Virus record (IMG/VR): IMGVR_UViG_3300026519_000001
Location: 30,262 to 94,261 of that record
Reading direction: 5' to 3' (one strand)
Source: a virus
DNA length: 64,000 nt
Every line of letters begins with the position of its first letter. Positions within the stretch are counted from its first letter, which is position 1. Below the pieces are notes generated by a model. That model was not told the origin of the DNA, did no database searches, and saw nothing but the letters and a program-made list of their open reading frames with translations. Of this stretch, positions 1-64,000 are shown in pieces. Both the position numbers and the translations under genes were made by a program.

Positions 1-3000
1 TGGATTTCCCAACTCCGCTAATGTAAGAGAATCTTCTCCAAAGTTAAGAACTCCTTTATTATAATATAATTGTGTAGCAGGATTATTTAATGTGTTAGTG
101 CCATTAAATATTAAATGGTCTAATACTTCACTAACTTTAACATTCTCTCCTAAAAATGCTTTATCTATTTGAGGCAATAAATCATAAAGTTCTGATGATT
201 CACTCATTAGGCTATCTTTATAATTAACCTTCCCTGGTGTAGCAGGGCTAATTATATTAGTATATATACCAATTATTAAAGCAGTTTCATTTTTTGATAA
301 TTTTCTAAGGTTAAGTTTTATAGGTATCTTAGAACCATTAGGGGATTTAACTTCTGTAAACAAAGCCCCAGCCCAAGGAATATTAGCTTTTTTAACATTA
401 ATTACACTATTATAGTCTGTATTAATATCTTTAGTATCAGCATCATATAAATGACCTTCTTTATTAACATACATTAATTTTACATCAGAAGCTGATTCGA
501 ATCCACTTATTTCTAATACATTTTTAGAGATGCCATCTGATTTAAAAATACCTGAATATTGGTATTTAATTTTACCTTTGGGCTTCTTACCATCTCTTAA
601 AGCATCTATAATTTGACCTCTAAGTTGCCTTTCGGCTTTACCTCCTGTACCCCATTGACCATTACTTTGTTTTCTAGGTTTAAATAAATAAGTGTACATT
701 TCGGAATCGCCATTAATTACTACTTTAATAGCTAATTCATTAAGTACTTCTTCAGTTTTTTTACCTTCTTTATAAGCTCTTAATACATCGAAATTAGTTA
801 TATCTTCATCAACTACAAATTCAATAGGAATATTTGTTTTATCATTATTACTAGCCAAAAACTCCATGAATTTAGGAGACTTTGGATTATTAAAAGAAAT
901 TTTAACATCAGTTTCTGTATTTGTTTTTGAATTGGATGACTGACTATTCTTAATAATAGTTTTAGCCATTGTATCAAGACTGTCATCATTCCAATTTTGA
1001 AGATTGGTTATATCTTCATTCGTGCTTGCTGCTTCGTTAACTTCAACTTTTTTATTGGAGAATACAGGCTTAACTCCTTGTTCAATAGCATCTTCCTGAT
1101 CCTTATCAGTTATATCTCTTTTAAATTGTTCTGCTTCATTTTGTGACAATAAACCATCTCGAACTTTATTATCAAATATCCCATTTATTTGATCTTCTGG
1201 AAGCACACCCATCATGCTTTTATTAACAAAATCCTCTATTTGTTGATTTGTCATATCAACTTCTTTTGGTATATTTTGTATATCAGAAGGATTACCTATT
1301 TTCGGACCAGTATCTGGTATTTGTGCTTCTATAGGAGGCTGTGGGTTCACACCTTCATCTTTTGCTTGTTCAAATTGAGCTAATGGATTTTCATCTTGAA
1401 TAGTTGGAGTTGGTGTTACATTTGAAGGAGCTCCTGGTTTCTTCGATTTAATATTATCCTCTTTAACTTTTTTAATTATTTTATCAACTCCACCTTTTTC
1501 TTCTATTCCTTCATTATCAACTACATTATTAAGTTCAGATTCTAAAGTTTTTATTTTTATATTTAAATTATCTTTAATATGATCTCCTTTAAGTTTTGTT
1601 CTAGCAAGTCTAAGCAACTTAATTTTATCTTCTGTTAAAATAGAAGGAGACATTACATTTTCCTTAATGTACTCCATTACACTTTGATTATTTTTATTTT
1701 TAAATTGATCTGTAGCTCTATCAATTTCCATTAAGGTCTTATCAAAATCTTTTATATCAAAGTTGATGTTTTTATATTCTTGAACAATTTCAGATTCATA
1801 CATAAATTCCACAAAATGATCTGAAAGTTCTTTGTCTTTATTATTTAAATATTCATCAAATGTAAATTGAGTTTCAAAAATATTATTATAACTTGTTATT
1901 CTTTTTGATATTTCTGATAAAAGTTTTGATTGACCCTTTTCTAATATATTTTTTCCAGAATCATTAAGTTTCCTTTCTATAGAAAGTGCCATTAATTCAT
2001 CACTGGTACTATATTTTCGTAAATTTAAATATTCTTTCTCTAGTGCATCTAATTTACTAATTTGTTTATCAATATTTTTGATTACTTCTGGAGTTACTCT
2101 CTCTGCTTCTTTAAGCTCATTAATTTGTTCTCTAAGATTTTGAGTAGTACCCATTGAAAAATTCCTTACAGCAATCATTGCAAAAGAATAATCATTAGTT
2201 ATTTCATTAGCTTCATTTGCTGTTATTTCATTTACATCTTCTAAACTTTCCTCTGTTAATTTTTTAAATATACTTTTATATAGTGTTTGGTCTATATAAT
2301 CTTTATTTTTAACAAATTCCTGTTGTTGCGAAGTAAAATGCTCCATTCGAGACTTGTTAATCTTTTTCTGAAAAGGAGCTTGTGTAATAGCATATTGCAC
2401 TGGTCCACCAAACATTCCCATAGCACCTTCTAAAAGTGCTTGCTCTGACATGGCAAATTCAGTAAACCTTTCACTTAAAGTCATATCTTCTAATCTCTTA
2501 TCAGATGTAACGTATCCTTTTGAAGCTAGGGATTTTCTAGTTTGAAATATACCCTCCATTTGAATTACATTTTGACCAATTTCTTCAAATGCTTCTTTAG
2601 GGGCATTAAGTGCTTGAGATTTAGCAAAAGCTCCGAAACTAGGCTTTTTTACTAATTTATTAGTTATACCTAAACCAGTAGCTTTAAACATACTATTTAA
2701 CTGCATATAATCAGTTCCAATGAATAGTTTATTTCTAAGCATAAAAGCATTAGCTTGTTTTCCAGCATTTACCTTAGCTTGAAATTCAAATTCTTTTAAC
2801 TCTTCTGCAGAAGGAGTATCAGTTTCATTAAGTCCTAATTCAAAATCAGCTTTGTATTTATCTAAATATAATTGATAATTCTCTTTTGTTGCCTTTTCAT
2901 ATAACTCCAAACCCATCATCTTACCCTCACCAAAATTAGTGATATAAGCAGTAGTTAATCTGCCTGCAACTCCACTTTCTAATCCCTTAGCAGTAGCATT

Positions 3001-3642
3001 TACAGCTCTACCTATCATATTAGTATAAGCTCCAAGTCTACTTAATCTTAAGGCACTACCCACAGCTTTAACAGCAGCACCAGCTCCCATTCCAGTTAAG
3101 CCAAATCCAGTTGCACTATCAACTACACCTCTAAATGATTCCCAATAGAAAGCACTATCATTAAAATCAATTATTTTACTTGGATCTTTTCTATAAATAG
3201 GTAGATATTCATTAAGTAATTTCTCTTTTGATTCTTTGAAAAAAGTTGCTGCTGCACTAGATTCCATTACATTAAGATTGTCATCTTTAGAAAAGTAAGT
3301 TGAAGCTGTTTTAATATTTTCAGGAATATCTAATATATTGCTTATTGTTTCACCTGCTGTTAGTAATCCACTAGCAAGACCACCAAGTATTGCATTGGAA
3401 GCTTGATGTAACCAAGGTTGCCTTTCGGATCTGATTTTAGCTAAATTATCCACTAATGCTAATGGCACTCCCACATCGAATTGGGAATCACCAATACCTG
3501 TGATACCTACATTAAATCTCCCTCCTATTTTAGACTTATCATAGTTTCTTCTTATAGGTGACATCTGTGGAATTACAGGTCCATTACCATTTACTGGATT
3601 AGAACTCCTAATAGGAGATATTTTTTTTATTGGCGCTCCCAT
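1..3642 (-). CDS. Giant virion-packaged (cargo / virion RNA polymerase block) protein, N-terminal ~1214 aa, runs off the window
   Basis: ATG at 3642 (MGAPIKKISPIRSSNPV...RSERQPWLHQASNAILGGLASG). The same frame is open at both ends that I read. Position downstream of muzzle and cargo genes matches the Crassvirales giant-protein block. No catalytic motif identified in the part read. Confidence 0.7.
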   Translation of the reverse strand, partial: MGAPIKKISPIRSSNPVNGNGPVIPQMSPIRRNYDKSKIGGRFNVGITGIGDSQFDVGVPLALVDNLAKIRSERQPWLHQASNAILGGLASGLLTAGETISNILDIPENIKTASTYFSKDDNLNVMESSAAATFFKESKEKLLNEYLPIYRKDPSKIIDFNDSAFYWESFRGVVDSATGFGLTGMGAGAAVKAVGSALRLSRLGAYTNMIGRAVNATAKGLESGVAGRLTTAYITNFGEGKMMGLELYEKATKENYQLYLDKYKADFELGLNETDTPSAEELKEFEFQAKVNAGKQANAFMLRNKLFIGTDYMQLNSMFKATGLGITNKLVKKPSFGAFAKSQALNAPKEAFEEIGQNVIQMEGIFQTRKSLASKGYVTSDKRLEDMTLSERFTEFAMSEQALLEGAMGMFGGPVQYAITQAPFQKKINKSRMEHFTSQQQEFVKNKDYIDQTLYKSIFKKLTEESLEDVNEITANEANEITNDYSFAMIAVRNFSMGTTQNLREQINELKEAERVTPEVIKNIDKQISKLDALEKEYLNLRKYSTSDELMALSIERKLNDSGKNILEKGQSKLLSEISKRITSYNNIFETQFTFDEYLNNKDKELSDHFVEFMYESEIVQEYKNINFDIKDFDKTLMEIDRATDQFKNKNNQSVMEYIKENVMSPSILTEDKIKLLRLARTKLKGDHIKDNLNIKIKTLESELNNVVDNEGIEEKGGVDKIIKKVKEDNIKSKKPGAPSNVTPTPTIQDENPLAQFEQAKDEGVNPQPPIEAQIPDTGPKIGNPSDIQNIPKEVDMTNQQIEDFVNKSMMGVLPEDQINGIFDNKVRDGLLSQNEAEQFKRDITDKDQEDAIEQGVKPVFSNKKVEVNEAASTNEDITNLQNWNDDSLDTMAKTIIKNSQSSNSKTNTETDVKISFNNPKSPKFMEFLASNNDKTNIPIEFVVDEDITNFDVLRAYKEGKKTEEVLNELAIKVVINGDSEMYTYLFKPRKQSNGQWGTGGKAERQLRGQIIDALRDGKKPKGKIKYQYSGIFKSDGISKNVLEISGFESASDVKLMYVNKEGHLYDADTKDINTDYNSVINVKKANIPWAGALFTEVKSPNGSKIPIKLNLRKLSKNETALIIGIYTNIISPATPGKVNYKDSLMSESSELYDLLPQIDKAFLGENVKVSEVLDHLIFNGTNTLNNPATQLYYNKGVLNFGEDSLTLAELGNP

Positions 3643-3644
3643 TT

Positions 3645-5687
3645 TTAATTTGCTTTCCCTTCCAATTCAAATAAATTTTTCCACTGATTATTTGCATCTC
3701 TATCTTCAAGTCTTAATAGCTCTTGTAAGTCATATTGACCTAGCACCTCGCCTGTTTTTGCATCTCTACTTTGAAGAAAAACTTTACCTGCTTGAAAATC
3801 AGGAACAACATATTCATCTACAACTCTGCCAGCTAATTTACCTTGTTCTTCTCCTAATGTTATATTTTCTTCAAGTTTTTTATTGAAATCTCCAGATGCC
3901 AATATATTATCTACCCTAGCAGATTTTTCCGTGTCAACAGTTATTTCTGCAGGTGATTCAACAAATATACCACGTTCCTTACCTTTTTTATCTTTATATC
4001 CTACCTCTACCATATTCCCATGCCCGAACACATTCCTAGTTACAGAAGGGTCAAAAGTATCATAAAATTCTTCTGCTGTTAAGTTCTCGTTTTCTAAAAA
4101 TTGTTCAAATGTTAGTACCCCTTTCTCAGGGTCAACTATTTTAAAACGACTCATTTTACCATGATAAAGATTTTTCGCTTCTTTAGCCACATCAGATGGC
4201 AATACCAAGCCCATATTATAGTTAGAACCTATATTTTCATAAAAATCATTTACTTGTTTAACTACCTCTTTATATATTTCTTCTCTAGCTTTTTCTCCTC
4301 TATTAGATATTTCTCTAGAAACATAATCTTTTAAGTGTTGATTATCATTTATAAATTTTTGAACTTTAGGATTTGTAGAAGGATTTTCCAACATCTTCTC
4401 TTTTTGTTTTATTAATTTATTTACATGCGAATCAAGTACTCTAAATTTTGTTCCGTCTTCCTTAGTAGCAAATACATATCTACCGATTTGCTCCAAATCA
4501 TTTTCTTCGAGCACTTGTGTTCTAAGAGCATCTTCTTTCCCAAGCAAAGCATCTAAAATCCCATGTTTTTCTTGTCCGAACCTTTCACCATACAAAGGAG
4601 ATAAAGTCTCAGTATTCATTTTTATACCTGGAATAGAAGGAGATATAGTCTGCATTGATTTATCTAAACTTCTATTATAGGCAGCAAAACTACTTTTATC
4701 AAATATAGTAGATAATTTAGTTTCATCAGTTTGATATGCTAATGCCCCCGAACTTAATTGTATTCTATTATTTCTTTGCAATTTAGCATACAAATCAACT
4801 GCACTTAATTCTTTTATACTATCTATTTGTTTTTTAGTATTTTCAGGTGTTGCACCCTCTTGTGCTTCTAATCTTTTCTCAATTTCAGATAACTGCTGTG
4901 TTTTCCACTCATTATCTATATTAGGATTAATACCTAATCCACTATTAATAGCTTGTTGCTTATAGGAATTAGTTATATCTTGCCCCATTATAGATTCTAA
5001 TCTTGCTTGTATTCTACCAGGGTCAATTCCTTTTGTTTTATTTTCTCGTAGAAGCCTATAAAAATGAGGTAAGTTTTTTATTGTACCAACTTCAGCTCCT
5101 GCAAAATGACCTTCTGCCTCTAATGTTTTAAAGGCATCATTTTCTAATTTTGCTAGTTCTTCGGAAGACATTACCTTAGAGAAAAATGAATTGGGAACTC
5201 CTGCTACATTTAATTCTCCATTTTCATCTAAAGAAGAAGCTCCTTGCTCTGCTAAGTTTTTTTGTAATAAAGCTATGGAAGCCCTATATGATTCAGGATC
5301 ATCTTTAAAAAATTCTTTTCTTCTTTCAACTTCTTTCTGAAATGAAGATTTTCTAGCTTCAAGTTTTGATATTTTATCTCTTTCAAGTCTTTTCTTTTGC
5401 CCCAACAACTTGATTACTTCTCCTTTTATATCTTGTGAAAATCCACTTTTAGAAAGTTTATCTATACTATCATTAAAATTCTTTTCAACAGGTGCATATA
5501 ATTCTTGTGCTAATGCTGAATCTTGTTCTAATACATTAGCTTGGTTAATAGCATTTTCAGAAGCTACATTAGCAGTTTGATCATGCAGTTGTCTCATTTG
5601 TTGAGGTACAAATGCTAATTCTTGAAAATTAATAGGATCAATTCTATTAATTTGTCTCGGATTATAAAATCTATTAACTACTGCCAT
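3645..5687 (-). CDS. Putative virion cargo/ejection protein (680 aa)
   Basis: Helical, charged ORF between the cargo-1-like genes and the giant protein; crAss-like synteny. Confidence 0.55.
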   Translation of the reverse strand: MAVVNRFYNPRQINRIDPINFQELAFVPQQMRQLHDQTANVASENAINQANVLEQDSALAQELYAPVEKNFNDSIDKLSKSGFSQDIKGEVIKLLGQKKRLERDKISKLEARKSSFQKEVERRKEFFKDDPESYRASIALLQKNLAEQGASSLDENGELNVAGVPNSFFSKVMSSEELAKLENDAFKTLEAEGHFAGAEVGTIKNLPHFYRLLRENKTKGIDPGRIQARLESIMGQDITNSYKQQAINSGLGINPNIDNEWKTQQLSEIEKRLEAQEGATPENTKKQIDSIKELSAVDLYAKLQRNNRIQLSSGALAYQTDETKLSTIFDKSSFAAYNRSLDKSMQTISPSIPGIKMNTETLSPLYGERFGQEKHGILDALLGKEDALRTQVLEENDLEQIGRYVFATKEDGTKFRVLDSHVNKLIKQKEKMLENPSTNPKVQKFINDNQHLKDYVSREISNRGEKAREEIYKEVVKQVNDFYENIGSNYNMGLVLPSDVAKEAKNLYHGKMSRFKIVDPEKGVLTFEQFLENENLTAEEFYDTFDPSVTRNVFGHGNMVEVGYKDKKGKERGIFVESPAEITVDTEKSARVDNILASGDFNKKLEENITLGEEQGKLAGRVVDEYVVPDFQAGKVFLQSRDAKTGEVLGQYDLQELLRLEDRDANNQWKNLFELEGKAN

Positions 5688-5688
5688 T

Positions 5689-6888
5689 TTATTTATTTTT
5701 TCTAACCCCTTTTAATATATCGGATGTTAATTTTAATTCTTTACTAAAATCCCTTAGATTAACCTCTTTATCTTCTTTAGCCTGCTGTTCAAGTATTGCA
5801 ATTGCTTCTTCTTCACTAACCCCTGAAAGTTCCATCATTGTAGAGATAGACTTTGATTTTTGCTCAGGAGTTCCATTTTTATAATTGCCTAGTATGTCAT
5901 ATCCATATAACTTAGATATTCTAGCATTATCAAATATTGTTTTACCTATTGTTCCTAGATTATTACCTATACTAGATTGTAAATCAGCCCTAGCAGATTC
6001 AAATGCAGCAAGATTAGCAGCATCTGCATCATCAGCTCTTGTATTAATTTGAGAGTTAATTCTAGCTTTGTTCAAGTCTAATCTAGCTATTGAAGTATTT
6101 TTGCGTAAATTTAATGCATCTCCCCTAGCTTTTTCGGAAGCATTTAATTGAGCAGTTTTTCTATCTTCTACTTGTGCCGCCATTCGAGCTTGCCCTATTG
6201 ATGAAGCTAAATTAGCTGAATTAGCCAATTGATTAGCAACAAATGAACCTGCATTACCTCTGGAAGCATTTATATTATTCTGAGCAAATCTAGCAGAAGA
6301 TTCTATCATTCCTCTTTCAATATTATTAATATCTATATTTTTAAAATTAGTTTCCCTAGGTTTAAACTTTGATAAAGCTCCTGTTATATCTGCATTAATA
6401 GTACGCCTTGGAGTTGGGGCAGCTCGTTCTAATTGTCCTAATTGTAATCCATCTATAAGTAATGGCGCAGCCTGTAAGCCTAAGCCTAAAATACCACCAC
6501 CATTACCAAACATATTACCACCATCAGCAAATTTTTCATTGTAAGTAGAAGAAGCTGCTCTATTAAAAGTATCTTGCTGTTCAGTAGGTTGGAATCCTAC
6601 ACCTTCATTTCCTGCAGTTGGTGGGGCAGCTTGAAAATTATCTTGTTGCTGTGGAATATCACTTTGGAATTGTTGTTGCTGCTTTTCTTGAACTTGCTGT
6701 CTAGTAGCTTCTAAGTTAGTTTGTATCTCATTTTTTTGTTTAATATACTCCTGAGCCTCTTCTAGTGATTTCATTTCACTATTAAGTGCCCTAATAGATA
6801 TAGGATCAAATCTATCTTTATATGTTTTATTTATTTCTTCTGCTATTTTAGCAAAAGACATTCCTTTATATTTTTCTTGTAATGCCAT
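5689..6888 (-). CDS. Cargo protein 1-like, C-terminal part (399 aa)
   Basis: SFAKIAEEI...DPISIRAL..EM..L...QE and FADGG motifs recalled from crAss cargo protein C1; Ala/Asn/Gln-rich helical tail. Confidence 0.55.
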   Translation of the reverse strand: MALQEKYKGMSFAKIAEEINKTYKDRFDPISIRALNSEMKSLEEAQEYIKQKNEIQTNLEATRQQVQEKQQQQFQSDIPQQQDNFQAAPPTAGNEGVGFQPTEQQDTFNRAASSTYNEKFADGGNMFGNGGGILGLGLQAAPLLIDGLQLGQLERAAPTPRRTINADITGALSKFKPRETNFKNIDINNIERGMIESSARFAQNNINASRGNAGSFVANQLANSANLASSIGQARMAAQVEDRKTAQLNASEKARGDALNLRKNTSIARLDLNKARINSQINTRADDADAANLAAFESARADLQSSIGNNLGTIGKTIFDNARISKLYGYDILGNYKNGTPEQKSKSISTMMELSGVSEEEAIAILEQQAKEDKEVNLRDFSKELKLTSDILKGVRKNK

Positions 6889-6889
6889 A

Positions 6890-7591
6890 TTATTCGAATA
6901 TTAATCTATTAGAAAATACATATGCACTTCCCTTACCTGTTTTTATTTTCACCTCTTCTTCTTCAACCTTATTAATCTTACCGTTAGGACCAACTCCTTG
7001 TGGAATACCTCCATTGGGATTAGTTTCATGTAATCCACCTGTATTAAATTCTGTTATATCAGTAGAATTAATTTCACCTTCTTCATTATTGCCCATATAA
7101 CCCCCATAAGCAAATCCCGCCTCTATAGGATTAATTGGAGCATTTACAACCTCATTAAATGCTTGTGCTCTTATTTCAGGCATTTGTGTGTCTAAAGCAT
7201 CTTGCTTAGCCTCTAATTGCAATCTTTTCCTCTCGTCTTCTGCTTCCTGTTCTTTTTTTTGTTTTCTTTTAGATGTAAAGAAACTAACAGCTCCCCCAAC
7301 GACTGCCCCTATGGCTGCTCCTATTGGTGTAAACGCAGCCCCTGCTGCAGCTCCTGATAAAGCTCCCTTGGCTACCGAGCCTGCTATTTCTTTACCACCA
7401 GATACGTTAAGCTCTTTATCATATTCCGTATCAAGATTAACAACTCCTTTCTTATTAGGGCTTGGGTTTACAAATGAGCCTACTTCTGTTCTGCTACCTG
7501 AAAAAGCCTGATCTGCCAAACCAGAAGCAAGATTTAAAGTGCTTCCAAAATTATCAGATTTTAAAAATTTACCAAATTTAGTATTAGACAT
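6890..7591 (-). CDS. Cargo protein 1-like, N-terminal part (233 aa) with glycine-zipper hydrophobic segment
   Basis: GALSGAAAGAAFTPIGAAIGAVVGG zipper, FAYGG, GGLHETNPNGGIP and YVFSNRL motifs; immediately downstream of the muzzle gene. Confidence 0.6.
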   Translation of the reverse strand: MSNTKFGKFLKSDNFGSTLNLASGLADQAFSGSRTEVGSFVNPSPNKKGVVNLDTEYDKELNVSGGKEIAGSVAKGALSGAAAGAAFTPIGAAIGAVVGGAVSFFTSKRKQKKEQEAEDERKRLQLEAKQDALDTQMPEIRAQAFNEVVNAPINPIEAGFAYGGYMGNNEEGEINSTDITEFNTGGLHETNPNGGIPQGVGPNGKINKVEEEEVKIKTGKGSAYVFSNRLIFE

Positions 7592-7662
7592 GCGTTTTGT
7601 TATTATATCAAAGAAAGTGATAAATAATTATATATCATCACCAAAATTGAATTATTTTATCA

Positions 7663-10600
7663 TTAATTTATTGTATATGAGAAGGTGATGTCATAAAGAG
7701 TAAATTTATAATCCTCTTCTGAGTGATTAAATTCTAATTCTATTAAAGCCCATGGTGCTCTAATTCTATTTCTAGTACTTTCTTCTCTAGGTAATGTTAT
7801 ATTAAATTCCCTAAATTTCCTTCTAACATTACTTCCATATATTAATTCTTTATTCCCAGATGTTTGATAAGAAGTATCAACTTTTATATTGTTAAATGTA
7901 ATATTAAATTTATCTACGTTATCAGAAATTAATTTAGTATCAGTAATATAATTTATGTTGTCTATTATTTTATCACTAGAAGGCTTGTCATTCATTAATA
8001 ATTTAATCTTAGAAGAATAATATACATCATAAAAAGTATTATAAAATCCTTTATCATGCTCCCATATATCATCAGTAAATTGACCATGATTTGCAGTAAA
8101 CATTTTACTATTGATATTAAAATAAATATAGGGTTTAAAATCATAAAAAGAAGTAAAGCCATCTGCTATTAAATTGTAGGATACTGTGAATGAATCATCA
8201 TCAGTTAAGAAGCTAAAATAAATATCTTTAAATCTATTATCATAATAAGATACTACATTATTAAAATTTAATGTAGAAACCCCTTCTACACCTTTAAGTA
8301 AGTTATTGTAATTATTATTTGTATACTCTTTTGTATAATTATACAACCCCTTAGTTAAACTAATTTCTTCGTTTTGACTAGCGATTCTATTAATACTATT
8401 ATTAAGTATGTCAAAATAAAAAACACCAGATTCAACAGAAGTTATACTTTTTGGATGTAACGTTCCTGAATTTGTAGAAATATAATCATATCTTTGCAGC
8501 AACTCTCCTGAGCCTAATAAAATTGGAACATTATCACTTGTGGATAATTGCACCCTAGGATTAATAGAAAGATAAGAAACAGCACTTCTTTGAAATGCAA
8601 ACATTACATTTCTAAGTTTAACTAATCCAGTAATTTCTCCATGCTCTGTTTCAAGAGTTATTTTATCATTAACAGAAATACTAGTCCAATTATCAATTTG
8701 TTCTCCTAAAAGTTTAATAGGACTAGCAATTATTTCATCACTAAAAACATTTTGCGAAGTAAAATTAAAAGGCTTACTAATAGCTTTGTTTATGATATTT
8801 TGTTGTTCATATACAGAATTATAGCCATAGGCATTATTTTCATCTAAAGCCTCACCTGTATTTTTAGATTCTAATATATCATACCTCATGTTAGAATTAA
8901 CAGAAGATTCACATACAAAATCAACAATTTCACTTATAGTAGCTTCAACTTCAGAAGACCCAGCATTATTTTCAAAAATTCTTAATAATGGAGATTCCTG
9001 AATAAATGTATCACCAAATTTTCCATTAATATTTGAAACACTAACTAGTTCTAATTCTGAATAAGGAACATAAACATTTCTTTGCCTATCCGCATAAGTG
9101 TTTCCACCATATTGTGGTATATCATCATTATAAAATTCAACTATTAAAGCATAATCATCATCAGGAGTGCTTACATCTTCCCATAAGGCTAAAGAGTTAT
9201 CCCATAAATCTTCTGATGTAAAAAATAATTGAGAACCACTATAATAAGTAAATTTAGTTTCAAAATCCATATCTACTAATGGAGTGTATATTACAGTAGT
9301 GTCAATTAAAATTTGAGGGTCTGCATCAAAATCTTCTCCTTCTTTAGTTTGAACAGACACATCGGCTTCAATAGGAGGTATAAAAGCAACTGTTTTATCC
9401 GTAGACAAATTACTTACTTCAAATCCATTTCTGCTACTATGTAACAAAACACTGCCGAATTTTCTTTTGTAAAATACTTTTTTAAATTCATATCTATTTA
9501 ACCTAACAGAATCAGAAGCCCTTTCGAAATCATTTCTTATATCTCCCAATAAGAAATATCCGCCACCACCTTCATTTTTAAACCATCTATCAACATTAGC
9601 ATCAGAATCATTTTGAACAGGGTCGTCTACAGTATATTGAAATACCTCTGCATTTTTTGCATCTAATTCGTAAGATTTTCTCAACTCTACTGGCTCATCC
9701 TTATTATTAGAAGCAGAACTATATGCCGTATAAAAATCAGCTTTAGAATACGAATTTGTATTTTTTTGAAACCCAACTACTCTTATTTTATAATCATCTC
9801 CAACAGCTAATTTAGATTGATTAAATATAAACTCTGGACTTATAATATTAAAATGTATTTTACTTGCGTAAGCATTACCTATATACGTGCCAGCACTATC
9901 TATTTCAGGAATTATATCTCCCCTATCAGGATATATAGTCCCAGCTGCAGAGTTTCTATTGAATGCTTGTGGTTTTTGAAATTTTTCTCCCCTATATGTA
10001 TCTGGATATGAAGCTCCAGTAGGACCATCCAATATAGGATTTATTGGATTTGTTGTATTTGGATCAACTCTAAATGTTCTAGTTAAAGGTATACTATATA
10101 ATTTTTCTAAATTAGACCCTACAGGAAAAATTGCTATATCCTTATAATCATTTTGTTGAAAAACACATGGATTAACTAAGCCTTGTCCTTTAACAGTTTT
10201 ATCATATTCCTTTCTTTCAACAATAACTAATCTATAGCTAACTGCCTCTGCTGGCATATTATTAACCTTAACTTCAATATAAGCAAGTTCTGCTTCATTT
10301 GAAGAATTAATAAGATTAAGATATTCTTTTTCATTAGCAGCTGGTATTTTTAGATCAGCTATCCATTTAGCAAATGACTCTTCTCCATTATTATTTTTAA
10401 AAACCAATGCAACTCTATACCTCTCACCTCTTTTTAAAGAGGTATCAGAATTTGATTCAAATATCGTATTTAAACTTTTTTGTTTATATCTAACCCAATA
10501 TTCTACATTTGGACCAATACCACCTATTGCATTCCTAGCTACATCATCAGGTAAATATTGCACTTCTCCAAGTCTATAAACAGCAGATGGATCATCTATA

Positions 10601-11805
10601 ATAGCATCGTGTTCATCTTCAATAGCATTATAAAAATCTTGTAAGGATATAGTATTTGCAGGTGGCATATCATTTAATCCAGTGGAATGAAAAACATTGT
10701 AATCTTGATATGTTGAATTATGATGCTTTACAGTTGTTGTCCATCTATATTGACCTATAGTACCTAAATAAAGTCTGGTAAAACTATATGCTCTTGCATC
10801 GTAATCAACATCAAATTTATTAGTTTTATAATTAGCATAAAATAAATGCCCATCTTTATTAAGAATATGTTTTGGAATAATATTTTGTGTAGCTATTATA
10901 TTAAATTCAGATTGAGCAATTTCCGATATAATAACATTGCTATCAGTAATTTGCAATGTATCAGAATTATTCTCATTCTCATAAATAAGAGATATTCTTG
11001 GTATTTGATCTAAAGAAGAATAAAAAATAGAATAAACTCGAATATAATCAAATTTTTGATCTATCTCATCTATAAGAATTATAGGAGATTTTGATACAGG
11101 ACTATCTAAAGGAGAGCCTTTCAAGTCATTATTAAGAGCTACAAGTTTAGATAATGGTGATACTTTGGTTTGTGCACCATACTTATAATATAAATTATAA
11201 GTATACTGAATCATACCTGCTTGATGTGCTCCTCCTGAACCATAACCTATTATTTGAGGATTCTTTTCTATTACAGAAGGTGTTATTGTTATTTCACTAG
11301 GTGATTTATTTAATAATGAAGGATCTAATATATTAATAACTCTTACCTCATTTTCACCATCAACCCAATATACTTTTTCCGCTTCATTATTTTCCTTTAT
11401 CCCCACAGATTCTATTTGGCTTTCGTACGTAAACCCTAATTCGTCTATATAAGCTAAATTTATTTCATAGAAATTAGAAGATGTTTCTTCCATAACCCAT
11501 ACACAATCTACTTCCTCGTTAGTTGTAAACAATACAACTTTTTTATCAGTAATAATTTCTGAATGAATTATTTTTACATTTATAATTGGAAATGTTACTG
11601 CAGATAATAATTTGTTAGTAGGGTTAACTGTTAAAATGGGTATAGACAATACTAATTCATTTCCTTTTTGATTAGTAACAGTTCCAAATTCTTCATTTGT
11701 TATTACTCTAATATTATTACCTTCCCAATAAAATGTATTAGAATGCTTAGATTTACTAACATCCTGATTCATTTTTTGATAAGTATATGTAGCTCTTTCT
11801 TGCAT
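7663..11805 (-). CDS. Tail muzzle / tail stabilization protein (1380 aa)
   Basis: Size, VYWVDG.N..R.IN, SLKRGERYR, QYGGNTY and FGDTF motifs, and position after ring and IHF genes as in Crassvirales. Confidence 0.8.
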   Translation of the reverse strand: MQERATYTYQKMNQDVSKSKHSNTFYWEGNNIRVITNEEFGTVTNQKGNELVLSIPILTVNPTNKLLSAVTFPIINVKIIHSEIITDKKVVLFTTNEEVDCVWVMEETSSNFYEINLAYIDELGFTYESQIESVGIKENNEAEKVYWVDGENEVRVINILDPSLLNKSPSEITITPSVIEKNPQIIGYGSGGAHQAGMIQYTYNLYYKYGAQTKVSPLSKLVALNNDLKGSPLDSPVSKSPIILIDEIDQKFDYIRVYSIFYSSLDQIPRISLIYENENNSDTLQITDSNVIISEIAQSEFNIIATQNIIPKHILNKDGHLFYANYKTNKFDVDYDARAYSFTRLYLGTIGQYRWTTTVKHHNSTYQDYNVFHSTGLNDMPPANTISLQDFYNAIEDEHDAIIDDPSAVYRLGEVQYLPDDVARNAIGGIGPNVEYWVRYKQKSLNTIFESNSDTSLKRGERYRVALVFKNNNGEESFAKWIADLKIPAANEKEYLNLINSSNEAELAYIEVKVNNMPAEAVSYRLVIVERKEYDKTVKGQGLVNPCVFQQNDYKDIAIFPVGSNLEKLYSIPLTRTFRVDPNTTNPINPILDGPTGASYPDTYRGEKFQKPQAFNRNSAAGTIYPDRGDIIPEIDSAGTYIGNAYASKIHFNIISPEFIFNQSKLAVGDDYKIRVVGFQKNTNSYSKADFYTAYSSASNNKDEPVELRKSYELDAKNAEVFQYTVDDPVQNDSDANVDRWFKNEGGGGYFLLGDIRNDFERASDSVRLNRYEFKKVFYKRKFGSVLLHSSRNGFEVSNLSTDKTVAFIPPIEADVSVQTKEGEDFDADPQILIDTTVIYTPLVDMDFETKFTYYSGSQLFFTSEDLWDNSLALWEDVSTPDDDYALIVEFYNDDIPQYGGNTYADRQRNVYVPYSELELVSVSNINGKFGDTFIQESPLLRIFENNAGSSEVEATISEIVDFVCESSVNSNMRYDILESKNTGEALDENNAYGYNSVYEQQNIINKAISKPFNFTSQNVFSDEIIASPIKLLGEQIDNWTSISVNDKITLETEHGEITGLVKLRNVMFAFQRSAVSYLSINPRVQLSTSDNVPILLGSGELLQRYDYISTNSGTLHPKSITSVESGVFYFDILNNSINRIASQNEEISLTKGLYNYTKEYTNNNYNNLLKGVEGVSTLNFNNVVSYYDNRFKDIYFSFLTDDDSFTVSYNLIADGFTSFYDFKPYIYFNINSKMFTANHGQFTDDIWEHDKGFYNTFYDVYYSSKIKLLMNDKPSSDKIIDNINYITDTKLISDNVDKFNITFNNIKVDTSYQTSGNKELIYGSNVRRKFREFNITLPREESTRNRIRAPWALIELEFNHSEEDYKFTLYDITFSYTIN

Positions 11806-11807
11806 AA

Positions 11808-12539
11808 CTATATACTGTTTCTACGTAAATACTCTTGAGATCCATGGTTAGTAAAGAAGCTTCCATGTTGTAAAGGTTTTAATATCAATCTACTAAAAGC
11901 ATTGGAAAATGATTCTGCCTCATCTATTGTTTTTAATTGCCCAGCTGTTTGTGCAGCAGCTACATACCAAGCCCACTCTTGCTCAGCGTGATTATATACT
12001 TTATCAGGCAACTTCCCAAGCACCCACATAGTATAATAATGTTGTAACTGTATATAGGCTATACAAGCCTTCTCGAATTTGATATTATCTGGAACTTGCG
12101 GCAAGCCTAAATCATCTAATACTAAACCTCTATATACCATAAAAACCTCACCATCAGATACATCAGCATGAATATAATGGTTATTTAAACTATATGTAAA
12201 TTCACTAATTTGATTAAAATCAGGAGATCCTAATTTGTGGTATTTTGAATGCATAGTACTTGAAGCATATCTCATAGCTACGTAATTAGATTTGCCTTTG
12301 CTATCAACACCTGTTTTCCAAAGAGTTTGGTCGATATAAACTAAATCATTTGGAAGAGTTCCTCTAAAATCTTTTATTTTTATAACACAATCTTTTATTT
12401 CATAAGAATTTGGAGCGCCTATTAATTTTATGGCATCTCCTATATATTGTGCTAAGTCAGATTCATTAATGCTTTGCATTAAAGGATTGATTAATACTCG
12501 ATTAATTATATGCTTAACTGATTTAAATTTTCCATTCAT
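11808..12539 (-). CDS. Tail ring (tubular) protein
   Basis: crAss synteny; I.DFRG.LP.D and Y.GL.LDD.GLP.VPD motifs. Confidence 0.7.
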   Translation of the reverse strand: MNGKFKSVKHIINRVLINPLMQSINESDLAQYIGDAIKLIGAPNSYEIKDCVIKIKDFRGTLPNDLVYIDQTLWKTGVDSKGKSNYVAMRYASSTMHSKYHKLGSPDFNQISEFTYSLNNHYIHADVSDGEVFMVYRGLVLDDLGLPQVPDNIKFEKACIAYIQLQHYYTMWVLGKLPDKVYNHAEQEWAWYVAAAQTAGQLKTIDEAESFSNAFSRLILKPLQHGSFFTNHGSQEYLRRNSI

Positions 12540-13063
12540 AATATGTAGGCATCTATGTTATATTCTTTTGTTGCTATATTAATTAACTGCTTTATATTTC
12601 TAATAGGTGTAAATGTATAGACACCTTTATTTTTATAATTAGCAGAAGAAACATTGTATTTTAATACAAAAATATATCCTTTTGTATGCTTGTTTAAATG
12701 ACGAACTAGTATCTTCTTTTTCTTTGCTTCAGGATCTCTTTCCCATAATTCAGCAGTTTTTTTAAAGTCAGGAGGATAATGATTAGTTAATATATTATTA
12801 TGCATCTTTAACCTAGGCTTAAACTTCCGCATAGAAATTACACCAAGTCTATAAGGTAATTTAAATTCAAAATTTTTCATCACTATTTTTTCTCCAATAG
12901 CTGCATTGTAATCATTACATATATTTCTAAATTCAGATCTTGTTACATTATATTTTGTGTTTTTATGATATTCTTTTTTATAGAAATTAAAATAATCTGG
13001 CAACCCAAAACCAGGTCTTATTTTATTTTTTTTATTTTTTCTGCTGTTGTCCATTATTACCAT
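12536..13063 (-). CDS. IHF/HU-like DNA-binding protein
   Basis: Basic protein with FKLPYRLGVISMRK beta-arm; conserved crAss gene between two ring genes. Confidence 0.65.
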   Translation of the reverse strand: MVIMDNSRKNKKNKIRPGFGLPDYFNFYKKEYHKNTKYNVTRSEFRNICNDYNAAIGEKIVMKNFEFKLPYRLGVISMRKFKPRLKMHNNILTNHYPPDFKKTAELWERDPEAKKKKILVRHLNKHTKGYIFVLKYNVSSANYKNKGVYTFTPIRNIKQLINIATKEYNIDAYIL

Positions 13064-13745
13064 TTAATATTGTTGCATCATCAGCACTATTATTTTCTTG
13101 ATCTGTTGGCAATATTTTTAAACTAGCTAGCTCTTGAATAATTTCTAAAATAACTATATCAGCAATTTGTTTTTTTAATGGATAATTAAATGTTCTTATA
13201 TTTTGATCTGAATTAACAGAATCATATTTTAATTGATCCATTGGTCTTTCAAACACAGCTGAAAAAGATATTTCATCGTATGCTCTTTCCTCTCCACTAG
13301 AGGATTTTAAATGAAGATACCTATCCCCATCAATCATTCCAAATATTTGGTCCACATCGTAATCACCTGAACCAGAGTAAATGAATCTTTTTCTAGAAAC
13401 TATATTTATTGGTCTTTCAAACTTACCTACTGTTGCAATTCTTTCAATCATATTCCTATGGTCAAGCCCAATAACCATAGGAAGCCTGATGGTTGACCTA
13501 GTAGTATCACTTTCAGATTCGTATTTAGATGGCATATCTGAGCTATCAATTTCTTCTAAAGATAGTATGATAGTTTGTACTAATTGCTCATCCACAGGTC
13601 TTTGAATATTATTATACTCTCTTCTAATATATTTAGTTCTTTTATTATCAACTAAAAACATAAGATAATCATTAGTATACTTAGTATCATCAACATACTC
13701 TTTTAAACCCTCTCTTATTGCAAATATAATTTCTAATCCTGTCAT
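13032..13745 (-). CDS. Tail ring protein
   Basis: Synteny and size; C-terminal YP...I...I...L..LK.LP.D..NNS.DD pattern. Confidence 0.6.
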   Translation of the reverse strand: MTGLEIIFAIREGLKEYVDDTKYTNDYLMFLVDNKRTKYIRREYNNIQRPVDEQLVQTIILSLEEIDSSDMPSKYESESDTTRSTIRLPMVIGLDHRNMIERIATVGKFERPINIVSRKRFIYSGSGDYDVDQIFGMIDGDRYLHLKSSSGEERAYDEISFSAVFERPMDQLKYDSVNSDQNIRTFNYPLKKQIADIVILEIIQELASLKILPTDQENNSADDATILNGNNGQQQKK

Positions 13746-13748
13746 GTT

Positions 13749-14924
13749 TTATAAATTTATTATGGATTCGGAAATAATCCCTGTATCTAAATTCAATATT
13801 TCATATGCAGTACCTGCATTAGTCATTTCAAAATTAGTAAGTATCCAATCTGTTGTTCCCATCATGGATGGAACTGTTTTATAACACTCTATATTTTTAC
13901 AAGGTGCTATGCAATATTGATGTAAATCACCTTTAATCATTCTTATCCTAGCATTTCTAGGAATTGATTTTCTCTTTAAAAATGCTTCTATAAATGATTC
14001 TGTTTGGGGATTTGGAAACAAAGGAAAACCTTTAAACCTATTCTCTTTATCTTTACCATGTGACAATACATAATGAATATCTTCGTGCTCAATAGACCCA
14101 ATAAAATCAGGAAAATTAACTACTGACACGTCAGGATATACACCTTCTACATAAGCCATTAATGCCCTTTTACAAACATAACCAAAATCACCATCGTGAT
14201 TTGCATTTGTAACTTCCCACATTTGGTATTTTTCGGCAGCTCCACTATTAAATAAATTATCAAAAAAAATTTTATGCTCTCTAAAGTAAACCTCAAAAGC
14301 CTCTATATTATTCATATTTTGTTTTAACTTATGTGTTCTACTTACAGTAAGGCTATCCATGCCATCTAAAGCATCTCCCAAATCAGCTATTGTAATTGTT
14401 TTAAATGCACCATAGTTACTAACCAAATCATAAATATGATATAATACTTTATTCATCCTCTTAGAAAACTCTTTAGCATTATAAATGTTATCTTGACTTC
14501 CTATGCTTCCTATATGTTTATCAGACATCCACACTTTTAAATCTAAATTATTTGAAGATGTTACTGGTGGTATATCTTTCGTTGAAATTTCAGATTTAAC
14601 TATTTCAGAAAAAATTTCACTATAATTAACAACATTATCTTCCTCCTCAGAAACTTCTGGTTTTAAAGACATTAACCATTCACCACTAGCACTTTGCCAT
14701 TTAGACTTAATTACAAATCCTTCTGGAGCAGTTTTTATAATAACATCATCTATTTGTTTTTTATTTTTTTCTTTTTTTAATAACCTAGCTTCAGCCAATG
14801 CTAACTTACAATCTTCATATTCGACATCTATACCAATCTTATTAAATCTTAAAAGCAATTGTTCTGGGCTCTTCTTTAAATAACCTGGTTTCTTTTTTAA
14901 AAACTCTATTAATGTATTAATCAT
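13749..14924 (-). CDS. Calcineurin-like metallophosphoesterase
   Basis: Ordered motifs SDKHIG, DLGDALDG, NHDG, HG, GDLH. Confidence 0.7.
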   Translation of the reverse strand: MINTLIEFLKKKPGYLKKSPEQLLLRFNKIGIDVEYEDCKLALAEARLLKKEKNKKQIDDVIIKTAPEGFVIKSKWQSASGEWLMSLKPEVSEEEDNVVNYSEIFSEIVKSEISTKDIPPVTSSNNLDLKVWMSDKHIGSIGSQDNIYNAKEFSKRMNKVLYHIYDLVSNYGAFKTITIADLGDALDGMDSLTVSRTHKLKQNMNNIEAFEVYFREHKIFFDNLFNSGAAEKYQMWEVTNANHDGDFGYVCKRALMAYVEGVYPDVSVVNFPDFIGSIEHEDIHYVLSHGKDKENRFKGFPLFPNPQTESFIEAFLKRKSIPRNARIRMIKGDLHQYCIAPCKNIECYKTVPSMMGTTDWILTNFEMTNAGTAYEILNLDTGIISESIINL

Positions 14925-15637
14925 ATTCCTCCTGTAATTAATTTTCTTATTAATTTTACTATAAATTGCATTAATCCTTGTATTTTACTTCCTAATAAAT
15001 ATACTAAAGCTATAATAGGAACTACAAATAAAAACCAAAACTTTTTATCTTGCCAAAAGTTTTTTCTAATATTAATTTTATTTGTTGTAATAGATTTCTC
15101 TATAACTATGAAGCCTTCTTTAGTTTTAACATTCATTTGTAATACACCATTTTTAATAGTATATGGAATAATGAATTTATAATTTTCATATATACCTTCT
15201 ATATTTTCAAGATATGATAACTCTGTATATTTTTGAAATAATGTATCTGATTTAATTTTATATTCTTTTACTATTTTTTTTATTTTAGTTAATTGTAACT
15301 TTGTAACGGGATTATCTTTTATAACAATATTTACTATTGAATCTACTTTATTAAAACTTTTTGAAGTGTTATCAATAAGCTCATTATTAATACTGTCTAA
15401 ACTTTTAGTGTCTTGTAATATCAAATTAACTTGCAAGCTATCAGAAGCTATTTGTATTGTATCATATACAATCATAGTAAAAGCATCTGTAACCAATTCA
15501 GGATATTTTTCAATTTGATTATTAATACCCTTATCAAATAAAATAATTTTATTTTCTGCTTTATTAATATTTTTTGCGGTTTTTAAAGAGACGCAAGATG
15601 TAATAAATAACAATAAAATTATTAATACTATTTTCAT
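14921..15637 (-). CDS. Probable unimolecular spanin (u-spanin)
   Basis: N-terminal lipoprotein signal MKIVLIILLLFITS-C plus C-terminal TM helix FWFLFVVPIIALVYLLG; lies in the lysis cassette. Confidence 0.6.
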   Translation of the reverse strand: MKIVLIILLLFITSCVSLKTAKNINKAENKIILFDKGINNQIEKYPELVTDAFTMIVYDTIQIASDSLQVNLILQDTKSLDSINNELIDNTSKSFNKVDSIVNIVIKDNPVTKLQLTKIKKIVKEYKIKSDTLFQKYTELSYLENIEGIYENYKFIIPYTIKNGVLQMNVKTKEGFIVIEKSITTNKINIRKNFWQDKKFWFLFVVPIIALVYLLGSKIQGLMQFIVKLIRKLITGGI

Positions 15638-15963
15638 TTAATTTTATGTTTAACTCCCTCTATCATAATTTTTATAAGCTCATATAATCCTTGAAATATT
15701 ATACCTCCAAAAGCACCCTTAATAAAAGAAACAGGAACGGTATAAAGAACTCCAGGTAATACAGTATCATTAGGGGTTATAAATAACAAACCTAATGAAG
15801 AAATAAGTGTAAAAACCCAATCATCCCATGTGAGAGATATATAACGCTTAAAATTAAATTTTTGATGTAATTTATCTGATTTATTTTTATCTTTTTGAAA
15901 CATAAAAAAATTAAAGGTTAACCAACCAAGTATACAGATAATAAAATCAGATATTTGTAACAT
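15634..15963 (-). CDS. Holin-like membrane protein
   Basis: 109 aa, about three hydrophobic segments, near the endolysin. Confidence 0.5.
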   Translation of the reverse strand: MLQISDFIICILGWLTFNFFMFQKDKNKSDKLHQKFNFKRYISLTWDDWVFTLISSLGLLFITPNDTVLPGVLYTVPVSFIKGAFGGIIFQGLYELIKIMIEGVKHKIK

Positions 15964-16375
15964 ATTCTTTTAATTGAATTTGAAGTTTTAAAATTTTTTG
16001 CTCTAATTCTATAATTTGTTTGGATTTATTACCATCAAGTATTCTTAATCTTAAATTTTCATCTTTTAACTCTTCTATTTCTTTAGCTAGACTTTCTCTC
16101 TCCTTGTTATGCTCACCTTCTTTTTTTTGTAATTTTTTTACTTGTAATATTAATTTATCAATTTTATTTTCATGTGCATTAATTGATTTTTGTAAAGCTT
16201 CTACCATTTCTAAGGAAGCCCCAACTAAAATTGATCCCGCTTCTGCGTTGGCTCTATTAGCATCTGCTTTAAATTTTTTTTGCAAAGCCTTAAATGTAAT
16301 AACACCACCTAGCAAACCACTAAAAAGAGGAATCACAAGTTGACCGTATTCAATTAAAGTTGAGTAATCTTCCAT
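15947..16375 (-). CDS. Single-TM coiled-coil lysis-cassette protein (holin/antiholin-like)
   Basis: N-terminal TM (LVIPLFSGLLGGVITF) followed by long heptad coiled coil; directly after the endolysin. Confidence 0.45.
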   Translation of the reverse strand: MEDYSTLIEYGQLVIPLFSGLLGGVITFKALQKKFKADANRANAEAGSILVGASLEMVEALQKSINAHENKIDKLILQVKKLQKKEGEHNKERESLAKEIEELKDENLRLRILDGNKSKQIIELEQKILKLQIQLKEYVTNI

Positions 16376-16390
16376 AGTATATTATAAATT

Positions 16391-16831
16391 TTATTTATTT
16401 GTTAATTCAAAATGCGGTAAATCTTGTAGATTTTGATCGTACAATAACTCTCCATCACCATCCCAATTTGCACCCCAACGCACTTTGTGTGATATTAATC
16501 CGTCATTTAATAGCTTATTAGCTACCGTGAGAATTACCCCTCCAATGTAAGCTAAGTGCATCTTGTCATAAGCCAATTTAGGTTTGCCAGAAACATAAAC
16601 ATATATATCAAATGCTTTTGAAGGAGAAAAATTATGCTTTCCTTTTTTACTTATACCATCTATTCTACTGTATCCTTTATCATAAAGTTCTTTTTGCCTT
16701 TTTAAAGTTCTATGACCTTCACCAATCCCAAAATCTACAGTACTAATCTTAAGTGATTCATGTGCTATCAACTGCAAATCATCTTCACATGTAGATAATT
16801 TTTTTAAACTATTTTTACCAAATTTAAACAT
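16391..16831 (-). CDS. Endolysin, peptidase M15 (L-Ala-D-Glu peptidase, T5-lysin-like)
   Basis: GHRT..RQ..LY..G, KH.....AFDI, WG.NW and D.PHFEL zinc-peptidase motifs. Confidence 0.88.
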   Translation of the reverse strand: MFKFGKNSLKKLSTCEDDLQLIAHESLKISTVDFGIGEGHRTLKRQKELYDKGYSRIDGISKKGKHNFSPSKAFDIYVYVSGKPKLAYDKMHLAYIGGVILTVANKLLNDGLISHKVRWGANWDGDGELLYDQNLQDLPHFELTNK

Positions 16832-17136
16832 TATATTAAATTTTTAATTAATTTTTGATAATTTATTAAATTCTCATCTAAAATAGCATATCTTACATTT
16901 TCTTGAAACTCAACTAGTGCAATGGCTTCTGCATCTTCAAGGTCAACATGATCAACATCTTTTTTAACTTGAGCCTCTTTTACTTTTTTAAGGATAGTCA
17001 TTCTCATCATTTGTGTATTCAAATCTCCTAGTCCATCTTTCCCAGGTGTATTGACTGCCTGTATTATCAAGTCAAAATAAGAAGCTTTTTTATCAATTCC
17101 TTCTAAATCAAATTCTACATTTTTTAAATTTTTCAT
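16831..17136 (-). CDS. Hypothetical protein (possible fibre chaperone)
   Basis: 101-aa ORF between the tail spike and the endolysin. Confidence 0.4.
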   Translation of the reverse strand: MKNLKNVEFDLEGIDKKASYFDLIIQAVNTPGKDGLGDLNTQMMRMTILKKVKEAQVKKDVDHVDLEDAEAIALVEFQENVRYAILDENLINYQKLIKNLI

Positions 17137-17159
17137 ATTCTTTTTTTTAAATTGTTTTG

Positions 17160-17167
17160 CAAATATA
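17160..17167 (-). promoter_or_regulatory. Bacteroidota-type -7 promoter element (TATATTTG) upstream of the lysis cassette
   Basis: Matches the TAnnTTTG consensus, with a TTG about 17 nt upstream; intergenic. Confidence 0.55.
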
Positions 17168-17219
17168 AATATATATATCTATAAAACAAGAAAACCTCTA
17201 TTTTTATTATTAAAATATT

Positions 17220-19370
17220 TTAATTATTATTCATCCAAGTCCATACATTAGACTGCTCAGAAGGTAATGTCTCTACTTTCTTTAAGAATGTATATTTTAC
17301 GCTGCCACCATAAGCATTTAAGCTATTTGTTTGTGCGCCTAATCTTCCATTACCTCCACCTGTATTTGACGTTGGTAAGTTAACTACTGTTTCTGCGAGC
17401 AAAACAACATTAGAATCATTTCTTACCTCAATAGTACTTGTAGCTCCATTCAAGTAAAGTCTAATTCTATAAGTTATCCCAGTTGCTAAAGTAATTCCTA
17501 ATCCAACATTAGCCCATCTAAGCTCACCCCCTGATTGTGTCCTTAAGGTAATAGAAGAACTCAACGCAAATATCACTTGAAAATTAGTATTATCTGGTGT
17601 AAATTCCATCCAAAGCTCGTAATCAGTAGTATAAGCATTCCCAGGCATTGTTAATTGTTGCAGGGCTGCTCTGTCAAAATCAACCAAACCTGCATTATAA
17701 GTTGGTATATTTTGTCCAGCTTCACGAGCCAAATTAGCCCCAGTACCTTCATTTGTCCAAAATTCATTTGTAGCCAAATCAACCGCTCCACTAGGTCTAA
17801 TAGCAATGTCCCAAGCAATATCCGTAAATGGGCTAAATGGTGCTGCGGCTATTGCTCCTGTGTAAGGACTAATAGAAGTGCTACCAGTCATTGGAATATC
17901 ATTTACAGGAATAACCTCGCATTGAATAAATTTTGTTTCGTCTTCTGAAACTAAAAGATAAGTTGAAGCAGTTGCGCCAACTATTGCTATCCTGTTTAAT
18001 CCTGCTATATCATCTGATCTAAACCATTGGTAAATCACAGAATCAATAGTTGCGCCTGCTCCTGCATCGCCCCCTATAACATTAGCTGTTAAAATCTCTC
18101 CTTTTTGTTCTGTTCCTGTGATATTAACAGAAGTATAACTAGCCAAGATAGGGTCAAAGCACAAATAGCCGAATCCTCTATTATAATGATAGGCATTATT
18201 AATTCTACCCAAAGAATCAAAAGTTGGATTCATTGCAGGGTGATTAGAAGGAACAAATATATTGCCTCCTCCATCTATTAGACTATATGTTAACTTGTCT
18301 ATTCTGCTGTCTTCAAATAAAGTTAAGTAATTATCTGAAATTATACAGTTTCTAACTTCAATATCACATATATCTAAAAATACTTGCAATAATGATGTTT
18401 GTGTGTTTGTCGTTGCTATTTTAAGTATGCAAGAATCAAATATTTTTTTCTTGTTTCCTTTTATGGTTGAATTTGGATACCAATCTCTTGCCTCTGCATT
18501 TCCTAAGTAAAGATGTTCTTCCGCTTCAAAAAAGCAGTTAAAGTAACTCATCCCGTCTGTATTTTCTAAAAGAGCATAAGCATTCCCGAGTGTTCCAAAA
18601 CTTTGGAACATGGAATTTCTAATTACTCCACTACAATCCTGAATTTGCAATGCTCTATTTTGTGAGAGTTCATCTTCCCAACCTGCATCTAATCCAGTAA
18701 AATGATTAATATCAAGATTTTCACAATGGCTAAACTGCACTGATTCTCTTCCTGAGTGATTCGAAAAAATATGGTGAAGTCTTACATTCCTTAAGTTATG
18801 ATAAACAGTTCCATTTACCTGACCAAAATAAAGGCTCTCACCAATTACATTCGAAAATCGTGAAAAACTAATATCTACGTCATAAGGTGCTACTCCTGCA
18901 TTATTATCCGTTTTACTTCTAAAGCCACTAAATCCATTAATATTATCACCTTCAAAATCAGCGTTCTGAATCTTAACATTTCCGCTAGAAATTTCCCATA
19001 CAAATACGTGGTCTCCGTAAAAATACATATCGTAAAACTCGATATTTTCACTTGTATTACCTCGTAAAGCACCTTGATTAGCTACTGTTCCGTCTCCTAT
19101 TTGTGTTAACTTTGGATTGGATGTTCCCCCTGCTCCTTTAAATCTTATAGGAGTAGGGATGCTGCCGACTAATCCAACTATCATAACTCTAGGTGCGTGT
19201 GTTCCTACTCCTAAAATAACATCAGTATTACCTGCTAAATCAGCAGTTTCTATTTGAGTATCGGTTGGGGTTATTGTGGTAGTAGTTCCAAAAGAAGGTG
19301 CATCAGGGATGGTTTCATAAAGCAAACTTGGTGTTGTTGTATTTAATATATATGGATTTATAATTATCAT
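17220..19370 (-). CDS. Tail spike / receptor-binding protein: parallel beta-helix, Ig-like and lectin-like domains
   Basis: Beta-helix-type repeats (GESLYFG, GRESVQF), an Ig-like YQWFR...GATASTY...I.CEV.P segment, and a C-terminal LamG-like GRLGA...YGGSV segment. Confidence 0.6.
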   Translation of the reverse strand: MIIINPYILNTTTPSLLYETIPDAPSFGTTTTITPTDTQIETADLAGNTDVILGVGTHAPRVMIVGLVGSIPTPIRFKGAGGTSNPKLTQIGDGTVANQGALRGNTSENIEFYDMYFYGDHVFVWEISSGNVKIQNADFEGDNINGFSGFRSKTDNNAGVAPYDVDISFSRFSNVIGESLYFGQVNGTVYHNLRNVRLHHIFSNHSGRESVQFSHCENLDINHFTGLDAGWEDELSQNRALQIQDCSGVIRNSMFQSFGTLGNAYALLENTDGMSYFNCFFEAEEHLYLGNAEARDWYPNSTIKGNKKKIFDSCILKIATTNTQTSLLQVFLDICDIEVRNCIISDNYLTLFEDSRIDKLTYSLIDGGGNIFVPSNHPAMNPTFDSLGRINNAYHYNRGFGYLCFDPILASYTSVNITGTEQKGEILTANVIGGDAGAGATIDSVIYQWFRSDDIAGLNRIAIVGATASTYLLVSEDETKFIQCEVIPVNDIPMTGSTSISPYTGAIAAAPFSPFTDIAWDIAIRPSGAVDLATNEFWTNEGTGANLAREAGQNIPTYNAGLVDFDRAALQQLTMPGNAYTTDYELWMEFTPDNTNFQVIFALSSSITLRTQSGGELRWANVGLGITLATGITYRIRLYLNGATSTIEVRNDSNVVLLAETVVNLPTSNTGGGNGRLGAQTNSLNAYGGSVKYTFLKKVETLPSEQSNVWTWMNNN

Positions 19371-19373
19371 AGT

Positions 19374-19880
19374 CTAGTTTTTAACTACATATAAAATAAT
19401 TTTAAGCCCAGCACCTGGTATAGTTGACCCAACTTGATCTATATCAATTGTTATTTCGTCATTATCAATAAAAATTGTATCTGATATAACAACTGGTGTT
19501 GAAGCAGTTATAGATGTTTTTTCATTAATATTAATGCTTAATTTAGTAGACAATATTGAAGTTCCATTTTTATTAATATCAACTATTAAATCGCTACCTG
19601 TTGGAGCTGTATTTAGAGATCCTCTAATATTTAATAATTTATACCCATAAGGTAATCTAAATGTAAACTTATTAGTACCTACACTAATATTTGTTGTTTC
19701 ATCACTAACTGCTATTATAAGCTCTTCATTATTTGATAAGACATTCCATGTATCACCATCAAAAAACTTATATGCATTTATAGTGGTATTGAAATATATT
19801 AATCCTGCTTTTTTTATAACTGGATCAATAGATCTTTTTGGTATTGGTAATCCATCTAATGTTGCTCCGTATTGTGCCAT
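19374..19880 (-). CDS. Tail fibre tip/adaptor protein (start refined to MAQYGATL)
   Basis: C-terminal SDETT...FRLPY...DINKNGTSI...DEITIDIDQVGSTIPGAGLK domain typical of phage fibre ends. The longer start overlaps the upstream gene. Confidence 0.55.
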   Translation of the reverse strand: MAQYGATLDGLPIPKRSIDPVIKKAGLIYFNTTINAYKFFDGDTWNVLSNNEELIIAVSDETTNISVGTNKFTFRLPYGYKLLNIRGSLNTAPTGSDLIVDINKNGTSILSTKLSININEKTSITASTPVVISDTIFIDNDEITIDIDQVGSTIPGAGLKIILYVVKN

Positions 19881-19909
19881 ATTTTTTATTTTATTTATTA
19901 TAAATATTT

Positions 19910-22900
19910 TTAAGTAAGCAATCCGTATGCTTGTAAAATTGCTACCAAATCTCCCATTGTATATCCGTTCCATGTAGCTGTATCATTTGATATACCAGAA
20001 GTATTTGCTACAAATGTAGCAGGTGTTTGGGATGTTGGTGTTTGTTTTGTAATAGCTGTCCCTCCAAATAACGAGATTCTTCCACCGACACTCCCAATTA
20101 TTATACCACCTGTTCCTTCATTAGCTAAAATTAAATCAGAATTTCCATTTACTAGATTCTCAGGAATCAATGTTACAGCACCATCAGTAAGAAATACTCC
20201 TAACGATTCTTGTTCCGATGTTCCACCGCCAATTCTTAAAATATTAGCAGCATCAGCAAAAATAGAAATTTTTGTACTATCCGTTAAGATTCCCCCTGTT
20301 GGCGATAGAACTAATGTTCTACCACTAATAAGCATGTTAGTTCCGTTAGCATCTTCAAAACTAAATGAAGAAAGAATCCCTGCCCCTTTAGTTTTAAATC
20401 TCATTCCTAAGTTTGCACTTGCTCCTTTAGCCTCAATTAACCTTGAAGATGGTCCAACTAATGTATCATCTCCTAAAGTTAAACTTCCAGCAGCTTCATT
20501 GATATATACTCTACTATTAACAAACCCTCCTACACCATCGGATGTTTGTATTGCATTGTTTGGTCCTATCGCAGAAGCTACCACTTGAGCAACCCAGCTT
20601 CTAACTCCTACTATCGTACTAGAAAGCACAAAGCCATCTGTAGCAGGATTACCTAAGGATGCTTCGTAAGCAGAATCTACATCAACCCAAGCGGCATCTC
20701 TACGAGCATATCTTACCCCATCAGAAGGGGCATCTGCTATTCCACCACCTCCACTAGGCAAGGCAGCCTGTATTACTTCGCCAGTAGCAGAATTAATACC
20801 TAACATGTGAGTCTCTCCTGTGGTTGGAAGAGCCCCACCAATACCTAAACCAAGTCTAACTTTGGGCATAAAAACTGTAGCAACTGGACCATTAACTGAT
20901 ATGCCATCCCCACCAATAATAACACTATCAGTAGAATTTTGTAGAAATGAGTTTTTTCCTCCAATAATAATTCCGTTAACCAATCCAGATATAGAATGAC
21001 CAGAACCACCTATTATAACTGAATTATATATATCAGTAGTAGTTCCATCGAAAGAATTATTTTCTCCTCCCAAAAGACCGCTATTGATAAGAACAAAAGA
21101 TGAGGTAGATAATATACTAGAATTATCAACACCAATGGCAAAAGCATTTTCAGTAAAAACTGTAGGTATTGGAGACCTTGTTGCCAAAAAAGCATTAGAA
21201 GATAGATTTAAAGCATGCGAAACCCCCTGCAAATAAATATTATTATTAGCATCAGAAGTAAATTCTCCTCCCCCTCCAACTACTGTCTGCCAAGTATTAT
21301 CATCTCTTAAAAACTTAGTTCCGTCAGGAGTTCCAGTGGCAATAGGGTTATAAATACCATTTGCAATATTTCTTGTCAGAATTTCTTGCCATACAGAGCT
21401 TGCTAAAAGTCTTAAATGGTTATCTGTTGAATCGTAAGCAATAACTCCATTAATTGCGGATGTTAAATTAGTATCGGGGTCAGCATTAACTGTAATGCCT
21501 GTGCCGTAAGTTAATCCTACCTTAAAACCTCTATTACCATTCCAATTAAGTTCAAAAGAGTTTGCTAGGGCATTTGTTTGAATAACTGTATTATAACCCA
21601 TCATTATTGCACCTATACCGTCTGTCCTTGAGTTACGTCCAAATGAAGCAGAGCCCTCTTGGTCTGAAAAAGTATTAGCACCTATTGCTATCGTGTAAGC
21701 AGACTCTGCTGTAGAAAAAGCTCCTAAAGCAATCCCATTTAATCCTTGTGTCGAAGAATTTCTCCCGATAGCAACTGCATTCATAGCAAAAGAAACTATC
21801 CCATTCCCTATATTTACAGAATTTACTCCTGATTGTGTACTAGCACCAATAGAAATTCCATCTCCTCCAGCACCAGCACTTCCAATTATTATACTAGCTG
21901 TCGATGAAGCATTAAGGTATGTTCCAATTAATATTGAATTAGCAAAAGCACTAGATGAGTTTGCTCCTATAACAGTAGAGTTAGCTCCAGCTCCTTGTGC
22001 TATTAATCTAATATTGTTTTCATAAGTAAGTCCTGAAGTGCCTTCAATTGTACCATCTCCTGTCCAAACACCTACTTGGTTATTCAAAGGAGTTCCTACT
22101 TTAGTAACATCTCCGCCTCCACCTCCCGTAGAAGCTAGTCTCCAAACCTTTTCATTAGTTCCTGTTGCATAGTCATCAGGTCTTACTGTTTCTGGAAGTG
22201 ATTCTATATCGGCTCCTGCTTCTAATTTATAAACATTAAGTGAATTACTTTGATTAATATTTCTAAATAATAAATAATTATTTAAACTTAGAGAAACTGT
22301 TCCTATAGCTTTTAGGTCGGGTATAGTTTCAACATCATTATTTATAAAAATTGCTTCGTCACTGCCAGGTAAAGAAGTTGTATATTGCAATGTCCATACC
22401 CCAGTTAAATATTTATACATTGCATATTCACCTTGAATATATGCAAATTCATTCTCATTAGGAGAAGGAACATCAATTGCTAGTTGAACTAATGAAGGTG
22501 ATACATAAAGTGTGTATCCTTGAATTGCATTAATTAAACTTATTGTTTCTGCTTTTGTATAATAATTACTTAAATCTACAGGTGGAAATATTATATCTGC
22601 AATCTCTTCTCCTACATAAATTTTAATGGCATTTACAGTAGCTAAAAATAAAGGATTTGTAAGGTCTGTAATTACAGTAGCCACAATAGCATCTGTAAGA
22701 TGCCCACTAAGATCTGGAAAGTCTGTTATGTCTGCTACTGTATGTGTGTGGGGTGAAGAAGGAAATGTAGTAGGCTTTCCTGTTAACGTAGCCCAAGTAA
22801 CGGAAGATGCTCCTGTTGGTACAATATTCCATTTATTAGATTCATATACAAGATAATCACCCACATTTATAGTATAAGCAACTCCCCCAAAAATATTTGG

Positions 22901-23296
22901 GTTAGTGCCTGAGCCTGCAACATCAGCTATATATGTGTCACCTTGCGTTCCAACTGAATCAAGTATTGTTAAAGCACTTCCATTTTCAAATCCAAGCAAT
23001 TGTAATACACCATTAATAGAAGTGCCTAATGGTATTATCTCCCAATAATTATTATCTATTAATTGTGATGGCGTTGGATTTGGTGGTGTGTTTAACCAAT
23101 AAAGACCTGGGCTACCTCCACCAATATCAGCAACTACACATATCATCATCCTAGTCCTTCTCTCAAGTGTAATGGCATTCATTTCAGCAATGCTATCTTT
23201 TGAATGCACACCACCCTTAGTTAAATTACCAAGATGCGTTGCGTATACGTCAGCAGGATTTTTAGTGTCTATATTTCCAGAGATTCTTACAGCCAT
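19910..23296 (-). CDS. Tail/head fibre protein with YadA-like head repeats (1128 aa)
   Basis: Repeated (N/S)AVAIG, GIALG and TIAIG units about 14 aa apart; DAPSDG..YARRDAAW linker; Gly-rich hinges. Confidence 0.7.
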   Translation of the reverse strand: MAVRISGNIDTKNPADVYATHLGNLTKGGVHSKDSIAEMNAITLERRTRMMICVVADIGGGSPGLYWLNTPPNPTPSQLIDNNYWEIIPLGTSINGVLQLLGFENGSALTILDSVGTQGDTYIADVAGSGTNPNIFGGVAYTINVGDYLVYESNKWNIVPTGASSVTWATLTGKPTTFPSSPHTHTVADITDFPDLSGHLTDAIVATVITDLTNPLFLATVNAIKIYVGEEIADIIFPPVDLSNYYTKAETISLINAIQGYTLYVSPSLVQLAIDVPSPNENEFAYIQGEYAMYKYLTGVWTLQYTTSLPGSDEAIFINNDVETIPDLKAIGTVSLSLNNYLLFRNINQSNSLNVYKLEAGADIESLPETVRPDDYATGTNEKVWRLASTGGGGGDVTKVGTPLNNQVGVWTGDGTIEGTSGLTYENNIRLIAQGAGANSTVIGANSSSAFANSILIGTYLNASSTASIIIGSAGAGGDGISIGASTQSGVNSVNIGNGIVSFAMNAVAIGRNSSTQGLNGIALGAFSTAESAYTIAIGANTFSDQEGSASFGRNSRTDGIGAIMMGYNTVIQTNALANSFELNWNGNRGFKVGLTYGTGITVNADPDTNLTSAINGVIAYDSTDNHLRLLASSVWQEILTRNIANGIYNPIATGTPDGTKFLRDDNTWQTVVGGGGEFTSDANNNIYLQGVSHALNLSSNAFLATRSPIPTVFTENAFAIGVDNSSILSTSSFVLINSGLLGGENNSFDGTTTDIYNSVIIGGSGHSISGLVNGIIIGGKNSFLQNSTDSVIIGGDGISVNGPVATVFMPKVRLGLGIGGALPTTGETHMLGINSATGEVIQAALPSGGGGIADAPSDGVRYARRDAAWVDVDSAYEASLGNPATDGFVLSSTIVGVRSWVAQVVASAIGPNNAIQTSDGVGGFVNSRVYINEAAGSLTLGDDTLVGPSSRLIEAKGASANLGMRFKTKGAGILSSFSFEDANGTNMLISGRTLVLSPTGGILTDSTKISIFADAANILRIGGGTSEQESLGVFLTDGAVTLIPENLVNGNSDLILANEGTGGIIIGSVGGRISLFGGTAITKQTPTSQTPATFVANTSGISNDTATWNGYTMGDLVAILQAYGLLT

Positions 23297-23300
23297 AATA

Positions 23301-24266
23301 TTAAAATTCTATTGTTAATGAAGTTGGGGCATTATATAAAAATTCTCCTCTAAATATTTTATAATCATAAGTTGTATTTCCATTATTATAACTTACAGTA
23401 GATGGCAATGAATTATCAAAAACACTTTGTAAATCCATTGAAAAATCTAATCCGTTATCATTATCAATAAATTTAATTCCATTCGTGTTAATAAAACTAG
23501 GAATTAAAATAAAAGGATAACCTATCTGAAAAGAATAACTTCTTGATATGTTATTAGTTAATAATGTATTTGATATTCCATTTACATGTGATTGAGTTAA
23601 TATTTGCCCAGTAGCATTAACTCCATATCTTATATAAGCCATCCAATTAATATTAATTCTTCTCTGTGCTAAAGCTACATTATTTATATCAAAACCATCT
23701 AATGTAAGCGAAATGTTTTGCGGTAAATTATATGTATAGTTAGGAGTTGATGTTAAACTGTAAAGAAAGTCATGTAAGTTTACATTTCCAAGATTAGAGA
23801 AAGCATTTACATCACTACAATTTATTATACCATCAGTATTTGTAGATACATTTTGAGGGTTTGACAAAGTCCAAGCTAGTGAATATGTATTAGCTAAATC
23901 AGTACCTATTTCAATATTAACTTGTGTGGAATTAGAAGTGGTAAATGAAGATATACTAGGACTGACAAAAGGACTTATGATTTTTCTTAAAATACTAGAA
24001 TTTGTATTATTAAAAACACTATCACCAATATTAAGGTCACCAATATTAACTGTAACTAAATCTTGATAAGGATACACATCTAAATTAGAATAAGGTAAAT
24101 TAACCCAGTCTGTAATACCATCTCCTAATTTATTTTTACTACTAACTATTACCCCAAAAGCATCCAGTACAACTTCATGACCTGGTTCACCCCTCCTCAG
24201 TATAGGATTTTTTGTATTCCATTCAGCTTCGGTAGCTACTAATAATTTAAATCTTATGTTTGCCAT
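23301..24266 (-). CDS. Tail/fibre-associated structural protein
   Basis: N-terminal W...NPILRRGE.G.E.....K.GDG.T.W..LPY motif of phage fibre/hyaluronidase N-termini. Confidence 0.6.
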   Translation of the reverse strand: MANIRFKLLVATEAEWNTKNPILRRGEPGHEVVLDAFGVIVSSKNKLGDGITDWVNLPYSNLDVYPYQDLVTVNIGDLNIGDSVFNNTNSSILRKIISPFVSPSISSFTTSNSTQVNIEIGTDLANTYSLAWTLSNPQNVSTNTDGIINCSDVNAFSNLGNVNLHDFLYSLTSTPNYTYNLPQNISLTLDGFDINNVALAQRRININWMAYIRYGVNATGQILTQSHVNGISNTLLTNNISRSYSFQIGYPFILIPSFINTNGIKFIDNDNGLDFSMDLQSVFDNSLPSTVSYNNGNTTYDYKIFRGEFLYNAPTSLTIEF

Positions 24267-24268
24267 TT

Positions 24269-24742
24269 CTATAATAAATTAAAATCTGAAAAAAGTTCTG
24301 TTATTTCAACCCATATCAATGTTCCGCTTGCATCTTTTGATAGAAAATAACCCACTCCACCACCTGCGGGCAATGATGTACCTCCACCACCAATAATAGA
24401 ACCATCACTAGTTAATACATAAGAAGTAGTATTCTTAGGAAAATCTAAATATGGAACTGGATCTAATTTATATGTATAAATTACATAGTCAAGAAATTGC
24501 TCTAATTCATTTCCTTCAATCATGGCATAATTAGGATATGGCAACCCTTTTAATACTATAGAATCGTCAGTTTCAAGTAACATATCTATAACCATTGCTA
24601 TTTCTAAAAACTCTACAAAATCATCTGAATCTACATCTGGATTTTTTCTTTTTCCATATATAATTCTTCCAATTTCTGCATGTTTATATATTAACTTGTT
24701 AAGAGTAAAATATAATTTTATAGTTTCTGGACTTGTTAACAT
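24269..24742 (-). CDS. Putative structural protein (fibre/hub associated)
   Basis: C-terminal LPAGG..GYFLSK..SGT..W fibre-shaft motif; location in the fibre block. Confidence 0.45.
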   Translation of the reverse strand: MLTSPETIKLYFTLNKLIYKHAEIGRIIYGKRKNPDVDSDDFVEFLEIAMVIDMLLETDDSIVLKGLPYPNYAMIEGNELEQFLDYVIYTYKLDPVPYLDFPKNTTSYVLTSDGSIIGGGGTSLPAGGGVGYFLSKDASGTLIWVEITELFSDFNLL

Positions 24743-24753
24743 TTTGTATTAGT

Positions 24754-27700
24754 TTAATTATATTGAACTTGTGAAGATTCATTTTCTATGGAACTATTAG
24801 AAAATGAAACTTGAACTCTCCAACGCATGGAAGCACCATTTGCTATGGCACTTAAATAACTGTAAGAAACAGGAGTTGCTGTATCGTTATTAGTTAGTCT
24901 AGCAACAATATTTTTAAGGCTAAACCAGCTTGCGCCATTATTAACAGAAAGTTGGAATGTACAACTCATCCAGCTATCACTTGAAGAATTTGACCGCATA
25001 GTTCCATTCCAAAAATAATGAATTGCTCTTGTTCTTCCAACATTATTTGTATAGTTAGAAATGTTTCTACCTCCACTCATTGTTATTGGTGGAGAAAAAG
25101 CTAAATCCTGTCCATCCTGTCCATCTATGCCATCTATGCCATCTATTCCTCTTGGTATTCCAAAATTTAAAACAGATGCCTCTGGTGTTCCTGTATTAGT
25201 AACTACAGCACTAGAGCCTGGGGCTAATGTAGTAGTAGTACCAATTGATACGGTTCCAGATGGTCCAGCTATAGTAGAAGCTGTTCCTGTAATTCTTGTT
25301 ACGCCCCAATTAGCATTTGCTTTAGCTGTAAGGATATTTATATCAGACCCATTAAATGTGGTAGATGCTTGATATGTATATGTATTAGCAATTCCATTAG
25401 GGGTTACTAACCATCCATCAGAAAGCATTTCACTTCTACTTGCATCAGATGATACAGGTATAGTAGGGGGTGTTAAACTATTACTACCTTTGAAATATAT
25501 AACTACAAAATCAGGGCTATCTCCTTGTGAGCCTGTTTCGCCTCTGTTTCTATAAGCTGGCTGCCAATTAATAGTATCAACACCTGCAATGTTATTTACA
25601 ATACCTTCAACAATAAAATATGTTTTACTTCCTGACTGTTTATACCAATTAGAGGTTGCTCCACTATTAACAAATGTACTATCAAAATTAGCTGTGGGTA
25701 AATCTGCAGGTAATGTTGGTGTTGCCAATGGCTCATTCCCTGAAACATCAAATGCAGCAGCATAATTATAATATAATCTAAAAGTCTTTGCATCAGTAAT
25801 ATCATCTATACTAACAGGAGTTGATATATATACAACTCCATTATAAGGAATCCTACAAGAAACCCCTAGCGAACCAACCACATCGCCTCTAGTAACAGTT
25901 TTTATAGTATTATTTGTACCAGATAAATTGCTAACTGTTAGTGTGTTGCCAAAATACCAAGTTACATTTCCATCATAGTTTACAGGCGATATAATAGTGC
26001 CATTCGTATCTAATACAGCTTTTAGTGCAATATCACTTCTATTTTCAGGAGTAAATGCTAAAGATTGATTAGCAGATCCTGAATCAATTTGCACAAAAGA
26101 TATTACAGCCCCTGCACTATCTAAATTACTAGATACTGTAAAGTTTTTAACAAAATTTGTTCCTCCTATATTTATAGTAATTGCACAATTTACTTTTCTA
26201 GCTATTATACTAGTCCAAGTAGCGATATATATTTCTCTATCAGTACCATTAATTTGATGCCCAAAACTAACATCAGTTGTATCACTAACTAAGCTCACAA
26301 TAGACCAATCAGTTGTGTAATCTAATTTAGTAGGTCCATCATATATTTTTATTAGAGTTTTAATTCTGCCAGTAGTTCCTATTTCACCTCCCACTGGTAG
26401 AAAAGTAGGTCTATCAAGTATTATTGAATCAACTTCATTAGAAAGTATAATCGAAGTAGAATCTGTTCCAGGTATTCCAGTGCTAGTAGAGGCTAATTTA
26501 GTTATAGTAACTATATCAAAAAATTCATCTATATTTTCAACATCATTGATGTTGTTTGCTGTAGATAGAGCAAATCTAGCAGTTTGCGCAGTTCCATCTT
26601 CAATAAATAAATCTCTAGTATCTATTTGTAAAATTTGATTGCTTAACGTATAAAAATTTTGATTCCAATTGCCAGTAGCATCATCTGCTACAAAGACTAC
26701 TGTTATATCAAATGTATCAATAGTAACATTACTTATTTCAAAATTACCATTATAACTTGTAGTTCCTGTGATATTAACTTGGTCTCCATTGCTTAATCCA
26801 TGTGCTACACTTGTAACAGTTGTTTTAACCCCTGGAGAGGTCGCTGAATCTGCAAATATAGTGATTGCTGCATTTGCAAAAATAGTTAAATCTAACCAAT
26901 TCCCTGCTCCATCATCTCTATACCAATAAAATGTAACAGCATCTAAAAAATTTTGTCTTCCCCTAATATTCACTACAGACACTGGAAAAGATGAACTTGT
27001 TGTGTCATACACTAATGTAGGAGTATCAGTTGCTAGCGTTAATGACTTTGCATCATCTCCATCAGTAATATCTGTAATTGATTCCTCTTCTATAAAAACT
27101 AAATCAGGTTCTGCACCTGCATTTATAAGAGTTATATAACATCTAAATGTTGCTTTTGCAGTAACATAATTTGGAGCAATTACAATATTTTTAGTTGTAG
27201 CAATTGGTGTATCAACATTAGGATTAACTGGTATAATAATTTTATTATTATAAACCTTATACCATTTATAAGTAAGATTTGTAGTCAATTCTTCTGATCC
27301 CCTAAACAAATTAGCAGTTAATGTTATTGCAACTGGGTCTGACAAAGTTCCAGCTGCCGCATCTGCACTAGATGGATATTTAAATGTATTTTGTCCATCA
27401 CTTGATATATAATCAATATATACATCTCTACCTGTAAAAGGCTTAGGTGCAGACCACACAGTCTTTAATGAACCATCAAAGAATTTTCTAGCTTCTGAAT
27501 AACAATTAATTAAACTTGCCTCTTCTGGATATGAAGTATCAGCCCAGCCAATATTAGCTGAATTACCTGCTGTGTTAGAAACTGGATCATTACCAATAGG
27601 TGTATTAGCAGCTATAAAAGTAGGGTCATTAAAATCAGTAGTATCAGAAAATAATTTATATATTTTATCAATATATTCTCCAGACTCTTCAGATATTTTA

Positions 27701-28704
27701 TCAATGCTCCAAGAGGAATAATTTAAAGGTGAATTTTCAGTCCTTAATGCCCTATAATTATGAATAGACGGATCGAAAGTCTTAACCCAACCCGCAGCAA
27801 TTAAAGCTATATCTGCAGGAGATCCAGCAGTAGCTAATGCATTGCTTGGAGATAATGGGTTTGGATTAGGTGTAGACTGTGCATTATACCTGACTAAGTC
27901 TTCATTTTCAGGAATTAAAAATGGACCAATCCAGTCAGTCTTTAAATTACCATATACATCTTTTTGAGCTTTAATTTCATATAATGGGTCTGTTCCTAAT
28001 GGAGGAATATCACTCCAACCCTCAGGAAAATTGTTTATACTACCAAACTTATTATATCTTCCTGGTAAATCAGGTATAACCGCTGCTCTAATAAAAAGAT
28101 TTTGAACATAATCACCACCCTCAAAGTTCCCATTAATAGATCTTGGCACAGTCCAATCAAGATATATGCCTGTACCACTATCAGTAGCATCACTTCTTCT
28201 CTCTCTATACCATTTTGATTCTCCTGCAATATACACTGCGTCCCATAACAATTCCCCACTAGGATTGTCAATATATGGATATGGGGGTTTGATTCCATTG
28301 GCATCATCTCCCGCATATTCTATAGCATAAGTACTTTCATTAACAGGCAATTCAGAATCTACTTGCCAAAAATTTAAATAAAAATTAGCATTTGGTTCTA
28401 ATGGTTGCTTTTCATTTCCTCCTATATCTAATTCATTTGGTGGAATAACTAATGGATAAAAAGATACATCAGGAACAAATAATAATTTCAAGGTTTTTGT
28501 TGAGTATTCACCATCTGTTCTTGGATGGGCATTAATAGTAACACTCATGCCTTTTAACATCTTATCAGGATGCAATAACATTAATTCTTCTAATGTATTA
28601 TATTGATGGTATCCTCCTTTAACGTCATTCTGTTGAGTAATCCATAATCTTGGATTATTATTTCTAGGAACAAATCCTGTCGATATTTCTTGAAAATCAC
28701 TCAT
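24754..28704 (-). CDS. Large tail/head fibre protein (1316 aa) with Ig-like modules and short collagen-like repeats
   Basis: GIDGIDGIDGQDGQD, LNFGIPRG, and an FCCH-like insert TSVAHGLSNGDQVNITG...NG.FEI. Confidence 0.65.
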   Translation of the reverse strand: MSDFQEISTGFVPRNNNPRLWITQQNDVKGGYHQYNTLEELMLLHPDKMLKGMSVTINAHPRTDGEYSTKTLKLLFVPDVSFYPLVIPPNELDIGGNEKQPLEPNANFYLNFWQVDSELPVNESTYAIEYAGDDANGIKPPYPYIDNPSGELLWDAVYIAGESKWYRERRSDATDSGTGIYLDWTVPRSINGNFEGGDYVQNLFIRAAVIPDLPGRYNKFGSINNFPEGWSDIPPLGTDPLYEIKAQKDVYGNLKTDWIGPFLIPENEDLVRYNAQSTPNPNPLSPSNALATAGSPADIALIAAGWVKTFDPSIHNYRALRTENSPLNYSSWSIDKISEESGEYIDKIYKLFSDTTDFNDPTFIAANTPIGNDPVSNTAGNSANIGWADTSYPEEASLINCYSEARKFFDGSLKTVWSAPKPFTGRDVYIDYISSDGQNTFKYPSSADAAAGTLSDPVAITLTANLFRGSEELTTNLTYKWYKVYNNKIIIPVNPNVDTPIATTKNIVIAPNYVTAKATFRCYITLINAGAEPDLVFIEEESITDITDGDDAKSLTLATDTPTLVYDTTSSSFPVSVVNIRGRQNFLDAVTFYWYRDDGAGNWLDLTIFANAAITIFADSATSPGVKTTVTSVAHGLSNGDQVNITGTTSYNGNFEISNVTIDTFDITVVFVADDATGNWNQNFYTLSNQILQIDTRDLFIEDGTAQTARFALSTANNINDVENIDEFFDIVTITKLASTSTGIPGTDSTSIILSNEVDSIILDRPTFLPVGGEIGTTGRIKTLIKIYDGPTKLDYTTDWSIVSLVSDTTDVSFGHQINGTDREIYIATWTSIIARKVNCAITINIGGTNFVKNFTVSSNLDSAGAVISFVQIDSGSANQSLAFTPENRSDIALKAVLDTNGTIISPVNYDGNVTWYFGNTLTVSNLSGTNNTIKTVTRGDVVGSLGVSCRIPYNGVVYISTPVSIDDITDAKTFRLYYNYAAAFDVSGNEPLATPTLPADLPTANFDSTFVNSGATSNWYKQSGSKTYFIVEGIVNNIAGVDTINWQPAYRNRGETGSQGDSPDFVVIYFKGSNSLTPPTIPVSSDASRSEMLSDGWLVTPNGIANTYTYQASTTFNGSDINILTAKANANWGVTRITGTASTIAGPSGTVSIGTTTTLAPGSSAVVTNTGTPEASVLNFGIPRGIDGIDGIDGQDGQDLAFSPPITMSGGRNISNYTNNVGRTRAIHYFWNGTMRSNSSSDSWMSCTFQLSVNNGASWFSLKNIVARLTNNDTATPVSYSYLSAIANGASMRWRVQVSFSNSSIENESSQVQYN

Positions 28705-28705
28705 A

Positions 28706-29512
28706 TTATATTATTGAAAACGTTAAAGGATTACCAGCACTACCTGTTCCTGCAGTATTGTCATAGGTTGTTCTCCATACAGTATATTGCTCAGTGTACC
28801 CTTCCGAATTAGTTATGTCTAATGTTTTCACCTGTACAAAACCACCTGGACTAGGATTACCACTATCCTGAAAATTATTCACTATAAATGGAGAATTAGA
28901 AGGTGCTGCAAATATTTGATATTCATTAACTCCTGAATTCGTATATGGAATTGGATTAGCACCCTTTGCATTAACAGCCAAAGTGGAACTTAATAATTTT
29001 ATATCTGCTTCACTAGGGTCGTAACTTCCAGTATCAGTAATTGTTACATTACCTATATATAAAAAATTACCAAACAATATAGAAGTACTAGATTGTACTG
29101 GGATATTAATATCATTTATATCATCATCTGCAATCAATGTGATTGTTAAATTATCGGTTATATTTTGTAAACCTACATTTAGCTGGTATACCAATTGACT
29201 AGTAGTAACAGGGGGTGGAACAAGTCCATTATCTAAAGAATGCTCTGCAACAGGTATATTGTATTCCCAATTTAAAATATAGTCTGTAATTACAGCTCCC
29301 TTAATTTGTAAAGGTATATTAGTTATAAAAGACTGTATTGTTAATGGTGCATAAGGAGTATAGCTTACGTAATAAGTAATATCATTTACAGCCTCAACTG
29401 TATTTACAACTATATTAACATCTCCACTTGCAACAATGACTTTTTTTTCAGGTATTAAAGAAGGGATGTTAAATATACTATCATTACATGAATCACAATT
29501 AGTATTAGCCAT
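28706..29512 (-). CDS. Putative fibre-associated structural protein
   Basis: Beta-rich; C-terminal half resembles 23301-24266. Confidence 0.45.
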   Translation of the reverse strand: MANTNCDSCNDSIFNIPSLIPEKKVIVASGDVNIVVNTVEAVNDITYYVSYTPYAPLTIQSFITNIPLQIKGAVITDYILNWEYNIPVAEHSLDNGLVPPPVTTSQLVYQLNVGLQNITDNLTITLIADDDINDINIPVQSSTSILFGNFLYIGNVTITDTGSYDPSEADIKLLSSTLAVNAKGANPIPYTNSGVNEYQIFAAPSNSPFIVNNFQDSGNPSPGGFVQVKTLDITNSEGYTEQYTVWRTTYDNTAGTGSAGNPLTFSII

Positions 29513-30195
29513 TATGTTTTAAATTGTTTAGTCAATCTCTCAATCATTCTTTGAGCTTCTCTTGGAGCAATGCTAAATTGAGATAAAGATGATCTAATAC
29601 CATGGTCTAAATGTTGAATAACTTTCAACTCTTCATCACAACCACATTCAACACATTGCTTACATTCAAAATAATCCTTTGTTAGTTCATTCTTTTTAAT
29701 CCTTAATTTAGTAGCTAATAATTCTTTCACCTGAACTAATTCATAAATATTACTATCAGATAATACAGAAACATCAAATACTGGTTGTAATATTAAACTT
29801 GTGTCATACTGTCTCAAATCAGAAGTTGGTATATTATATACAATTAGATTTTCAACAGGCGCAGGCACATTAGGAGATGTTGTTGTATTAACAAGAGTAT
29901 AAATATAAGTATACCACCCATCAAGATTATAAGCTACCGCAAATGAACTCTCCTCTGTATTAGGGAAAGTATTATTATAATCAATATCAGTTGAAAGAGA
30001 TGTTAATAATTGAGAATCACCTTCATAAGGTTGATAATAAACCTGTAATACACCAGCTAAATCTAATCTTTCAGTATTAGGAGCGCCATAGCCAGCCTCA
30101 TTAAAATTTAAAACATACGCACCTGTATTATCTTTTATTGTAATAGATGATGCATCTGCTTCGTATGTTATACAAAGTTTTGGTGTTATAGGCAT
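29512..30195 (-). CDS. Putative tail hub protein
   Basis: I.DNTG.Y.....GYG.PN, DGWY and a C-terminal Cys cluster; follows the auxiliary capsid gene as in crAss-like phages. Confidence 0.45.
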   Translation of the reverse strand: MPITPKLCITYEADASSITIKDNTGAYVLNFNEAGYGAPNTERLDLAGVLQVYYQPYEGDSQLLTSLSTDIDYNNTFPNTEESSFAVAYNLDGWYTYIYTLVNTTTSPNVPAPVENLIVYNIPTSDLRQYDTSLILQPVFDVSVLSDSNIYELVQVKELLATKLRIKKNELTKDYFECKQCVECGCDEELKVIQHLDHGIRSSLSQFSIAPREAQRMIERLTKQFKT

Positions 30196-30221
30196 AATAT
30201 AAAAATTTTTGTAAAAATAAC

Positions 30222-30256
30222 AAAGGGTAGTGATAATTCCTTATCCACTACCCTTT
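30222..30256 (-). terminator. Intrinsic terminator-like hairpin
   Basis: AAAGGGTAGTG...CACTACCCTTT inverted repeat after the auxiliary capsid gene. Confidence 0.6.
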
Positions 30257-30290
30257 ATTTTATCATTAGATTAAATTATATTAATATAAT

Positions 30291-31247
30291 TTATACCAAA
30301 TCAGGAATTGTTTGCGTAATAACAGCTTCTAATTTATTTATAATTGCATTAATTGCAATAACACTAGCACTCATTGGACAAGCAATTGTAACTTCTTTTC
30401 TAGAAGTTGAAACATTGAAGTCTGTATCATGCTTAGAAATAGCTTTCAATTCAATTAACCCATATTCCTCTGATCCAATTGCATTGGTTTTTGTGTCAAC
30501 ACCCCAGTTGTATGGAAAATGTTGGTAACCAAATCCGTCACCTCTATTACCTCTATAGAAATATTCCATTAAGGCAACTTGTTTGCCTGTTCCAACACCA
30601 GGAGAACCACCTGCCGTAGTTACAATATCTGCCATAGAAAGCCCTGAAGAATCTTCATCCACAAAAACATCAAATGGAATTTGTCTTCCTTCATTTTTTC
30701 CTAAAGAATATGGCTGGTCTTTTTCAGTTATAATAAGTGTAGTTGTACCAGTGAATGTAAATGCAGTGTTTGTAGAAGCGGTTGAGCCTTCTTCCCTAGA
30801 AAAGTTTTTATTTAGACTAGTTATTAATCCACTAACAACGTTTGCAGCAGTATCTCCTGTTTGTACAACATACTGTGCATGTTTAGTATAATAGTTTTCA
30901 GCAGATAATGAACCGAAATTCAATATTCTAAGATTTAATACATACTCTTGACCAACAGTAAGATTCGTTGGTGTAACTGTAATTGATCTTAATACTGGGG
31001 CTTCATACCCTTTTGCAAAAGCAGTTTGTACGTCTTCTGATTTATAAGTATCAGATACAACTGTTTTACCATTTACTTTCATTGCCAATAAGAATCCCCC
31101 TACTTTAGATGTGCCATCAGATCCATCTGCATTAAAAATTCCTATTTCCCCATCCGAAGCCGATGCTTCAAATGCATTCAATGTAGTTTCAGCTGCTAAA
31201 GCATCTACTACAAAGATTTCTCTCATTGCGTTTTGTGACTGCGCCAT
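30291..31247 (-). CDS. Auxiliary capsid protein (conserved crAss capsid-module gene)
   Basis: G.GKQVA.MEYFYRGNRGD motif; third gene after the major capsid protein. Confidence 0.7.
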   Translation of the reverse strand: MAQSQNAMREIFVVDALAAETTLNAFEASASDGEIGIFNADGSDGTSKVGGFLLAMKVNGKTVVSDTYKSEDVQTAFAKGYEAPVLRSITVTPTNLTVGQEYVLNLRILNFGSLSAENYYTKHAQYVVQTGDTAANVVSGLITSLNKNFSREEGSTASTNTAFTFTGTTTLIITEKDQPYSLGKNEGRQIPFDVFVDEDSSGLSMADIVTTAGGSPGVGTGKQVALMEYFYRGNRGDGFGYQHFPYNWGVDTKTNAIGSEEYGLIELKAISKHDTDFNVSTSRKEVTIACPMSASVIAINAIINKLEAVITQTIPDLV

Positions 31248-31271
31248 AATTTATTATTAATTTTAAGTTAC

Positions 31272-32057
31272 TTATTCATTTCTTGAAGACATAATCAAGC
31301 TTGTTTGCAAACTTGCAACCTCAAAAGACTCTTTAGCTAATTCAACTGCCCTATCAACAATTTGCCTGTGAACTAAAGAACTTAATTTACAATCCGTTTC
31401 GTCTGTAATGCCATCAATGCTAAGCCCCATTCCAGTAAAATCTCCCGATGTTAAATCAGTTAATATTATAGGAGTAGGCTTTTCTATGTATCTCATTTGA
31501 TAATTAATCAATGAAAAACCAACTGGCGTAACAATCTCTACCGAATCAGTAAATGTACCCAAAGAGTTATCAACTCTCCATACTCTTTTTGAAACACCAT
31601 CAATATTAGGTTTTCTAAAAGGATTCTCTTCCTGCAGCATAATCTCATCATGAGTAACAGGAATAGTTTTTATTGTATTATATAAAATGTCATTATTATC
31701 TTTTAAATATGATGACTCTTGTATAACAAAAAATACATTACCAGGTATTTTGACAAAATAATTATTGAAATTCTCAAGAGGTATTCCTGATAAATCAGGA
31801 ACATCCTCTATTAATGAATTTTCATTATTAGTATAATAATTTTTAATTAATTTTTCTAAACCCCTTCTTCTTTTTTCCGAGTTTTCAAACCCATCGTTTC
31901 TAATATTAGATTTAGGGTCAAAGTAATTAAAAACTAATTGCTCTTGAGCTTTACTAAGAAATACTGATTGTTCATATAAATCTAATCCAGGAGCACCATT
32001 ACTCCTAATATTATTATATGCAATATCAAATTCATTTATAAACTCAAGTACATTCAT
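31272..32057 (-). CDS. Ring / head-tail adaptor protein
   Basis: EFDIAYNNI.SN.APGLD.YE.SVFLSKAQ and H.QIVDRAVELA motifs of the conserved crAss gene. Confidence 0.7.
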   Translation of the reverse strand: MNVLEFINEFDIAYNNIRSNGAPGLDLYEQSVFLSKAQEQLVFNYFDPKSNIRNDGFENSEKRRRGLEKLIKNYYTNNENSLIEDVPDLSGIPLENFNNYFVKIPGNVFFVIQESSYLKDNNDILYNTIKTIPVTHDEIMLQEENPFRKPNIDGVSKRVWRVDNSLGTFTDSVEIVTPVGFSLINYQMRYIEKPTPIILTDLTSGDFTGMGLSIDGITDETDCKLSSLVHRQIVDRAVELAKESFEVASLQTSLIMSSRNE

Positions 32058-32923
32058 TAACTATCTAATTTTGCTTTCAATGTCAATTTAAAATCTTGGT
32101 GTGCTTCATTTTCAATAAACTCACACGCGTCTCTTAAAGAACTTGCAAAAGAAGTAGGCTCACCTTTAATATGATATTTACCAGATACCTTAGTAATCAA
32201 TCCTTTATTGTGACATTTTGACACTAAAAGTTTTGCTTCAAATAATGGATCTTTAGCAACCTCTATAAATAATGCTTTGTCTTCTTCAACCACTTCTGAT
32301 AATTGATTACTTAAAAATTCAATATCATTTTCAGATTCCGATAAATTTTTAAACCTAGAGTATTTTGGATATGATTCTCCATACACACGTAAAAAATCCA
32401 CTATTTTACCCTTATCATTAGCTATTGCACCAAAGGCTCTCCAAGCATCTATATTAATTTTACCTTTTTGTGTTTTAATTGCACTAACCTCTTTTGGTCT
32501 TTCAATATAAAACTTATAAGTTGCTCTATCTCGTACATTATTGATAGATGGAGCGACTAAATCTTTATTGTGCATTAATATTTTATACTCAATATAATCA
32601 TTTGGATCGGATAAATCCAACCTCTTAGTGTCTTTGGTTAACGTTACAGTTTTAGATTCCCAAAAATTATCATTCTTTTTATAAACAGATAATTCATCAT
32701 TTTTCATGTGCAATAAAGATTCCAAGGTAAGCTTCTCTTCTTTTGTAAGAATATTAGTAATACCTCCTGTTCTTTTTAACGGAGCCATGATTCTAAATGA
32801 TGTTCCCTCCATAAGGAAAAAAGCCCTATGATTCTTATTTTTAATCCAGCCAGGATTATTGTAATTTGGCTTTACAAATACTATTTCATCAGGTAATTCA
32901 AAAGCCTTTTCATTTTTCTCCAT
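32057..32923 (-). CDS. Conserved crAss protein immediately downstream of the major capsid gene
   Basis: FW.......L.K....LDLSDP.DYI.YKIL motif; synteny. Confidence 0.65.
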   Translation of the reverse strand: MEKNEKAFELPDEIVFVKPNYNNPGWIKNKNHRAFFLMEGTSFRIMAPLKRTGGITNILTKEEKLTLESLLHMKNDELSVYKKNDNFWESKTVTLTKDTKRLDLSDPNDYIEYKILMHNKDLVAPSINNVRDRATYKFYIERPKEVSAIKTQKGKINIDAWRAFGAIANDKGKIVDFLRVYGESYPKYSRFKNLSESENDIEFLSNQLSEVVEEDKALFIEVAKDPLFEAKLLVSKCHNKGLITKVSGKYHIKGEPTSFASSLRDACEFIENEAHQDFKLTLKAKLDS

Positions 32924-32996
32924 AATAATCTTCTTTTATTTCTTCTCTATACACTTTAGAACGTGTCGAGTAATAAGTGTAATTACTCTTTTGTTA

Positions 32997-33022
32997 ATAA
33001 AGAGGCAATTAAACCTCTTTAT
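32997..33022 (-). terminator. Terminator-like hairpin after the major capsid gene
   Basis: ATAAAGAGG-caattaaa-CCTCTTTAT. Confidence 0.5.
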
Positions 33023-33030
33023 CAATATTT

Positions 33031-34554
33031 TTAGACATCTAATATGTCTGGTATTAAACTTGCAGTTCTAGAAGGGTCTCTTACGATTGCCCCTATTCCC
33101 ATTGAAGCTCTATGATAAACAGAACCATCAACAGCATTACTCATTAATTCAGTAGAAGGTGCTCCTGTAAAAGGGTTTCTTAAACCAGCTTCCCAGCCTC
33201 TAATATCACAAGTTCCTGTAACTTCTGCTTTTTGAATGTTAGGTTCGCCATCAATAGTGCCAATATCTAATATGTCATATCTGTAAGATTCAGCTACCCC
33301 ACCATTTGGATGTAACAATTTGTTTCTTACTTTATCATCATACATAGAATCAACTTCTATAGTTACCTTGATATTGTTAGGTGCAAGATATTCTGTGAAT
33401 TGGAAGCCAGCACTATAAGCATTTGAATGCAATTGGCTAGATACCTTTTGAATAGAGCTTGTATTTGTATTATCAAATCCAACAGCGGCAGCAACAGATT
33501 GCCATCCTGAACCATCCAAAGAGATAGCTTCATGAAATTGAGTTGCCCCTCTTTCACCAGTTCTAAGAACAAAATGCCTTTCATCCATAGATAATTTGCC
33601 TTCTGATAATTCTGTTAACATATTAGTTAACATCTTTAAAGAAAACTTATTATAAAATAATGTATTTGATACTTGCATTTGTTCTCTAATACCAGAACCT
33701 TGTTTAATAACATTTCCAGACTTACCAATATTATGATAATCTCCATCTGCATCTCGATTAGTAGTTGCAAACATCAATACTGTATTTTTTTCTTTTAAAA
33801 ATTGTTGTTCAAAAGTCCATTCAACATGTTGCATCCAAGTTTCTTGCGTTACTAGACCACCAGTTTTACTATCAATAGTCTGAAATGGCATAGCCACACG
33901 TCTATCTTTCATATTACCAGGAGCTTTATGCTTCATTCGAATACTTGAAAATTCGTTTCTTAAAGCTATTGGAGAAGTAAAACTAATATCACCACCATCT
34001 ACAGAAAGAGTGTCTTCAACAGGAGAGAAGTCCTTGGAAAATCTTTTTCCTGACACCAACTCAGAACCAGGCATACCATTCAAAACAGTTCCCATTAACT
34101 CACAAGTGTAAGCGTAATTAGTTCCCTCTGCAACAGGCTCTTCTTTAATCCTAATTGGATAAACTTCATTTTTTTCACCAACAATCATATGAACATCAGA
34201 GAATGCTCTTTCAGCAAATACTAATACAAATTCTGCTCGCCCAGCACCAACTCCTGTATCCCCTGCGGTTACTACAGTTCCACCTTCACGCCTAGCTTCT
34301 ACTAGTGGATAATTTCTTTCACTAGACCCAATCAGATCCCAAGTGAACTCGTCATCATTATCAAAGTATTTCGTTGGAAACTTTGATAGTAATGAATCAA
34401 GATTTGCTCCATAAGAACTAGCTAAAAGTCTAGTTACTACTGCACTAGCTTTTTGTGGACTAATTCTATATATGGATTTTAAGTGATTCGCTGTAGTTAA
34501 ACCACTCCAAGATTGGGGTTCGTATACTTTGAATTTTCCTTGTTGTAAAGCCAT
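33031..34554 (-). CDS. Major capsid protein (HK97 fold, Crassvirales type)
   Basis: W.GLT..NHL N-terminus, G.G.REQ, TGERG..QFH and HPNGG.AESYRYDI motifs; about 500 aa. Confidence 0.9.
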   Translation of the reverse strand: MALQQGKFKVYEPQSWSGLTTANHLKSIYRISPQKASAVVTRLLASSYGANLDSLLSKFPTKYFDNDDEFTWDLIGSSERNYPLVEARREGGTVVTAGDTGVGAGRAEFVLVFAERAFSDVHMIVGEKNEVYPIRIKEEPVAEGTNYAYTCELMGTVLNGMPGSELVSGKRFSKDFSPVEDTLSVDGGDISFTSPIALRNEFSSIRMKHKAPGNMKDRRVAMPFQTIDSKTGGLVTQETWMQHVEWTFEQQFLKEKNTVLMFATTNRDADGDYHNIGKSGNVIKQGSGIREQMQVSNTLFYNKFSLKMLTNMLTELSEGKLSMDERHFVLRTGERGATQFHEAISLDGSGWQSVAAAVGFDNTNTSSIQKVSSQLHSNAYSAGFQFTEYLAPNNIKVTIEVDSMYDDKVRNKLLHPNGGVAESYRYDILDIGTIDGEPNIQKAEVTGTCDIRGWEAGLRNPFTGAPSTELMSNAVDGSVYHRASMGIGAIVRDPSRTASLIPDILDV

Positions 34555-34599
34555 AATACAATTTTAAATTTATAGTTAAAAATATTTTTGTTGTTTTTT

Positions 34600-35760
34600 T
34601 TATGCTAGTTCTCCAATTTTTTCGAATATATTTTCTTCATTTGATGATATAGATGTATCAATAATCCCAGCCCCATGTCCACTAGCTCCACTTGACAATA
34701 AAACTTTTTCCAGTTCTTTTGTTGCGGCACTTTTTGCACTGGTAACTAATTTACTGAAATCCTCAAATCCATTTGTTATTTGAAATAAGTAATTCATTTT
34801 AATTTCAAATTCCATTGGATCTTCAGCCCTCTTCTTCTGAACAGCATTTACTAATTTTCCATCTATTTGTCCAACTGCTTTTGTCATTTGATTATAAAGT
34901 TTTGTTTTTACAACCTCTGACATTTTCATTGAAGGAATAATTTCCTTTTTACTAGTAATTTCCTTTTTAAGATTAGAAAGTTTCCTTTCTTTTTCTTTAA
35001 TATTATCTTTAGTTTGCTTATCAGCTAATGCCATTTTTGCATCAAATTCAGCTTTACTTGCAATTTTTAAATCTTTATGTGCTTCAATAGCATCAGCTAT
35101 ATCGTCACCAGTATCTACCGATCTTTTAGCTAATAAAGCTGCCCTTTCAGGTGTCATACCTTTCATTTGAAAATCCTGTCTAATTAATGCAATACGTAAA
35201 TCTTGATTGCTATCAATTTCATCATTCGTAATACTATCAAGTTGACTAGTTACATTTTGATATTCTTTAATATCAATTTCAGGTATTCCCTTCCTAAGTG
35301 CTATAAGATATTCCTTTTGATTATCATTTAATTCTGCAAATTCTCTATTCGAAACTTCTTTATTAAGTATATCAATTAAATCACCTGCACTTTCAATTTT
35401 AATATCAGAATCCAGGGAGGAGATAATGCCCTCTTCATGGAGGACACTAGCAAAAGAAGAATATGAATTAGGAGAAGTACTCCTCCCTTTATCATCTGAT
35501 ATTTCTTTTTCTTTAGCTACTCTCTCTGCCTCTATTTCTTCTGGAGTTTTACCAATAGTATCAGGCTCACTAACTTGTTCTTTTTTTGTTTTTGCTGCAA
35601 TTTCTTCAGGACTTAATCCCTCGTTTGCTTTAGCTTTATCTTCAACTTCTATCGCAATCTCTTCAGGAGACTTCTCTTCCTGTGTTGATGTTTTGACTGC
35701 AAATGCAGCCATGTCATATTGCTCATCTGATGAAAAATCAACTATATCTTCTACTTCCAT
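34600..35760 (-). CDS. Putative capsid scaffolding protein
   Basis: Acidic N-terminus and coiled coil, located between portal and major capsid genes. Confidence 0.65.
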   Translation of the reverse strand: MEVEDIVDFSSDEQYDMAAFAVKTSTQEEKSPEEIAIEVEDKAKANEGLSPEEIAAKTKKEQVSEPDTIGKTPEEIEAERVAKEKEISDDKGRSTSPNSYSSFASVLHEEGIISSLDSDIKIESAGDLIDILNKEVSNREFAELNDNQKEYLIALRKGIPEIDIKEYQNVTSQLDSITNDEIDSNQDLRIALIRQDFQMKGMTPERAALLAKRSVDTGDDIADAIEAHKDLKIASKAEFDAKMALADKQTKDNIKEKERKLSNLKKEITSKKEIIPSMKMSEVVKTKLYNQMTKAVGQIDGKLVNAVQKKRAEDPMEFEIKMNYLFQITNGFEDFSKLVTSAKSAATKELEKVLLSSGASGHGAGIIDTSISSNEENIFEKIGELA

Positions 35761-35784
35761 AATTATTTCCTCTTCTTAATATTC

Positions 35785-35792
35785 CAAATATA
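35785..35792 (-). promoter_or_regulatory. Bacteroidota-type -7 element (TATATTTG) for the capsid operon
   Basis: Consensus match 25 nt upstream of the scaffold ATG; intergenic. Confidence 0.55.
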
Positions 35793-35891
35793 ATTATTAA
35801 TAAATACAATATCCTATTGTTTTTAACAAAAACTATAATTAAACCTAGCTATTGTATAACACTTACACTTTTCTAGTTACACTTCTATTAT

Positions 35892-38246
35892 TCATTTTTT
35901 TATAGCAAGGTCTTCTCTTTTAATTTTATTGTCCTCCGCATGATGCTTGTCTTTTTGAGCCAACTCTTTCATTTTAAAGTTTATTTCTTCTTTATGTTTG
36001 AGCAATTCCTCATCTGTAACTAATCCATCATCTCCAATGCTTTCTTTCTTTAAAGAATTTTCCATACCAAGTATTAATTTAGTATTATTATCTCTAATAT
36101 TTATTCTTTCCTTTAAATCTCTTTCGTCTTGAGCCACCTCTTCGTTAGAAGCTATTTGATCTTGAAATTGCTTTGCTTGAGCCTTACCAGCCTCTACTTC
36201 TCTTTGAATTTTTTCCTCCTCTTTAAGCTCAATAGCTCTTCTGGTTTCAGATAAACTGTTAGACATGTATATCTGCATAAGAGTACTAAAATCCATTTTG
36301 TCGTTTTGTATACCTGCTTGAGCAAGTTCTTTCATTACATTTTCTAATTGTTGATACTTATCATTAAAACTAATTAAAATGTCATAAGAGCCATCGGCAA
36401 AAGAATCATTCACTTCTAAATATTGAATACTCTCATCTCCTAAAATAAATTGTAATTTCTTATTTCCTGTTTTTAATGAAGTTTTAGCAACCTCTAAAAA
36501 TGCTTCCAATGCCTTTCCTTTAAACAATTCATGTTTAGCAAATATTTGTTCTGTGATATGAGAAGATTGATTAACAGCCCTTTCAACACCACCTACGGTT
36601 TCTCTATTAGTAACAGCACCCTCTCTTTGTGGTGAAATGCCTATAATAGATGCCATGTCAATTTTTATATATTCAAGAAATTCTATTTGATTCTGAATAT
36701 AATTACCCATTTGTAGATTTAATACACCAGATGAATTTCCAGTATAGCTACCAGCTAATTTGCCTGTTGCCGCACCTTTATTCCCTTCTTTAAATGAATC
36801 CTTAACAGCCAATCCATTAGCGTGTGCAAAATGTAACCACTTATCCATCTCCCAGTTTTCTGGAACAGTAGCTAAGTCAAGCTCCAACAATGGACCAAGA
36901 TGTTTTGCCATAGCTTTGTTTAACCTGTCTTTACTTGCATCATACAAATATTGAGATTGTTTCATTCTATCCATTATACAAACAGATTGAAATTGATTAG
37001 TATTATGAGTTAGACCAATTATGCCAGCATGGCATTTAGAAGGATTATTTATGTCATTAAATTGAACTGGCATAGGTCTTAACTGGATATAGATACTATC
37101 AGCTATTTGTGTGCCTTCCCACATTTCATTAATCCACATTATTTTTGCTTCTTCCCCTTTATCTTCATCAATTTTATAATTCTCTGGGAAAAAATCATAT
37201 TGTGTGTCTCCATTCTCATCATAGTATTTTACCTTTAATACCTTTCTGAAACTTCTCCAATACACTCTTAATACTCTTATATTCCCATTAGTATCAAAAT
37301 AATTTCCATATCCCATAGTTGTTTCAGCTAATGAAATTAAATCACTAACAGCATTTCCTCCCCCTGCATTAGCCGTAGGGTCTACATATAACACAGGATC
37401 AGAATGTATATTACCCCTATGTTTATTATCTGCAGATTGCCCAGTACTATAGCTTTCAATTATTTTTATTTCTTTACTTTTTAAATCTTCAAAAAAAGTA
37501 TCTATAATTCTGCCTGGATTCCAATAATCTTCTATAACAATTATATCACTATCTTGTATCCATTCACTACCTCCAGACCTTACAGTACTTATATTGAGAG
37601 GATTTAATTTTCTCATATATGGTTCATTTGATATAATCTCAACTTGTACTATTTCATCTCCTGATAATAATGCATCTTTAAAACATTCATTAAAAATATT
37701 CTTAAAATTTTGTTTTTCAGAATAATGCCTAAGAATACTACTAGCAGTCATTTCCTTAATATCTTGCCATTCAAATTTTAAATACTTATCATATTTTTCT
37801 AATATATTTTTTGCTTCTTCTTCTTCTTTGTCTTGAATAAGTAAATTAATTAATTGCTTTCTCCATAATTCAGCTTTAGATCTCTCTTTTTCTGAAATTG
37901 CTTCTGGATTAGATACTATTACTTTATATTCAAATCTCCTATTAAGCTCTTCACCAACTAACAAATCAATCTTTGGAGCAGCAATTGGATAATGAGGTAA
38001 ACTATCAGGAATAAAAGAACCAATTGTTTTATATGGGTTAACTGTAAGCTCTAAATCAGTCATATCTATATATCCATTATATAGTCTATAATTAATATAT
38101 TTTTCTCTACGAGATTTCCTTACTCCTTGGTTAAAAATACTAGATTGTGTATTAGCATAGTCAACACATTGCATTGCCCATTCTTTTGTTTTTTGTGATT
38201 TGGTTTTCTTCTGAGAAGGAAATCCATTTGGTCCTGTATTAGACAT
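35892..38246 (-). CDS. Portal protein
   Basis: FPSQK, HYPI..PKIDLLVGEE, WINEMWEG and R.TVGGVERAV.QS motifs; follows the terminase. Confidence 0.88.
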   Translation of the reverse strand: MSNTGPNGFPSQKKTKSQKTKEWAMQCVDYANTQSSIFNQGVRKSRREKYINYRLYNGYIDMTDLELTVNPYKTIGSFIPDSLPHYPIAAPKIDLLVGEELNRRFEYKVIVSNPEAISEKERSKAELWRKQLINLLIQDKEEEEAKNILEKYDKYLKFEWQDIKEMTASSILRHYSEKQNFKNIFNECFKDALLSGDEIVQVEIISNEPYMRKLNPLNISTVRSGGSEWIQDSDIIVIEDYWNPGRIIDTFFEDLKSKEIKIIESYSTGQSADNKHRGNIHSDPVLYVDPTANAGGGNAVSDLISLAETTMGYGNYFDTNGNIRVLRVYWRSFRKVLKVKYYDENGDTQYDFFPENYKIDEDKGEEAKIMWINEMWEGTQIADSIYIQLRPMPVQFNDINNPSKCHAGIIGLTHNTNQFQSVCIMDRMKQSQYLYDASKDRLNKAMAKHLGPLLELDLATVPENWEMDKWLHFAHANGLAVKDSFKEGNKGAATGKLAGSYTGNSSGVLNLQMGNYIQNQIEFLEYIKIDMASIIGISPQREGAVTNRETVGGVERAVNQSSHITEQIFAKHELFKGKALEAFLEVAKTSLKTGNKKLQFILGDESIQYLEVNDSFADGSYDILISFNDKYQQLENVMKELAQAGIQNDKMDFSTLMQIYMSNSLSETRRAIELKEEEKIQREVEAGKAQAKQFQDQIASNEEVAQDERDLKERINIRDNNTKLILGMENSLKKESIGDDGLVTDEELLKHKEEINFKMKELAQKDKHHAEDNKIKREDLAIKK

Positions 38247-40540
38247 TATACTATTTCTGTTAAATTAAGTTTTTTACTAAGTTTTTCATCGTATCTTTCA
38301 ATTTCAGACTCTGAGATTCCTTGATGTGTGAAATTAATATTAAAAAATGGGTCTTGTGCAAGACCAGGTTTGAAATCATTTTTATATTCATCTTTTATAT
38401 GATAAACATACTTTTTATATTCCTCTCTTAATATAAAAAGCATACCAGCAGATGATACTCTATCAAAGTTACCATCTTCATTATATCCAATTGCTTCTTT
38501 TAAATAAGCTATACTCCTTATTCTTTGCAATTGAATTATCCCCTCATCTTGCCTTTCTTCTACAGGTGATAACATCCAATCAGCTTGCAATCTCCTTCCC
38601 CAAGCATTTACTTTTTTATTCGAATTAACTCCTTTTAATTTATTTCCAGAAAGATTTATGCCTTTAATCATATCCAAATCTTTAAGTATTTCTGGTACGT
38701 CACACAAATAACTTAAAGCATGTCTATGTGCAAAATATGCATATAAACCTTTCTTGTCATTTTCATAATTACCTATAGCATTATAAAATTTAAGCATTTT
38801 AAAACATATATCATAAAATGCAGCAGCTGTTTTTGGTCTGCCTGTAAATTCGGCTACTATTTCATCAGTTAACATATCCATTATTTGAATAGATCCTAAT
38901 GAGTTGGTACTTGATTCATCATCATCATACGTATCAATTCCTGCTATATACCTAAATCTTGGTATTTCACCTTTATAATTACGCACAGGAAGACGATACA
39001 TTTCTATTGCTCCATTTTTATTTTTATTATCTTTTATAGGAAATTCTCTAATTACAATAGCATCCGCATTTGGTTTAAAAACAACATCTCCACTTGCATT
39101 TATAGTTAAATCTCCTATATAATGCTCTGACACAAATGAATCATATCTAGGACTTATATCTTCTAAGTGAGATTTAAGGTCAGCTACAGGGAATATGCTC
39201 CCTTCCATTCTAATTATAGCTTCTTGAGGTGTATTAGGTCTCTCTGCTTTTTCTTGAGTTAATGCATTGCTATTAGTAGCATTCATTCTAATTAAATTTC
39301 TTTTAGTTAATAGTTGAATTAATGCTTTCACTGGATTAGAATTGCCATTTTCATCATAACATCCTTTTCTATTCATATATTCAGGTATAAACATTGCGCA
39401 TTTTCCCTCACCCTTAACCTTATCAAAAACATTTCGCAACATCTTAACCCCATATCCGTCTCCATGATAAAAAAGTTCTTCTAAACCCTCAAAATTAGCC
39501 CCAGCCGTTCCGCCAGTGCCAAATGCTAACATAAATCCAAATACAGAATCGCCATCTTCTAATGAAGCTCTAGCAATTCCCCAAGTCTTTAAAAGATGTG
39601 GGAATATACCCCCCTCTTCATATAATAATAATTTACCACGCTTACCCCTACCCTTTTCGGGATTCCCACCTGTTAAAACACCAATAATTTGAGATTTAAA
39701 TCCCTTCTTTTTCTTATCTACAGGATCAGTATATCCAGATAATTTCTTTAATATCTTATCAGTAAGTCTTCCTTTAGACCATGCAGTATTTAAATCTACA
39801 AAATCTAACATGTTCCAAGTCTTGTTATCTAATAACCCATCATCTTCCAAATACTCACTATCAGATGCAAATGCAAATGATTTTGAACTAGGAATTAAAA
39901 AATAATTTCTTGACAACATTGCAGCAGCTTTAAAACTATATCCTCTCCCACGTGTTTTAAGTAATGAACCAAATTCATTAGCCACTTCTGCTTGTTCAAC
40001 ATAATGAAAATACATATAATCACTATCCCATACTTTAGGAAATTCTACAACCCTATCAGTTCTTATTTTTTTCCCATCTGTATTATATATATCATGTGTT
40101 ATATCAATTTTAGTATAATTTAAATACCAATAATAATACCCAGGAATCCATTCACCATCACTAGCTCTAGTGCAACCATTTAAACATTTTTCTTTTTCAG
40201 CCCTCCAAAATTTTTTATAGTCAGAATTTGGATGTCTATTAGGGTATAAATTAGTATATTTACCATGATTCTCAAAATGAATAGCAGACTTACGAAAATA
40301 ATTCATATCTTCTAATACATGAGGCTTTACTATATCCACTTCAATTCTGCCTTCACTATCCCTTTTTTTATCCTTAGCATAGCCTCTTTTTTCATCAGGC
40401 AACATTAACCAATGAAGCAACTCAATGCTTTCATTTAGTTCAAACAATTCTGCCCTTATAGAGGAATCGGTATTCTGAATATCTTCCCAATGTTTAGAAT
40501 CAATATTTAAATCATTTAATATGGTCTCATATTCATTCAT
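38246..40540 (-). CDS. terL: Terminase large subunit
   Basis: Walker A-like LKTRGRGYS, Walker B LLYEEGG, motif III FGTGG, nuclease IAGID and NFDRVS. Confidence 0.92.
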   Translation of the reverse strand: MNEYETILNDLNIDSKHWEDIQNTDSSIRAELFELNESIELLHWLMLPDEKRGYAKDKKRDSEGRIEVDIVKPHVLEDMNYFRKSAIHFENHGKYTNLYPNRHPNSDYKKFWRAEKEKCLNGCTRASDGEWIPGYYYWYLNYTKIDITHDIYNTDGKKIRTDRVVEFPKVWDSDYMYFHYVEQAEVANEFGSLLKTRGRGYSFKAAAMLSRNYFLIPSSKSFAFASDSEYLEDDGLLDNKTWNMLDFVDLNTAWSKGRLTDKILKKLSGYTDPVDKKKKGFKSQIIGVLTGGNPEKGRGKRGKLLLYEEGGIFPHLLKTWGIARASLEDGDSVFGFMLAFGTGGTAGANFEGLEELFYHGDGYGVKMLRNVFDKVKGEGKCAMFIPEYMNRKGCYDENGNSNPVKALIQLLTKRNLIRMNATNSNALTQEKAERPNTPQEAIIRMEGSIFPVADLKSHLEDISPRYDSFVSEHYIGDLTINASGDVVFKPNADAIVIREFPIKDNKNKNGAIEMYRLPVRNYKGEIPRFRYIAGIDTYDDDESSTNSLGSIQIMDMLTDEIVAEFTGRPKTAAAFYDICFKMLKFYNAIGNYENDKKGLYAYFAHRHALSYLCDVPEILKDLDMIKGINLSGNKLKGVNSNKKVNAWGRRLQADWMLSPVEERQDEGIIQLQRIRSIAYLKEAIGYNEDGNFDRVSSAGMLFILREEYKKYVYHIKDEYKNDFKPGLAQDPFFNINFTHQGISESEIERYDEKLSKKLNLTEIV

Positions 40541-41097
40541 TAATCTTCTGCATCTTCAAACATACCCTTTTCTCTTCCTCCAACCATCATATTAGAGGCA
40601 TCAATATCTTGTTTTACCTGTTGAGTTAGCTCATTAATACTCTTCATAATAGTAGACAATGAAACTAAATTAGTTTTTAATTTAGCAGCATCATATAATA
40701 AACCCCCCTTATCATTAACTTCAGTTAGGTCAACTACTCTAAAATAAGCCCTTAAAGCTTCCACCCCCATCTTAGCATCTTCTAACACACCAACAGAAAA
40801 TGGAATGTCCTTTTTATATAATTCTATTGCTTCCTTTAGTACTTTATCAGGAGCAAAATCCTTTTTATCTGGAAACACCATTTTAACAACTTCTCTATGC
40901 TTATCTTTTTCATCAGGAATATCACTAAAATATGATTTATAATCATTCATATAGTACATATATCCTAATTCTGCTAAAGCATTAGATTTAGATTTACTTT
41001 TATCTCTATCCCATATTTTTCTATAAACAGAAATCCCATACGCAGCAGGGTCAATAACAATAGTTCCTTTTGCATCTATGGTAAATAATGCTCTCAT
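40540..41097 (-). CDS. Conserved crAss protein upstream of terL (possible small terminase)
   Basis: RDKSK.K..A..EL.Y.YY..DY.S motif; overlaps the terL start. Confidence 0.5.
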   Translation of the reverse strand: MRALFTIDAKGTIVIDPAAYGISVYRKIWDRDKSKSKSNALAELGYMYYMNDYKSYFSDIPDEKDKHREVVKMVFPDKKDFAPDKVLKEAIELYKKDIPFSVGVLEDAKMGVEALRAYFRVVDLTEVNDKGGLLYDAAKLKTNLVSLSTIMKSINELTQQVKQDIDASNMMVGGREKGMFEDAED

Positions 41098-41540
41098 TTA
41101 GGAAGCACCATTAAAATTTCCCTATCACTAATCATTATATAATTTTCAGTATCCTCCTCATTAATTTCATTCACATTTTCAGAAGTTATCAAATCCCCTG
41201 TATTTTTATCAAATTGAAAATTGATTAATCTTGTTTGTCCTCCACCAACTCTTTTTGCTTGCAACAATTGCGTGTCTATTAAAACCTTATCCCCAGGCTG
41301 CATACTACACTCAACACCATCTTTGTTAGTGTACAATCCAGCTGTTGGTCCAGCAGCTATAATTGTTTGAACTTCACTTAATAATGATTTATTCACCCTC
41401 CCTGTTACATCTGTAATAATATTACTATTGCTACCAACATAATTTGTAGTAACTATAATATGATTAAATTGTATTCTCCCTATCTTTGGCAGTTTTGTTT
41501 TTTTTTGAATGTTTTTTTTATTACTTTTTACAATGTTCAT
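41094..41540 (-). CDS. GroES/Cpn10-like co-chaperonin
   Basis: IIAAGP, PGDKVLI and Y.MISDREILMV align with the GroES VVAVGP, VGDKVLF and YLILRESDILAV strands. Confidence 0.6.
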   Translation of the reverse strand: MNIVKSNKKNIQKKTKLPKIGRIQFNHIIVTTNYVGSNSNIITDVTGRVNKSLLSEVQTIIAAGPTAGLYTNKDGVECSMQPGDKVLIDTQLLQAKRVGGGQTRLINFQFDKNTGDLITSENVNEINEEDTENYIMISDREILMVLPK

Positions 41541-41580
41541 TTTCTTCTTTTTTTTATTTAAAATATCAATATTATAAAAT

Positions 41581-41922
41581 TCAATCTAATAAGGCATCTA
41601 ATTCTTTAATAACTTTATCATCATATTTTATTATATATGAACCCTGACCTGTTTTAGAAAAGTCAATAAGCAATAATATTACCTTTCCAGCTGATTCATA
41701 ACCAACAATATGCTCCTTCCTAAAATTGCATTTTACGAAACCAGTTTTTGGTTTCGGAGCAATTGGCTCTTCTATTAAAGTATCGCCATTTTGTATACTA
41801 TATAAACTATCATTCTCCATTTTTGCTTTATGCTGTTCGTATTCAGCATATTCTTTATGATAAAGTCTTACCTTTTCTTCTAGGTCTTCTGTGTGTAGTG
41901 TTGCCTTACAATGAAATATCAT
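41581..41922 (-). CDS. Hypothetical protein
   Basis: Co-oriented ORF in a tight operon. Confidence 0.5.
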   Translation of the reverse strand: MIFHCKATLHTEDLEEKVRLYHKEYAEYEQHKAKMENDSLYSIQNGDTLIEEPIAPKPKTGFVKCNFRKEHIVGYESAGKVILLLIDFSKTGQGSYIIKYDDKVIKELDALLD

Positions 41923-42172
41923 TTTTTTTTCTTATGTTTTTTTTAATAGCCTTTAATTTTTTTATATTAATATGAATACTTCCAAGCCCCATAAATCTAA
42001 AAGTTGTTTTGTGATTTTCTAGATCTTCTTTCTCATTAATATTAGGAATATCTACTTTTTTTATTTCTTTCCTTGTAAATTCAAACTGCGATTCTATTAC
42101 TGCTTTAATAACATTGCAAGGTTTATTGTATCTTTTAGATAATTTATTTATAATAGAGTCTTCTACAGTCAT
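41906..42172 (-). CDS. HU/IHF-like small DNA-binding protein
   Basis: I.KLSKRY......IKAVIESQF...FRFMGLGSI pattern of the HU fold. Confidence 0.55.
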   Translation of the reverse strand: MTVEDSIINKLSKRYNKPCNVIKAVIESQFEFTRKEIKKVDIPNINEKEDLENHKTTFRFMGLGSIHINIKKLKAIKKNIRKKNDISL

Positions 42173-42564
42173 CTTTTTAAGTTAAATCTCAACACCATTT
42201 CAAATACATCTGTATCAGCTTCTATAACAGGATTAAATCTATTTTCTACGGTATTATTTTTACTAATAACTTTCATTTTCCTTAAAGTAGATAGGTGATT
42301 ATTAAATGTAGCATCAGTCATATCTTTACCATTCTTTTTACCAAGTAAAATTCTCATTTTTACTCTGTTCTCGTAACTGAATACATCATCCCACTTATCT
42401 CTATCCTCTTCTTTATCAGATATATGGTATAAATAAAGAATAACGCACAAAACCTCTATACCTTGATTTTTAATCTTGTGTAGAGGTTGTGTCAATAACA
42501 AATACATTCTCAGAGTCTGAAATAGATTTGTATTGAAGATAGCCATCTTCTTACTTATCTTCAT
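42169..42564 (-). CDS. Putative winged-HTH DNA-binding protein
   Basis: MTDATFNNHLSTLRKMKVI recognition helix followed by FNP. Confidence 0.45.
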   Translation of the reverse strand: MKISKKMAIFNTNLFQTLRMYLLLTQPLHKIKNQGIEVLCVILYLYHISDKEEDRDKWDDVFSYENRVKMRILLGKKNGKDMTDATFNNHLSTLRKMKVISKNNTVENRFNPVIEADTDVFEMVLRFNLKR

Positions 42565-42734
42565 CTAATAATAGTAAATTTTCAGGTTGATATGATAATT
42601 CTCCACTATAGGAAGTTCCATTCATTAAAATATGCATTTTGTTGCCTTCTTCTTCTTCTTTAATCGTTTTTTTAATTAATTCTGGCTGAACATCATCAGC
42701 ATCATCTTGATTGTGTTGATTCATATTATTAATT

Positions 42735-42974
42735 TTAATTTTTCCACTTGCCTTTTGGGCATCTTGAATTTTTACTTCTTATTTTTGCTTTTAGTGGGCA
42801 TCCACAATTATTACATTTTGGTCCTAATAAACCATTCTCATTATAAAATCTACAATGAGGTTCTAATCCATCATGTGTAAGACATATTTTTATTCTATCT
42901 TTAGCTACCTCCTCTATATCCTCATTTGGAAAAAAAGTATTAAACCACCCATTTGCTATTTCATTAGCTATCAC
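42735..42974 (-). CDS. Small Cys-rich zinc-binding protein (start refined to GTG 42974)
   Basis: R..IC...C...CNNCGCPLKAK.RS....CPKGKW motif. Confidence 0.55.
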   Translation of the reverse strand: MIANEIANGWFNTFFPNEDIEEVAKDRIKICLTHDGLEPHCRFYNENGLLGPKCNNCGCPLKAKIRSKNSRCPKGKWKN

Positions 42975-43185
42975 AAGTAATATAATAAGGATAATTTGGT
43001 ATATAAGGCTCGGTATTAGGTATAGTAATAGGATATATACTATCATCTCTATTATATGGATTATATCTATAATGAGATTTATGTTCTTCAACTTCATTTA
43101 TAGAATTATACAATATAATAAATTCATCTGTTGTAATATGACTATCACTTAACAACCTTGATATAATTTTCAAACTTTCCTTCAT
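42964..43185 (-). CDS. Hypothetical protein
   Basis: Overlapping start/stop chain with neighbours. Confidence 0.45.
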   Translation of the reverse strand: MKESLKIISRLLSDSHITTDEFIILYNSINEVEEHKSHYRYNPYNRDDSIYPITIPNTEPYIPNYPYYITCDS

Positions 43186-43385
43186 GCCACTTTTCCGTTT
43201 TCAAATGTCTCATACTCGTCTTCTGCTATAATTCTTGTATAATTAACAACTCCACAGTTTTCACACATATCTAAAGATGCCTGATCCTCACCAATTACTT
43301 CCATAATCGCAAGTGAATTGCAATTTTTACAGACGATAAGCAGTTCTAGATCTTCTAATTCATTATTATTTGGCTTTTGTATCAT
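43182..43385 (-). CDS. Small zinc-ribbon protein
   Basis: CKNC...CENC. Confidence 0.55.
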   Translation of the reverse strand: MIQKPNNNELEDLELLIVCKNCNSLAIMEVIGEDQASLDMCENCGVVNYTRIIAEDEYETFENGKVA

Positions 43386-43573
43386 AATATTTTTAATCTG
43401 TTGTCAAGAATTAACAAATATGTATTCATTAAACTATGTTGTATATTTGATAACGCTTCCTGAGCACTCCCAACTTTCGATATTATATTAGGCTGCTCCA
43501 AAAATAATTCTAACTTTTCAATCTTTTCTTGTAATTTGTCTCTTTCTTCTAATAATCTTTCTCCAAATCCCAT
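43382..43573 (-). CDS. crAss001_48-like small coiled-coil protein
   Basis: ERL..E...L.EKIEKL..F...Q...M..Y..IL..R pattern. Confidence 0.55.
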   Translation of the reverse strand: MGFGERLLEERDKLQEKIEKLELFLEQPNIISKVGSAQEALSNIQHSLMNTYLLILDNRLKIL

Positions 43574-43721
43574 TTTTCAATTATTTTACTTTTTCGTTTA
43601 TATTTCTTTTTATCTATTTCTGAGAAAATTTTACTTAATTTATTATTCTTTTTTTCATCTTCTCTATTCCTTCTGTATCCCATCACTAATTATTTTAGCC
43701 CTAATATTACCAAACTTTATA

Positions 43722-44021
43722 TTAAAATTCAGCGGTTTCATCTGCTTGTCTTAATAGTTTTGAAAATACATCTACAAACTTTTCATTCCTTGACAATTCA
43801 GCTTCATTCATAGTATTTAAAATCATGTGAGTTCTTTCGTGATACCAAGTATCCAAAATTTTACCTTTACTAAGCTTCTCAGAACCATCCTCTTTTGAGA
43901 GTGTTATTCTGCTTTTTCCATACTCAGACAACCCAAAAGCTTTCATGTTATCCATCTTCATTTCATCCCAAATAACATTAATAGTTGTTCCGAATAATTT
44001 AAATTTCTTTGGTATATTCAT
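43722..44021 (-). CDS. Putative zinc metallopeptidase-like protein
   Basis: T.YHERTH (HExxH) followed by a downstream E (NEKFV). Confidence 0.55.
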   Translation of the reverse strand: MNIPKKFKLFGTTINVIWDEMKMDNMKAFGLSEYGKSRITLSKEDGSEKLSKGKILDTWYHERTHMILNTMNEAELSRNEKFVDVFSKLLRQADETAEF

Positions 44022-44035
44022 TCTTATTTATTTTG

Positions 44036-44109
44036 TAGCGAGACCAGGATTTGAACCTGGGTCTTCAGCTTATGAGACTGACGAGTTAACCATCTTCTAC
44101 TATCTCGCT
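44036..44109 (-). tRNA. tRNA-Met (CAT), initiator-like body
   Basis: Acceptor AGCGAGA/TCTCGCT, anticodon arm TCAGT-CTCATAA-GCTGA, T arm CCAGG-TTCAAAT-CCTGG. Confidence 0.85.
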
Positions 44110-44118
44110 ATTTTATCG

Positions 44119-44201
44119 TGTCCTTGGCAGGGTTTGAACCTGCAAACTTTAAAAGCACTAGATTCTAAATTTAGCATGTGTACCGATTCCATCACAAAGA
44201 C
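44119..44201 (-). tRNA. tRNA-Leu (TAG)
   Basis: Acceptor GTCTTTG/CAAGGAC, loop TTTAGAA, long variable arm, T arm GCAGG-TTCAAAC-CCTGC, A73. Confidence 0.8.
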
Positions 44202-44475
44202 ATTACTATTTTTATTAAGTTTCACTTTCTATTGGCTTGTTTAATATTTCTTTAAGACCTTCTTCAATATCCTTATAGGTTATATTATTATAAAACTTGT
44301 TATTCATACTATGTAAAGATTCAGCCTCTTCAACTAGAGCCTTAGCCTTATTTATCCTAATCCTTATCTCTTTATTATTCATACTGCAAGTATAATATTA
44401 TAATATATAAAAAACAAGTGATAACGTATATTTATTTCTAATTATAAAATAAATAGAAAATAAATTGACAAATCA

Positions 44476-44506
44476 TTGCATTTGTGAAAATTAAAGTGTA
44501 GCTTTG
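44476..44506 (+). promoter_or_regulatory. Bacteroidota sigma promoter (TTG-N20-TAGCTTTG)
   Basis: -33 and -7 elements at canonical spacing, at the strand switch upstream of a structured element and the tRNAs. Confidence 0.55.
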
Positions 44507-44659
44507 AGCACAAAGTCGTAGACTAATGACAAACCTACCCCAATAATGTGGTGGCTTCCTCTTGGAATCTCGTCATAGATTAATTAAACTTTACCAAGAT
44601 AAGGAGTAACTATTATTTGGGTTGCCCCCTTTGTAGGCATATTTAAAAGCTAAAATAAC

Positions 44660-44764
44660 ATGAAAAAAAAGAAAAATAATAAAGTAAAAAAGGTAAGAAT
44701 AATACAAAGCAAGATTGAAAATAAAATTATACGAAAAAAAACATTAAAAAAAAGAACTAAATAA
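44660..44764 (+). CDS. Tiny very basic peptide (34 aa, MKKKKNNKVKKVRII...)
   Basis: ATG with A-rich leader; Lys/Arg-rich. Could be a chance ORF in A-rich DNA. Confidence 0.3.
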   Translation: MKKKKNNKVKKVRIIQSKIENKIIRKKTLKKRTK

Positions 44765-44884
44765 TTAGGAATTAACAGAATAAAATATTAATATTGCACA
44801 ATGATTAAAATATACCAACATAATACACCTGAACATAGCCCTGCGAATAGCAAGGATGACTTTATGTGTGGGTGATGTTTTACC

Positions 44885-44941
44885 ATTATTCATAAAAAAA
44901 TCCTTTCTAGATTGAATAGAAAGGATTTTTTTATGAATAAT
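44885..44941. repeat. Perfect 25-bp inverted repeat with 7-nt loop (bidirectional terminator or cruciform)
   Basis: ATTATTCATAAAAAAATCCTTTCTA-gattgaa-TAGAAAGGATTTTTTTATGAATAAT. Confidence 0.85.
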
Positions 44942-44943
44942 AT

Positions 44944-45017
44944 CTAGGTACGATCCATTGGTGTGGTTGCCTCACTTGGAATGAGGATTATTAAAGGTTC
45001 GAATCCTTTTACTTAGA
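44944..45017 (+). tRNA. tRNA-Pro (TGG)
   Basis: CTAGGTA/TACTTAG, CCTCA-CTTGGAA-TGAGG, AAAGG-TTCGAAT-CCTTT. Confidence 0.8.
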
Positions 45018-45023
45018 CTAAAT

Positions 45024-45095
45024 GTTCCCATCGTCTAATGGTTAGGACGTTAGCTTTTCAAGCTAAAGATCAGAGTTCAATCCTCTGTGGGAATA
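45024..45095 (+). tRNA. tRNA-Glu (TTC)
   Basis: GTTCCCA/TGGGAAT, TTAGC-TTTTCAA-GCTAA, CAGAG-TTCAATC-CTCTG. Confidence 0.88.
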
Positions 45096-45101
45096 CTATA
45101 A

Positions 45102-45174
45102 TGAGGAATAGCACAACTGGTAGTGCATCAGATTTTGATTCTGAAGATTGTAAGTTCGAATCTTGCTTCCTCAT
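45102..45174 (+). tRNA. tRNA-Gln (TTG)
   Basis: TGAGGAA/TTCCTCA, TCAGA-TTTTGAT-TCTGA, GTAAG-TTCGAAT-CTTGC. Confidence 0.88.
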
Positions 45175-45180
45175 CACATC

Positions 45181-45251
45181 CCTCCTATAGTTCAATGGTA
45201 GAATATCTGCTTGTGATGCAGAAGATGTGGATTCGAATTCCACTAGGTTGA
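45181..45251 (+). tRNA. tRNA-His (GTG), atypical or possibly pseudo
   Basis: Good D, anticodon (TCTGC-TTGTGAT-GCAGA) and T arms. Acceptor CCTCCTA/TAGGTTG has two mismatches; A73 and no G-1. Confidence 0.65.
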
Positions 45252-45259
45252 CATTGAAA

Positions 45260-45291
45260 CATTAAACTATTTACTATTAATAGTTTAATGT
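45260..45291 (+). terminator. Hairpin after the tRNA cluster
   Basis: ACATTAAACTATT...AATAGTTTAATGT inverted repeat. Confidence 0.45.
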
Positions 45292-45822
45292 CTTATCGGT
45301 CTTTTCGCAATTGCAATAATAACATCTCTCACAATATATACTACCATAGAACATTGTATTAATGTTGCAAGTATATAAGATAAAGACTTTATAGTATACA
45401 TTATTATATTATATATATGTGTATCCATCGTTTTTATATGCAATATAATCAAATAATTGCCAAAAACAAATTTTACTGGCGTATTTTTGAAACATTAATA
45501 ATAATTATAAATAATTGCCTTTAATACATACCAATATAAAATTTTTGCTATTTTTTTAAAAACTTTTTGTAAGCAAAGTGTAATTAGTTATTCTAAAATT
45601 GCCACCCCCCCCAACCCCCCACATTCATATAATATGTTTATTTTACTTTATTCTATTTAAAAAAAATTACTGCGTGTAAGGTAGGGTGTAGGAACTATAT
45701 AAACACCCCCACCCCTTTCCAAAATTGGGATATACCCCCTCTTGTTAATCAATCAGTTTATTCCAAATAATATTGCAATATTCAATCTAAGATCAAGCAG
45801 TTTATACAAAGCTTATGAATAA

Positions 45823-45925
45823 TACACAAATCAATCTCACAAAACCTCTTGTATTACTTTACAAAGAATACACAAATTCATTACTTAAAACCTCTTGTGT
45901 TACCGTACAGTACACAAATTCATTA
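45823..45925 (+). repeat. Three imperfect direct repeats (TACACAAAT(T)CA...AAAACCTCTTGT), period 42-46 bp
   Basis: Copies start at 45823, 45869 and 45911; the third is truncated. Confidence 0.7.
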
Positions 45926-45976
45926 TCTAACCATAGTATTGGTGGTAATATTGCCACATCATCTCAATTAATTATT

Positions 45977-46249
45977 ATGAACAAGAATTCAATAATCAAA
46001 ATATCTGTAATCAAAGAAGCAACTGAGAAGGGGTTTCAAACATTACAGTGTAGTGTGTCTAATGGATTTGCTGTTAATAGCAAGCCTACATACATACTAT
46101 CAACACCAGAAGCTATTAAAGCTGCGGAATTAGTAGAAGGTATGGACATATCTGAAATGGTTCACAAAATGGACATGAAAGAAACTACTACTAAAAGCAT
46201 TGATACTTCAACTGGCGAGGAGTTTGAATTTAACTGGTTAACAGTTTAG
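45977..46249 (+). CDS. First early-arm protein (90 aa; start refined to MNKNSII)
   Basis: The upstream extension translates the repeats. A-rich leader at 45977; terminator follows. Confidence 0.6.
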   Translation: MNKNSIIKISVIKEATEKGFQTLQCSVSNGFAVNSKPTYILSTPEAIKAAELVEGMDISEMVHKMDMKETTTKSIDTSTGEEFEFNWLTV

Positions 46250-46251
46250 TT

Positions 46252-46283
46252 AGCAAGGGGAGAAATCCTCTTGTTTTCATTTG
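46252..46283 (+). terminator. Intrinsic terminator
   Basis: AGCAAGGGG-agaaat-CCTCTTGTT followed by a T-rich tail. Confidence 0.6.
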
Positions 46284-46340
46284 TTTTATTTTAAATAAGC
46301 TAACTTTATATAAAGAAGTTGTAATTATTAATTAATTATC

Positions 46341-46514
46341 ATGACTAAAAAGAAATTCATTAATCAGATGTTAAGATTAGGTATTGAGTTATCATCAACA
46401 ACTAATGTAGTTGAGAATGATATTATTATTGAGGCTGCTAAAATACTTCATAATAACTATATTAGAAATCTCACTATTTCTGATTTGGCTAAGTATCATA
46501 AAGAAGAACTTTAA
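46341..46514 (+). CDS. Small hypothetical protein (57 aa)
   Basis: MTKKEFINQMLRLGIEL...; read manually. Confidence 0.55.
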   Translation: MTKKKFINQMLRLGIELSSTTNVVENDIIIEAAKILHNNYIRNLTISDLAKYHKEEL

Positions 46515-46526
46515 TAACTTAATATT

Positions 46527-46619
46527 ATGAAAAAATTAATTGAACCAGTAATGCTATTCATTGGAATAGTATTACTATTATTGTATGTTATTAGTATTGC
46601 GCAACTTATATTAATGTAA
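46527..46619 (+). CDS. Single-TM micropeptide (30 aa)
   Basis: MKKLIEPVMLFIGIVLLLLYVISIAQLILM. Confidence 0.45.
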   Translation: MKKLIEPVMLFIGIVLLLLYVISIAQLILM

Positions 46620-46662
46620 GTTGTTCCTTATATATAGGAGTAATAAACTTAAATTTAACATT

Positions 46663-46764
46663 ATGGATGATGAAACAGCTTTTTTAAAAAAACTAATTAG
46701 AAATGCAATACTGTTTATTGTATGGATTTATTTATGCACTCAAATTAGTGGATGTAGATTATAG
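46663..46764 (+). CDS. Single-TM micropeptide (33 aa)
   Basis: MDDETAFLKKLIRNAILFIVWIYLCTQISGCRL. Confidence 0.45.
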   Translation: MDDETAFLKKLIRNAILFIVWIYLCTQISGCRL

Positions 46765-46912
46765 TAATGACTTTTTTATATCTAATTTAGTATTTGCAAT
46801 CTGTAAATATATAATTTTGAAAGACTATGGTCTGATTAGCCATTGACTATTTAAAATTAATGACAAATACTAATTAGGTATAAAGAAGTGTTTACTATTA
46901 ATACTTAAAAAT

Positions 46913-47050
46913 ATGGAAGAATCAAATAAATTATCTTATGAAGAATGGTATGCACTCTTTGAAGATGAAATAAATATAGAACTTGCAGAAATAGGTGCAA
47001 CTAGAGAATTAGAATTTGAATTGAGATATGAAAAGTATTTAGATATATAA
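46913..47050 (+). CDS. Small acidic protein (45 aa)
   Basis: MEESNKLSYEEWYALFEDEINIELAEIGATRELEFELRYEKYLDI. Confidence 0.55.
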   Translation: MEESNKLSYEEWYALFEDEINIELAEIGATRELEFELRYEKYLDI

Positions 47051-47533
47051 GTCTAACATCTAGCAAATACAAAATAAATAACAGGTAATTCTTATACCAA
47101 CAAAATAGTAAAGGTTTTTTTACTAACGTATTTAATATAAAATCCTTAAAGTTCTGTTATTTTAATTGTTAAACATATTCTATATTAATACCATGGAAAA
47201 TTATATATAACTTATTTGCTAGCAATAAAAGTTGACTCTAATATTGTCGTAAATAAGGTATTATATTAATTAAATAATAAATAAAGTTTCTAAGCCTCTT
47301 TGTATAAGAGCAGCATTAAAAACCAAACTGGATAGGGAGGTTCTTTATTTATTATTTTTACTAATTATAAGTTATTAACATTGTGGATAACTTGTTGGTA
47401 ACTTAGTAAATGTGTTGTTTAGAGTTAATTGAGTGGGTTTATTAGGGGTTAGGTATCAACATCCCACACCTTCAACCTCAACAAAATTATCAATTTCAAC
47501 CACATATCATTAAAAACTATAACACTAAACACT

Positions 47534-47767
47534 ATGAAAGGAACATTAAAAAAATGTATTATAGCAAAATACGATAAAACAATTAAAGAGCCACCATACT
47601 TAACTATCAAAATTAACGAAATAGAAGTATTAGAGCCTAAAGAAGATGATTTAGGTAGTTTATTTGCTAAAATATTAAAGCAAGCCTGTATAGATAAGGG
47701 ATATATTTTTAAATTCTATACTTTAAGTAGAGAAAAGAATTTTGATTATGAAATTGTAGTTTATTAA
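47534..47767 (+). CDS. Hypothetical protein
   Basis: ORF with A-rich leader. Confidence 0.55.
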   Translation: MKGTLKKCIIAKYDKTIKEPPYLTIKINEIEVLEPKEDDLGSLFAKILKQACIDKGYIFKFYTLSREKNFDYEIVVY

Positions 47768-47779
47768 CATTAAAATATC

Positions 47780-48034
47780 ATGAAACAAACAAAAGCTAAC
47801 ACTATAAAATCATTATTTGAAACTTATTTTGATGGATGTTATGGAATAGAGTCACAACCAAATACATCAAATACTTATACAATGGGAGTTTGCAAATTAA
47901 CTTTTAATAAAGATATATTAACAGTATATCTTAGAAGACCTGGATTATTAATAGGCAAGGGTGGAGAAATTATTAATGATTTAAGAAAATATTTAGGATG
48001 TAAAGTTCATATAACTGAAATAAAAAAACTTTAA
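47780..48034 (+). CDS. Stand-alone KH-domain RNA-binding protein (type II, S3-like)
   Basis: VYLRRPGLLIGKGGEIINDLR GxxG loop. Confidence 0.7.
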   Translation: MKQTKANTIKSLFETYFDGCYGIESQPNTSNTYTMGVCKLTFNKDILTVYLRRPGLLIGKGGEIINDLRKYLGCKVHITEIKKL

Positions 48035-48183
48035 AGAAACTTACTTTAATAAAATAATAAATCACTTAAACACCTTGGAAATTAAATAACTGTGTAAATT
48101 GCAATAATAGTTGTTATATTTACATAGAAGAATTCACGTTCTTATATAACGTGCCAAGGTATTTATTTATTAAAAAAATCATT

Positions 48184-48270
48184 ATGGAAAGAATATCGAA
48201 AGAAGAATTTACAGGAATATTATTATTAGGAATAATAATAATATTATCATTTGTATTAATAATAACTTAA
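48184..48270 (+). CDS. Single-TM micropeptide (28 aa)
   Basis: MERISKEEFTGILLLGIIIILSFVLIIT. Confidence 0.45.
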   Translation: MERISKEEFTGILLLGIIIILSFVLIIT

Positions 48271-48498
48271 AATTAAGATACTAATCATATAATCACTAAT
48301 GATATATTAGTAAAGAAGGAAGCTTTGATTATATGTAAAAAACCCCCTAAAGCACGGCATATATATGAGGTGAAGAGCTTAGACACCATACTGCTTGTTA
48401 ATTATGATGATTAAAGTAATTATCTAAGAAAATTAATAGGGAATGTAAAACAAAGATCATTGGGGGTTTTTTTTAACTATAACATTAAACACTTAATC

Positions 48499-48603
48499 AT
48501 GACAATAATAACAACTATAATTTTAGTAACATTTATAATAATGTGTATATATAATATTTTAAATGATAACGATAATGATGATGATAAATTAACTTTTTAT
48601 TAA
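48499..48603 (+). CDS. Single-TM micropeptide with acidic tail (34 aa)
   Basis: MTIITTIILVTFIIMCIYNILNDNDNDDDKLTFY. Confidence 0.45.
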   Translation: MTIITTIILVTFIIMCIYNILNDNDNDDDKLTFY

Positions 48604-48975
48604 TCAAAATATAAAACATTTAAATAATATAATATCTTCAAAGTATAACTTCAAATTAGCGAGTGAAACAGATTTGTAATAATTGGAAGTAATTACCATT
48701 TATGTCACAAATAGAATACAGATACCCTGCTCTTTAGTGCACTAAAACAGGTCATGCTTAATTAACATGAGTTAAAATATCAGAGATATAATATTATTTA
48801 TTTAAGTATCAAATAATGCTTTAAAATTTACTACTAAGCAGAGAAGTTTTTAAAGATGTAATCAAATAAATAATAAGGTGCTTGATACGTAGAGCTGAAG
48901 TATAATGATTAATTATCTACGTTGTAGAAAGCAAGCTAAGTGTACAGTTTTAACAGTCAGCCTTATTTTAAAACA

Positions 48976-49240
48976 ACTCCAAAACATTGAGGAGTATAAA
49001 GAATATACTAATAGAAATATTAGATGTGTTATAGCCTTGAGAAAGCTATGCAAGGTGAAATTAATAAATTAAGTTAACTAGACTTGCTTATCATAACACA
49101 AATTAGTTCTCAGCAAGTACTAAATTTAGCATATAATTACAAAAGAAGAAATGACTTCAATTATATGAAACTAATCATTTGATATTCTAGTCTAAGCTAG
49201 ATATAATAAGTGACCTTAATAGATAAAGCTAAAGGTGCTA
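48976..49240 (+). ncRNA. Candidate large structured ncRNA with nested helices and pseudoknots
   Basis: Complementary pairs AGAATAT/ATATTCT, CTAATA-GAAA-TATTAG, TGTGTTAT/ATAACACA, CCTTG/CAAGG, ATTAGTT/AACTAAT, CATATAATT/AATTATATG; crossing pair ACTTGCT/AGCAAGT. Confidence 0.5.
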
Positions 49241-49270
49241 ATAACAATTAAACAATTAAACTAAAATAAT

Positions 49271-49504
49271 ATGAAAAAAATTAAATTATTATTTATAATG
49301 TTATTATTAATAATATCTATTGGATGTAAAGTAAGAAGTATAGGATTTAAAAACAAGTATAAATTTACTATTCGAGTAGATAATATGAGATTTCATACAA
49401 ATAATTTAAAAGTTGAAGAATCAGTTTTACACTTTATTGACAAATCTGGAAAAAGTTATCATATTCCAACTGTTAATATTGAATATATTAAAGAAAATTA
49501 TTAA
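49271..49504 (+). CDS. Small lipoprotein
   Basis: MKKIKLLFIMLLLIISIG-C lipobox. Confidence 0.6.
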   Translation: MKKIKLLFIMLLLIISIGCKVRSIGFKNKYKFTIRVDNMRFHTNNLKVEESVLHFIDKSGKSYHIPTVNIEYIKENY

Positions 49505-49615
49505 ATGAAAAATAAAAAAACATATAATATAGGGAGATGGTTAAATTATGGAATAGTATTATTAATAATAATTTTAATAATATTTTTAACTCATTTTATA
49601 ATTACAATTATATAA
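49505..49615 (+). CDS. Single-TM micropeptide (36 aa)
   Basis: MKNKKTYNIGRWLNYGIVLLIIILIIFLTHFIITII. Confidence 0.4.
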   Translation: MKNKKTYNIGRWLNYGIVLLIIILIIFLTHFIITII

Positions 49616-49643
49616 TATTTATTACAATTTAAACAATAAAATT

Positions 49644-49721
49644 ATGACACCATTTTATATAGTGATAACAATAGCAATAGTTGGAGTAATGAGAATTATT
49701 CAAACTGCATTAAAAAGATGA
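49644..49721 (+). CDS. Single-TM micropeptide (25 aa)
   Basis: MTPFYIVITIAIVGVMRIIQTALKR. Confidence 0.35.
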   Translation: MTPFYIVITIAIVGVMRIIQTALKR

Positions 49722-49782
49722 TTTTTCATAATGTAATAAAAGAAACTTTCTTTTATTAATTTTAAAATTATTCTTTCTTTTA

Positions 49783-49814
49783 TTTTAACATTTTAACATT
49801 TTAACATTTTAACA
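49783..49814 (+). repeat. Tandem repeat (TTTTAACA)x4
   Basis: Exact 8-mer tandem ending 8 nt before the HD gene ATG. Confidence 0.8.
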
Positions 49815-49822
49815 TTGAAATT

Positions 49823-50329
49823 ATGAACATTGTAGAAAAATCTAAAAAATATGCATGTGAATCCCATGCCAATACTAATCATTATTATGATTTTGATAAG
49901 CCATATAGTACACATTTAAATATGGTATATAATATAGCTAAACACTTTATATCGTTAGTTAATGATGAAGACCAAGATAATGTATTGGCAGCTTGTTGGA
50001 CACACGATATTATTGAAGATGCAAGACAAACATATGATGATGTTTTAAAAAATACTAATAAAACAATAGCTGATATTACTTATGCTCTTACTAATGAAAA
50101 AGGTAAGAATAGAAAAGAAAGAGCTAATAATAAATATTTTGAAGGCATTAGAAATATACCAAATTCTTCTTTTGTTAAATTGTGTGATAGAATAGCTAAT
50201 GTTACTTATTCTAAAAAAAATAAATCACCAATGTTTATTAAATATAAAAAAGAAAATAGTATATTTGTAAAGTCTATAGATCAATTTGGATTAAAACCAA
50301 TGATACAATATTTAGATGACATTAGTTAA
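49823..50329 (+). CDS. HD-domain small alarmone hydrolase-like protein (RelA/SpoT hydrolase / Mesh1 family)
   Basis: A...H, PY..HL, AA..HDIIED, ALT and VKL.DRI.N motifs in the correct order. Confidence 0.8.
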   Translation: MNIVEKSKKYACESHANTNHYYDFDKPYSTHLNMVYNIAKHFISLVNDEDQDNVLAACWTHDIIEDARQTYDDVLKNTNKTIADITYALTNEKGKNRKERANNKYFEGIRNIPNSSFVKLCDRIANVTYSKKNKSPMFIKYKKENSIFVKSIDQFGLKPMIQYLDDIS

Positions 50330-50336
50330 TAAATAT

Positions 50337-50686
50337 GGGGCTGACTGATATTGACAGGATGATATTGATAATATATGCAAGCACGTGATGATATGAGACA
50401 CGTATGAAACGTATCAACTTAATAATTAACAAGAATGAAAATTCTGCTGAAGACATACAAGGTATGGAATCAGCTTTAGCTGAAGCTAAAGTAATCTTAA
50501 TGACTCCTGTAAAGGAAGAAAGAATGCTAATTGCAGCTTAATCGTTTAATTGTATTTGATAAAGGTTTATTAATTCCTTAAAAATTAAATAATGCGAATA
50601 TATAATTAGTAATAATTATTAAAAGCTTGTAATATCATATATTATTTATACATAGCTGGACCAGAGTTTGATTCTCTGCAGCTCCA
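50337..50686 (+). ncRNA. ssrA: tmRNA
   Basis: 5' GGGGCTGA; 3' T arm CAGAG-TTTGATT-CTCTG; acceptor CAGCTCC-A with G3:U70; pk1 (ACGTG/CACGT, TGATATG/CGTATCA); tag ORF 50428-50541 ending LIAA-stop. Confidence 0.88.
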
Positions 50687-50770
50687 CTTAACCAAATATG
50701 GTACTCAGTCTGTAAAAGGGTAGCTGAGTTACTATATTTGAATTTTATATTTAAATTAAACAAAAGTAAA

Positions 50771-51343
50771 ATGAAAAAAATATTAATTTTAATAACTTTA
50801 ATAGGATTTGTGAGTTGTAATTCATTTAAAGTTGATCCAATTACAGCATACATAATTGATGAAGGTCAACATAATTCATATTCATATAATTTTAATAATA
50901 AACGTAAAAAAAATCCTATTGCACCTATTTTAATACGTGGTAATAGATTAGAATTTAATTTTATGTTTACATCTCAACATATTTACAATTATAATATTAA
51001 AGATGGTGATGATATTAATAAATTATATGGGATAACATCTACTAAGATACATCAAAATTCAGCACGTTTTGGGTGGAGGTATATTGGCAATAATAAGTTT
51101 GAAATATTTGCATATTATTATGTAAAAGGAATTAGAGATTGGTATAGTCTATTAATAGTTAAAATTAACGAAACTGTTAAATATTCTATTGATGTAAGTA
51201 ATAAACAATATACTTTTGGTGCTAATAATAATTGGCATCATGTATATAATACAAAAAATATAATGGCATTTAGATCATATCCTTGGTTTGGTGGCAATAA
51301 TACTGCACCACATAAAATGATATTTAAAATAATAGAATTATAG
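50771..51343 (+). CDS. Lipoprotein with beta-sandwich (lectin/ConA-like) character
   Basis: MKKILILITLIGFVS-C lipobox; DINKLYG, H.NSARFGWR and YPWFGG motifs; TATATTTG at 50733. Confidence 0.6.
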   Translation: MKKILILITLIGFVSCNSFKVDPITAYIIDEGQHNSYSYNFNNKRKKNPIAPILIRGNRLEFNFMFTSQHIYNYNIKDGDDINKLYGITSTKIHQNSARFGWRYIGNNKFEIFAYYYVKGIRDWYSLLIVKINETVKYSIDVSNKQYTFGANNNWHHVYNTKNIMAFRSYPWFGGNNTAPHKMIFKIIEL

Positions 51344-51495
51344 AATACTGGCTCTAAAGTATAGGATTACTTAGAGGGATTTCAGAAACAGCCTATAGTT
51401 TCGTGGAAAGGGAGCTAGATAAAGGAGTCGTAACTAGTAAGATAGTAAGTCAGGTGGGAAAGGCTATCATTTTTTTTAATTTAAATTTATATAAT

Positions 51496-51639
51496 ATGAA
51501 AGACCCAAAAGAAAGAGAAGATGTTGAAGATTATACTCCTACAGAAGAAGAAAAAAATGAGATGAAAGAATATGAAGAAAAAATAGAATGGTTTACAGAA
51601 AGAAGTAGGGGATGCAATTCTAAGAGAAGATGTAAATAG
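51496..51639 (+). CDS. Small acidic protein (start refined to MKDPKERE)
   Basis: ATG with AT-rich leader. The GTG extension runs through a structured region. Confidence 0.5.
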   Translation: MKDPKEREDVEDYTPTEEEKNEMKEYEEKIEWFTERSRGCNSKRRCK

Positions 51640-51782
51640 ATTTCTTTAATTATTTTCAATTGTTTAAATATAGTTAGATTTTTAACACAATTGAATATAA
51701 TGATAAATTTTATCCTAATGGTTTGTAACGGCTATTGTATGAAGCGGCACGATTTTACCGCACGAATTTTAAACAATAACTA

Positions 51783-52232
51783 ATGACTGAAAACAAAACA
51801 ATACTTCGATTAAAAGACAATGTAAGTGCTGATTTATATACATTGTTAACTACTGGGCGGATTTTATTTATGACGCTTAATAGAAAATGGTACACCAAAA
51901 TTGCGTGTGGAGAAAAGAAGGAAGAATATAGAATCATTAAGCCTTATTGGATTAGACGATTTATAAACTGGATGAGCGAACCAAACTGGGGAATGAACGA
52001 CTTTGTGAGAGAATTTGAATATCACGGCAATGAATTAGGCTTTATTGAAAAGCACGGAAAAGAATTTGACTTAATTGTATTTGTTAATGGATACGGAAAT
52101 GCACCAACTACAATAGTAGAGCATAAAGGGCTTGAAATAAAGACTGGTAGAGAAGATTGGGGAGCGGTGGCAGAGCAATTTTATTTAACTATTAAACTTG
52201 GCAAAGTGCTATACACCGAGCCTTGTAGTTAA
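51783..52232 (+). CDS. ASCH-domain-like protein (cassette gene)
   Basis: L..KWY..I..GEKKEEYR.IKPYW..R and F.NGY motifs; stop codon lies inside TAAC. Confidence 0.7.
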   Translation: MTENKTILRLKDNVSADLYTLLTTGRILFMTLNRKWYTKIACGEKKEEYRIIKPYWIRRFINWMSEPNWGMNDFVREFEYHGNELGFIEKHGKEFDLIVFVNGYGNAPTTIVEHKGLEIKTGREDWGAVAEQFYLTIKLGKVLYTEPCS

Positions 52233-52385
52233 CGGTTTGTATATGATTTTGTAGGCATAGACAAGCACGAACTTTGGATTAGATACCTACTTAAATAGAA
52301 AGAATTAAACATTGAATTATTAACCAACTGCCTATAAATTATATACTTTGTTATATATCTGGGCGGTTTTAAAAACAAAAAGATT

Positions 52386-52676
52386 ATGACTAAAGAAGAA
52401 TTTAAAAACAAGTACTTAAAAAACGCTTTCTTTTGGATAAATGAAGAGAACCATATTAAAATACAAGAAGTGATGCAAGAGTTTGGCATTCGATGTGTTA
52501 CTGGAAGTGGATTTATAAACTGGCACGAAGGATTTAAAAACTTATGTACTTTCCCGCCAAACGGTTTTACAGGACACGAATTTTACCAAAAAGTAGATGT
52601 GTGGACACCAAACGCAAGATATGGAGAACCTAAAAATATTGAGCGTTTTTTTGTTGATTATAAAGCACTAACGTAG
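52386..52676 (+). CDS. Hypothetical cassette protein
   Basis: Fills the space between GTT 52350 and AAC 52687-52689. Confidence 0.6.
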   Translation: MTKEEFKNKYLKNAFFWINEENHIKIQEVMQEFGIRCVTGSGFINWHEGFKNLCTFPPNGFTGHEFYQKVDVWTPNARYGEPKNIERFFVDYKALT

Positions 52677-52944
52677 CCTTGTATATAACTTTAAAGAGTA
52701 TGATTTGTAGCGGTTAAATAACTAAAAATAATATTTAAAATGAAAACAATAATAGATAATTTAAATGAATTAAAGGAACTAAATATTTAAAGTGTGGAAA
52801 AAAATATATTGTAACCAAAGATTGCCTAGGTTATTTTATAAATGTAAGAAACGATAATGAAGTGATACAAGCTACAAACTCATCCTTTTTTAAAAAATAA
52901 TTACTTACAACTGAATAGTATAACAAATTTTAAATTTAAACATT

Positions 52945-53169
52945 ATGACAGGAGAAGAATATAGTAAAAAGTACGATTTAGCTATCAATTTTAAAATAAT
53001 GGCTAAAGAAGCATTTAATGAAGGATTAAAACAAGGTCGTTCAGAAAATGAAACCAAACGTTTTAACAAACTTAAAAGGGAAGTAATAAAATTAAGGGAA
53101 GAAAATAAATGGATGAATGGTGTACTTAACGATCCTGAAAAGTTAGCGGATTGGATTGGTGGAATTTAA
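52945..53169 (+). CDS. Hypothetical protein inside an attC-like hairpin loop
   Basis: Flanked by GTATAACAAA and TTTGTTATAC arms. Confidence 0.6.
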   Translation: MTGEEYSKKYDLAINFKIMAKEAFNEGLKQGRSENETKRFNKLKREVIKLREENKWMNGVLNDPEKLADWIGGI

Positions 53170-53361
53170 TTTTTGTTATACATAGTTAATAGCTTTTTTA
53201 GGTAAGTTTACGCAGAATAAAATTAACACAAAAATAAGTGAACAGAATACAAAAAGTATCGCAAGAATTACGTAATATGCTAAAATTGCATACTAACGTA
53301 GCGGTTATGGCTTGTGCGGTTAAGAAGTTGAATTTTAAAATAACAATTAAATAATATTGAA

Positions 53362-53763
53362 ATGGAAGCAAAAAATTTAAGAATTGGAAATTATTACTAT
53401 CAAGATGGTTTTTATAGAATTGAAAGAAATAAACCAAGAATATATATACCAACTAGGAATTTTATATTAAATAAAGAAACTTTAATTTGGCTACTTACAG
53501 AAGGCGAATTAGATTATATTAAGCCTATAAAATTAACAGAAGAATGGTTAATAAATTTTGGATTAATTGAAACACATTATGGCGAATATATTTTAACTAA
53601 TAATTATTGGGGTATCTATTTTTATTATGATAAAGATGAAGAATATTGGTTTGTAAATGCTAATAATGAATATGCAATATGCAAATTTAAATACGTACAC
53701 GAATTACAAAATTTATTTTTTGCTTTAACTGGAAACGAACTAGAATTTAAGCATAAGTTATAA
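53362..53763 (+). CDS. YopX-like phage protein, inside a hairpin loop
   Basis: LRIGN, IKPIKLTEEWL..FG and KYVHELQNLFFALTG.EL motifs. Confidence 0.65.
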   Translation: MEAKNLRIGNYYYQDGFYRIERNKPRIYIPTRNFILNKETLIWLLTEGELDYIKPIKLTEEWLINFGLIETHYGEYILTNNYWGIYFYYDKDEEYWFVNANNEYAICKFKYVHELQNLFFALTGNELEFKHKL

Positions 53764-53914
53764 CCTTAGTTGGTATTTGTTTTGGAACTGGTAAAAGCAC
53801 TTAGCAAATAAACGCCAAAATAAGAAATTATTGGCAAACTTTTGTAGATACATAAAAACAACCAATATAAACTGCAACGGAATACAGCTATGAAGCGTTG
53901 CCGACTAAAACATT

Positions 53915-54250
53915 ATGCAAGTAGGAGAAAAATTTGATTTTAAAAAATTGTCAATTAGAAATGTAGATGCAAATTATATCCTAAAAATATTACGTTCTAA
54001 TATGTCAATATTCTGGTCGTGGGGTGCACGTGCATTCGTTGACCTTAATGGCAAAGGTTTACGACTTACAGTTAGTGGACACCATCACAAAGGTCATTTG
54101 TACATTGTTCTAAATGGTGCAGACTTATTTGACATATACTACTGCTCTAATCGTGGCACTATCAAAGATGTACATACCGATATATTCTTTGACCAATTGG
54201 TTGAGGTTATTGACAACAAAATTGAACGTATAGCAGACTATACGTATTAA
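53915..54250 (+). CDS. Hypothetical phage protein
   Basis: GL...V.G..HKG..YI.LN..DLFDI...DIFFDQLV..ID..IE. Confidence 0.6.
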   Translation: MQVGEKFDFKKLSIRNVDANYILKILRSNMSIFWSWGARAFVDLNGKGLRLTVSGHHHKGHLYIVLNGADLFDIYYCSNRGTIKDVHTDIFFDQLVEVIDNKIERIADYTY

Positions 54251-54283
54251 GATAAGCGAGTCCGTCAAATCTGAACGGAAACT

Positions 54284-54313
54284 AGGTAAGGGGGTTAAAT
54301 TCCCTTACCTTTT
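54284..54313 (+). terminator. Intrinsic terminator
   Basis: AGGTAAGGG...CCCTTACCT followed by TTT. Confidence 0.65.
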
Positions 54314-54564
54314 AATTTCCCTAAGTATTAGGATATTAAGATAGAACAATGTACATTTGTTAAACACTAAAGCAAAAGAAGCTAAAGAGTTTGTGAAAAT
54401 AGAATACGAACAGTACCAATATGACACCTTAGTAACTAAGGACAGTAATGGCAAGGAAGAATCTACAAGTATTAACTATAAAGAAATGGTTAATTGGATT
54501 ATACGCACTAAACCTAATGGTGCGTAACGCCTATTGTATGGTGCGTTATAAAGCTAAAATTGAT

Positions 54565-54828
54565 ATGAAAACACAACCTAAAAGTACAAGAGAAAAAGTA
54601 ACTATGGAAGAAGTAAATAAGGCACTATACAAATTGTTAGGTGCTGTTGGTTCTTCTGTTGAATTTACTTACAAAGGGGACAAAAAGGTAAAAGGAATAC
54701 TTCTTGTACCTATTGAGGAAGGTATTTTGCTTGAAATGCAATCGGACTACATAGCTAATGAAGAATGGTTTGCAGGTGAAAAGAAGTATTTCGAGAATAG
54801 GACGGTGTATAATTACAATTGCACCTAA
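54565..54828 (+). CDS. Hypothetical chimeric cassette protein (start refined to MKTQPKST)
   Basis: Starts in a hairpin loop, reads through the right arm (ALYKLLGAV), and stops in TAAT of the next degenerate site. Confidence 0.55.
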   Translation: MKTQPKSTREKVTMEEVNKALYKLLGAVGSSVEFTYKGDKKVKGILLVPIEEGILLEMQSDYIANEEWFAGEKKYFENRTVYNYNCT

Positions 54829-54921
54829 TGGCAAAGAGAGTAGTATGGAGGGGTGGAAATGTTGCGGTTAATATAGGCTAAACGCATTGCGTTTATATTA
54901 AAATCAATAAAATAATATAAT

Positions 54922-55089
54922 ATGAATGAAACATTATATCCAATTCAAGTTGTTGCTCAAATGATTGGAGCATATATTTATGCAAAAACACAAGTTAAAA
55001 TAATTGTAGAAATACCTAAAGATGATACTAAACAAATGGAGCTGTTCCTTAAAGCAGCAAATGTGGCTATGACATATCATGGCATTTAA
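54922..55089 (+). CDS. Small hypothetical protein (55 aa)
   Basis: MNETLYPIQVVAQMIGAYIY...; read manually. Confidence 0.5.
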   Translation: MNETLYPIQVVAQMIGAYIYAKTQVKIIVEIPKDDTKQMELFLKAANVAMTYHGI

Positions 55090-55122
55090 TAAATTAAGAA
55101 AATAAATTAAATTATAATAAAG

Positions 55123-55665
55123 ATGGGAAAAGAAAATCAAACTTCAGATGCTTTAAAGCCTGAAATTGTAGTTGTTAGAATAATGAATAACAACAAAGAT
55201 GCTGCAAGTCCAAATAAGACATTGCAATTACGTTGGAAGACACAAAAAATTGGTGGTAATGATGGCGTACTTAATATGTTTCTTAAAGGAGGTATTGAAG
55301 CTGTTGAAAATAGAGTTGCCTTACAGGTGATGCATCAAGAACATATTGATGAATATGGTCTTAAAGAAGATTCATTACTTAATGATTTATTACCTACACC
55401 AGTTAGGTTAACTATTAAAGAAATAAACGCAGTTGAATATCACGAAATTTTAAATTCTGAGAATCCTGAAGCTGCTAAAGCTTATAGCATTAAGCAAAAT
55501 CCTGAAAAGGGAACTTATATGTTAGATGCTGATGGTGATTATATTTACAGAACAGTAAGTGTAACATCAGTAGATGTACAAGACAAGTATCTTGCTAATG
55601 TTCAAGAAACATTAGAAGCTCCAGAAGGAGTTACCAATGAAATAATTGAAAATTTGCAAGCTTAA
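55123..55665 (+). CDS. Hypothetical protein (possible nucleic-acid-binding, acidic tail)
   Basis: 180-aa ORF followed by a terminator. Confidence 0.55.
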   Translation: MGKENQTSDALKPEIVVVRIMNNNKDAASPNKTLQLRWKTQKIGGNDGVLNMFLKGGIEAVENRVALQVMHQEHIDEYGLKEDSLLNDLLPTPVRLTIKEINAVEYHEILNSENPEAAKAYSIKQNPEKGTYMLDADGDYIYRTVSVTSVDVQDKYLANVQETLEAPEGVTNEIIENLQA

Positions 55666-55683
55666 TTAGTGAGATGATTAAGT

Positions 55684-55714
55684 AAAAGGTGTAGCTTTAT
55701 AGCTATACCTTTTT
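55684..55714 (+). terminator. Intrinsic terminator
   Basis: AAAAGGTGTAGCT-ttat-AGCTATACCTTTT. Confidence 0.7.
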
Positions 55715-55742
55715 GTATTTAAAATAAACTAAAATTAAAATT

Positions 55743-55910
55743 ATGTTATATATATTATTAAGCATATCATTATTTTTAAGTATAATATCATTGTATGGAA
55801 TAGTTAAAGTGTTAAATAATGATAATTTTAACAATTTGAGTATTAATCAAATTATATTTGTTTGGCTTTTAATGAGTATTTCTTGGGGAATTTATAGTTA
55901 TTTATTATGA
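55743..55910 (+). CDS. Small two-TM membrane protein (55 aa)
   Basis: Read manually; ATGA overlap with the next gene. Confidence 0.5.
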   Translation: MLYILLSISLFLSIISLYGIVKVLNNDNFNNLSINQIIFVWLLMSISWGIYSYLL

Positions 55911-56863
55911 TGAAATCAGAAGAAAAATTACTATCAATAAATGAATTAGAAATAGGGAGATATTATCATTGTAGTTGGAATAGTTACCATAATGTAGCTA
56001 TTACTTATATTAAAGAGCCAATAATAAAAAAAAATACTAATTTTACATTGTTCTATAAACAAAAATTATTTAAAAATAATGGAGAATTAACATCATTGTC
56101 TAATAAATTCAGACCAGCTACATTATCTGAAATAAAATGGTTTGATAAATGTAAAAAAGCTGGTAAATTTGTACCAAAAAATTATGCTCCTAAAAGTAAT
56201 ATTCCAAATGAGCTGTTAGATAATGTTATTTATACTTATTTTAACGGAGATATTGTTAGGTGGGGAGCTCAAGCTCATTTAGGTAATGGTTGTAAAGATT
56301 TTTTTAAAAGAGGTAGCAATATTAATAATATACCATCTAATTACACATTTTCAACTCAAAGTGAACGTGAATGGTTAATTACTTGTGAAGAAGCAGGTAA
56401 GTTTATTAAATTTGAGGATAGATATAATATGAAATTATCTATAAAGAGAACTTTATTAACTAAAGAAGATTTTAGAAATACTAAAATTTTATTAAATGGA
56501 GATGAAGAAAAATCTAAGAAATTTCAAGATTTAATATTTTCACTTGATATTGAATGGTTTCATAGTAGAAAAAATTATACTCATTTAAAAGCAACATATT
56601 TAATTATTAATAATAATTACAATTTATTTTATGGAGTTGACAAAACAGAATTTAAAACAGAAGAAGGAAATGAAATATTTTATAATGATTTATTTTCTAT
56701 AATTAATCCTAAATTTAGAATACAAGAAGAAAATAACTTATTAAAAAGATCAAATGAAGTAATCAATAAAATTGAATTATACATTAAGCCTCAATATAAA
56801 GTTATTGAACAAGCACAACAAGTTAAATTAAAATTAAAACAAATTAAATTAATAAAATTATGA
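55907..56863 (+). CDS. Hypothetical protein with internal repeated module
   Basis: AT.SEIKWF.KC.KAGKFV and ST.SEREWL.TC.EAGKFI are duplicated. Confidence 0.6.
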   Translation: MMKSEEKLLSINELEIGRYYHCSWNSYHNVAITYIKEPIIKKNTNFTLFYKQKLFKNNGELTSLSNKFRPATLSEIKWFDKCKKAGKFVPKNYAPKSNIPNELLDNVIYTYFNGDIVRWGAQAHLGNGCKDFFKRGSNINNIPSNYTFSTQSEREWLITCEEAGKFIKFEDRYNMKLSIKRTLLTKEDFRNTKILLNGDEEKSKKFQDLIFSLDIEWFHSRKNYTHLKATYLIINNNYNLFYGVDKTEFKTEEGNEIFYNDLFSIINPKFRIQEENNLLKRSNEVINKIELYIKPQYKVIEQAQQVKLKLKQIKLIKL

Positions 56864-57255
56864 CAAAAGTAAAAATAAATGCATTTGTAAAAACTGCTAC
56901 AGAAGGAATTAATAAAACAGAAACAGAATTAGTAGTTGAAAAAGTAAATGAATTTTTAGATGAAGCTCGTACTGAAATTACAGTTCAATTAGCACAAGCT
57001 AATGCAGAAGTAATTAGGTCTAAAGCTTTTCTTAGTAAAGAAAAAGCTCATTTAGTTAAAGCTAAGAAAGAATTTGAAGTAAGTCGTACTACTACTCCTG
57101 CTTCTGGCACATTAGCAGAATACATTAGTAATCGTCAGGCTGCTGAATTTAATTTAAATTTTAGAAAAGCTGAATTATCTCAAGCTGAATTAAATGTAAA
57201 ATCAAATGAGCTTGTAGTAATTCAATATCAAGATATTGAAAAAGATTTAGCTTAA
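56860..57255 (+). CDS. Coiled-coil protein
   Basis: Ala/Glu/Lys heptads. Confidence 0.6.
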   Translation: MTKVKINAFVKTATEGINKTETELVVEKVNEFLDEARTEITVQLAQANAEVIRSKAFLSKEKAHLVKAKKEFEVSRTTTPASGTLAEYISNRQAAEFNLNFRKAELSQAELNVKSNELVVIQYQDIEKDLA

Positions 57256-57290
57256 TTAATATAAAATTTGGTAATATTTATTATATTTGT

Positions 57291-57806
57291 ATGATAGAAA
57301 TTTGGAAAGATATAGAAGGTTATGAAAATCATTATCAAGTATCTAATTTAAATAATTATAGGTCAATAAAAAAAGGAAAAATAAGAAATTTAAAATTAGG
57401 AAACACAAATGGGAGACCAACTTTAAATTTATCAAAAGATGGTGTTGTAGAAAAAGTATATTTCAATAAAAAATATCGTAGTAAAAATGAAAATTACACA
57501 AAAGGAGATAAAATAAAAAATATGAAATTTATCTCATATACTGATAGGATAGGTGGTAAATTTGAAATAGCTATATTTGAATGTCCAATATGTCGTAAAC
57601 ATTATAAAACTACTTTTATTACTGTTTTTAACGGAACTAAATCTTGTGGTTGCATTAGAAAATCTAAAAGAAAAATAACACCTGAAAAAGTATTAAAAAT
57701 ATTAAAAATAAATCCTTTTATAAAAACAAATGAATTGACTAAAATATTTAATATAAGTAAATCTTGGGCTTTAAAAAATAAAACATTAGCATTTAAATTA
57801 ATGTAA
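57291..57806 (+). CDS. NUMOD4-domain protein (homing-endonuclease-related; no clear HNH)
   Basis: EIWKDIEGYE..YQVSNL, plus CPIC...KSCGC and a C-terminal HTH-like segment. Confidence 0.7.
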   Translation: MIEIWKDIEGYENHYQVSNLNNYRSIKKGKIRNLKLGNTNGRPTLNLSKDGVVEKVYFNKKYRSKNENYTKGDKIKNMKFISYTDRIGGKFEIAIFECPICRKHYKTTFITVFNGTKSCGCIRKSKRKITPEKVLKILKINPFIKTNELTKIFNISKSWALKNKTLAFKLM

Positions 57807-57894
57807 AGGCATGGCTAACAAATAAACAAACGAGGATTTGGTATCCAAGCACGGTAATTTATCGTGTAGCTTAAGTTCGAATCTTACCTTTATA
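57803..57894 (+). pseudogene. Degenerate tRNA-like element with long variable arm
   Basis: Acceptor GTAAAGG/CCTTTAT, TAAG-TTCGAAT-CTTA, variable arm CACGGT/ATCGTG; D arm poorly formed. Confidence 0.45.
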
Positions 57895-58071
57895 TTTTAA
57901 TTACAAAGTATTTACTGTTAAATCTGGAAAGTAAACTAAGTTATTCCAGAACCACTGAGCAACATTTGACATTAATTTGTAGAATGGTTGGTGAGATCCA
58001 AAATGTTGTAGATAGAAGGGATAAACAAAGCTTTGTAATTTTTAAATAAAATAAAACATTAATATAAATTT

Positions 58072-58287
58072 ATGGACGAAGAATTTACAAAATATTATAT
58101 TAAAAAATTTAGAGCTAATAAAGAAAATTATAAGATTGCTGCTTATGAATATCTATATCTTAATAAAAAAAAGAGAATTGGAAAAGTAATAAATCATTTT
58201 AGTGAAGGTGTAAATAAATATTTACAAGGAGATAAATATGTAGAAAATCTTAAGTTTACAATTAAAGAAATAATATCACAATTTTAA
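58072..58287 (+). CDS. Hypothetical protein
   Basis: Co-oriented ORF. Confidence 0.5.
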   Translation: MDEEFTKYYIKKFRANKENYKIAAYEYLYLNKKKRIGKVINHFSEGVNKYLQGDKYVENLKFTIKEIISQF

Positions 58288-58299
58288 AAAAAATAAATT

Positions 58300-58515
58300 A
58301 TGCTAAGAAATATATGGAATTTTATTAAATTGTTAATATCATTTATATTATTATTTATGATGATAGTATTACCAATAATAATATTCTTTAGTCCTATTTG
58401 GTTAATGTTTATATATAATTGGACTACTGGATTTTTATTTATTATAAGTTGGATTCCTGCAATAAGTGTAGGTGTGATAATAAGTAATTTAATAAATATA
58501 TTAAGAAAAATTTAA
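58300..58515 (+). CDS. Two-TM membrane protein
   Basis: Two hydrophobic segments; TAATG overlap with the helicase. Confidence 0.55.
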   Translation: MLRNIWNFIKLLISFILLFMMIVLPIIIFFSPIWLMFIYNWTTGFLFIISWIPAISVGVIISNLINILRKI

Positions 58516-59618
58516 TGAATAGAGAAGAACAGCAAAAAAAAATAATTGATGAATATATACCTGGAACATCAGGCATATATTTGTTATCACCTCGATTTGG
58601 AAAAACTTTACTTGCAATAAATATTATTAAAAAGATTAAGGCTAAAAAAATTTTATGGGTTACAGATAGTATTAAATTACGTGATGTAGATGTACCAGAA
58701 GAATTTATTAAGTGGAAAGCTAAATCATATATTAATAAAACTACAATAATTACATATTCTTCATTAACTAAAATTAAAGGTGAATTTGATATAATTATTT
58801 TAGATGAAATACAAAGAATAACTATTAACAATACAAAAAATTTTTTTAATAGAACAATTAAAGGAAAAGTTGCCATAGGGTTAACAGGTACTATGCCCGA
58901 ACATGAAGAAAAGTTAAATATTATCAAAAGGCTTGGACTAAAAATAATTAAATCAATAACTATTGATGAAGCTGTTAAGCAAGAATTTATAGCAGATTAT
59001 GAAATTAATGTAATTGAATGTAATTTAAATAATAATGATGCAATTATTAATGCTGGTAATAAAACTAAAAGATTTAAAACAACTGAATATAAACAATATT
59101 CATATTTAGATAATAACGTTAGAAAAGCCATGTTTAGTAGAAATCAAGCTATGATAAAATTTGCTATACTTAATAGAATGAGAGCCATATACAACTCTAA
59201 AACTAAAGAAGATGTAGGGCATTTATTAATGAAAACTTTAACTGGTAGAAAATTAATATTTTCAGGAAGCATTAAACAAGCAGAGAGGTTTAGCAAAAAT
59301 ACATACCATAGTAAAACAAATAATATTAAATTAAATAGATTTTTAGATGGCAATTTAAATGAATTAGCATGTGTTAATGCAGGTGGTACAGGCTTCACTT
59401 ATAAAGGAGTAGATCATTTTATAATAGTTCAATCTAATAGTAATAAAAATGGTAACTTTGTGCAAAAATTAAGTAGGTCAATGTTAAAACAAGATAATTA
59501 CAAAGCTCAAATATGGGTTGTATGCTTACTTAATACTAAAGATGAAGAATGGGTTAAAAATGCATTAAAGAATTTTGACTCTAAGAAAATAAAATATATT
59601 AACTTTAAAAATTTATAA
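58515..59618 (+). CDS. Superfamily 2 helicase
   Basis: SPRFGKT, ILDEIQ, GLTGT and Q..SR motifs. Confidence 0.8.
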   Translation: MNREEQQKKIIDEYIPGTSGIYLLSPRFGKTLLAINIIKKIKAKKILWVTDSIKLRDVDVPEEFIKWKAKSYINKTTIITYSSLTKIKGEFDIIILDEIQRITINNTKNFFNRTIKGKVAIGLTGTMPEHEEKLNIIKRLGLKIIKSITIDEAVKQEFIADYEINVIECNLNNNDAIINAGNKTKRFKTTEYKQYSYLDNNVRKAMFSRNQAMIKFAILNRMRAIYNSKTKEDVGHLLMKTLTGRKLIFSGSIKQAERFSKNTYHSKTNNIKLNRFLDGNLNELACVNAGGTGFTYKGVDHFIIVQSNSNKNGNFVQKLSRSMLKQDNYKAQIWVVCLLNTKDEEWVKNALKNFDSKKIKYINFKNL

Positions 59619-59702
59619 TTATGAAGTAGGAAGAACTTTTTTAGTATAGAAAAAAATATATAAAATAAGTAAATGTATTTATTGATTTAAGTATATTATA
59701 AA

Positions 59703-59945
59703 ATGAAAAAAACAAAAACTTACATTATAAAAAATTGTTTAGATTGTCCATTTAGTTATACAGAATATGATGATTATGCTTTAAATTTAGACACAATGGA
59801 AATATGTAATTTAGCAGTAAATTTAAATATAAATGACCATTTTATAAATGTGTATAATAGAATAGATGAAGAGAATATAAAACATAAAATACCTAAATGG
59901 TGTCCATTAAAGAAAGAATCATTATTATTAAAATTAAAAAATTAA
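59703..59945 (+). CDS. Small Cys-containing protein
   Basis: C..CPF...C...IPKWCPL. Confidence 0.55.
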   Translation: MKKTKTYIIKNCLDCPFSYTEYDDYALNLDTMEICNLAVNLNINDHFINVYNRIDEENIKHKIPKWCPLKKESLLLKLKN

Positions 59946-59949
59946 ATCA

Positions 59950-60150
59950 ATGAAAAAAAAACAAAATATAAAAGAACAAAGTATGTGTCCTAAATGTTTA
60001 GGAACTAAGGAGGTATTTAATTTTGTAGATGATGTAATGGAAAAATGCACTTTTTGTTTTGGAAAAGGCAATGTAGAAGCTGATAGAGCTGATAAATATG
60101 ACCCAATAGATATAGAAAATTATATGTATAAAGAAGAAGAAAATGAGTAA
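59950..60150 (+). CDS. DnaJ-type zinc-finger protein
   Basis: CPKCLG...CTFCFGKG. Confidence 0.6.
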   Translation: MKKKQNIKEQSMCPKCLGTKEVFNFVDDVMEKCTFCFGKGNVEADRADKYDPIDIENYMYKEEENE

Positions 60151-60724
60151 ATTATTAATTAAAACATGTAATGAAAACAATATTTCTCCAAATGAATTAA
60201 TAGAGTTATATACATTAATATTCCCTATTGTTAGTAATAATGTTTTATCTATTAATAATTTATACGATAAACAATTAGTAGATATTAATCATTTGCCTAC
60301 TGAAAAAGGAAAGAGACTAATTGCAGATTATTCTAATGCTTTATCTATATTAGAAGGAAGAAGAAAAACTAATAGTAAACAAGTAGATTCAGCTATATTA
60401 GAGACAGAAATAAATAATTGGATAGATGATTATAGAAAGTTATTTAAAGGTTTTAAAATGGGTGCTATGGGTGATAAAAAAGCTTGCACTACAAAAATGA
60501 TAACTTTTTTTAAAGAATATCCAGAATATGCTAACAAAGAAATAATCTTTAAAGCAGTAAAAATGTATATTAATTCTGTAAACGATACTAGATATTTAAT
60601 GAGAGCAGATTATTTTATTTTTAAAAATGATCAAAATTCTAATAGAGTATCTAATTTAGCTATTCATGCAGAAGAGGTTGATTTAGAGAAAGAAGAATTA
60701 ACACACAACATAATGATGATTTAA
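60143..60724 (+). CDS. Conserved crAss replication-module protein upstream of the DnaB-like helicase
   Basis: W...YR.LF...MG.K..C..KM..F..EYP, A.KMYI and YFIFK motifs; synteny. Confidence 0.5.
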   Translation: MSKLLIKTCNENNISPNELIELYTLIFPIVSNNVLSINNLYDKQLVDINHLPTEKGKRLIADYSNALSILEGRRKTNSKQVDSAILETEINNWIDDYRKLFKGFKMGAMGDKKACTTKMITFFKEYPEYANKEIIFKAVKMYINSVNDTRYLMRADYFIFKNDQNSNRVSNLAIHAEEVDLEKEELTHNIMMI

Positions 60725-60734
60725 ATATAAAATT

Positions 60735-60923
60735 ATGAGTAAGGAAGTAAAATTAATAATTAGTTTTAATATAACTAATGAATCTTTTAACAGTGATACA
60801 TACAAAAAGTTTGTTAAAGATTTCTATATGTATGGAAAAGAATTAATAAAACATATTAATTTTTTCAAAGAACTACCAGGATGTAGTGATGCCAAAGTCG
60901 AAGTAATAGCTTTAAATCAATGA
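60735..60923 (+). CDS. Hypothetical protein
   Basis: ATGA overlap with the helicase. Confidence 0.45.
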   Translation: MSKEVKLIISFNITNESFNSDTYKKFVKDFYMYGKELIKHINFFKELPGCSDAKVEVIALNQ

Positions 60924-62128
60924 ATTTATTCGATAGTACAATTGCCTCTATTGAAAAAAATAAAAAAAATAGCGAAGAAGGCAAAGCTAACTGTATACCA
61001 TTTAGTAAATTCAAAAGATTAAGCCAAAAACTACCTGGTATTATAAAAGGAACAAACTGGAATATTTCAGCAAGTAGTGGAATTGGAAAGACACAATTTG
61101 TAAAATCTGCATTTGTTTTAGAGCCGTTTAGGTGGGTTAAAGCTAATCCTAATAAGGGGATTAAACTAAAAATAATATATTTTGCACTTGAAGAAAGTAA
61201 AGAAGAATTTGCATATTCAATGATTTCAAATAAACTTAAAGAAGAGTTTAATATCATAATTGATCCTTTGGAATTATCTTCTATGTACGAAAATAATTGC
61301 ATAACTGAAGATATATTGGAAGCTATAAAATCACTTAAAGATTATTTTATAGAATTTTTTGAAACAGTAGATATTATTGATAGCACAGCAAATCCTTATG
61401 GAATATATAAATATATTAGATGGTATTCTAAAGAACATGGAACGCATTATTATTATAATTTTAAAACTGATAAAGAAAAAAAGTTTACTATAACAGAAGA
61501 AGAATATAATAAATTAAATGGAGTTACTTCAGGTAAAAATACTAATAATCCTATTTATGGTCAAGATGCTTTTGCTTATAGTCATTATACACCAAACGAT
61601 CCTGATGAATATGTTATTTGTATAGTTGATCATGTTTCACTTTTGCATCCTGAAAATGGCACAACACTTCATCAAGCAATGAATGATATGAGTGCTACTT
61701 ATGGGAGGAAGCAAATAACTAAACATTTTAATTATATATTTGTAGAGGTTCAACAACAAAGTGCTGCAACTGAACAAAATGTATATACAAATGCAGGAGA
61801 TAAAATTATAGAAAAGCTAAAGCCTACATTAGCTGGATTAGCTGACAATAAATTAACTGCTCGTAATGCTCATGTATGTTTAGGGTTATTTGCACCAAAT
61901 AGATATGATATATCTGAATATAAAGGTTATAATATTAAAAAATTACAGGATCAATATAGAAGTCTAATTGTAATGAAGAATAGAATAGGTAGAGGGAATA
62001 TAGAAATTCCAATGTTCTTTAATGGAGCAGTAACACAATTTTCTGAATTAAAACAAAAGCTTGATTTGTCAGATTATGATTATATTGATAAAATTCAAAA
62101 TAAAATGAGATCAAATAAAAAAACATAA
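60920..62128 (+). CDS. DnaB-like replicative helicase
   Basis: ASSGIGKT (Walker A), YFALEE, IVDH (Walker B), VQQQ, KNRIG. Confidence 0.82.
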   Translation: MNLFDSTIASIEKNKKNSEEGKANCIPFSKFKRLSQKLPGIIKGTNWNISASSGIGKTQFVKSAFVLEPFRWVKANPNKGIKLKIIYFALEESKEEFAYSMISNKLKEEFNIIIDPLELSSMYENNCITEDILEAIKSLKDYFIEFFETVDIIDSTANPYGIYKYIRWYSKEHGTHYYYNFKTDKEKKFTITEEEYNKLNGVTSGKNTNNPIYGQDAFAYSHYTPNDPDEYVICIVDHVSLLHPENGTTLHQAMNDMSATYGRKQITKHFNYIFVEVQQQSAATEQNVYTNAGDKIIEKLKPTLAGLADNKLTARNAHVCLGLFAPNRYDISEYKGYNIKKLQDQYRSLIVMKNRIGRGNIEIPMFFNGAVTQFSELKQKLDLSDYDYIDKIQNKMRSNKKT

Positions 62129-62140
62129 ACAATAAGAAAA

Positions 62141-62518
62141 ATGAAAAAAGTAAAAGTTGATGAATTAACAATTGATGGAACTGTTTACATTCCAAAATGT
62201 TCTGTTTTTGAAAAAGCAGAGTTAAAAAATGGTATGCCATTTGTAATGGTAAGAACAGAAAGTGCTGGTGTTCATTGTGGATATATGAAAAGCAGAAATG
62301 AATCAGAAGTAGTTTTATTAGAATCTATTAGAATTTGGAGTTGGTCAGGTGCTGCTTCATTATCTCAGTTAGCAATGGAGGGAACAAAAAATCCAGAAAC
62401 TTGCAAATTTGCAATGCCAATAAAAACAAGTTTGATTTTATTAAATTCTATTGAAATAATTGAAATAACAGAAGAAGCTAAAATTTCAATCCAAAATGTA
62501 AAATCATGGAAAAAATAA
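62141..62518 (+). CDS. DUF6948-like phage protein
   Basis: VMVRT.SAGVH.G and RIW.W.GAASLSQLA.EG motifs; usually paired with a Gly-rich ORF. Confidence 0.65.
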   Translation: MKKVKVDELTIDGTVYIPKCSVFEKAELKNGMPFVMVRTESAGVHCGYMKSRNESEVVLLESIRIWSWSGAASLSQLAMEGTKNPETCKFAMPIKTSLILLNSIEIIEITEEAKISIQNVKSWKK

Positions 62519-62772
62519 ATTCTGGCTCTGGCTCTGGTACTGGTAATGGTGATGGTAATGGTGATGGTGATGGTTCTGGTTATGGTGATGGTTCTGGTTA
62601 TGGTTCTGGTTCTGGTTATGGTGATGGTACTGGTTATGGTGATGGTTCTGGTTATGGTTCTGGTTATGGTTCTGGTAATGGTTCTGGTAATGGTGATGGT
62701 AATGGTGATGGTTCTGGTTCTGGTTATGGTGATGGTACTGGTTCTGGTTCTGGTTATGACAGAATATATTAA
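62506..62772 (+). CDS. Gly-rich low-complexity repeat protein (G-x)n
   Basis: GSGYGDG repeats built from hexamers GGT+TCT/TAT/GAT/AAT/ACT. Confidence 0.65.
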   Translation: MEKINSGSGSGTGNGDGNGDGDGSGYGDGSGYGSGSGYGDGTGYGDGSGYGSGYGSGNGSGNGDGNGDGSGSGYGDGTGSGSGYDRIY

Positions 62773-62796
62773 CAAAATAATAACTTTAAAAAAAAC

Positions 62797-62982
62797 ATGA
62801 GCAACAAAACAGGATTTGGGTGGGAGAATTTTAATTCTCACCTATTAAAACATGGCATGATATTAATGATTGATGAAGTTAATATTGCATACGTAGTAGA
62901 AAACACATTTAGTGGTAAAAATGGAAATATATTACGTAAAATTACAGGGGTTAGTGATACTGGCTGGATGAATGAACTATAA
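62797..62982 (+). CDS. Hypothetical protein
   Basis: Co-oriented ORF. Confidence 0.45.
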   Translation: MSNKTGFGWENFNSHLLKHGMILMIDEVNIAYVVENTFSGKNGNILRKITGVSDTGWMNEL

Positions 62983-62999
62983 ATTGAATAAAAATAAAA

Positions 63000-63785
63000 A
63001 TGGAATTACCAAATAAAAAAAATGAAGTAGTAGAAATAAATCCTAGTAGTATGATTTTATTTTCGCCACCAAAAATGGGAAAAACAACTTTAGTAGCAGA
63101 ATTAGAAGACTCTTTAATTATTGATTTAGAAAAAGGAGCTAAATTTGTTAAAGCAATGAAAGTTGAAATCAACACTTGGGATGAAATGATTGATTTAATT
63201 CAATCATTACAGAAAAAGAAAGAAGAAGATAAAAGAGGATACGCATATACATATGGAGTATTAGATACTACTACTAAATTAGAGGAACTAATACTTCCAT
63301 TTGCGGGAAGTATGTATCGGAAAACTAGCCAAGGAAAAGCTTGGGGATATATTAAAGATGCCAATGGTGTAAATACAAAAAATATTGATTCCAAAGCTGA
63401 TATTACTACATTACCGAATGGAGCTGGTTATTTGTGGACTAGAAAAGCAATGAATTCTGTATCTAATGCTTTAGAATCTGTATTTAAACATGTGATTTTT
63501 GTATGTCATGTTAAAGAAAAAAGCATTAACAAAGATGGTACAGAAATAACAACTATGGATATTGCCTTGACTGGAAAAATGGCTCAAATATTGCCATCTA
63601 ATGTAGATGCTGTTGCATTTTTACATAGAGATAGAAAAGGAAATCAATTTTTAAATTTTCAATCAAGTGATGAATTAGTGGCAGGAGCTAGACCATCTCA
63701 TTTGTTTGGAAAAGATATTGAAATTGTATCCAATAAAGATGGTGTATTAAATTACCATTGGGATAAAATATTTTTACCAGAATAA
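63000..63785 (+). CDS. AAA-family ATPase (Sak4-like recombination protein)
   Basis: SPPKMGKTT, IDLEKG, VLDT and CH motifs; GAGY. Confidence 0.75.
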   Translation: MELPNKKNEVVEINPSSMILFSPPKMGKTTLVAELEDSLIIDLEKGAKFVKAMKVEINTWDEMIDLIQSLQKKKEEDKRGYAYTYGVLDTTTKLEELILPFAGSMYRKTSQGKAWGYIKDANGVNTKNIDSKADITTLPNGAGYLWTRKAMNSVSNALESVFKHVIFVCHVKEKSINKDGTEITTMDIALTGKMAQILPSNVDAVAFLHRDRKGNQFLNFQSSDELVAGARPSHLFGKDIEIVSNKDGVLNYHWDKIFLPE

Positions 63786-63858
63786 TAGGAATATATAAAA
63801 AACAATATTAAATTTGTAAAAAAAAATCAATTAAATTAATTTAAAAACAAAAAGAAGA

Positions 63859-64000
63859 ATGAGTAATTTATTTTCAACAAAGGGCATCAAAGAAACGACA
63901 AGTAGCAATCAAAAATACATCTATGGTGGTGTATATCATGATGTTGTTATAAGTAATGTCGCAGCTGGACTTAGTAGTCAAAAACAAACTCCTTATGTAG
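63859..64000 (+). CDS. Partial ORF, possible single-stranded DNA-binding protein
   Basis: MSNLFSTKGIKE...YIYGGVYHDVVISNV...S.KQTPY; follows the Sak4-like gene; truncated by the window. Confidence 0.4.
   Translation, partial: MSNLFSTKGIKETTSSNQKYIYGGVYHDVVISNVAAGLSSQKQTPYV

Follow-up and report, generated by a model that had tools for sequence, protein, structure and literature searches.

A predicted one-piece tmRNA with a long, conserved tag in a crAss-like phage

In the textbook view, the tags encoded by tmRNAs are short degrons. The locus described here raises the question of whether a tmRNA-like gene with a 37-codon tag frame is a working tmRNA, and whether its long peptide is itself what selection has kept. 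The locus lies in a 64,000-nucleotide stretch of viral DNA (IMG/VR record IMGVR_UViG_3300026519_000001, positions 30,262 to 94,261), which we call the window and whose coordinates we use throughout. An initial annotation made from the letters had proposed a phage tmRNA with an exceptionally long tag and a reduced 3′ domain. The tmRNA features it claimed are all present (Table 1), and the covariance model covers the gene over its full length. From sequence comparison, we conclude that positions 50337-50686 very probably encode a functional one-piece tmRNA of a crAss-like phage, with a conserved long tag.

Table 1. Features of the tmRNA locus (window coordinates)
Feature	Position	Strand	Evidence or detail
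HD-domain phosphohydrolase gene, upstream neighbor	49823..50329	+	phrog_990, E 2.1e-25; context only
One-piece tmRNA gene, G1 to discriminator A	50337..50686	+	RF00023 alignment 50337-50689 over model 1-374
Acceptor stem, 5′ strand, including G3 of G3:U70	50337..50343 (GGGGCUG)	+	pairs with 50679-50685 (CAGCUCC)
Helix 2, 5′ strand	50355..50382	+	paired with 50625-50658 in MFE fold and Rfam alignment
Pseudoknot 1 (PK1)	50384..50416	+	stems CGUG/CACG and UGAUAUG/CGUAUCA; Rfam alignment, high posterior probability
Spacer ACUUAAUAAUU, 11 nt, U(-5) A(-4)	50417..50427	+	ends UAAUU
Tag frame: resume codon AAC, 37 codons, TAA stop	50428..50541	+	sole open frame; homologous peptides in 13 other sequences
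Conserved 17-codon tag core (EDIQGMESALAEAKVIL)	50449..50499	+	pS/pN in three pairs; invariant residues
Helix-5-like hairpin within tag frame, loop UGAA, no in-frame stop	50473..50492	+	MFE fold; Rfam low posterior
Short AT-rich 3′ domain in place of PK2-PK4	50542..50624	+	83 nt, up to helix 2 3′ strand
Helix 2, 3′ strand	50625..50658	+	MFE fold and Rfam alignment
T arm and acceptor 3′ strand	50662..50685	+	T arm 50662-50678 = CAGAG-UUUGAUU-CUCUG; Rfam alignment

Detection and structure of the tmRNA gene

We compared the locus with the Rfam tmRNA family RF00023. The RNA, which is 350 nt long counted to the discriminator, aligned end to end at 36.4 bits (E 5.1e-13, 601-nt search in E-value mode), and a search of the whole phage genome returned the match with an E value of 1.9e-14. 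At 36.4 bits against a gathering score of 47 bits, the gene is below the Rfam cut-off, and ARAGORN did not call it. Thus, of the two detectors that the initial annotation had named, ARAGORN missed the gene and RF00023 recovered it in E-value mode and lost it at the gathering score. Two related DNA sequences, L015 and L016, do exceed the cut-off, at 64.6 and 71.5 bits. The minimum free energy of the window RNA has a z-score of -4.4, with an equally good fold in none of 100 shuffles. A promoter and terminator scan was uninformative, with 10 promoter-like sites (8.1 expected) and no terminators.

The tRNA-like domain, claimed to be intact with its G3:U70 pair, consists of a 7-bp acceptor stem carrying that pair and a T arm, with no anticodon arm. 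The stem is paired in the window, and both DNA relatives show covariation: acceptor positions 4-7 vary on both strands in L015 and L016, and G3:U70 is kept in all three DNAs. We read the acceptor-stem covariation by eye, as the MAFFT register is one off for L015. The T stem has two compensatory pairs among the three sequences. The discriminator A at 50686 is followed by CUU, so that CCA is not encoded by the gene. PK1 was likewise correctly described as intact, since both of its stems are fully paired, with three compensatory pair changes among the three sequences: a C-G to A-U change in stem 1 of L015 and two pairs in stem 2 of L016. Covariation and dN/dS both come from three DNA sequences, and the counts are therefore small.

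The initial annotation had called the region after the stop short and AT-rich, with PK2-4 apparently reduced. The first part is right: from the stop to the 3′ strand of helix 2 there are 83 nt in the window, 72 nt in L015, and 75 nt in L016. The reduction stands for length only. Rfam deletes most PK2-4 positions in all three RNAs, with low posterior in the window, and no consensus fold of the 3′ domain emerged from the three sequences (RNAalifold, -0.78 kcal/mol).

Phage genome and distribution

The assignment to a phage is borne out by the surrounding DNA. The gene lies within a complete 94,261-bp crAss-like phage genome with direct terminal repeats and matches to capsid, portal, and terminase genes, and its TerL is about 40% identical to that of Steigviridae. 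We found no match to SmpB or ClpP in this genome; host SmpB would thus be required. The upstream HD-domain gene, whose Pfam HD_4 match scores 19.5 bits against a cut-off of 27.2, ends 7 nt before the tmRNA. Neither L015 nor L016 shows synteny with the window, the HD-domain gene included. L016 comes from an IMG/VR contig that carries phage genes; its record has no TerL match and is estimated to be 13% complete.

Relatives of the RNA at the DNA level are scarce. Exact patterns of the tmRNA ends had no match in viral contigs, and a degenerate T-loop/acceptor pattern retrieved nine stretches, all unrelated (permuted tmRNAs, TLD-sized fragments, and a group II intron). Among 50,697 GenBank phage records, blastn of the window and L016 tmRNAs returned nothing, a tblastn search with the 37-aa tag, taken up to E = 1, had no match, and the L015 tmRNA matched only through 26-30 nt of T arm and acceptor, in 10 Bacillus phage tRNA-Ala records and the cr52_1 tmRNA. 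The five GenBank Crassvirales nearest by TerL gave no full-length RF00023 match, only 17-80-nt matches of 11-18 bits. Within viral contigs, the HD protein has one relative, which is without a tmRNA, and the downstream ORF and TerL have none. Profile scans with the first peptide alignment found nothing in viral or metagenome contigs; with the wider alignment, they found one locus in each. In a bacterial and archaeal set with one genome per species, a peptide pattern and a PK1 DNA pattern, a single narrow pattern each, found no relatives. In this work the tag family was seen only in phage and metagenome DNA.

Resume codon and tag frame

The codon at which translation would resume can be placed from PK1. 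The AAC at 50428 begins 11 nt past PK1, a spacer length equal to that of E. coli tmRNA, and Rfam aligns its consensus resume codon onto it. A U85/A86-type determinant just upstream of the resume site sets the frame (PMC2481249), and the UA at -5/-4 is found in the window, L015, L016, and the Cellulophaga phage phi14:2. For L015, ARAGORN reports a 32-aa tag, DKFNN...ELAA, that begins at the position homologous to AAC. The proposed resume codon, tag start, and tag length are thus upheld by PK1 spacing, U(-5)/A(-4), the Rfam alignment, and the ARAGORN start in L015. AAC is a derived resume codon, since the site is occupied in relatives by GCA or GAC or, judged from the aligned peptides, by a codon for G, A, or D; the aligned first residue in the 14 members of the tag family is A in seven, N in three, and D and G in two each. 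The resume-codon list of Burks et al. 2005, in the accessible part of that source, does not contain AAC (Asn) (PMC1168896), and this counts against the explanation we favor.

The tag codons, 50428-50538, encode NKNENSAEDIQGMESALAEAKVILMTPVKEERMLIAA and are followed by the stop TAA at 50539-50541. The 37 codons, the internal GMESALAEA, and the degron-type IAA end noted at the outset can all be read directly from the DNA. An open frame of 37 codons from the resume site arose by chance in 2.0% of 20,000 mononucleotide shuffles. The tag frame alone is open in all three DNAs; the other two frames have several stops each in every sequence.

A conserved tag family under selection

The tag belongs to a family of 14 members, the window and 13 other sequences from phage and metagenome DNA, of which the window, L015, and L016 were compared at the codon level. 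P0002-P0005, P0007-P0010, P0012, P0013, and P0015 are among the members. We left out P0006 (1167 aa) and P0011 (358 aa), which are long, multi-stretch matches, and P0014 was omitted from alignment A4, its tag being identical to that of P0005. The tags are 32-40 residues long, all 14 end in AA, and they share a core of 17-20 residues, xEDxxGMDSxLAEAKVIx, in which M13, L17, A20, and I23 are invariant in every member. The window tag has this length, the core in the form xEDxxGM[DE]SxLAEAKxI, and the AA end; its identity is 81-84% with P0002 and P0003 and 38-61% with the remaining 11. In the metagenomic ORFs, upstream residues II and MRH match the RNA motifs UAAUU and AUGAGACAC, which suggests that these ORFs sit inside tmRNA genes.

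Given its retention in related phage and metagenome sequences, the long tag peptide is probably made and selected. NG86 dN/dS of the tag frame is 0.275, 0.348, and 0.222 in the three DNA pairs, with synonymous sites near saturation. In the 17-codon core, pS is 0.46-0.70 and pN 0.12-0.16 across the three pairs, and in the 10 codons EDxQGMESxL these values are 0.47-0.67 and 0.04-0.12. Length differences in the C-terminal region are whole codons. These patterns indicate that the tag core is under purifying selection.

We considered that the RNA could be a working tmRNA whose long frame is kept for RNA structure, standing in for the absent pseudoknots in the ring that surrounds the 30S head, with a peptide that has no selected role beyond Ala-Ala. 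The total of 350 nt is near that of E. coli tmRNA, 363 nt (PMC1168896), although only 83 nt follow the stop, and ACAAGGTATGGA shows no nucleotide difference among the three DNAs. Furthermore, the core overlaps two hairpins, at 50454-50466 and 50473-50492, and owing to these, RNA constraints also act on part of it. Structure accounts poorly, however, for a core in which pS is 3-10 times pN and synonymous changes fall within the hairpin-forming codons. A core Leu is kept despite multi-base change (TTA to CTT), and where the 14 peptides differ, the exchanged residues are similar ones (V/I, D/E, A/V/T). The second hairpin, onto which Rfam places the consensus stop-codon hairpin with low posterior, retains its pairing only partly in L015 and L016. 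We consider a purely structural role of the frame improbable.

The initial annotation had also pointed to an in-frame ATG at 50404 that opens a 45-aa ORF. Such an ORF, or one from the internal ATG at Met13 (25 aa), could be an ordinary small gene with normal initiation that overlaps a tmRNA-like RNA. The 45-aa ORF does exist; in 13 metagenomic contigs, gene prediction placed ORFs across the homologous region; and Met13 (ATG at 50464), invariant in 14 of 14 tags, is preceded by AAGG. The upstream start, however, is not shared by the relatives: in L016 a stop lies in frame three codons before the resume codon, and L015 has a stop nine codons upstream of it with no ATG between. The upstream parts of the metagenomic ORFs vary in register and length. 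A Shine-Dalgarno site needs more than 1 nt of distance from its start ATG, and AAGG, at 1 nt from the internal ATG, is too close to serve as one. Purifying selection also acts on residues before Met13. We therefore give an ordinary small gene very little credence next to a tag read from the tmRNA.

Resumption far downstream, with a tag of ordinary length, would be consistent with two ARAGORN calls: a 21-aa tag from AEAK, AEAKIIALNDTVGVEPARLAA, for L016, and, for phi14:2, no more than the final 11 residues. Against this, the UA motif and proximity to PK1 set the resume site (PMC2481249), and all three RNAs fit the start of the long frame, which ARAGORN itself picks in L015. Moreover, in the 10 codons upstream of the L016 call, pN is 0.04-0.12 against a pS of 0.47-0.67. 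A downstream start is hardly credible. Nor do we see more than a slight chance that the RNA is a decoy whose tRNA-like domain titrates host SmpB with the message part unused, as proposed for the TLD-only RNA of mycobacteriophage DS6A, a phage tmRNA type described as inhibiting host tmRNA (PMC4131195, PMC11915505). The lack of an SmpB gene in the phage would suit a decoy, but the RNA retains every part of the message machinery looked at here (PK1, the motif that sets the frame, an open frame with its stop, and Ala-Ala), and selection on the frame acts at the level of the peptide.

Proposed mechanism

A functional tmRNA with a long tag would work as follows, its first steps being those of established tmRNA biology. 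Host tRNA-processing enzymes would cut the RNA from its transcript and CCA would then be added; host alanyl-tRNA synthetase would charge it with alanine via G3:U70; and, where a broken mRNA has stalled a ribosome, host SmpB and EF-Tu would deliver it there. The ribosome would take up the tag frame at AAC, which lies 4 nt beyond the conserved A, and read 37 codons to TAA, so that each rescued protein would gain Ala followed by 37 tag residues, the last three being IAA. To host AAA+ proteases, the Ala-Ala end may be the degron that it usually is. The core could be recognized separately, as a second element of the tag, by an adaptor, a protease, or a phage factor, and through it the phage might set the fate of unfinished proteins while recycling ribosomes. 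The changed fate of tagged proteins suggested in the initial annotation would follow from such recognition. A search of the PDB with the peptide profile gave a best E of 0.7, which is not meaningful, and found no partner for the core.

We tentatively suggest a broader reading, which we hold possible rather than probable: a phage-only tmRNA lineage, in crAss-like and other phages, in which the tag became a functional peptide of 35-40 residues whose core recruits a specific partner, so that during infection control over the fate of all proteins freed from stalled ribosomes would pass from host to phage. A tag 3-4 times the usual length, with a selected core, present in diverged phage and metagenome DNA, and without a match in the scanned bacterial species genomes would, taken together, point to a second, phage-specified function of trans-translation, for example an extra recognition element or an altered protein fate.

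Comparison with known tmRNAs

The window RNA shares with the standard one-piece SsrA (RF00023) the G3:U70 domain, helix 2, PK1, the 11-nt spacer with UA, a tag ending in Ala-Ala and a stop, and a similar overall length. It differs in its 37-codon tag, the most frequent tag length being 10 aa (PMC11915505), as in the E. coli tag, quoted as ANDENYALAA (PMC2481249). It also differs in its resume codon AAC, in having no stop in the helix-5-like loop, in having 83 nt where three pseudoknots normally sit, in not encoding CCA, and in being borne by a phage whose genome has no SmpB. A tag far above the usual length is also known from Mycoplasma pneumoniae, at 27 aa, where in vitro work is reported to tie the extra length to recognition by another protease, Lon (PMC8403727). 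That gene is bacterial and chromosomal; the window tag is 10 residues longer, and we detected no sequence relation between the two.

Phage tmRNAs are already known. Those listed in PMC4131195, PMC7162821, and PMC8776804 include the Bxz1-group mycobacteriophages, Bacillus phage G, DS6A (TLD only), huge phages, and Cellulophaga phage Calle. Like the window gene, they are phage-borne ssrA, and the accessible parts of these sources make no remark on long conserved tags. We found no description of a long conserved phage tag family in the literature; the supplements of PMC11915505 (RefSeq viruses) and PMC8776804 (SI file 7) may list such tags. Among Crassvirales, the genome of cr52_1 (NC_055888.1) also has a tmRNA gene, annotated as "transfer-messenger RNA, SsrA." Unlike the window gene, it is two-piece (permuted), with a 14-aa tag by ARAGORN, GNTSYVTDYTRLVA.

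The cultured crAss-like Cellulophaga phage phi14:2 (Steigviridae; NC_021806.1, 4031-4502) carries an unannotated one-piece tmRNA that scores 46 bits with RF00023. That score is just under the Rfam cut-off, and ARAGORN gives this gene too short a tag. Rfam places its resume codon on GGA behind UAAAC, and the frame that starts there runs for 38 codons. It differs from the window gene in its tag sequence, which has MVA at the end and no GMDSxLAEAK core, in its PK1 sequence, and in its length of 472 nt with a large 3′ domain. ARAGORN and the Rfam gathering score both miss the window gene, and the tags ARAGORN calls in relatives, including phi14:2, are too short; such genes are therefore probably under-counted in phage catalogues.

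Detection and fold of the tmRNA gene

ARAGORN called no tmRNA gene in the window, and Rfam at gathering scores reported six tRNAs only. With the one-piece tmRNA model RF00023 in E-value mode on 50200-50800, positions 50337-50689 aligned to the full model (1-374) at 36.4 bits, which falls below the cut-off of 47 bits. The E-value was 5.1e-13 in this search and 1.9e-14 in a search of the whole phage genome. ARAGORN and RF00023 had been named as checks in the initial annotation, and the answer is divided: the model aligns end to end, but the score is sub-threshold and the gene caller is silent. Posteriors were high for the acceptor 5′ strand, helix 2, pseudoknot 1 (PK1), the spacer and the first tag codons in the 5′ half, and for the helix 2 3′ strand, T arm and acceptor 3′ strand in the 3′ half; the middle aligned poorly. 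The fold of the gene beat 100 of 100 shuffles (z = -4.4). The discriminator A at 50686 is followed by CUU, so that CCA is not encoded and must be added post-transcriptionally.

Features of the window tmRNA, its surroundings and the loci compared with it
Feature	Location	Strand	Details
tmRNA gene	50337-50686	+	one-piece
Acceptor stem		+	GGGGCUG/CAGCUCC; G3:U70 present
T arm		+	stem CAGAG/CUCUG, loop UUUGAUU
PK1	50384-50416	+	stems CGUG/CACG and UGAUAUG/CGUAUCA
Tag frame	50428-50541	+	resume codon AAC
Hairpin in tag frame	50454-50466	+	C[A/G]UAC-AAG-GUAUG
Six tRNA genes	44035-45252	both	Met, Leu(UAG), Pro, Glu, Gln, His
HD-domain phosphohydrolase gene	49823-50329	+	phrog_990, E 2.1e-25; Pfam HD_4 19.5 bits, below cut-off
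Downstream ORF adjoining tmRNA	50771-51343	+	N-terminus MKKILILITLIGFVSCNS
L015 tmRNA	1,533-bp metagenome contig		RF00023 64.6 bits, full length, above cut-off; called by ARAGORN
L016 tmRNA	20,439-bp IMG/VR contig		RF00023 71.5 bits, full length, above cut-off; called by ARAGORN
cr52_1 tmRNA (crAss-like, Suoliviridae)	L017 2439-2819 = NC_055888.1 81171-81551		RefSeq-annotated
phi14:2 one-piece tmRNA (cultured crAss-like Cellulophaga phage)	L027 1032-1503 = NC_021806.1 4031-4502		RF00023 46 bits
tRNA-like-domain-sized element	L012 G002:C1:25688-25759		RF00023
tRNA-like-domain-sized element	L013 G001:C1:13466-13583		RF00023
tRNA-like-domain-sized element	L014 G003:C1:27255-27372		RF00023
Group II intron domain	L007 543-715	-	RF02001 119.6 bits

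Relatives and covariation

No DNA-level relative of the tmRNA was found among GenBank phages, or in IMG/VR with exact DNA patterns. Searching with the tag peptide succeeded, since automated gene prediction had placed small ORFs across the homologous region of metagenomic sequences. A homologous-protein search, with the 45-aa ORF that begins at an in-frame ATG (50404) as query, returned the metagenomic proteins P0002 and P0003. A profile search of 1.84 billion representative proteins gave 9 matches at E <= 0.001, of which we kept the 7 short ones and left out two long multi-stretch proteins; a second such search returned 13 proteins, the window's own among them. Back-translated scans led to two DNA loci, L015 and L016. 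Since both score above the RF00023 cut-off, the sub-threshold gene of the window has bona fide tmRNA homologues. These homologues, the RF00023 alignment and the fold uphold the earlier reading of a phage tmRNA with an intact tRNA-like domain (G3:U70) and PK1. The L016 contig also carries genes for nicotinamide phosphoribosyltransferase, ribose-phosphate pyrophosphokinase, helicases and a Sak4-like protein. In genome_contigs, which holds one genome per bacterial or archaeal species, a narrow peptide pattern matched 32 stretches, none a confirmed relative, and a narrow PK1 DNA pattern matched nothing; with patterns this narrow, the scans hint only weakly that the tag family may be absent from these genomes.

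The three DNAs are 58-69% identical over aligned columns. In PK1, stem 1 of L015 has C-G changed to A-U, and stem 2 of L016 has two pairs altered on both sides; in the T stem, two pairs differ in a compensatory way among the three. The acceptor 5′ strands, GGGGCUG, GGGGGAU and GGGCCCG, are each matched by their 3′ strand, with G3:U70 in all three; these stems were compared by reading the sequences directly, the MAFFT register for L015 being off by one. Covariation among only three sequences supports the tmRNA structure, short of proof.

Resume codon

In E. coli tmRNA, PK1 is followed by an 11-nt spacer and then the coding sequence; the reading frame is fixed by U85 and the nearly invariant A86, at positions -5/-4 (PMC2481249). 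The window spacer, ACUUAAUAAUU, is also 11 nt, with U at -5 and A at -4 ahead of AAC; the corresponding contexts are ...UAAUU|GAC in L015 and ...UAAAC|GCA in L016. Rfam places the consensus resume codon on these same AAC, GAC and GCA codons. ARAGORN starts the L015 tag (32 aa) at the codon homologous to AAC, and the L016 tag (21 aa) at an internal Ala codon; we take the latter to be an under-call. Spacer, UA at -5/-4, Rfam alignment and the ARAGORN start in L015 agree on AAC, as initially proposed. Among the 14 tags, 7 have Ala at the position of the window Asn, 3 have Asn, 2 have Asp and 2 have Gly; for the 11 metagenomic ORFs, this assignment comes from peptide alignment only. Resume residues listed in section 14 of PMC1168896 include A, G and D, and Asn is absent from that list. 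AAC is a single transition away from GAC and, on this alignment, is a derived state common to the window, P0002 and P0003.

Three other starts were considered and rejected. An internal ATG (Met13, invariant) is preceded by AAGG at a distance of only one base, and residues ahead of Met13 are also selected. The ATG at 50404, from which the initial annotation thought a 45-aa peptide possible, is not a conserved start: in L016 a stop interrupts the frame three codons ahead of the resume codon, and in L015 one lies nine codons ahead of it, with no ATG following before the tag begins. Ahead of the tag, the metagenomic ORFs vary in length and register, and we infer that their recurrent "MRH" and "II" are the RNA motifs AUGAGACAC (PK1) and UAAUU (spacer). 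Given these stops and variable starts, the 45-aa ORF is an accident of the window genome. Finally, for the downstream start chosen by ARAGORN in L016, the 10 codons EDxQGMESxL upstream of it show pS of 0.47-0.67 against pN of 0.04-0.12, and so appear to be translated too. A resume codon far downstream with a tag of normal length, which would have undone the original proposal, is not borne out, since selection extends upstream of that start.

Selection on the tag frame

The tag frame alone stays open in every one of the three DNAs, over 37 (window), 32 (L015) and 38 (L016) codons; each of the other two frames has several stops in each DNA. Such open lengths from the resume site arose in 2.0%, 5.2% and 6.0%, respectively, of 20,000 composition-matched shuffles, percentages that are not independent, the three loci being homologous. 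All 14 tags end in Ala-Ala, and length differences nearby are whole codons. By the Nei-Gojobori method, the full tag has pS of 0.58-0.65 versus pN of 0.26-0.32 in the three pairs (dN/dS 0.275, 0.348 and 0.222). The conserved 17-codon core (50449-50499) has pS of 0.46-0.70 versus pN of 0.12-0.16, with Leu retained despite TTA -> CTT. Codon counts are small and synonymous sites near saturation, and the direction is the same in three of three pairs. Judged from these codon comparisons, the long tag is under peptide-level selection, and the proposed 37-codon frame stands.

The tag frame also contains a hairpin that the three DNAs share, with an A-U pair changed to G-U, and a 12-nt stretch, ACAAGGTATGGA, that is nucleotide-invariant across them. 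Both suggest an RNA-level constraint added to that on the peptide.

The domain after the stop

From the stop codon to the helix 2 3′ strand there are 83 nt in the window, 72 nt in L015 and 75 nt in L016, versus roughly 180 nt in E. coli, as calculated from stop codons at 120-125 and closure of helix 2d near U308 (PMC1168896). The region noted at the outset as short is indeed so, and by these lengths the 3′ domain is short throughout the family. With a longer message to offset this, the gene as a whole is about as long as an ordinary tmRNA gene. In each of the three sequences, Rfam deleted or badly aligned most PK2-PK4 positions. Folded singly, the 3′ domains form two or three small hairpins, and RNAalifold on the three found no meaningful consensus (-0.78 kcal/mol).

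Proposed action

As far as sequence can tell, the gene has the features required for a tmRNA. Following established tmRNA biology, host enzymes would process the RNA and add CCA, and it would be alanylated via G3:U70. Delivery would fall to EF-Tu and SmpB of the host, as no SmpB match was found in the phage genome. Translation would resume at AAC, adding Ala and 37 residues, with release at TAA. More tentatively, the Ala-Ala end may be a degron for host proteases and the conserved core a further recognition element. The latter is reasonable by analogy with Mycoplasma pneumoniae, which lacks ClpXP and whose 27-aa tag, termed unusually long, is linked to Lon recognition (PMC8403727). No ClpP was found in the phage genome, and a PDB sequence search with the tag gave no match of note.

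Phage genome and surroundings

The source record (94,261 bp, of which the window is bases 30262-94261) has direct terminal repeats and a 100% complete rating. On the minus strand, large genes have PHROGs matches to the crAss-type major head protein (E 4.9e-120), portal (E 1e-130) and large terminase (E 6.5e-110); the terminase is ~35-40% identical to those of Steigviridae, e.g., IAS virus, cr111_1, cr85_1 and crAss001. G+C ranges from 21 to 38% along the window. The tRNA cluster sits at a GC-skew switch between the minus-strand structural block and a plus-strand block of small genes. The HD-domain gene ends 7 nt before the tmRNA; the neighbors of the tmRNA in L015 and L016 are unrelated, and the arrangement is not conserved across the three loci. 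The N-terminus of the downstream ORF resembles a lipoprotein signal peptide, including a lipobox cysteine; this ORF matched nothing in PHROGs or Pfam, and no relative of it came up in IMG/VR viral contigs.

Other phage tmRNAs

Published phage tmRNAs include those of Bxz1-group mycobacteriophages, Bacillus phage G and the TLD-only form of DS6A (PMC4131195), of huge phages (PMC7162821) and of Cellulophaga phage Calle (PMC8776804). The commonest tag length is 10 aa in a database of 97,179 tmRNA sequences (PMC11915505). A literature search, supplements aside, turned up no account of phage tmRNAs carrying long, conserved tags. We read the window gene as an ordinary tmRNA chassis in a phage, distinguished by a tag that is long and selected, a resume codon that does not begin with G and a pseudoknot domain of reduced length.

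The five GenBank Crassvirales with the closest terminases all lack a full-length RF00023 match. The cr52_1 tmRNA, unlike that of the window, is permuted (two-piece), and ARAGORN assigns it a 14-aa tag; its RF04321 score of 41.3 bits is below cut-off. That of phi14:2 is unannotated, the RefSeq record having only removed "hypothetical protein" features there. Its resume codon by Rfam, GGA behind UAAAC, opens a 38-codon frame ending MVA, of which ARAGORN reports the last 11 residues only; it differs from the window family in tag and PK1, and its 3′ domain is large.

Three further viral contigs (L012, L013 and L014) have RF00023 matches of 72-118 nt that span the model ends (1-374) at 20-28 bits. 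They may be mini-tmRNAs reduced to the TLD, as in DS6A, or else remnants of attachment sites. The intron domain, in the IMG/VR provirus contig L007, was a chance match to the T-loop pattern.

Follow-up and report, generated by a model that had tools for sequence, protein, structure and literature searches.

A candidate integron-like array of hairpin-bounded gene cassettes in a marine crAss-like phage

Integrons are regarded as near-absent in Bacteroidetes and, in phages, as rare tiny fragments. The window analysed here, a stretch of 64,000 nucleotides of a viral genome, contains at 51.7-54.9 kb a run of small genes separated by imperfect palindromes with AAC and GTT cores, and the original prediction described this block as an integron-like cassette array inside a crAss-like phage. 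The locus raises the question of whether these genes are mobile cassettes and, if they are, which kind of system moves them.

The phage and its window array

The phage genome, which derives from a hydrothermal-vent sample, is that of a complete, 94-kb, marine and lytic member of the Crassvirales. Both features of membership were found, namely a crAss-type virion RNA polymerase similar to 6vr4 (E 2e-185, with an alignment of ~2000 residues) and a major capsid protein similar to 7qof (E 1.6e-154), and the phage had thus been correctly called crAss-like. The genome carries two cassette arrays, which together hold ~25-30 cassette sites. The window array is the smaller of the two and is partly decayed; the second (genome positions 2.9-11.5 kb, outside the window) is cleaner and comprises ~20 cassettes. 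The block had also been described as richer in GC than its surroundings, and a modest rise was observed (0.26-0.34 in the array vs 0.21-0.27 in the flanks).

The features of the array are listed in Table 1. All of the sequence strings quoted in the original prediction are present in the window, its coordinates mostly marking the end of each string, and 25 of 28 positions agree between the left ends at 51714 and 54513, as had been reported. About eight sites had been proposed; three of these (A, B and G) are complete, and the rest (C, the flanks of g3, D, E and H) are partial or decayed. Sites A and B are paralogous over the whole length of A, and a 96% copy of both arms of site B was found in the second array (genome positions 5321-5464). 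The right arm of site C lies near 52872-52892, without a GTT, and a broken small ORF is located inside this site. The inverted repeat around g3 is 19 nt long and 89% complementary, with GTATAAC at 52918 and GTTATAC at 53175. The small gene g6 is probably 5'-truncated, and its homologue in locus L089 also occurs in a cassette context. Stop codons had been placed inside TAAC, which holds for g1, g4, g6 and g7 (TAAC or TAAT) but not for g2, where the stop is a TAG located 11 nt ahead of the AAC.

Table 1. Features of the window array (positions are those of the window)
Feature	Positions	Strand	Description
Hairpin site A	51714-51866	+	Complete; left core TGTAAC (51724-51729), right core GTTAACTAC (51845-51853)
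g1	51783-52232	+	149 aa, phrog_625; starts in loop of A, reads across GTT core, stop in GTTAAC
Hairpin site B	52220-52371	+	Complete; left core GTAGTTAAC (52225-52233), right core GTTATATAT (52350-52358)
g2	52386-52676	+	96 aa; cassette gene
Decayed site C	52676-52944	+	Left core GTATATAAC (52681-52689) and left arm intact
g3	52945-53169	+	74 aa; inside 52918-53181, flanked by inverted repeat
g4	53362-53764	+	133 aa, phrog_10066; cassette gene, stop in TTATAAC (53758-53764)
g5	53915-54250	+	111 aa; followed by terminator-like hairpin (54284-54310)
g6	54357-54527	+	56 aa; TTG start, stop in GCGTAAC
Hairpin site G	54513-54650	+	Complete; left core GCGTAAC (54522-54528), 16-bp stem, right core GTTAGGTGC (54636-54644)
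g7	54565-54829	+	Starts in loop of G, reads across GTT; 3' end GCACCTAAT (54821-54829)
Decayed last site H	54821-54921	+	Right edge of array

Folding of both strands, which had been suggested as a check, set the top strand of site G (-31 kcal) apart from its bottom strand (-16.5 kcal), but sites A and B folded no better than shuffled sequence (z -0.4 and -1.3, respectively). The significance of the window array was drawn not from folding energy but from the permutation of cognate gene ends, the second and cleaner array, and the recurrence of the architecture in hundreds of independent sequences, all described below. An Rfam search with the sites matched no family. The sigma-70 promoter scan returned 57 promoter-like sites vs 47.6 expected, which is background, and the terminator scan returned four terminator-like matches, the notable pair being the one 3' of g5. 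The Bacteroidetes -7 box (TAnnTTTG) was considered for the right arm and, judged from the sequence, did not fit.

A related phage in sequencing run X2 keeps both flanks at ~95% identity and lacks the array, its similarity returning at ~95% identity from 54906 onward. This comparison is based on Logan contigs only, and X2 joints with sides of 20-24 nt were discarded as too short-sided to be trusted. The search for close relatives found none: the phage database gave a sole match of 141 nt, to phi19:1, and protein anchors in IMG/VR gave 36-47% amino acid identity at best, or no match; a metagenome scan with g9 as the query found no relative. The distant relatives L006-L008 reached hairpin scores at background level only. 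The first 55 kb of phi14:2 contain none of the elements, and the phi14:2 paper reports no early-promoter motif in common.

Complementary gene ends and the hairpin family

In an integron, each cassette start is complementary to the inverse core of its own end and not to that of the neighbouring site. The same arrangement was found here, as originally predicted. In the window, the right core of A is complementary to the left core of B at 9/9 positions, the right core of B to the left core of C at 8/9, and the right core of G to the 3' end of g7 at 9/9, the core of this last end having decayed from AAC to AAT. More generally, the 3' end of the ORF, whose stop usually lies in TAAC, pairs over 9-14 nt with the sequence directly 3' of the GTT. 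An automatic rule, taking the last GTT before the start and the first AAC at the stop, was applied to both arrays; six of the 20 cognate pairs matched at five or more of the six variable positions, vs 1.9% of 578 non-cognate pairs (permutation p<5e-5). Among 87 unique IMG/VR elements, most downstream ORFs of at least 40 aa end in X'-TAAC, matching GTTA-X at 7/7 positions, and a wider scan identified 115 unique cassettes with an end match of at least 7/8.

Homologous ORFs occur in different frames, every one of which is self-complementary. The homologue of g2 in the IMG/VR locus L017 (49% amino acid identity) has different ends that are again mutually complementary, the homologue of g1 (gp040 of Cellulophaga phage phi19:1) retains complementary ends, and distant homologues of g4 in L026, L048 and L060 are located in cassette frames with complementary ends. 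Cassettes of equal end type X encode homologous proteins in 0 of 82 pairs. Similarity between loci ends at the start codon in 78 of 133 right boundaries, which indicates that ORFs are replaceable inside a conserved frame, by a process that the model proposed below does not explain.

Within a unit, an AAC...GTT hairpin comes first, followed by a short leader and then by a small ORF. The sites show the attC layout that had been predicted, with an AAC inverse core, a spacer, a long imperfect stem, a variable loop, a second spacer and a GTT core in 55-160 nt, and the 13 complete sites of this genome that were folded have this attC-like architecture. The strongest matches of a structural scan of the genome were confined to the arrays and to the + strand. 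The pattern AACGNTTNGTATATG-N80-110-ATATACNNTGTT (26 fixed bases) has 102 exact matches in IMG/VR phage contigs and at least 120 matches in GTDB genomes, nearly all of them Bacteroidota; the motif TTGTTANNTANCTGGGCGG has five matches in IMG/VR, no more than chance. The architecture recurs across hundreds of independent sequences, and its canonical 123-nt form is strongly conserved across orders. Bacterial genomes contain three to four or more copies each, and an array in Polaribacter glomeratus holds at least six unrelated genes (SnoaL, Fic, peptidase C1 and others) with sites between them. The leader, CGTT(T)nATTATG, is conserved, and starts lie 15-20 nt after the GTT. The published site P12002L_attC1 is a family member, matching P12002L 29974-30077 exactly and the site at genome positions 9005-9132 almost exactly. 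A literature search turned up neither the element sequence nor an earlier description of it.

The stem of the family is 16-18 bp long, covaries, and contains two near-invariant G.T pairs. Pair counts were anchored by position in 84 viral and 121 bacterial unique elements, instead of being derived from a covariance model, since MAFFT did not align short and bulged sites correctly. G.T pairs occupy stem positions 7 and 12 in 96-99% of these elements, and Watson-Crick pairs occupy positions 8-11 and 13-16 in 85-99%, with three to four pair types at each. The arms thus covary, as the original prediction requires. The bulged extrahelical bases of the attC L box were not found; in their place are two fixed G.T pairs, which read A.C on the opposite strand, and a 1-nt bulge is restricted to one subfamily.

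Unit exchange and strand polarity

Blocks shared between loci are 303-409 nt long at 92-99.5% identity, and they begin and finish exactly at AAC. In the 60 nt outside these blocks the identity is only 13-42%, which is far too little for homologous recombination. Given that the blocks run from AAC to AAC, the crossover maps to the AAC side on the coding strand, equivalent to G|TT on its complement. In phages, the shared unit consists of a hairpin and its downstream gene. Two near-identical phages, L076 and L085, share blocks of 98-99.6% identity, arranged as a,b,c,d,e,f,g in the former and as a,b,e,c,f,d,g in the latter, and this difference in unit order shows cassette shuffling within the family. 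The shuffling that had been suggested for the window is therefore supported for the family, and may extend to the present phage.

The polarity of the arrays is mirrored between phages and bacteria. The flanking ORFs are on the G.T strand in 79 of 84 phage elements and opposite to it in 100 of 112 bacterial elements. The arrangement in which an ORF lies upstream of its own attC, opposite the folding strand, was likewise found in the bacterial arrays (the same 100/112) and not in the phages. With their genes opposite the G.T strand, the structure cannot be an mRNA feature in bacteria.

This observation bears on the alternative that survives best, although we consider it unlikely. According to it, the hairpins and the 5'/3' pairing act in mRNA, in processing, stability or the translational coupling of the TAAC stop to the nearby start, and the genes are shuffled by homologous recombination between hairpins, as in PeSL cassettes. 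The phage elements taken by themselves would suit such a role. Their non-Watson-Crick positions are all compatible with G.U pairing on the sense strand, folding favours the top strand over the bottom strand, the stops lie in TAAC with the starts following behind the conserved leader, and several ORFs (g1, g7) begin within the hairpin loop and are translated across the GTT core; among the phage proteins there are also a Sak4-like annealing protein and a RecE-like exonuclease. In bacteria, however, the mRNA would have A.C mismatches, yet the G.T pairs are equally conserved. Furthermore, both G.T pairs stay fixed and do not drift to G-C or A-T, a constraint better accounted for by recognition or strand choice than by simple pairing, and unit boundaries placed exactly at AAC leave no homology for homologous recombination.

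The PeSL cassettes of T4-type phages, which Arbiol et al. are said to have described in 2010, are reportedly mobile regulatory direct repeats (an early promoter plus a stem-loop) that recombine by homology. The present elements resemble them as intergenic stem-loop repeats around small novel ORFs, located in plastic regions of lytic phages and accompanied by gene shuffling. They differ in that the breakpoints fall at a 3-nt core without flanking homology and the gene ends are complementary; exchange via the extended homology of direct intergenic repeats was not found, as the block ends described above show.

Recombinases and the proposed cassette system

The original prediction had placed a recombinase elsewhere in the genome or in the host. 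PF00589 (tyrosine recombinase) is absent from the complete phage genome, and a tblastn search of the phage with nine Xer-like recombinases gave nothing below E 0.2. The 318-aa orphan adjoining the first array has no homologue and resembles no recombinase. Among 30 + strand proteins, Pfam and PHROG scans identified only the annealing protein and exonuclease named above, a NUMOD4/HNH endonuclease, a Dam methylase, a primase, helicases and an RNA ligase. As the phage lacks a tyrosine recombinase, any enzyme must come from elsewhere, which retains the second part of that suggestion and not the first. A recombinase is also missing from 10 of 18 complete element-bearing phage records, including that of the shuffled L076, and these absences weigh against the cassette model proposed below.

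One Xer-like recombinase family is encoded within a few kb of a site in 9 of 120 bacterial and 6 of 102 viral loci. This enzyme adjoins only a minority of the sites and may act on them. It scores 216 bits against TIGR02249 (cut-off 265), and its alignment is continuous from end to end for XerA (5hxy) and split into two pieces for IntI4 (2a3v). An integron integrase with the IntI-specific insertion was found neither in the phage genome nor among the recombinases near the arrays of its relatives. The Xer-dependent modules, such as the pdif modules of Acinetobacter plasmids and IMEX like the CTX phage, are comparable in that genes are bounded by short sites and served in trans by a host Xer-family tyrosine recombinase, a use of Xer that the present system probably shares. 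The CTX phage offers a further parallel in its folded single-stranded substrate, should the present sites fold in the same way. The 28-bp dif-like sites of these modules are absent here, where long AAC/GTT hairpins stand in tandem arrays instead.

The lack of an IntI enzyme also weighs on the view that the array consists of true integron fragments (CALINs), that is, ordinary attC sites that the phage acquired from host integrons and that classical IntI recombines at G|TT; this is improbable, and somewhat more so than an action in mRNA. The likeness to integrons and CALINs is considerable, especially to sedentary chromosomal integrons and to the CALINs known from virulent phages (PMC9892861). 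Unrelated small accessory genes are split by 60-160-nt imperfect palindromes with AAC/GTT cores, the sites have a spacer, a long stem and a variable loop, both cassette ends are complementary, discrete units are reordered, and fixed non-Watson-Crick features favour one strand. The layout is RYYYAAC...GTTRRRY, and several cores fit this consensus exactly (GCCTAAC, GTTAGGC). Methylases are cargo in both this system and the phage CALINs (Qi et al. 2023, PMC9892861), and P12002L_attC1 was called attC by HattCI alone, not by HattCI plus Infernal. However, IntI1 gave no verified recombinants with P12002L_attC1, the sole failure among six phage sites (PMC9892861), and IntegronFinder surveys found almost no integrons in Bacteroidetes (PMC9024848), yet the element is present in at least 120 Bacteroidota genomes. 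The sites also differ in substance. Two fixed G.T pairs replace the bulged extrahelical bases, the paired ends measure 9-14 bp vs 7 in classical integrons, the phage hairpin travels upstream of a gene on the folding strand, and some ORFs start inside the site and cross the core, whereas integron cassettes are promoterless. The nearby recombinase, continuous with XerA and below the integron cut-off, is likewise at variance with IntI. The attribution to IntI recombination at G|TT thus holds for the layout and the end complementarity; the classical enzyme is not supported, and the polarity in phages is reversed.

Non-autonomous hairpin transposons (PATE/REP of the IS200/IS605 or RAYT type, or MITEs) inserted between genes, with the cassette look as a by-product, are very unlikely: short conserved hairpins in several copies per bacterial genome, a canonical form conserved across orders, and the paralogy of A, B and the copy at genome position 5321 are what such elements would give, but they do not account for the pairing across a gene of the right of one hairpin with the left of the next, the gene is part of the shared units, and no HUH/Y1 transposase is among the commonest neighbouring families.

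We therefore favour, with a probability of about 0.68, the reading that the window block is a mobile gene cassette array belonging to an integron-like system that is particular to Bacteroidota and their phages. In this model, a cassette would begin with a 90-160-nt site that folds as single-stranded DNA into AAC, a 2-5-nt spacer, a 16-20-bp stem that holds both fixed G.T pairs, a variable loop, a second, short spacer and the GTT core. A short conserved leader would follow, and then a small ORF, the final 9-14 nt of which (X'-TAAC) pair with the stretch of 9-14 nt that follows GTT (GTTA-X). Whole units would be exchanged by a site-specific recombinase that cuts the AAC/GTT core of the folded G.T strand, and would in this way be excised, inserted and reordered; in the excised circle, pairing of the complementary ends would turn the site into a single long hairpin. 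The enzyme would be supplied in trans, most likely by the host or a co-resident element in the form of a Xer-like tyrosine recombinase. The cargo would be accessory genes, including DNA methylases, probably with anti-defence roles.

A broader proposition, to which we give an even chance, is that an integron analogue not described before is shared by Bacteroidota and their phages, among them the crAss-like phages. It would combine Xer-like recombinases without the IntI insertion, hairpins marked by fixed G.T pairs, and a mirror-image use in phages, where the site precedes the gene and provides its leader and sometimes its start codon. Standard integron surveys appear to miss this hairpin system. 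If confirmed, it would represent a second lineage of integron-type machinery, with another enzyme and another way to mark the active strand, and the cultured Polaribacter phage P12002L, which carries sites, offers a test system. It would also explain the origin of the plastic accessory-gene regions in many marine and gut-phylum phages, and expose a gene pool common to lytic phages and host chromosomes. If true, the integron analogue would give lytic phages of this phylum a main route for exchanging anti-defence and other accessory genes among themselves and with host chromosomes.

Phage genome and the cassette array of the window

The window covers bases 30262-94261 of its parent contig, which is 94,261 bp long with a terminal overlap of 127 bp. 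The contig is classed in IMG/VR as having direct terminal repeats, with a CheckV completeness of 100%. By its sequence, the phage belongs to Crassvirales. Over ~2000 residues, a 2147-aa ORF aligned with the virion RNA polymerase of phi14:2 (6vr4, E 2e-185). The capsid protein resembled crAss001 gp32 (7qof, E 1.6e-154), and portal and terminase genes were found. The genes switch strand near window 46 kb, and the cassette block of the window (array 1) sits in a + strand module shared with replication genes. The genome also carries a tRNA cluster, a free-standing homing endonuclease gene and a sequence that may be a phage-encoded tmRNA, judged by its similarity to RF00023.

The original prediction described about eight attC-like sites in array 1, of which three (A, B and G) are complete and the remainder partial. 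All of its quoted sequences were located in the window, the positions assigned to them mostly being those of the last base of each string. Recomputation gave the same 25/28 identity between two left ends, and the block is indeed more GC-rich than its flanks, the difference being modest. Stop codons lie inside TAAC, as proposed, in four of five clear cases and not in the fifth. The array holds eight small ORFs (g1–g8) with spacers of 90–310 nt between them. Since the sites are mostly partial and the folding energy of sites A and B is no different from that of shuffled sequence, the case made by the window alone is suggestive at most. In g1 and g7, the start codon lies in the hairpin loop and the reading frame crosses the GTT core; in g1, this stretch is covered by protein conservation with phi19:1 gp040. 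A 318-aa ORF downstream of the array had no homologue among 5.8 billion proteins and no Pfam or PHROG match, and its Atlas structure model is of low confidence.

Coordinates of features in the phage genome and in related loci
Feature	Coordinates	Strand	Remarks
tRNA genes	window 44035-45252		six (Met, Leu, Pro, Glu, Gln, His), at strand-switch region
tmRNA-like sequence	window 50337-50689	+	Rfam RF00023, full model span, 36.4 bits, E 7.6e-12; gathering score 47 not reached
Flanks matched by X2 relative	window 50346-51247; from 54906 on		
Array 1	window 51.7-54.9 kb	+	
Branch point at site B	window 52231-52373		
318-aa ORF	window 55907-56863	+	1 kb downstream of array 1
NUMOD4/HNH homing endonuclease	window 57291-57806	+	among unknown genes of replication module
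Dam-type N6-adenine methylase	genome 2515-2943 (L009)		opens array 2
Array 2 (L009)	genome 2.9-11.5 kb	+	
Empty cassettes	genome 3314-3342; 6026-6054 (L009)		29 nt each, identical
Copy of site B arms	genome 5321-5464		96% identical
P12002L_attC1	P12002L 29974-30077		
phi14:2 non-coding stretch	phi14:2 2905-4601		1.7 kb
DEDD transposase	L227 3552-4517	same as hairpin	IS110/IS1111 family
Polaribacter glomeratus array with spacer segments	L131 1396-7070		~190 nt, beside each hairpin

Complementary ends and exchange of cassettes

Array 2, a larger cassette array outside the window, includes a copy of both arms of site B. It contains ~20 small ORFs, and after each comes a site laid out like those of array 1. 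The sequence following GTT pairs over 9–14 nt with the sequence preceding the AAC of the next site, and not with the AAC side of its own site, as in the array 2 pairs GTTAGGCAAC/GTTGCCTAAC, GTTAGGGTGCG/TGCACCCTAAC and GTTACCTAC/GTAGGTAAC. An automatic pairing rule was applied to arrays 1 and 2, with a match defined as at least 5 of 6 variable positions; cognate ends matched in 6/20 pairs, as against 1.9% of 578 non-cognate pairs (permutation p<5e-5). The sites fold into a short paired core (AACGR/YTGTT), an asymmetric internal loop, an 18–22-bp stem and a 30–70-nt loop, and the top strand is more stable than the bottom strand by up to 10 kcal because of the G.T pairs.

The two empty cassettes of array 2 have the form GTT-X-CGTTTTAATG-X'-AAC, where X and X' are the complementary ends, with no ORF inside; they overlap with two small hydrophobic ORFs, paralogues of each other (MAFETLNL.. 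and MTFETLNV..). In IMG/VR, N6_N4 methylases adjoin the elements at 18 loci, more often than any other protein family.

Most downstream ORFs of at least 40 aa in the IMG/VR loci end in X'-TAAC, with a 7/7 match to GTTA-X. The X/X' pairing reaches 12 bp with G.T fixed at position 11, and a wider scan yielded 115 unique cassettes with an end match at 7 or more of 8 positions. Blocks common to unrelated contigs (for example L034/L078, L046/L112 and L076/L085) run exactly from AAC to the next AAC and comprise hairpin, leader and ORF; the hairpin that travels with a phage gene is therefore the upstream one. Identity falls to only 13–42% in the 60 nt outside either block end. Between L076 and L085, the blocks are 98–99.6% identical and are ordered a,b,c,d,e,f,g and a,b,e,c,f,d,g, respectively. 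As the breakpoints share only a core of a few nucleotides at AAC, the pattern is that of site-specific and not homologous recombination. In the phage of the window itself, mobility is supported only indirectly: a relative in sequencing run X2 matches both flanks at ~95% identity, with array 1 itself unmatched, and several cassette genes of this phage recur within cassette frames of other phages.

The source-sample assembly graph (run X1) branches at site B, one cause being the array 2 copy. A third variant of this site, at a depth of 8.2 compared with about 20, points to a second related phage or allele in the sample.

Not everything fits the cassette model. Besides the loop starts of g1 and g7, cassettes of equal end type carried homologous ORFs in 0/82 pairs, similarity between loci stopped at the start codon in 78/133 right boundaries, and frames holding only GTT-X-leader-ATG-X'-AAC are common and recur in many IMG/VR loci. 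The last three observations imply some further process, which swaps ORFs within the conserved frame or rebuilds the end complementarity afterwards.

Hairpin family, polarity and candidate enzyme

IMG/VR yielded 102 exact matches to a bipartite pattern in which 26 bases are fixed, and GTDB genomes yielded at least 120, those listed from GTDB being nearly all from Bacteroidota (e.g. Polaribacter, Zobellia, Tenacibaculum, Marinifilum and Pontibacter). Pair counts over unique elements (84 viral, 121 bacterial) showed G.T at stem positions 7 and 12 in 96–99%, and Watson-Crick pairs at positions 8–11 and 13–16 in 85–99%, with three or four pair types per position. The helix is thus conserved, wobble pairs being fixed at two of its positions. 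The element matched no Rfam family, and no prior description was found in the literature searched. The family also occurs in the cultured Polaribacter phage P12002L, where one site is P12002L_attC1, a HattCI prediction and the sole one of six phage sites without verified IntI1 recombination (Qi et al., 2023; PMC9892861). The cultured relative phi14:2, a model crAss-like phage of Cellulophaga, has no hairpin elements in bases 1–55000 (L235 and L236); high early transcription has been reported for its non-coding stretch. At four bacterial loci, including L227, a DEDD transposase adjoins the hairpin on the same strand, which is reminiscent of the IS1111-attC elements, whose targets are the attC sites of integrons.

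The flanking ORFs lie on the better-folding G.T strand for 79/84 phage elements and opposite to it for 100/112 bacterial elements. In the Polaribacter glomeratus array, at least six unrelated genes (among them peptidase C1, SnoaL, DUF711, fatty-acid hydroxylase, CPBP-type protease and Fic) are antisense to the sites, with conserved spacers of ~310 nt. This is the arrangement of a classical integron, the better-folding strand being the bottom strand, and it is mirrored in the phage arrays. The extra segment in each spacer of this bacterial array, beside the hairpin, is conserved and carries the CGTTTTAATG motif; it may act as a promoter or leader borne by the cassette. The fixed G.T pairs are no less conserved where an mRNA would have A.C mismatches, so that a DNA feature is the simplest reading of the structure, with a possible additional role in the mRNA of phages.

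A recombinase elsewhere in the phage genome or in the host had been proposed; the complete phage genome contained no tyrosine recombinase or detectable remnant, and the remaining phage proteins gave no recombinase candidate. The commonest neighbouring protein family at the bacterial loci is a 306-aa tyrosine recombinase, with homologues near the site in 9 of the 120 bacterial loci listed and 6/102 viral loci. It passes NF040815, the NCBIfam model for XerA/'integron integrase', but at 216 bits stays below the cut-off of 265 for TIGR02249, the model for integron integrases. Its alignment with XerA (5hxy) is continuous over the full length, that with IntI4 (2a3v) broken into two pieces. A PF00589 protein is present in 12/45 element-bearing viral records, and 10/18 complete records have none. 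Our best guess is therefore a Xer-like enzyme acting in trans, which, again as a guess, is probably host-borne.

The first observation is thus confirmed and greatly extended. In kind, the integron-like reading stands, as regards the layout of the sites, their complementary ends and the shuffling of units; its polarity, crossover side and enzyme need correction.

What the first reader, a model, noticed from the sequence alone, without database searches (positions are those of the whole stretch)
52908..53771. Whole genes sit inside the loops of the attC-like hairpins (two-tier cassettes)
The 74-aa ORF (52945-53169) lies between CAAC-tgaata-GTATAACAAATTTTAAATT and AATTTAATTTTTGTTATAC-ata-GTT. The 133-aa ORF (53362-53763) lies between TAAC-gtagc-GGTTATGGCTTGTGC and GCATAAGTTATAACC-tta-GTT. 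The conventional cassette slots beside them (53188-53293, 53772-53874) are short and gene-free. Classical attC sites have short non-coding variable terminal structures, so this suggests two alternating module types (AAC-to-GTT loop modules and GTT-to-AAC cassette modules), each able to carry a gene.
Basis: partly seen in the sequence, partly recalled or inferred. Interest (0 to 1): 0.8.

Follow-up and report, generated by a model that had tools for sequence, protein, structure and literature searches.

The report
Genes inside phage cassette hairpins
In this marine crAss-like phage, two small genes each sit between the two pairing arms of an integron-like DNA recombination site instead of beside it. 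This layout recurs in other flavobacterial phages and I could not find it described for integrons.

Summary
The 74-aa ORF (52945-53169) and the 133-aa ORF (53362-53763) are each bracketed by AAC-spacer-arm ... arm-spacer-GTT pairs (52909-53187 and 53295-53771). The neighbouring slots (53188-53294, 53772-53875) are non-coding.

- **Not chance.** None of 163 ORFs outside the arrays has such a bracket. The arms fit the local site family, including spacers of 5-6/3 nt and G:T wobbles at +12/+17.
- **Recurrent.** Eight more gene-holding long-loop sites occur in six other viral contigs, and one in an Olleya chromosome.
- **Partner-specific.** Arms match their own partners (13.7 of 15) but not other sites' arms (-2.6).
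- **Recombinase.** In a Patiriisocius chromosome the same sites form an array headed by a Xer-like tyrosine recombinase. The phage has none.

The "two-tier" reading is only partly supported. A duplicated cassette in a Maribacter contig, and the pattern of flank conservation, put the unit boundary at AAC. One cassette is therefore a site plus the arc that follows it, with the gene in either compartment. Arcs after long-loop sites are short (p=0.005). Distant homologues of the 133-aa gene lack arms, and one sits in a conventional slot. Recombination itself is untested.

This scan has already noted genes inside such loops in several other phage genomes.

The parts
51727..51847 (+). Short site S1 (121 nt), AAC...GTT
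   Evidence: arms TGTATGAAGCGGCAC / GTGCTGATTTATATA
51870..52232 (+). Gene A in a conventional arc. The real start is probably the ATG at 51870. The stop codon overlaps the next AAC.
   Evidence: phrog_625 aligns from residue 27 of the 149-aa ORF. Cassette ends aactac / gtagtt are complementary.
52231..52352 (+). Short site S2 (122 nt). With its 30-nt leader it is duplicated at genome 5321-5477.
   Evidence: Also 88% identical to L058 5357-5514.
52386..52676 (+). Gene B (96 aa) in a conventional arc
   Evidence: Arc ends atata...tatat|AAC(52687) are complementary.
52687..52890 (+). Degenerate long-loop site S3. It has an AAC and arms 52693-52711 / 52871-52890, but no GTT core. The loop holds only broken short ORFs. 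A 17-18-nt arc follows.
   Evidence: pairing score 15; sequence
52909..53187 (+). Long-loop site C (279 nt): AAC, 6-nt spacer, 20-nt arms, 3-nt spacer, GTT
   Evidence: The stem appears in the MFE and centroid folds of both strands.
52945..53169 (+). Gene C, 74 aa, predicted coiled-coil phage protein of unknown function, inside the loop. It starts 7 nt after the left arm and its stop lies in the right arm.
   Evidence: (one homologue, 78% identical)
53188..53294 (.). Non-coding arc (107 nt) that follows site C. I read it as the rest of cassette C.
   Evidence: Stops in all + frames (sequence). Arcs after long-loop sites are short.
53295..53771 (+). Long-loop site D (477 nt): AAC, 5-nt spacer, 15-nt arms with G:T at family positions, 3-nt spacer, GTT
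   Evidence: The stem forms on the + strand only.
53362..53763 (+). Gene D, 133 aa, phrog_10066 (function unknown), inside the loop. It starts 44 nt after the left arm and its stop lies in the right arm.
53772..53875 (.). Non-coding arc (104 nt) that follows site D. It contains a stem GGTATTTGTTTT / AAAACAACC that ends at a possible decayed core, AAT 53864-53866.
   Evidence: Sequence; inference
53876..53901 (+). Left half-site only (AAC-ggaat-ACAGCTATGAAGCGTTGC). No convincing right arm was found.
   Evidence: best partner scores 9.5 and has no GTT
53915..54250 (+). Gene E (111 aa), after the half-site
54285..54313 (+). Terminator-like hairpin GGTAAGGG...CCCTTACC followed by TTTT
   Evidence: Sequence
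54526..54638 (+). Short site S7 (113 nt), lying inside ORF 54448-54828

Best explanation
Window 52909-53875 holds two consecutive cassettes of an integron-like gene-cassette system typical of Flavobacteriaceae and their phages. Each cassette runs from one AAC to the next. It consists of a folded site (AAC, unpaired spacer, L arm ... L arm, spacer, GTT) followed by an arc whose two ends pair with each other.

A cassette therefore has two compartments: the loop between the L arms and the arc after GTT. Cassettes A and B carry their gene in the arc and have a 121-122-nt site. Cassettes C and D (and the decayed S3) carry the gene in the loop and have only a 104-107-nt non-coding arc.

Inferred mechanism:
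- When the + strand is single-stranded, the arms pair and rebuild the recombinase-binding stem.
- A host Xer-like tyrosine recombinase exchanges strands at the AAC. The phage encodes no such enzyme.
- Whatever lies in either compartment moves with the site.

Shown here: the anatomy, the family membership of the arms, covariation, recurrence, the AAC-to-AAC unit, and the link to a recombinase in a host chromosome. Inferred: single-strand folding in vivo, the exact cleavage point, and whether sites with 220-760-nt loops still recombine.
For: 1. Family membership. The arms of C, and especially D, fit the consensus of about 15 short sites in this genome. They share the spacer asymmetry of 5-6/3 nt and the G:T wobbles at +12/+17.
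2. Specificity. 0 of 163 non-array ORFs are bracketed. Control cores give about 0.2 long pairs against 7.
3. Recurrence. Long-loop sites that enclose + strand ORFs occur at L046 4373-4645, L088 517-880, L104 3926-4731, L109 13395-13677, L058 3450-3826, 5889-6495 and 6553-6850, L035 1561-2273, this genome 2961-3316 and 5697-6028, and Olleya L171 4530-5246.
4. Partner-specific covariation. True arm pairs score a mean 13.7 of 15 and non-partners -2.6. Only 1.3% of non-partners reach the lowest true score. Each stem position shows several pair types.
5. Unit boundary. The duplicated L230 cassette is identical for 1089 nt from AAC to the next AAC. Similar sites share the flank after GTT (10/10 in 7 of 13 pairs) but not the flank before AAC. 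The copy of S2 in this phage starts exactly at AAC.
6. Arc lengths. Arcs following long-loop sites are short (23, 23, 32, 57, 101, 107 ...; Mann-Whitney p=0.005 against arcs after short sites). Arcs preceding them are not (p=0.45).
7. Recombinase. In Patiriisocius (L243) four same-strand sites end 270 nt from a 382-aa tyrosine recombinase gene.
8. Strand. The D stem folds on the + strand only.
Against: - No recombination event, excised circle or presence/absence polymorphism was seen. The only run that holds this DNA shows no joints.
- The phage array is partly decayed. S3 lacks GTT, the last site has no right arm, and the end-pairing of the two short arcs is weak.
- Site C is AT-rich, lacks the conserved G:T wobbles and folds equally on both strands.
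- Long loops should lower the folding probability, and stems of long-loop sites are only slightly longer (19.5 against 18.3 bp).
- Similar sites flank different genes, with homology ending at the start codon. Genes may therefore also be exchanged by another route.
- The AAC boundary rests on one duplicated bacterial cassette plus flank statistics, not on biochemistry.
Confidence: 0.6

Rival explanations
1. The arms act in RNA, not DNA. In the mRNA they pair across the whole ORF to form a long-range stem that brackets each gene. The stem could be a processing site (RNase III type) or a device for stability or translation control.
For: - In the phage and in 16 of 19 viral contigs the genes lie on the same strand as the G:T (G:U-compatible) wobbles.
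- The arms hug the ORFs. The left arm ends 7-71 nt before the ATG, and the stop codon lies in or near the right arm.
- The D stem forms only on the sense strand.
Against: - In bacterial arrays of the same site family the genes are on the opposite strand, so their mRNAs would carry C:A mismatches.
- The invariant AAC/GTT triplets, the fixed unpaired spacers, the cassette-specific end pairing and the adjacent recombinase are not explained by an RNA stem.
- No transcript data are available.
Confidence: 0.12
2. Each AAC-to-GTT module is itself a mobile element: a hairpin-ended (terminal inverted repeat) unit that carries a passenger gene, independent of the neighbouring slot.
For: - The arms bracket the ORFs tightly.
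- The same gene family occurs with arms, in a conventional slot and with no site at all.
- The two long-loop modules at genome 2961 and 5697 share leader and trailer sequence around unrelated ORFs.
Against: - The duplicated unit in L230 runs AAC to AAC, not AAC to GTT.
- The flank after GTT travels with the site.
- Each long-loop site has unique arms, so no multi-copy element is seen.
- There are no target-site duplications at 52903-52908 / 53188-53193 or 53289-53294 / 53772-53777.
Confidence: 0.1
3. The brackets are relics with no present function. A gene was inserted into the loop of an ordinary short site, for example by short-homology recombination at the recurring TTAATTATG-type start motif, and the array is now inert in a phage that has no recombinase.
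For: - Long-loop sites at genome 2961, genome 5697 and L058 3450 keep loop motifs of short sites (GCACGAAACTTTGAATTAAAC upstream, TTAAGCAC downstream). They also carry a repeated TAATTATG motif on both sides of the ORF.
- This array is decayed.
- The phage has no PF00589 recombinase.
Against: - Arms stay complementary, with compensatory changes, across 13 independent long-loop sites.
- The arcs that follow are systematically short. That suggests a maintained design rather than random insertions.
- This rival concerns origin and is compatible with the main explanation.
Confidence: 0.15
4. The inverted repeats are chance matches in AT-rich DNA.
For: The genome is 22-32% G+C, and many imperfect inverted repeats exist.
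Against: - 0 of 163 control ORFs are bracketed.
- Control cores give far fewer long pairs.
- The arms fit the site family.
- Non-partner arms do not pair.
Confidence: 0.02

Closest known systems
Integron attC sites and gene cassettes (IntI, attI, attC), especially sedentary chromosomal integrons with long homogeneous attC sites
   Same: - Imperfect hairpin site with conserved AAC...GTT triplets, unpaired spacers, and an inner (L) and outer (R) stem.
- One strand folds better than the other.
- Cassette-specific outer pairing.
- Same-orientation arrays.
- In host chromosomes the layout is gene then site, with the folded strand antisense to the genes.
   Different: - Natural attC sites are 57-141 bp with a terminal structure of 3-100 nt (PMC5371416, PMC7439510). 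Here the sites span 279 and 477 nt and hold a whole gene.
- The recombinase beside the host arrays scores below the integron-integrase cut-off (205 against 265).
- In phages the gene is on the folded strand.
CALINs (clusters of attC sites lacking an integrase) in virulent phages, including Polaribacter phage P12002L (PMC9892861)
   Same: Integrase-less rows of attC-type sites with small genes in phage genomes, including a phage of Flavobacteriaceae.
   Different: That paper describes genes between sites. I found no mention of genes within attC. Whether its sites belong to this family was not tested.
rAID-1 recombinase-associated arrays of Bacteroidales (Ross et al., bioRxiv 10.1101/471110)
   Same: A XerD-family tyrosine recombinase heads an array of small genes separated by repetitive intergenic sequences "reminiscent of integrons". 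This matches the Patiriisocius array.
   Different: - rAID-1 cargo is immunity genes in gut Bacteroidales. No folded-site anatomy or gene-in-loop layout is described.
- Here the cargo is phage genes of unknown function in a marine phage without a recombinase.
Synthetic attC sites embedded in coding sequence (Nivina et al. 2020, PMC7439510)
   Same: It shows that site structure and protein coding can share the same DNA. Here the right arms encode the last codons and the stop codon.
   Different: That work places a short site inside a gene. Here a gene lies inside a site.

Membership tests
Classical integron (IntI / attI / attC) | Integron integrase (IntI with its specific extra domain) next to the array | tested here: not met
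   The complete phage genome has no PF00589 match. The recombinase beside a host array scores 205, below the 265 cut-off of TIGR02249. Its best match is the XerA-type model NF040815 (227.9 against a cut-off of 220).
Classical integron (IntI / attI / attC) | attC architecture: AAC box, unpaired spacer, inner stem, loop, inner stem, spacer, GTT box | tested here: met
   Sites C and D have 6/3 and 5/3 spacers and 20- and 15-bp stems.
Classical integron (IntI / attI / attC) | Site length 57-141 bp with a non-coding terminal structure of 3-100 nt | tested here: not met
   The sites span 279 and 477 nt with loops of 224 and 433 nt that are filled by ORFs. The known ranges come from PMC5371416 and PMC7439510.
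Classical integron (IntI / attI / attC) | Only one strand folds into the recombinogenic form, and it is antisense to the cassette gene | tested here: not met
   Strand bias holds for D but not for C. In the phage the folding strand is the coding strand. In host arrays it is antisense, as in integrons.
Classical integron (IntI / attI / attC) | Cassette boundary at the conserved triplet (AA|C on the folded strand) | tested here: met
   This is comparative evidence only. The L230 duplicate runs from AAC to AAC, and flank conservation is asymmetric. No cleavage assay was done.
Classical integron (IntI / attI / attC) | Demonstrated site-specific recombination of the site | not testable with these tools
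   No joints appear in the one run that holds this DNA.
Xer-like recombinase cassette arrays of Bacteroidota (rAID-1-like) | Array of same-orientation repeated sites headed by a Xer-family tyrosine recombinase | tested here: met
   This is met in the Patiriisocius chromosome, where the last site at L243 9024-9151 is followed by the recombinase ORF at 9421-10569. The phage array itself has no recombinase.
Xer-like recombinase cassette arrays of Bacteroidota (rAID-1-like) | Cargo of interbacterial immunity genes | tested here: inconclusive
   Genes C and D have no Pfam family. D is phrog_10066, of unknown function.
CALIN (attC cluster without integrase) | Two or more attC-type sites close together with no integrase in the replicon | tested here: met
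   There are at least 5 sites in 51727-54638 and no recombinase. Detection by IntegronFinder or HattCI was not run.
MITE / foldback element with passenger gene | Terminal inverted repeats plus target-site duplication, and several copies with the same ends | tested here: not met
   Inverted ends are present, but the flanks show no duplication and every long-loop site has its own arm sequence.

The most novel reading that the evidence does not exclude
The loop is where new genes enter this system. On this reading an "empty" folded site acquires a gene between its arms, perhaps by short-homology exchange at the recurring TTAATTATG start motif. That would give a natural snapshot of how gene cassettes are born.

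Phages would also keep their own pool of cassettes whose genes lie on the folding strand, opposite to host cassettes. Phage and host would then share the recombination machinery but not the expression logic.
Probability: 0.2. Interest if true: 0.8.

Novelty: new variant of a known kind. Interest (0 to 1): 0.6.

Why it matters
Integron-type sites are thought to need a short non-coding loop, and how a gene first becomes joined to such a site is an old open question.

A recurrent natural layout with whole genes between the pairing arms has three consequences:
- Either these sites tolerate loops of hundreds of bases, or phages keep the hairpins for another purpose.
- It gives concrete substrates (native loop, deleted loop, mutated arms) for a recombination assay.
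- It suggests that cassettes have two cargo positions.

It also documents a route by which virulent flavobacterial phages may trade small accessory genes, although they lack a recombinase of their own.

Tried and rejected
The DNA around the only close homologue of gene C (P0117, 78% identical, a 2,244-bp JGI contig) could not be read.
- **No DNA for gene C relatives.** A metagenome-contig scan with the C/P0117 alignment found no relative, and a viral-contig scan with P0001 found none.
- **No cultured-phage match to the site.** blastn of the S2 site against cultured phages gave no match, and the 5-kb region matched only a gene fragment in Cellulophaga phage phi19:1.
- **Sequencing runs.** One DNA run holds the stretch (hydrothermal vent metagenome, probably the source). 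No RNA holder is listed.
- **Laid contigs.** They show no joints or variants. Contigs break at the repeated S2 site and at 53254-53283.
- **Whole-module folds.** Their energies are not better than shuffles (z -0.2 to -0.8), because the coding interior dominates.
- **Last half-site.** No right arm was found for the half-site at 53876.
- **Promoters.** Motifs in the two non-coding arcs were looked for only by eye (TAnnTTTG-like), with no consistent result.
- **Rfam.** At gathering thresholds it reports only the six tRNAs.
- **Chance explanation.** Rejected.
- **Not used.** Structure prediction and complex prediction, because they would not bear on the finding.

Full report
**Setting.** The window is bases 30262-94261 of a complete 94,261-bp virus record with direct terminal repeats. 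It is AT-rich (22-38% G+C), carries six tRNA genes, and has a run of small + strand ORFs from about 45 kb onwards. Earlier notes of this scan call it a marine crAss-like phage. I did not test that label.

**The observation.**
- Site C reads AAC 52909-52911, spacer tgaata, left arm 52918-52937, right arm 53162-53181, spacer ata, GTT 53185-53187. It has 20 stem positions with two T:T mismatches.
- Site D reads AAC 53295-53297, spacer gtagc, left arm 53303-53317, right arm 53751-53765, spacer tta, GTT 53769-53771. It has 15 stem positions, and the three non-Watson-Crick pairs are all G:T.
- The 74-aa ORF (52945-53169) starts 7 nt after its left arm. The 133-aa ORF (53362-53763) starts 44 nt after its left arm. 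Both stop codons lie inside the right arms.
- The slots 53188-53294 and 53772-53875 have stops in every + frame.

**Chance is excluded.**
- My scan for AAC-spacer(3-7)-stem ... stem-spacer(2-4)-GTT finds a family of about 15 short sites (85-125 nt). They lie in two clusters, genome 2.9-9.6 kb and window 51.7-54.7 kb.
- Their consensus is AAC-G(G/A)TTT-GTATATG..GTAGCC ... GGCTAT..ATATAC-nTT-GTT.
- Site D fits this consensus, including G:T wobbles at +12 and +17 from the AAC. Site C fits less well, sharing GTATA..., the spacers and the cores.
- Unrelated control triplets (AAG/CTT, GAA/TTC, AGA/TCT, ATC/GAT, TAC/GTA) give about 0.2 long pairs of score >=13 in the 10 kb of arrays, against 7 for AAC/GTT.
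- Of 163 ORFs of 40-500 aa outside the arrays, none is tightly bracketed at score >=13 (best 9.5). Genes C and D score 14.5 and 13.5.

**Map of the array.**

| Element | Coordinates | Note |
|---|---|---|
| S1 | 51727-51847 | short site |
| Gene A | probably from ATG 51870 to 52232 | phrog_625 aligns from residue 27 |
| S2 | 52231-52352 | short site |
| Gene B | 52386-52676 | conventional arc |
| S3 | 52687-52890 | arms present, no GTT, only broken ORFs in the loop |
| Arc | 17-18 nt | |
| Site C | 52909-53187 | holds gene C |
| Arc | 53188-53294 | 107 nt, non-coding |
| Site D | 53295-53771 | holds gene D |
| Arc | 53772-53875 | 104 nt, non-coding |
| Left half-site | from 53876 | no right arm found |
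| Gene E | 53915-54250 | |
| Terminator-like hairpin | 54285-54313 | |
| S7 | 54526-54638 | inside ORF 54448-54828 |

The arcs that hold genes A and B have complementary ends next to the cores (GTT|aactac ... gtagtt|AAC and GTT|atata ... tatat|AAC). This corresponds to the cassette-specific outer stem of integron cassettes.

**The layout recurs.**
- A 15-nt left-arm pattern pulled about 27 viral contigs with real sites out of IMG/VR.
- Eight more long-loop sites in six of those contigs have strong, family-typical arms and + strand ORFs that fill the loop. They are L046 4373-4645, L088 517-880, L104 3926-4731 (two ORFs), L109 13395-13677, L058 3450-3826, 5889-6495 and 6553-6850, and L035 1561-2273.
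- This phage's first array has two more, at 2961-3316 and 5697-6028.
- An Olleya chromosome has one with a 173-aa ORF.
- Over 13 long-loop sites, true arm partners score a mean 13.7 of 15. Arms of different sites score -2.6 (sd 6.9), and 1.3% reach the lowest true value.
- Every stem position shows several pair types, and G:T is concentrated at two positions.
- The arms are therefore site-specific and co-vary across 220-760 nt.

**What the mobile unit is.** Three observations put the boundary at AAC, not GTT.
- In a Maribacter contig (L230) one cassette is duplicated. The copies are identical for 1089 nt, from the AAC of one site to four bases past the next AAC, and unrelated before it.
- In 13 pairs of similar sites, the 10 nt after GTT are identical in 7 pairs and similarity runs on for 10-25 nt. 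The 10 nt before AAC match poorly.
- The second copy of S2 in this genome (5321-5477) starts exactly at AAC and ends near the next start codon.

A unit is thus one site plus the arc that follows it. In line with this, arcs that follow long-loop sites are short (23, 23, 32, 57, 101, 107, 189 ... nt; Mann-Whitney p=0.005 against arcs after short sites). Arcs that precede them are not short (p=0.45). So "loop module plus short slot" is one cassette whose gene lies in the loop, not two cassette tiers. In this window each intact unit has one gene in one compartment. L104 and Olleya L171 are exceptions, with genes in both compartments.

**Link to a recombinase.**
- The phage has no tyrosine recombinase.
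- The same site family forms arrays in Tenacibaculum, Polaribacter, Patiriisocius, Olleya, Maribacter and other Flavobacteriaceae.
- In the complete Patiriisocius chromosome the array ends 270 nt from a 382-aa tyrosine recombinase gene.
- That protein has PF00589 plus an N-terminal SAM-like domain. It passes the XerA-type model (227.9 against 220) and stays below the integron-integrase cut-off (205 against 265).
- This independently confirms, in one genome, what earlier notes of this scan reported.
- In bacterial arrays the genes lie on the strand opposite to the G:T wobbles. On the coding strand that gives gene then site, with the boundary at the 3' GTT, exactly as in integrons.
- In the phage and in 16 of 19 viral contigs the genes lie on the wobble strand.

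**The genes.**
- Gene D is phrog_10066, of unknown function, with 115 homologues at up to 42% identity.
- Homologues of D in five viral contigs, in Olleya phage Harreka_1 (Harreka1_48) and in Cellulophaga phage phi19:3 (gp061) sit in tightly packed operons with no bracket (best score <=3).
- One homologue of D in L104 (3544-3927) occupies a conventional GTT-to-AAC arc.
- Gene C has one homologue (78% identical), whose DNA I could not reach.
- The protein atlas gives only phage hypothetical proteins for both genes.
- The arms therefore do not belong to the gene family, and the same family can occupy either compartment.

**Folding.** As single-stranded DNA, the D stem, with its outer TACTAAC/GTTGGTA pairing, is in the MFE and centroid structure of the + strand and absent on the - strand. 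The C stem forms on both strands. Whole-module energies are no better than shuffles, as expected when most of the sequence is coding.

**Explanation and rivals.**
- Best explanation (confidence 0.6): these are integron-like cassettes with two cargo compartments. C and D carry their gene in the loop, and a host Xer-like enzyme acting on the folded + strand at the AAC would move them.
- RNA rival (0.12): the arms form a long-range mRNA stem. It fits the phage strand bias, but it does not fit the bacterial arrays, the invariant cores or the recombinase link.
- Independent AAC-to-GTT element (0.10): the AAC-to-AAC duplicate and the flank asymmetry contradict it.
- Relics of a gene inserted into an ordinary loop (0.15): this may explain the origin. 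Long-loop sites at genome 2961, genome 5697 and L058 3450 keep short-site loop motifs and a repeated TAATTATG on both sides of unrelated ORFs. It does not explain the maintained covariation or the short arcs that follow.
- Chance (0.02): excluded.

**Comparison with what is known.** Natural attC sites are 57-141 bp with terminal structures of 3-100 nt (PMC5371416, PMC7439510). Integrase-less attC clusters have been reported in virulent phages, including a Polaribacter phage (PMC9892861). Recombinase-headed arrays with integron-like intergenic repeats are known in Bacteroidales as rAID-1 (10.1101/471110). None of the papers I searched or read describes whole genes inside the site loop. This scan has already noted the same layout in several other phage genomes. 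My results agree with those notes. Points I did not see in the short summaries shown to me are the AAC-to-AAC unit, the short following arcs, and the opposite gene orientation in phage and host arrays.

**Limits.** No recombination, excised circle or polymorphism was observed. This array is partly decayed.

Noticed in passing
Viral loci L007-L118 against bacterial loci L139, L158, L159, L171, L219, L230, L240, L243: Relative to the site's folding (G:T wobble) strand, cassette genes are antisense in bacterial arrays but sense in this phage and in 16 of 19 viral contigs. Phage and host cassettes therefore have opposite gene polarity.
   Followed up: partly
L230:96-1185 and L230:4067-5156 (uncultured Maribacter contig): A whole cassette (186-nt site plus a 287-aa gene on the opposite strand) is duplicated within one array. 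The copies are identical for 1089 nt, from AAC to the next AAC.
   Followed up: yes
window 52231-52389 and genome 5321-5477; also L058 5357-5514: The S2 site and its roughly 30-nt leader are conserved (82-88%) in front of unrelated genes, with homology ending at the start codon. This suggests that ORFs are also swapped behind a fixed leader.
   Followed up: partly
genome 2961-3339 and 5697-6051; L058 6553-6873: Three long-loop sites with different arms and genes are each followed by the same 23-nt mini-arc, GTAAAATCGTTTTAATGTTTTAC. It consists of little more than a 6-bp end stem.
   Followed up: no
L027 3070-3256, L035 401-584, L107 835-1034, L117 5383-5577; window 54448-54828: In sites of about 185-200 nt, and at S7, ORFs start in or before the loop and read through the right arm and the GTT into the next arc. 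Some proteins are therefore encoded across the junction.
   Followed up: no
window 50640-50700: A stretch (GGACCAGAGTTTGATTCTCTGCAGCTCCAC) resembles a tRNA T-arm and acceptor 3' end. ARAGORN and Rfam call nothing here.
   Followed up: no
window 49782-49813: There are four tandem copies of ATTTTAAC directly upstream of the ORF at 49823.
   Followed up: no
window 45590-45730: Unusual C-rich runs (CCACCCCCCCCAACCCCCC, CACCCCCACCCC) lie in an otherwise AT-rich non-coding stretch just after the tRNA cluster.
   Followed up: no
window 62487-62794: A long tandem array with an 18-nt and then a 12-nt period lies inside coding sequence (family D1).
   Followed up: no
L158 2062-2252 and 4212-4404; L219 5809-5998; L230 96-281, 2048-2233, 3055-3244: Bacterial arrays have a distinct class of 186-193-nt sites. 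Their non-coding loops share conserved sequence (GGCGGTCTTTGTAAATATGC...TTTAGCAC), which may be a regulatory insert.
   Followed up: no
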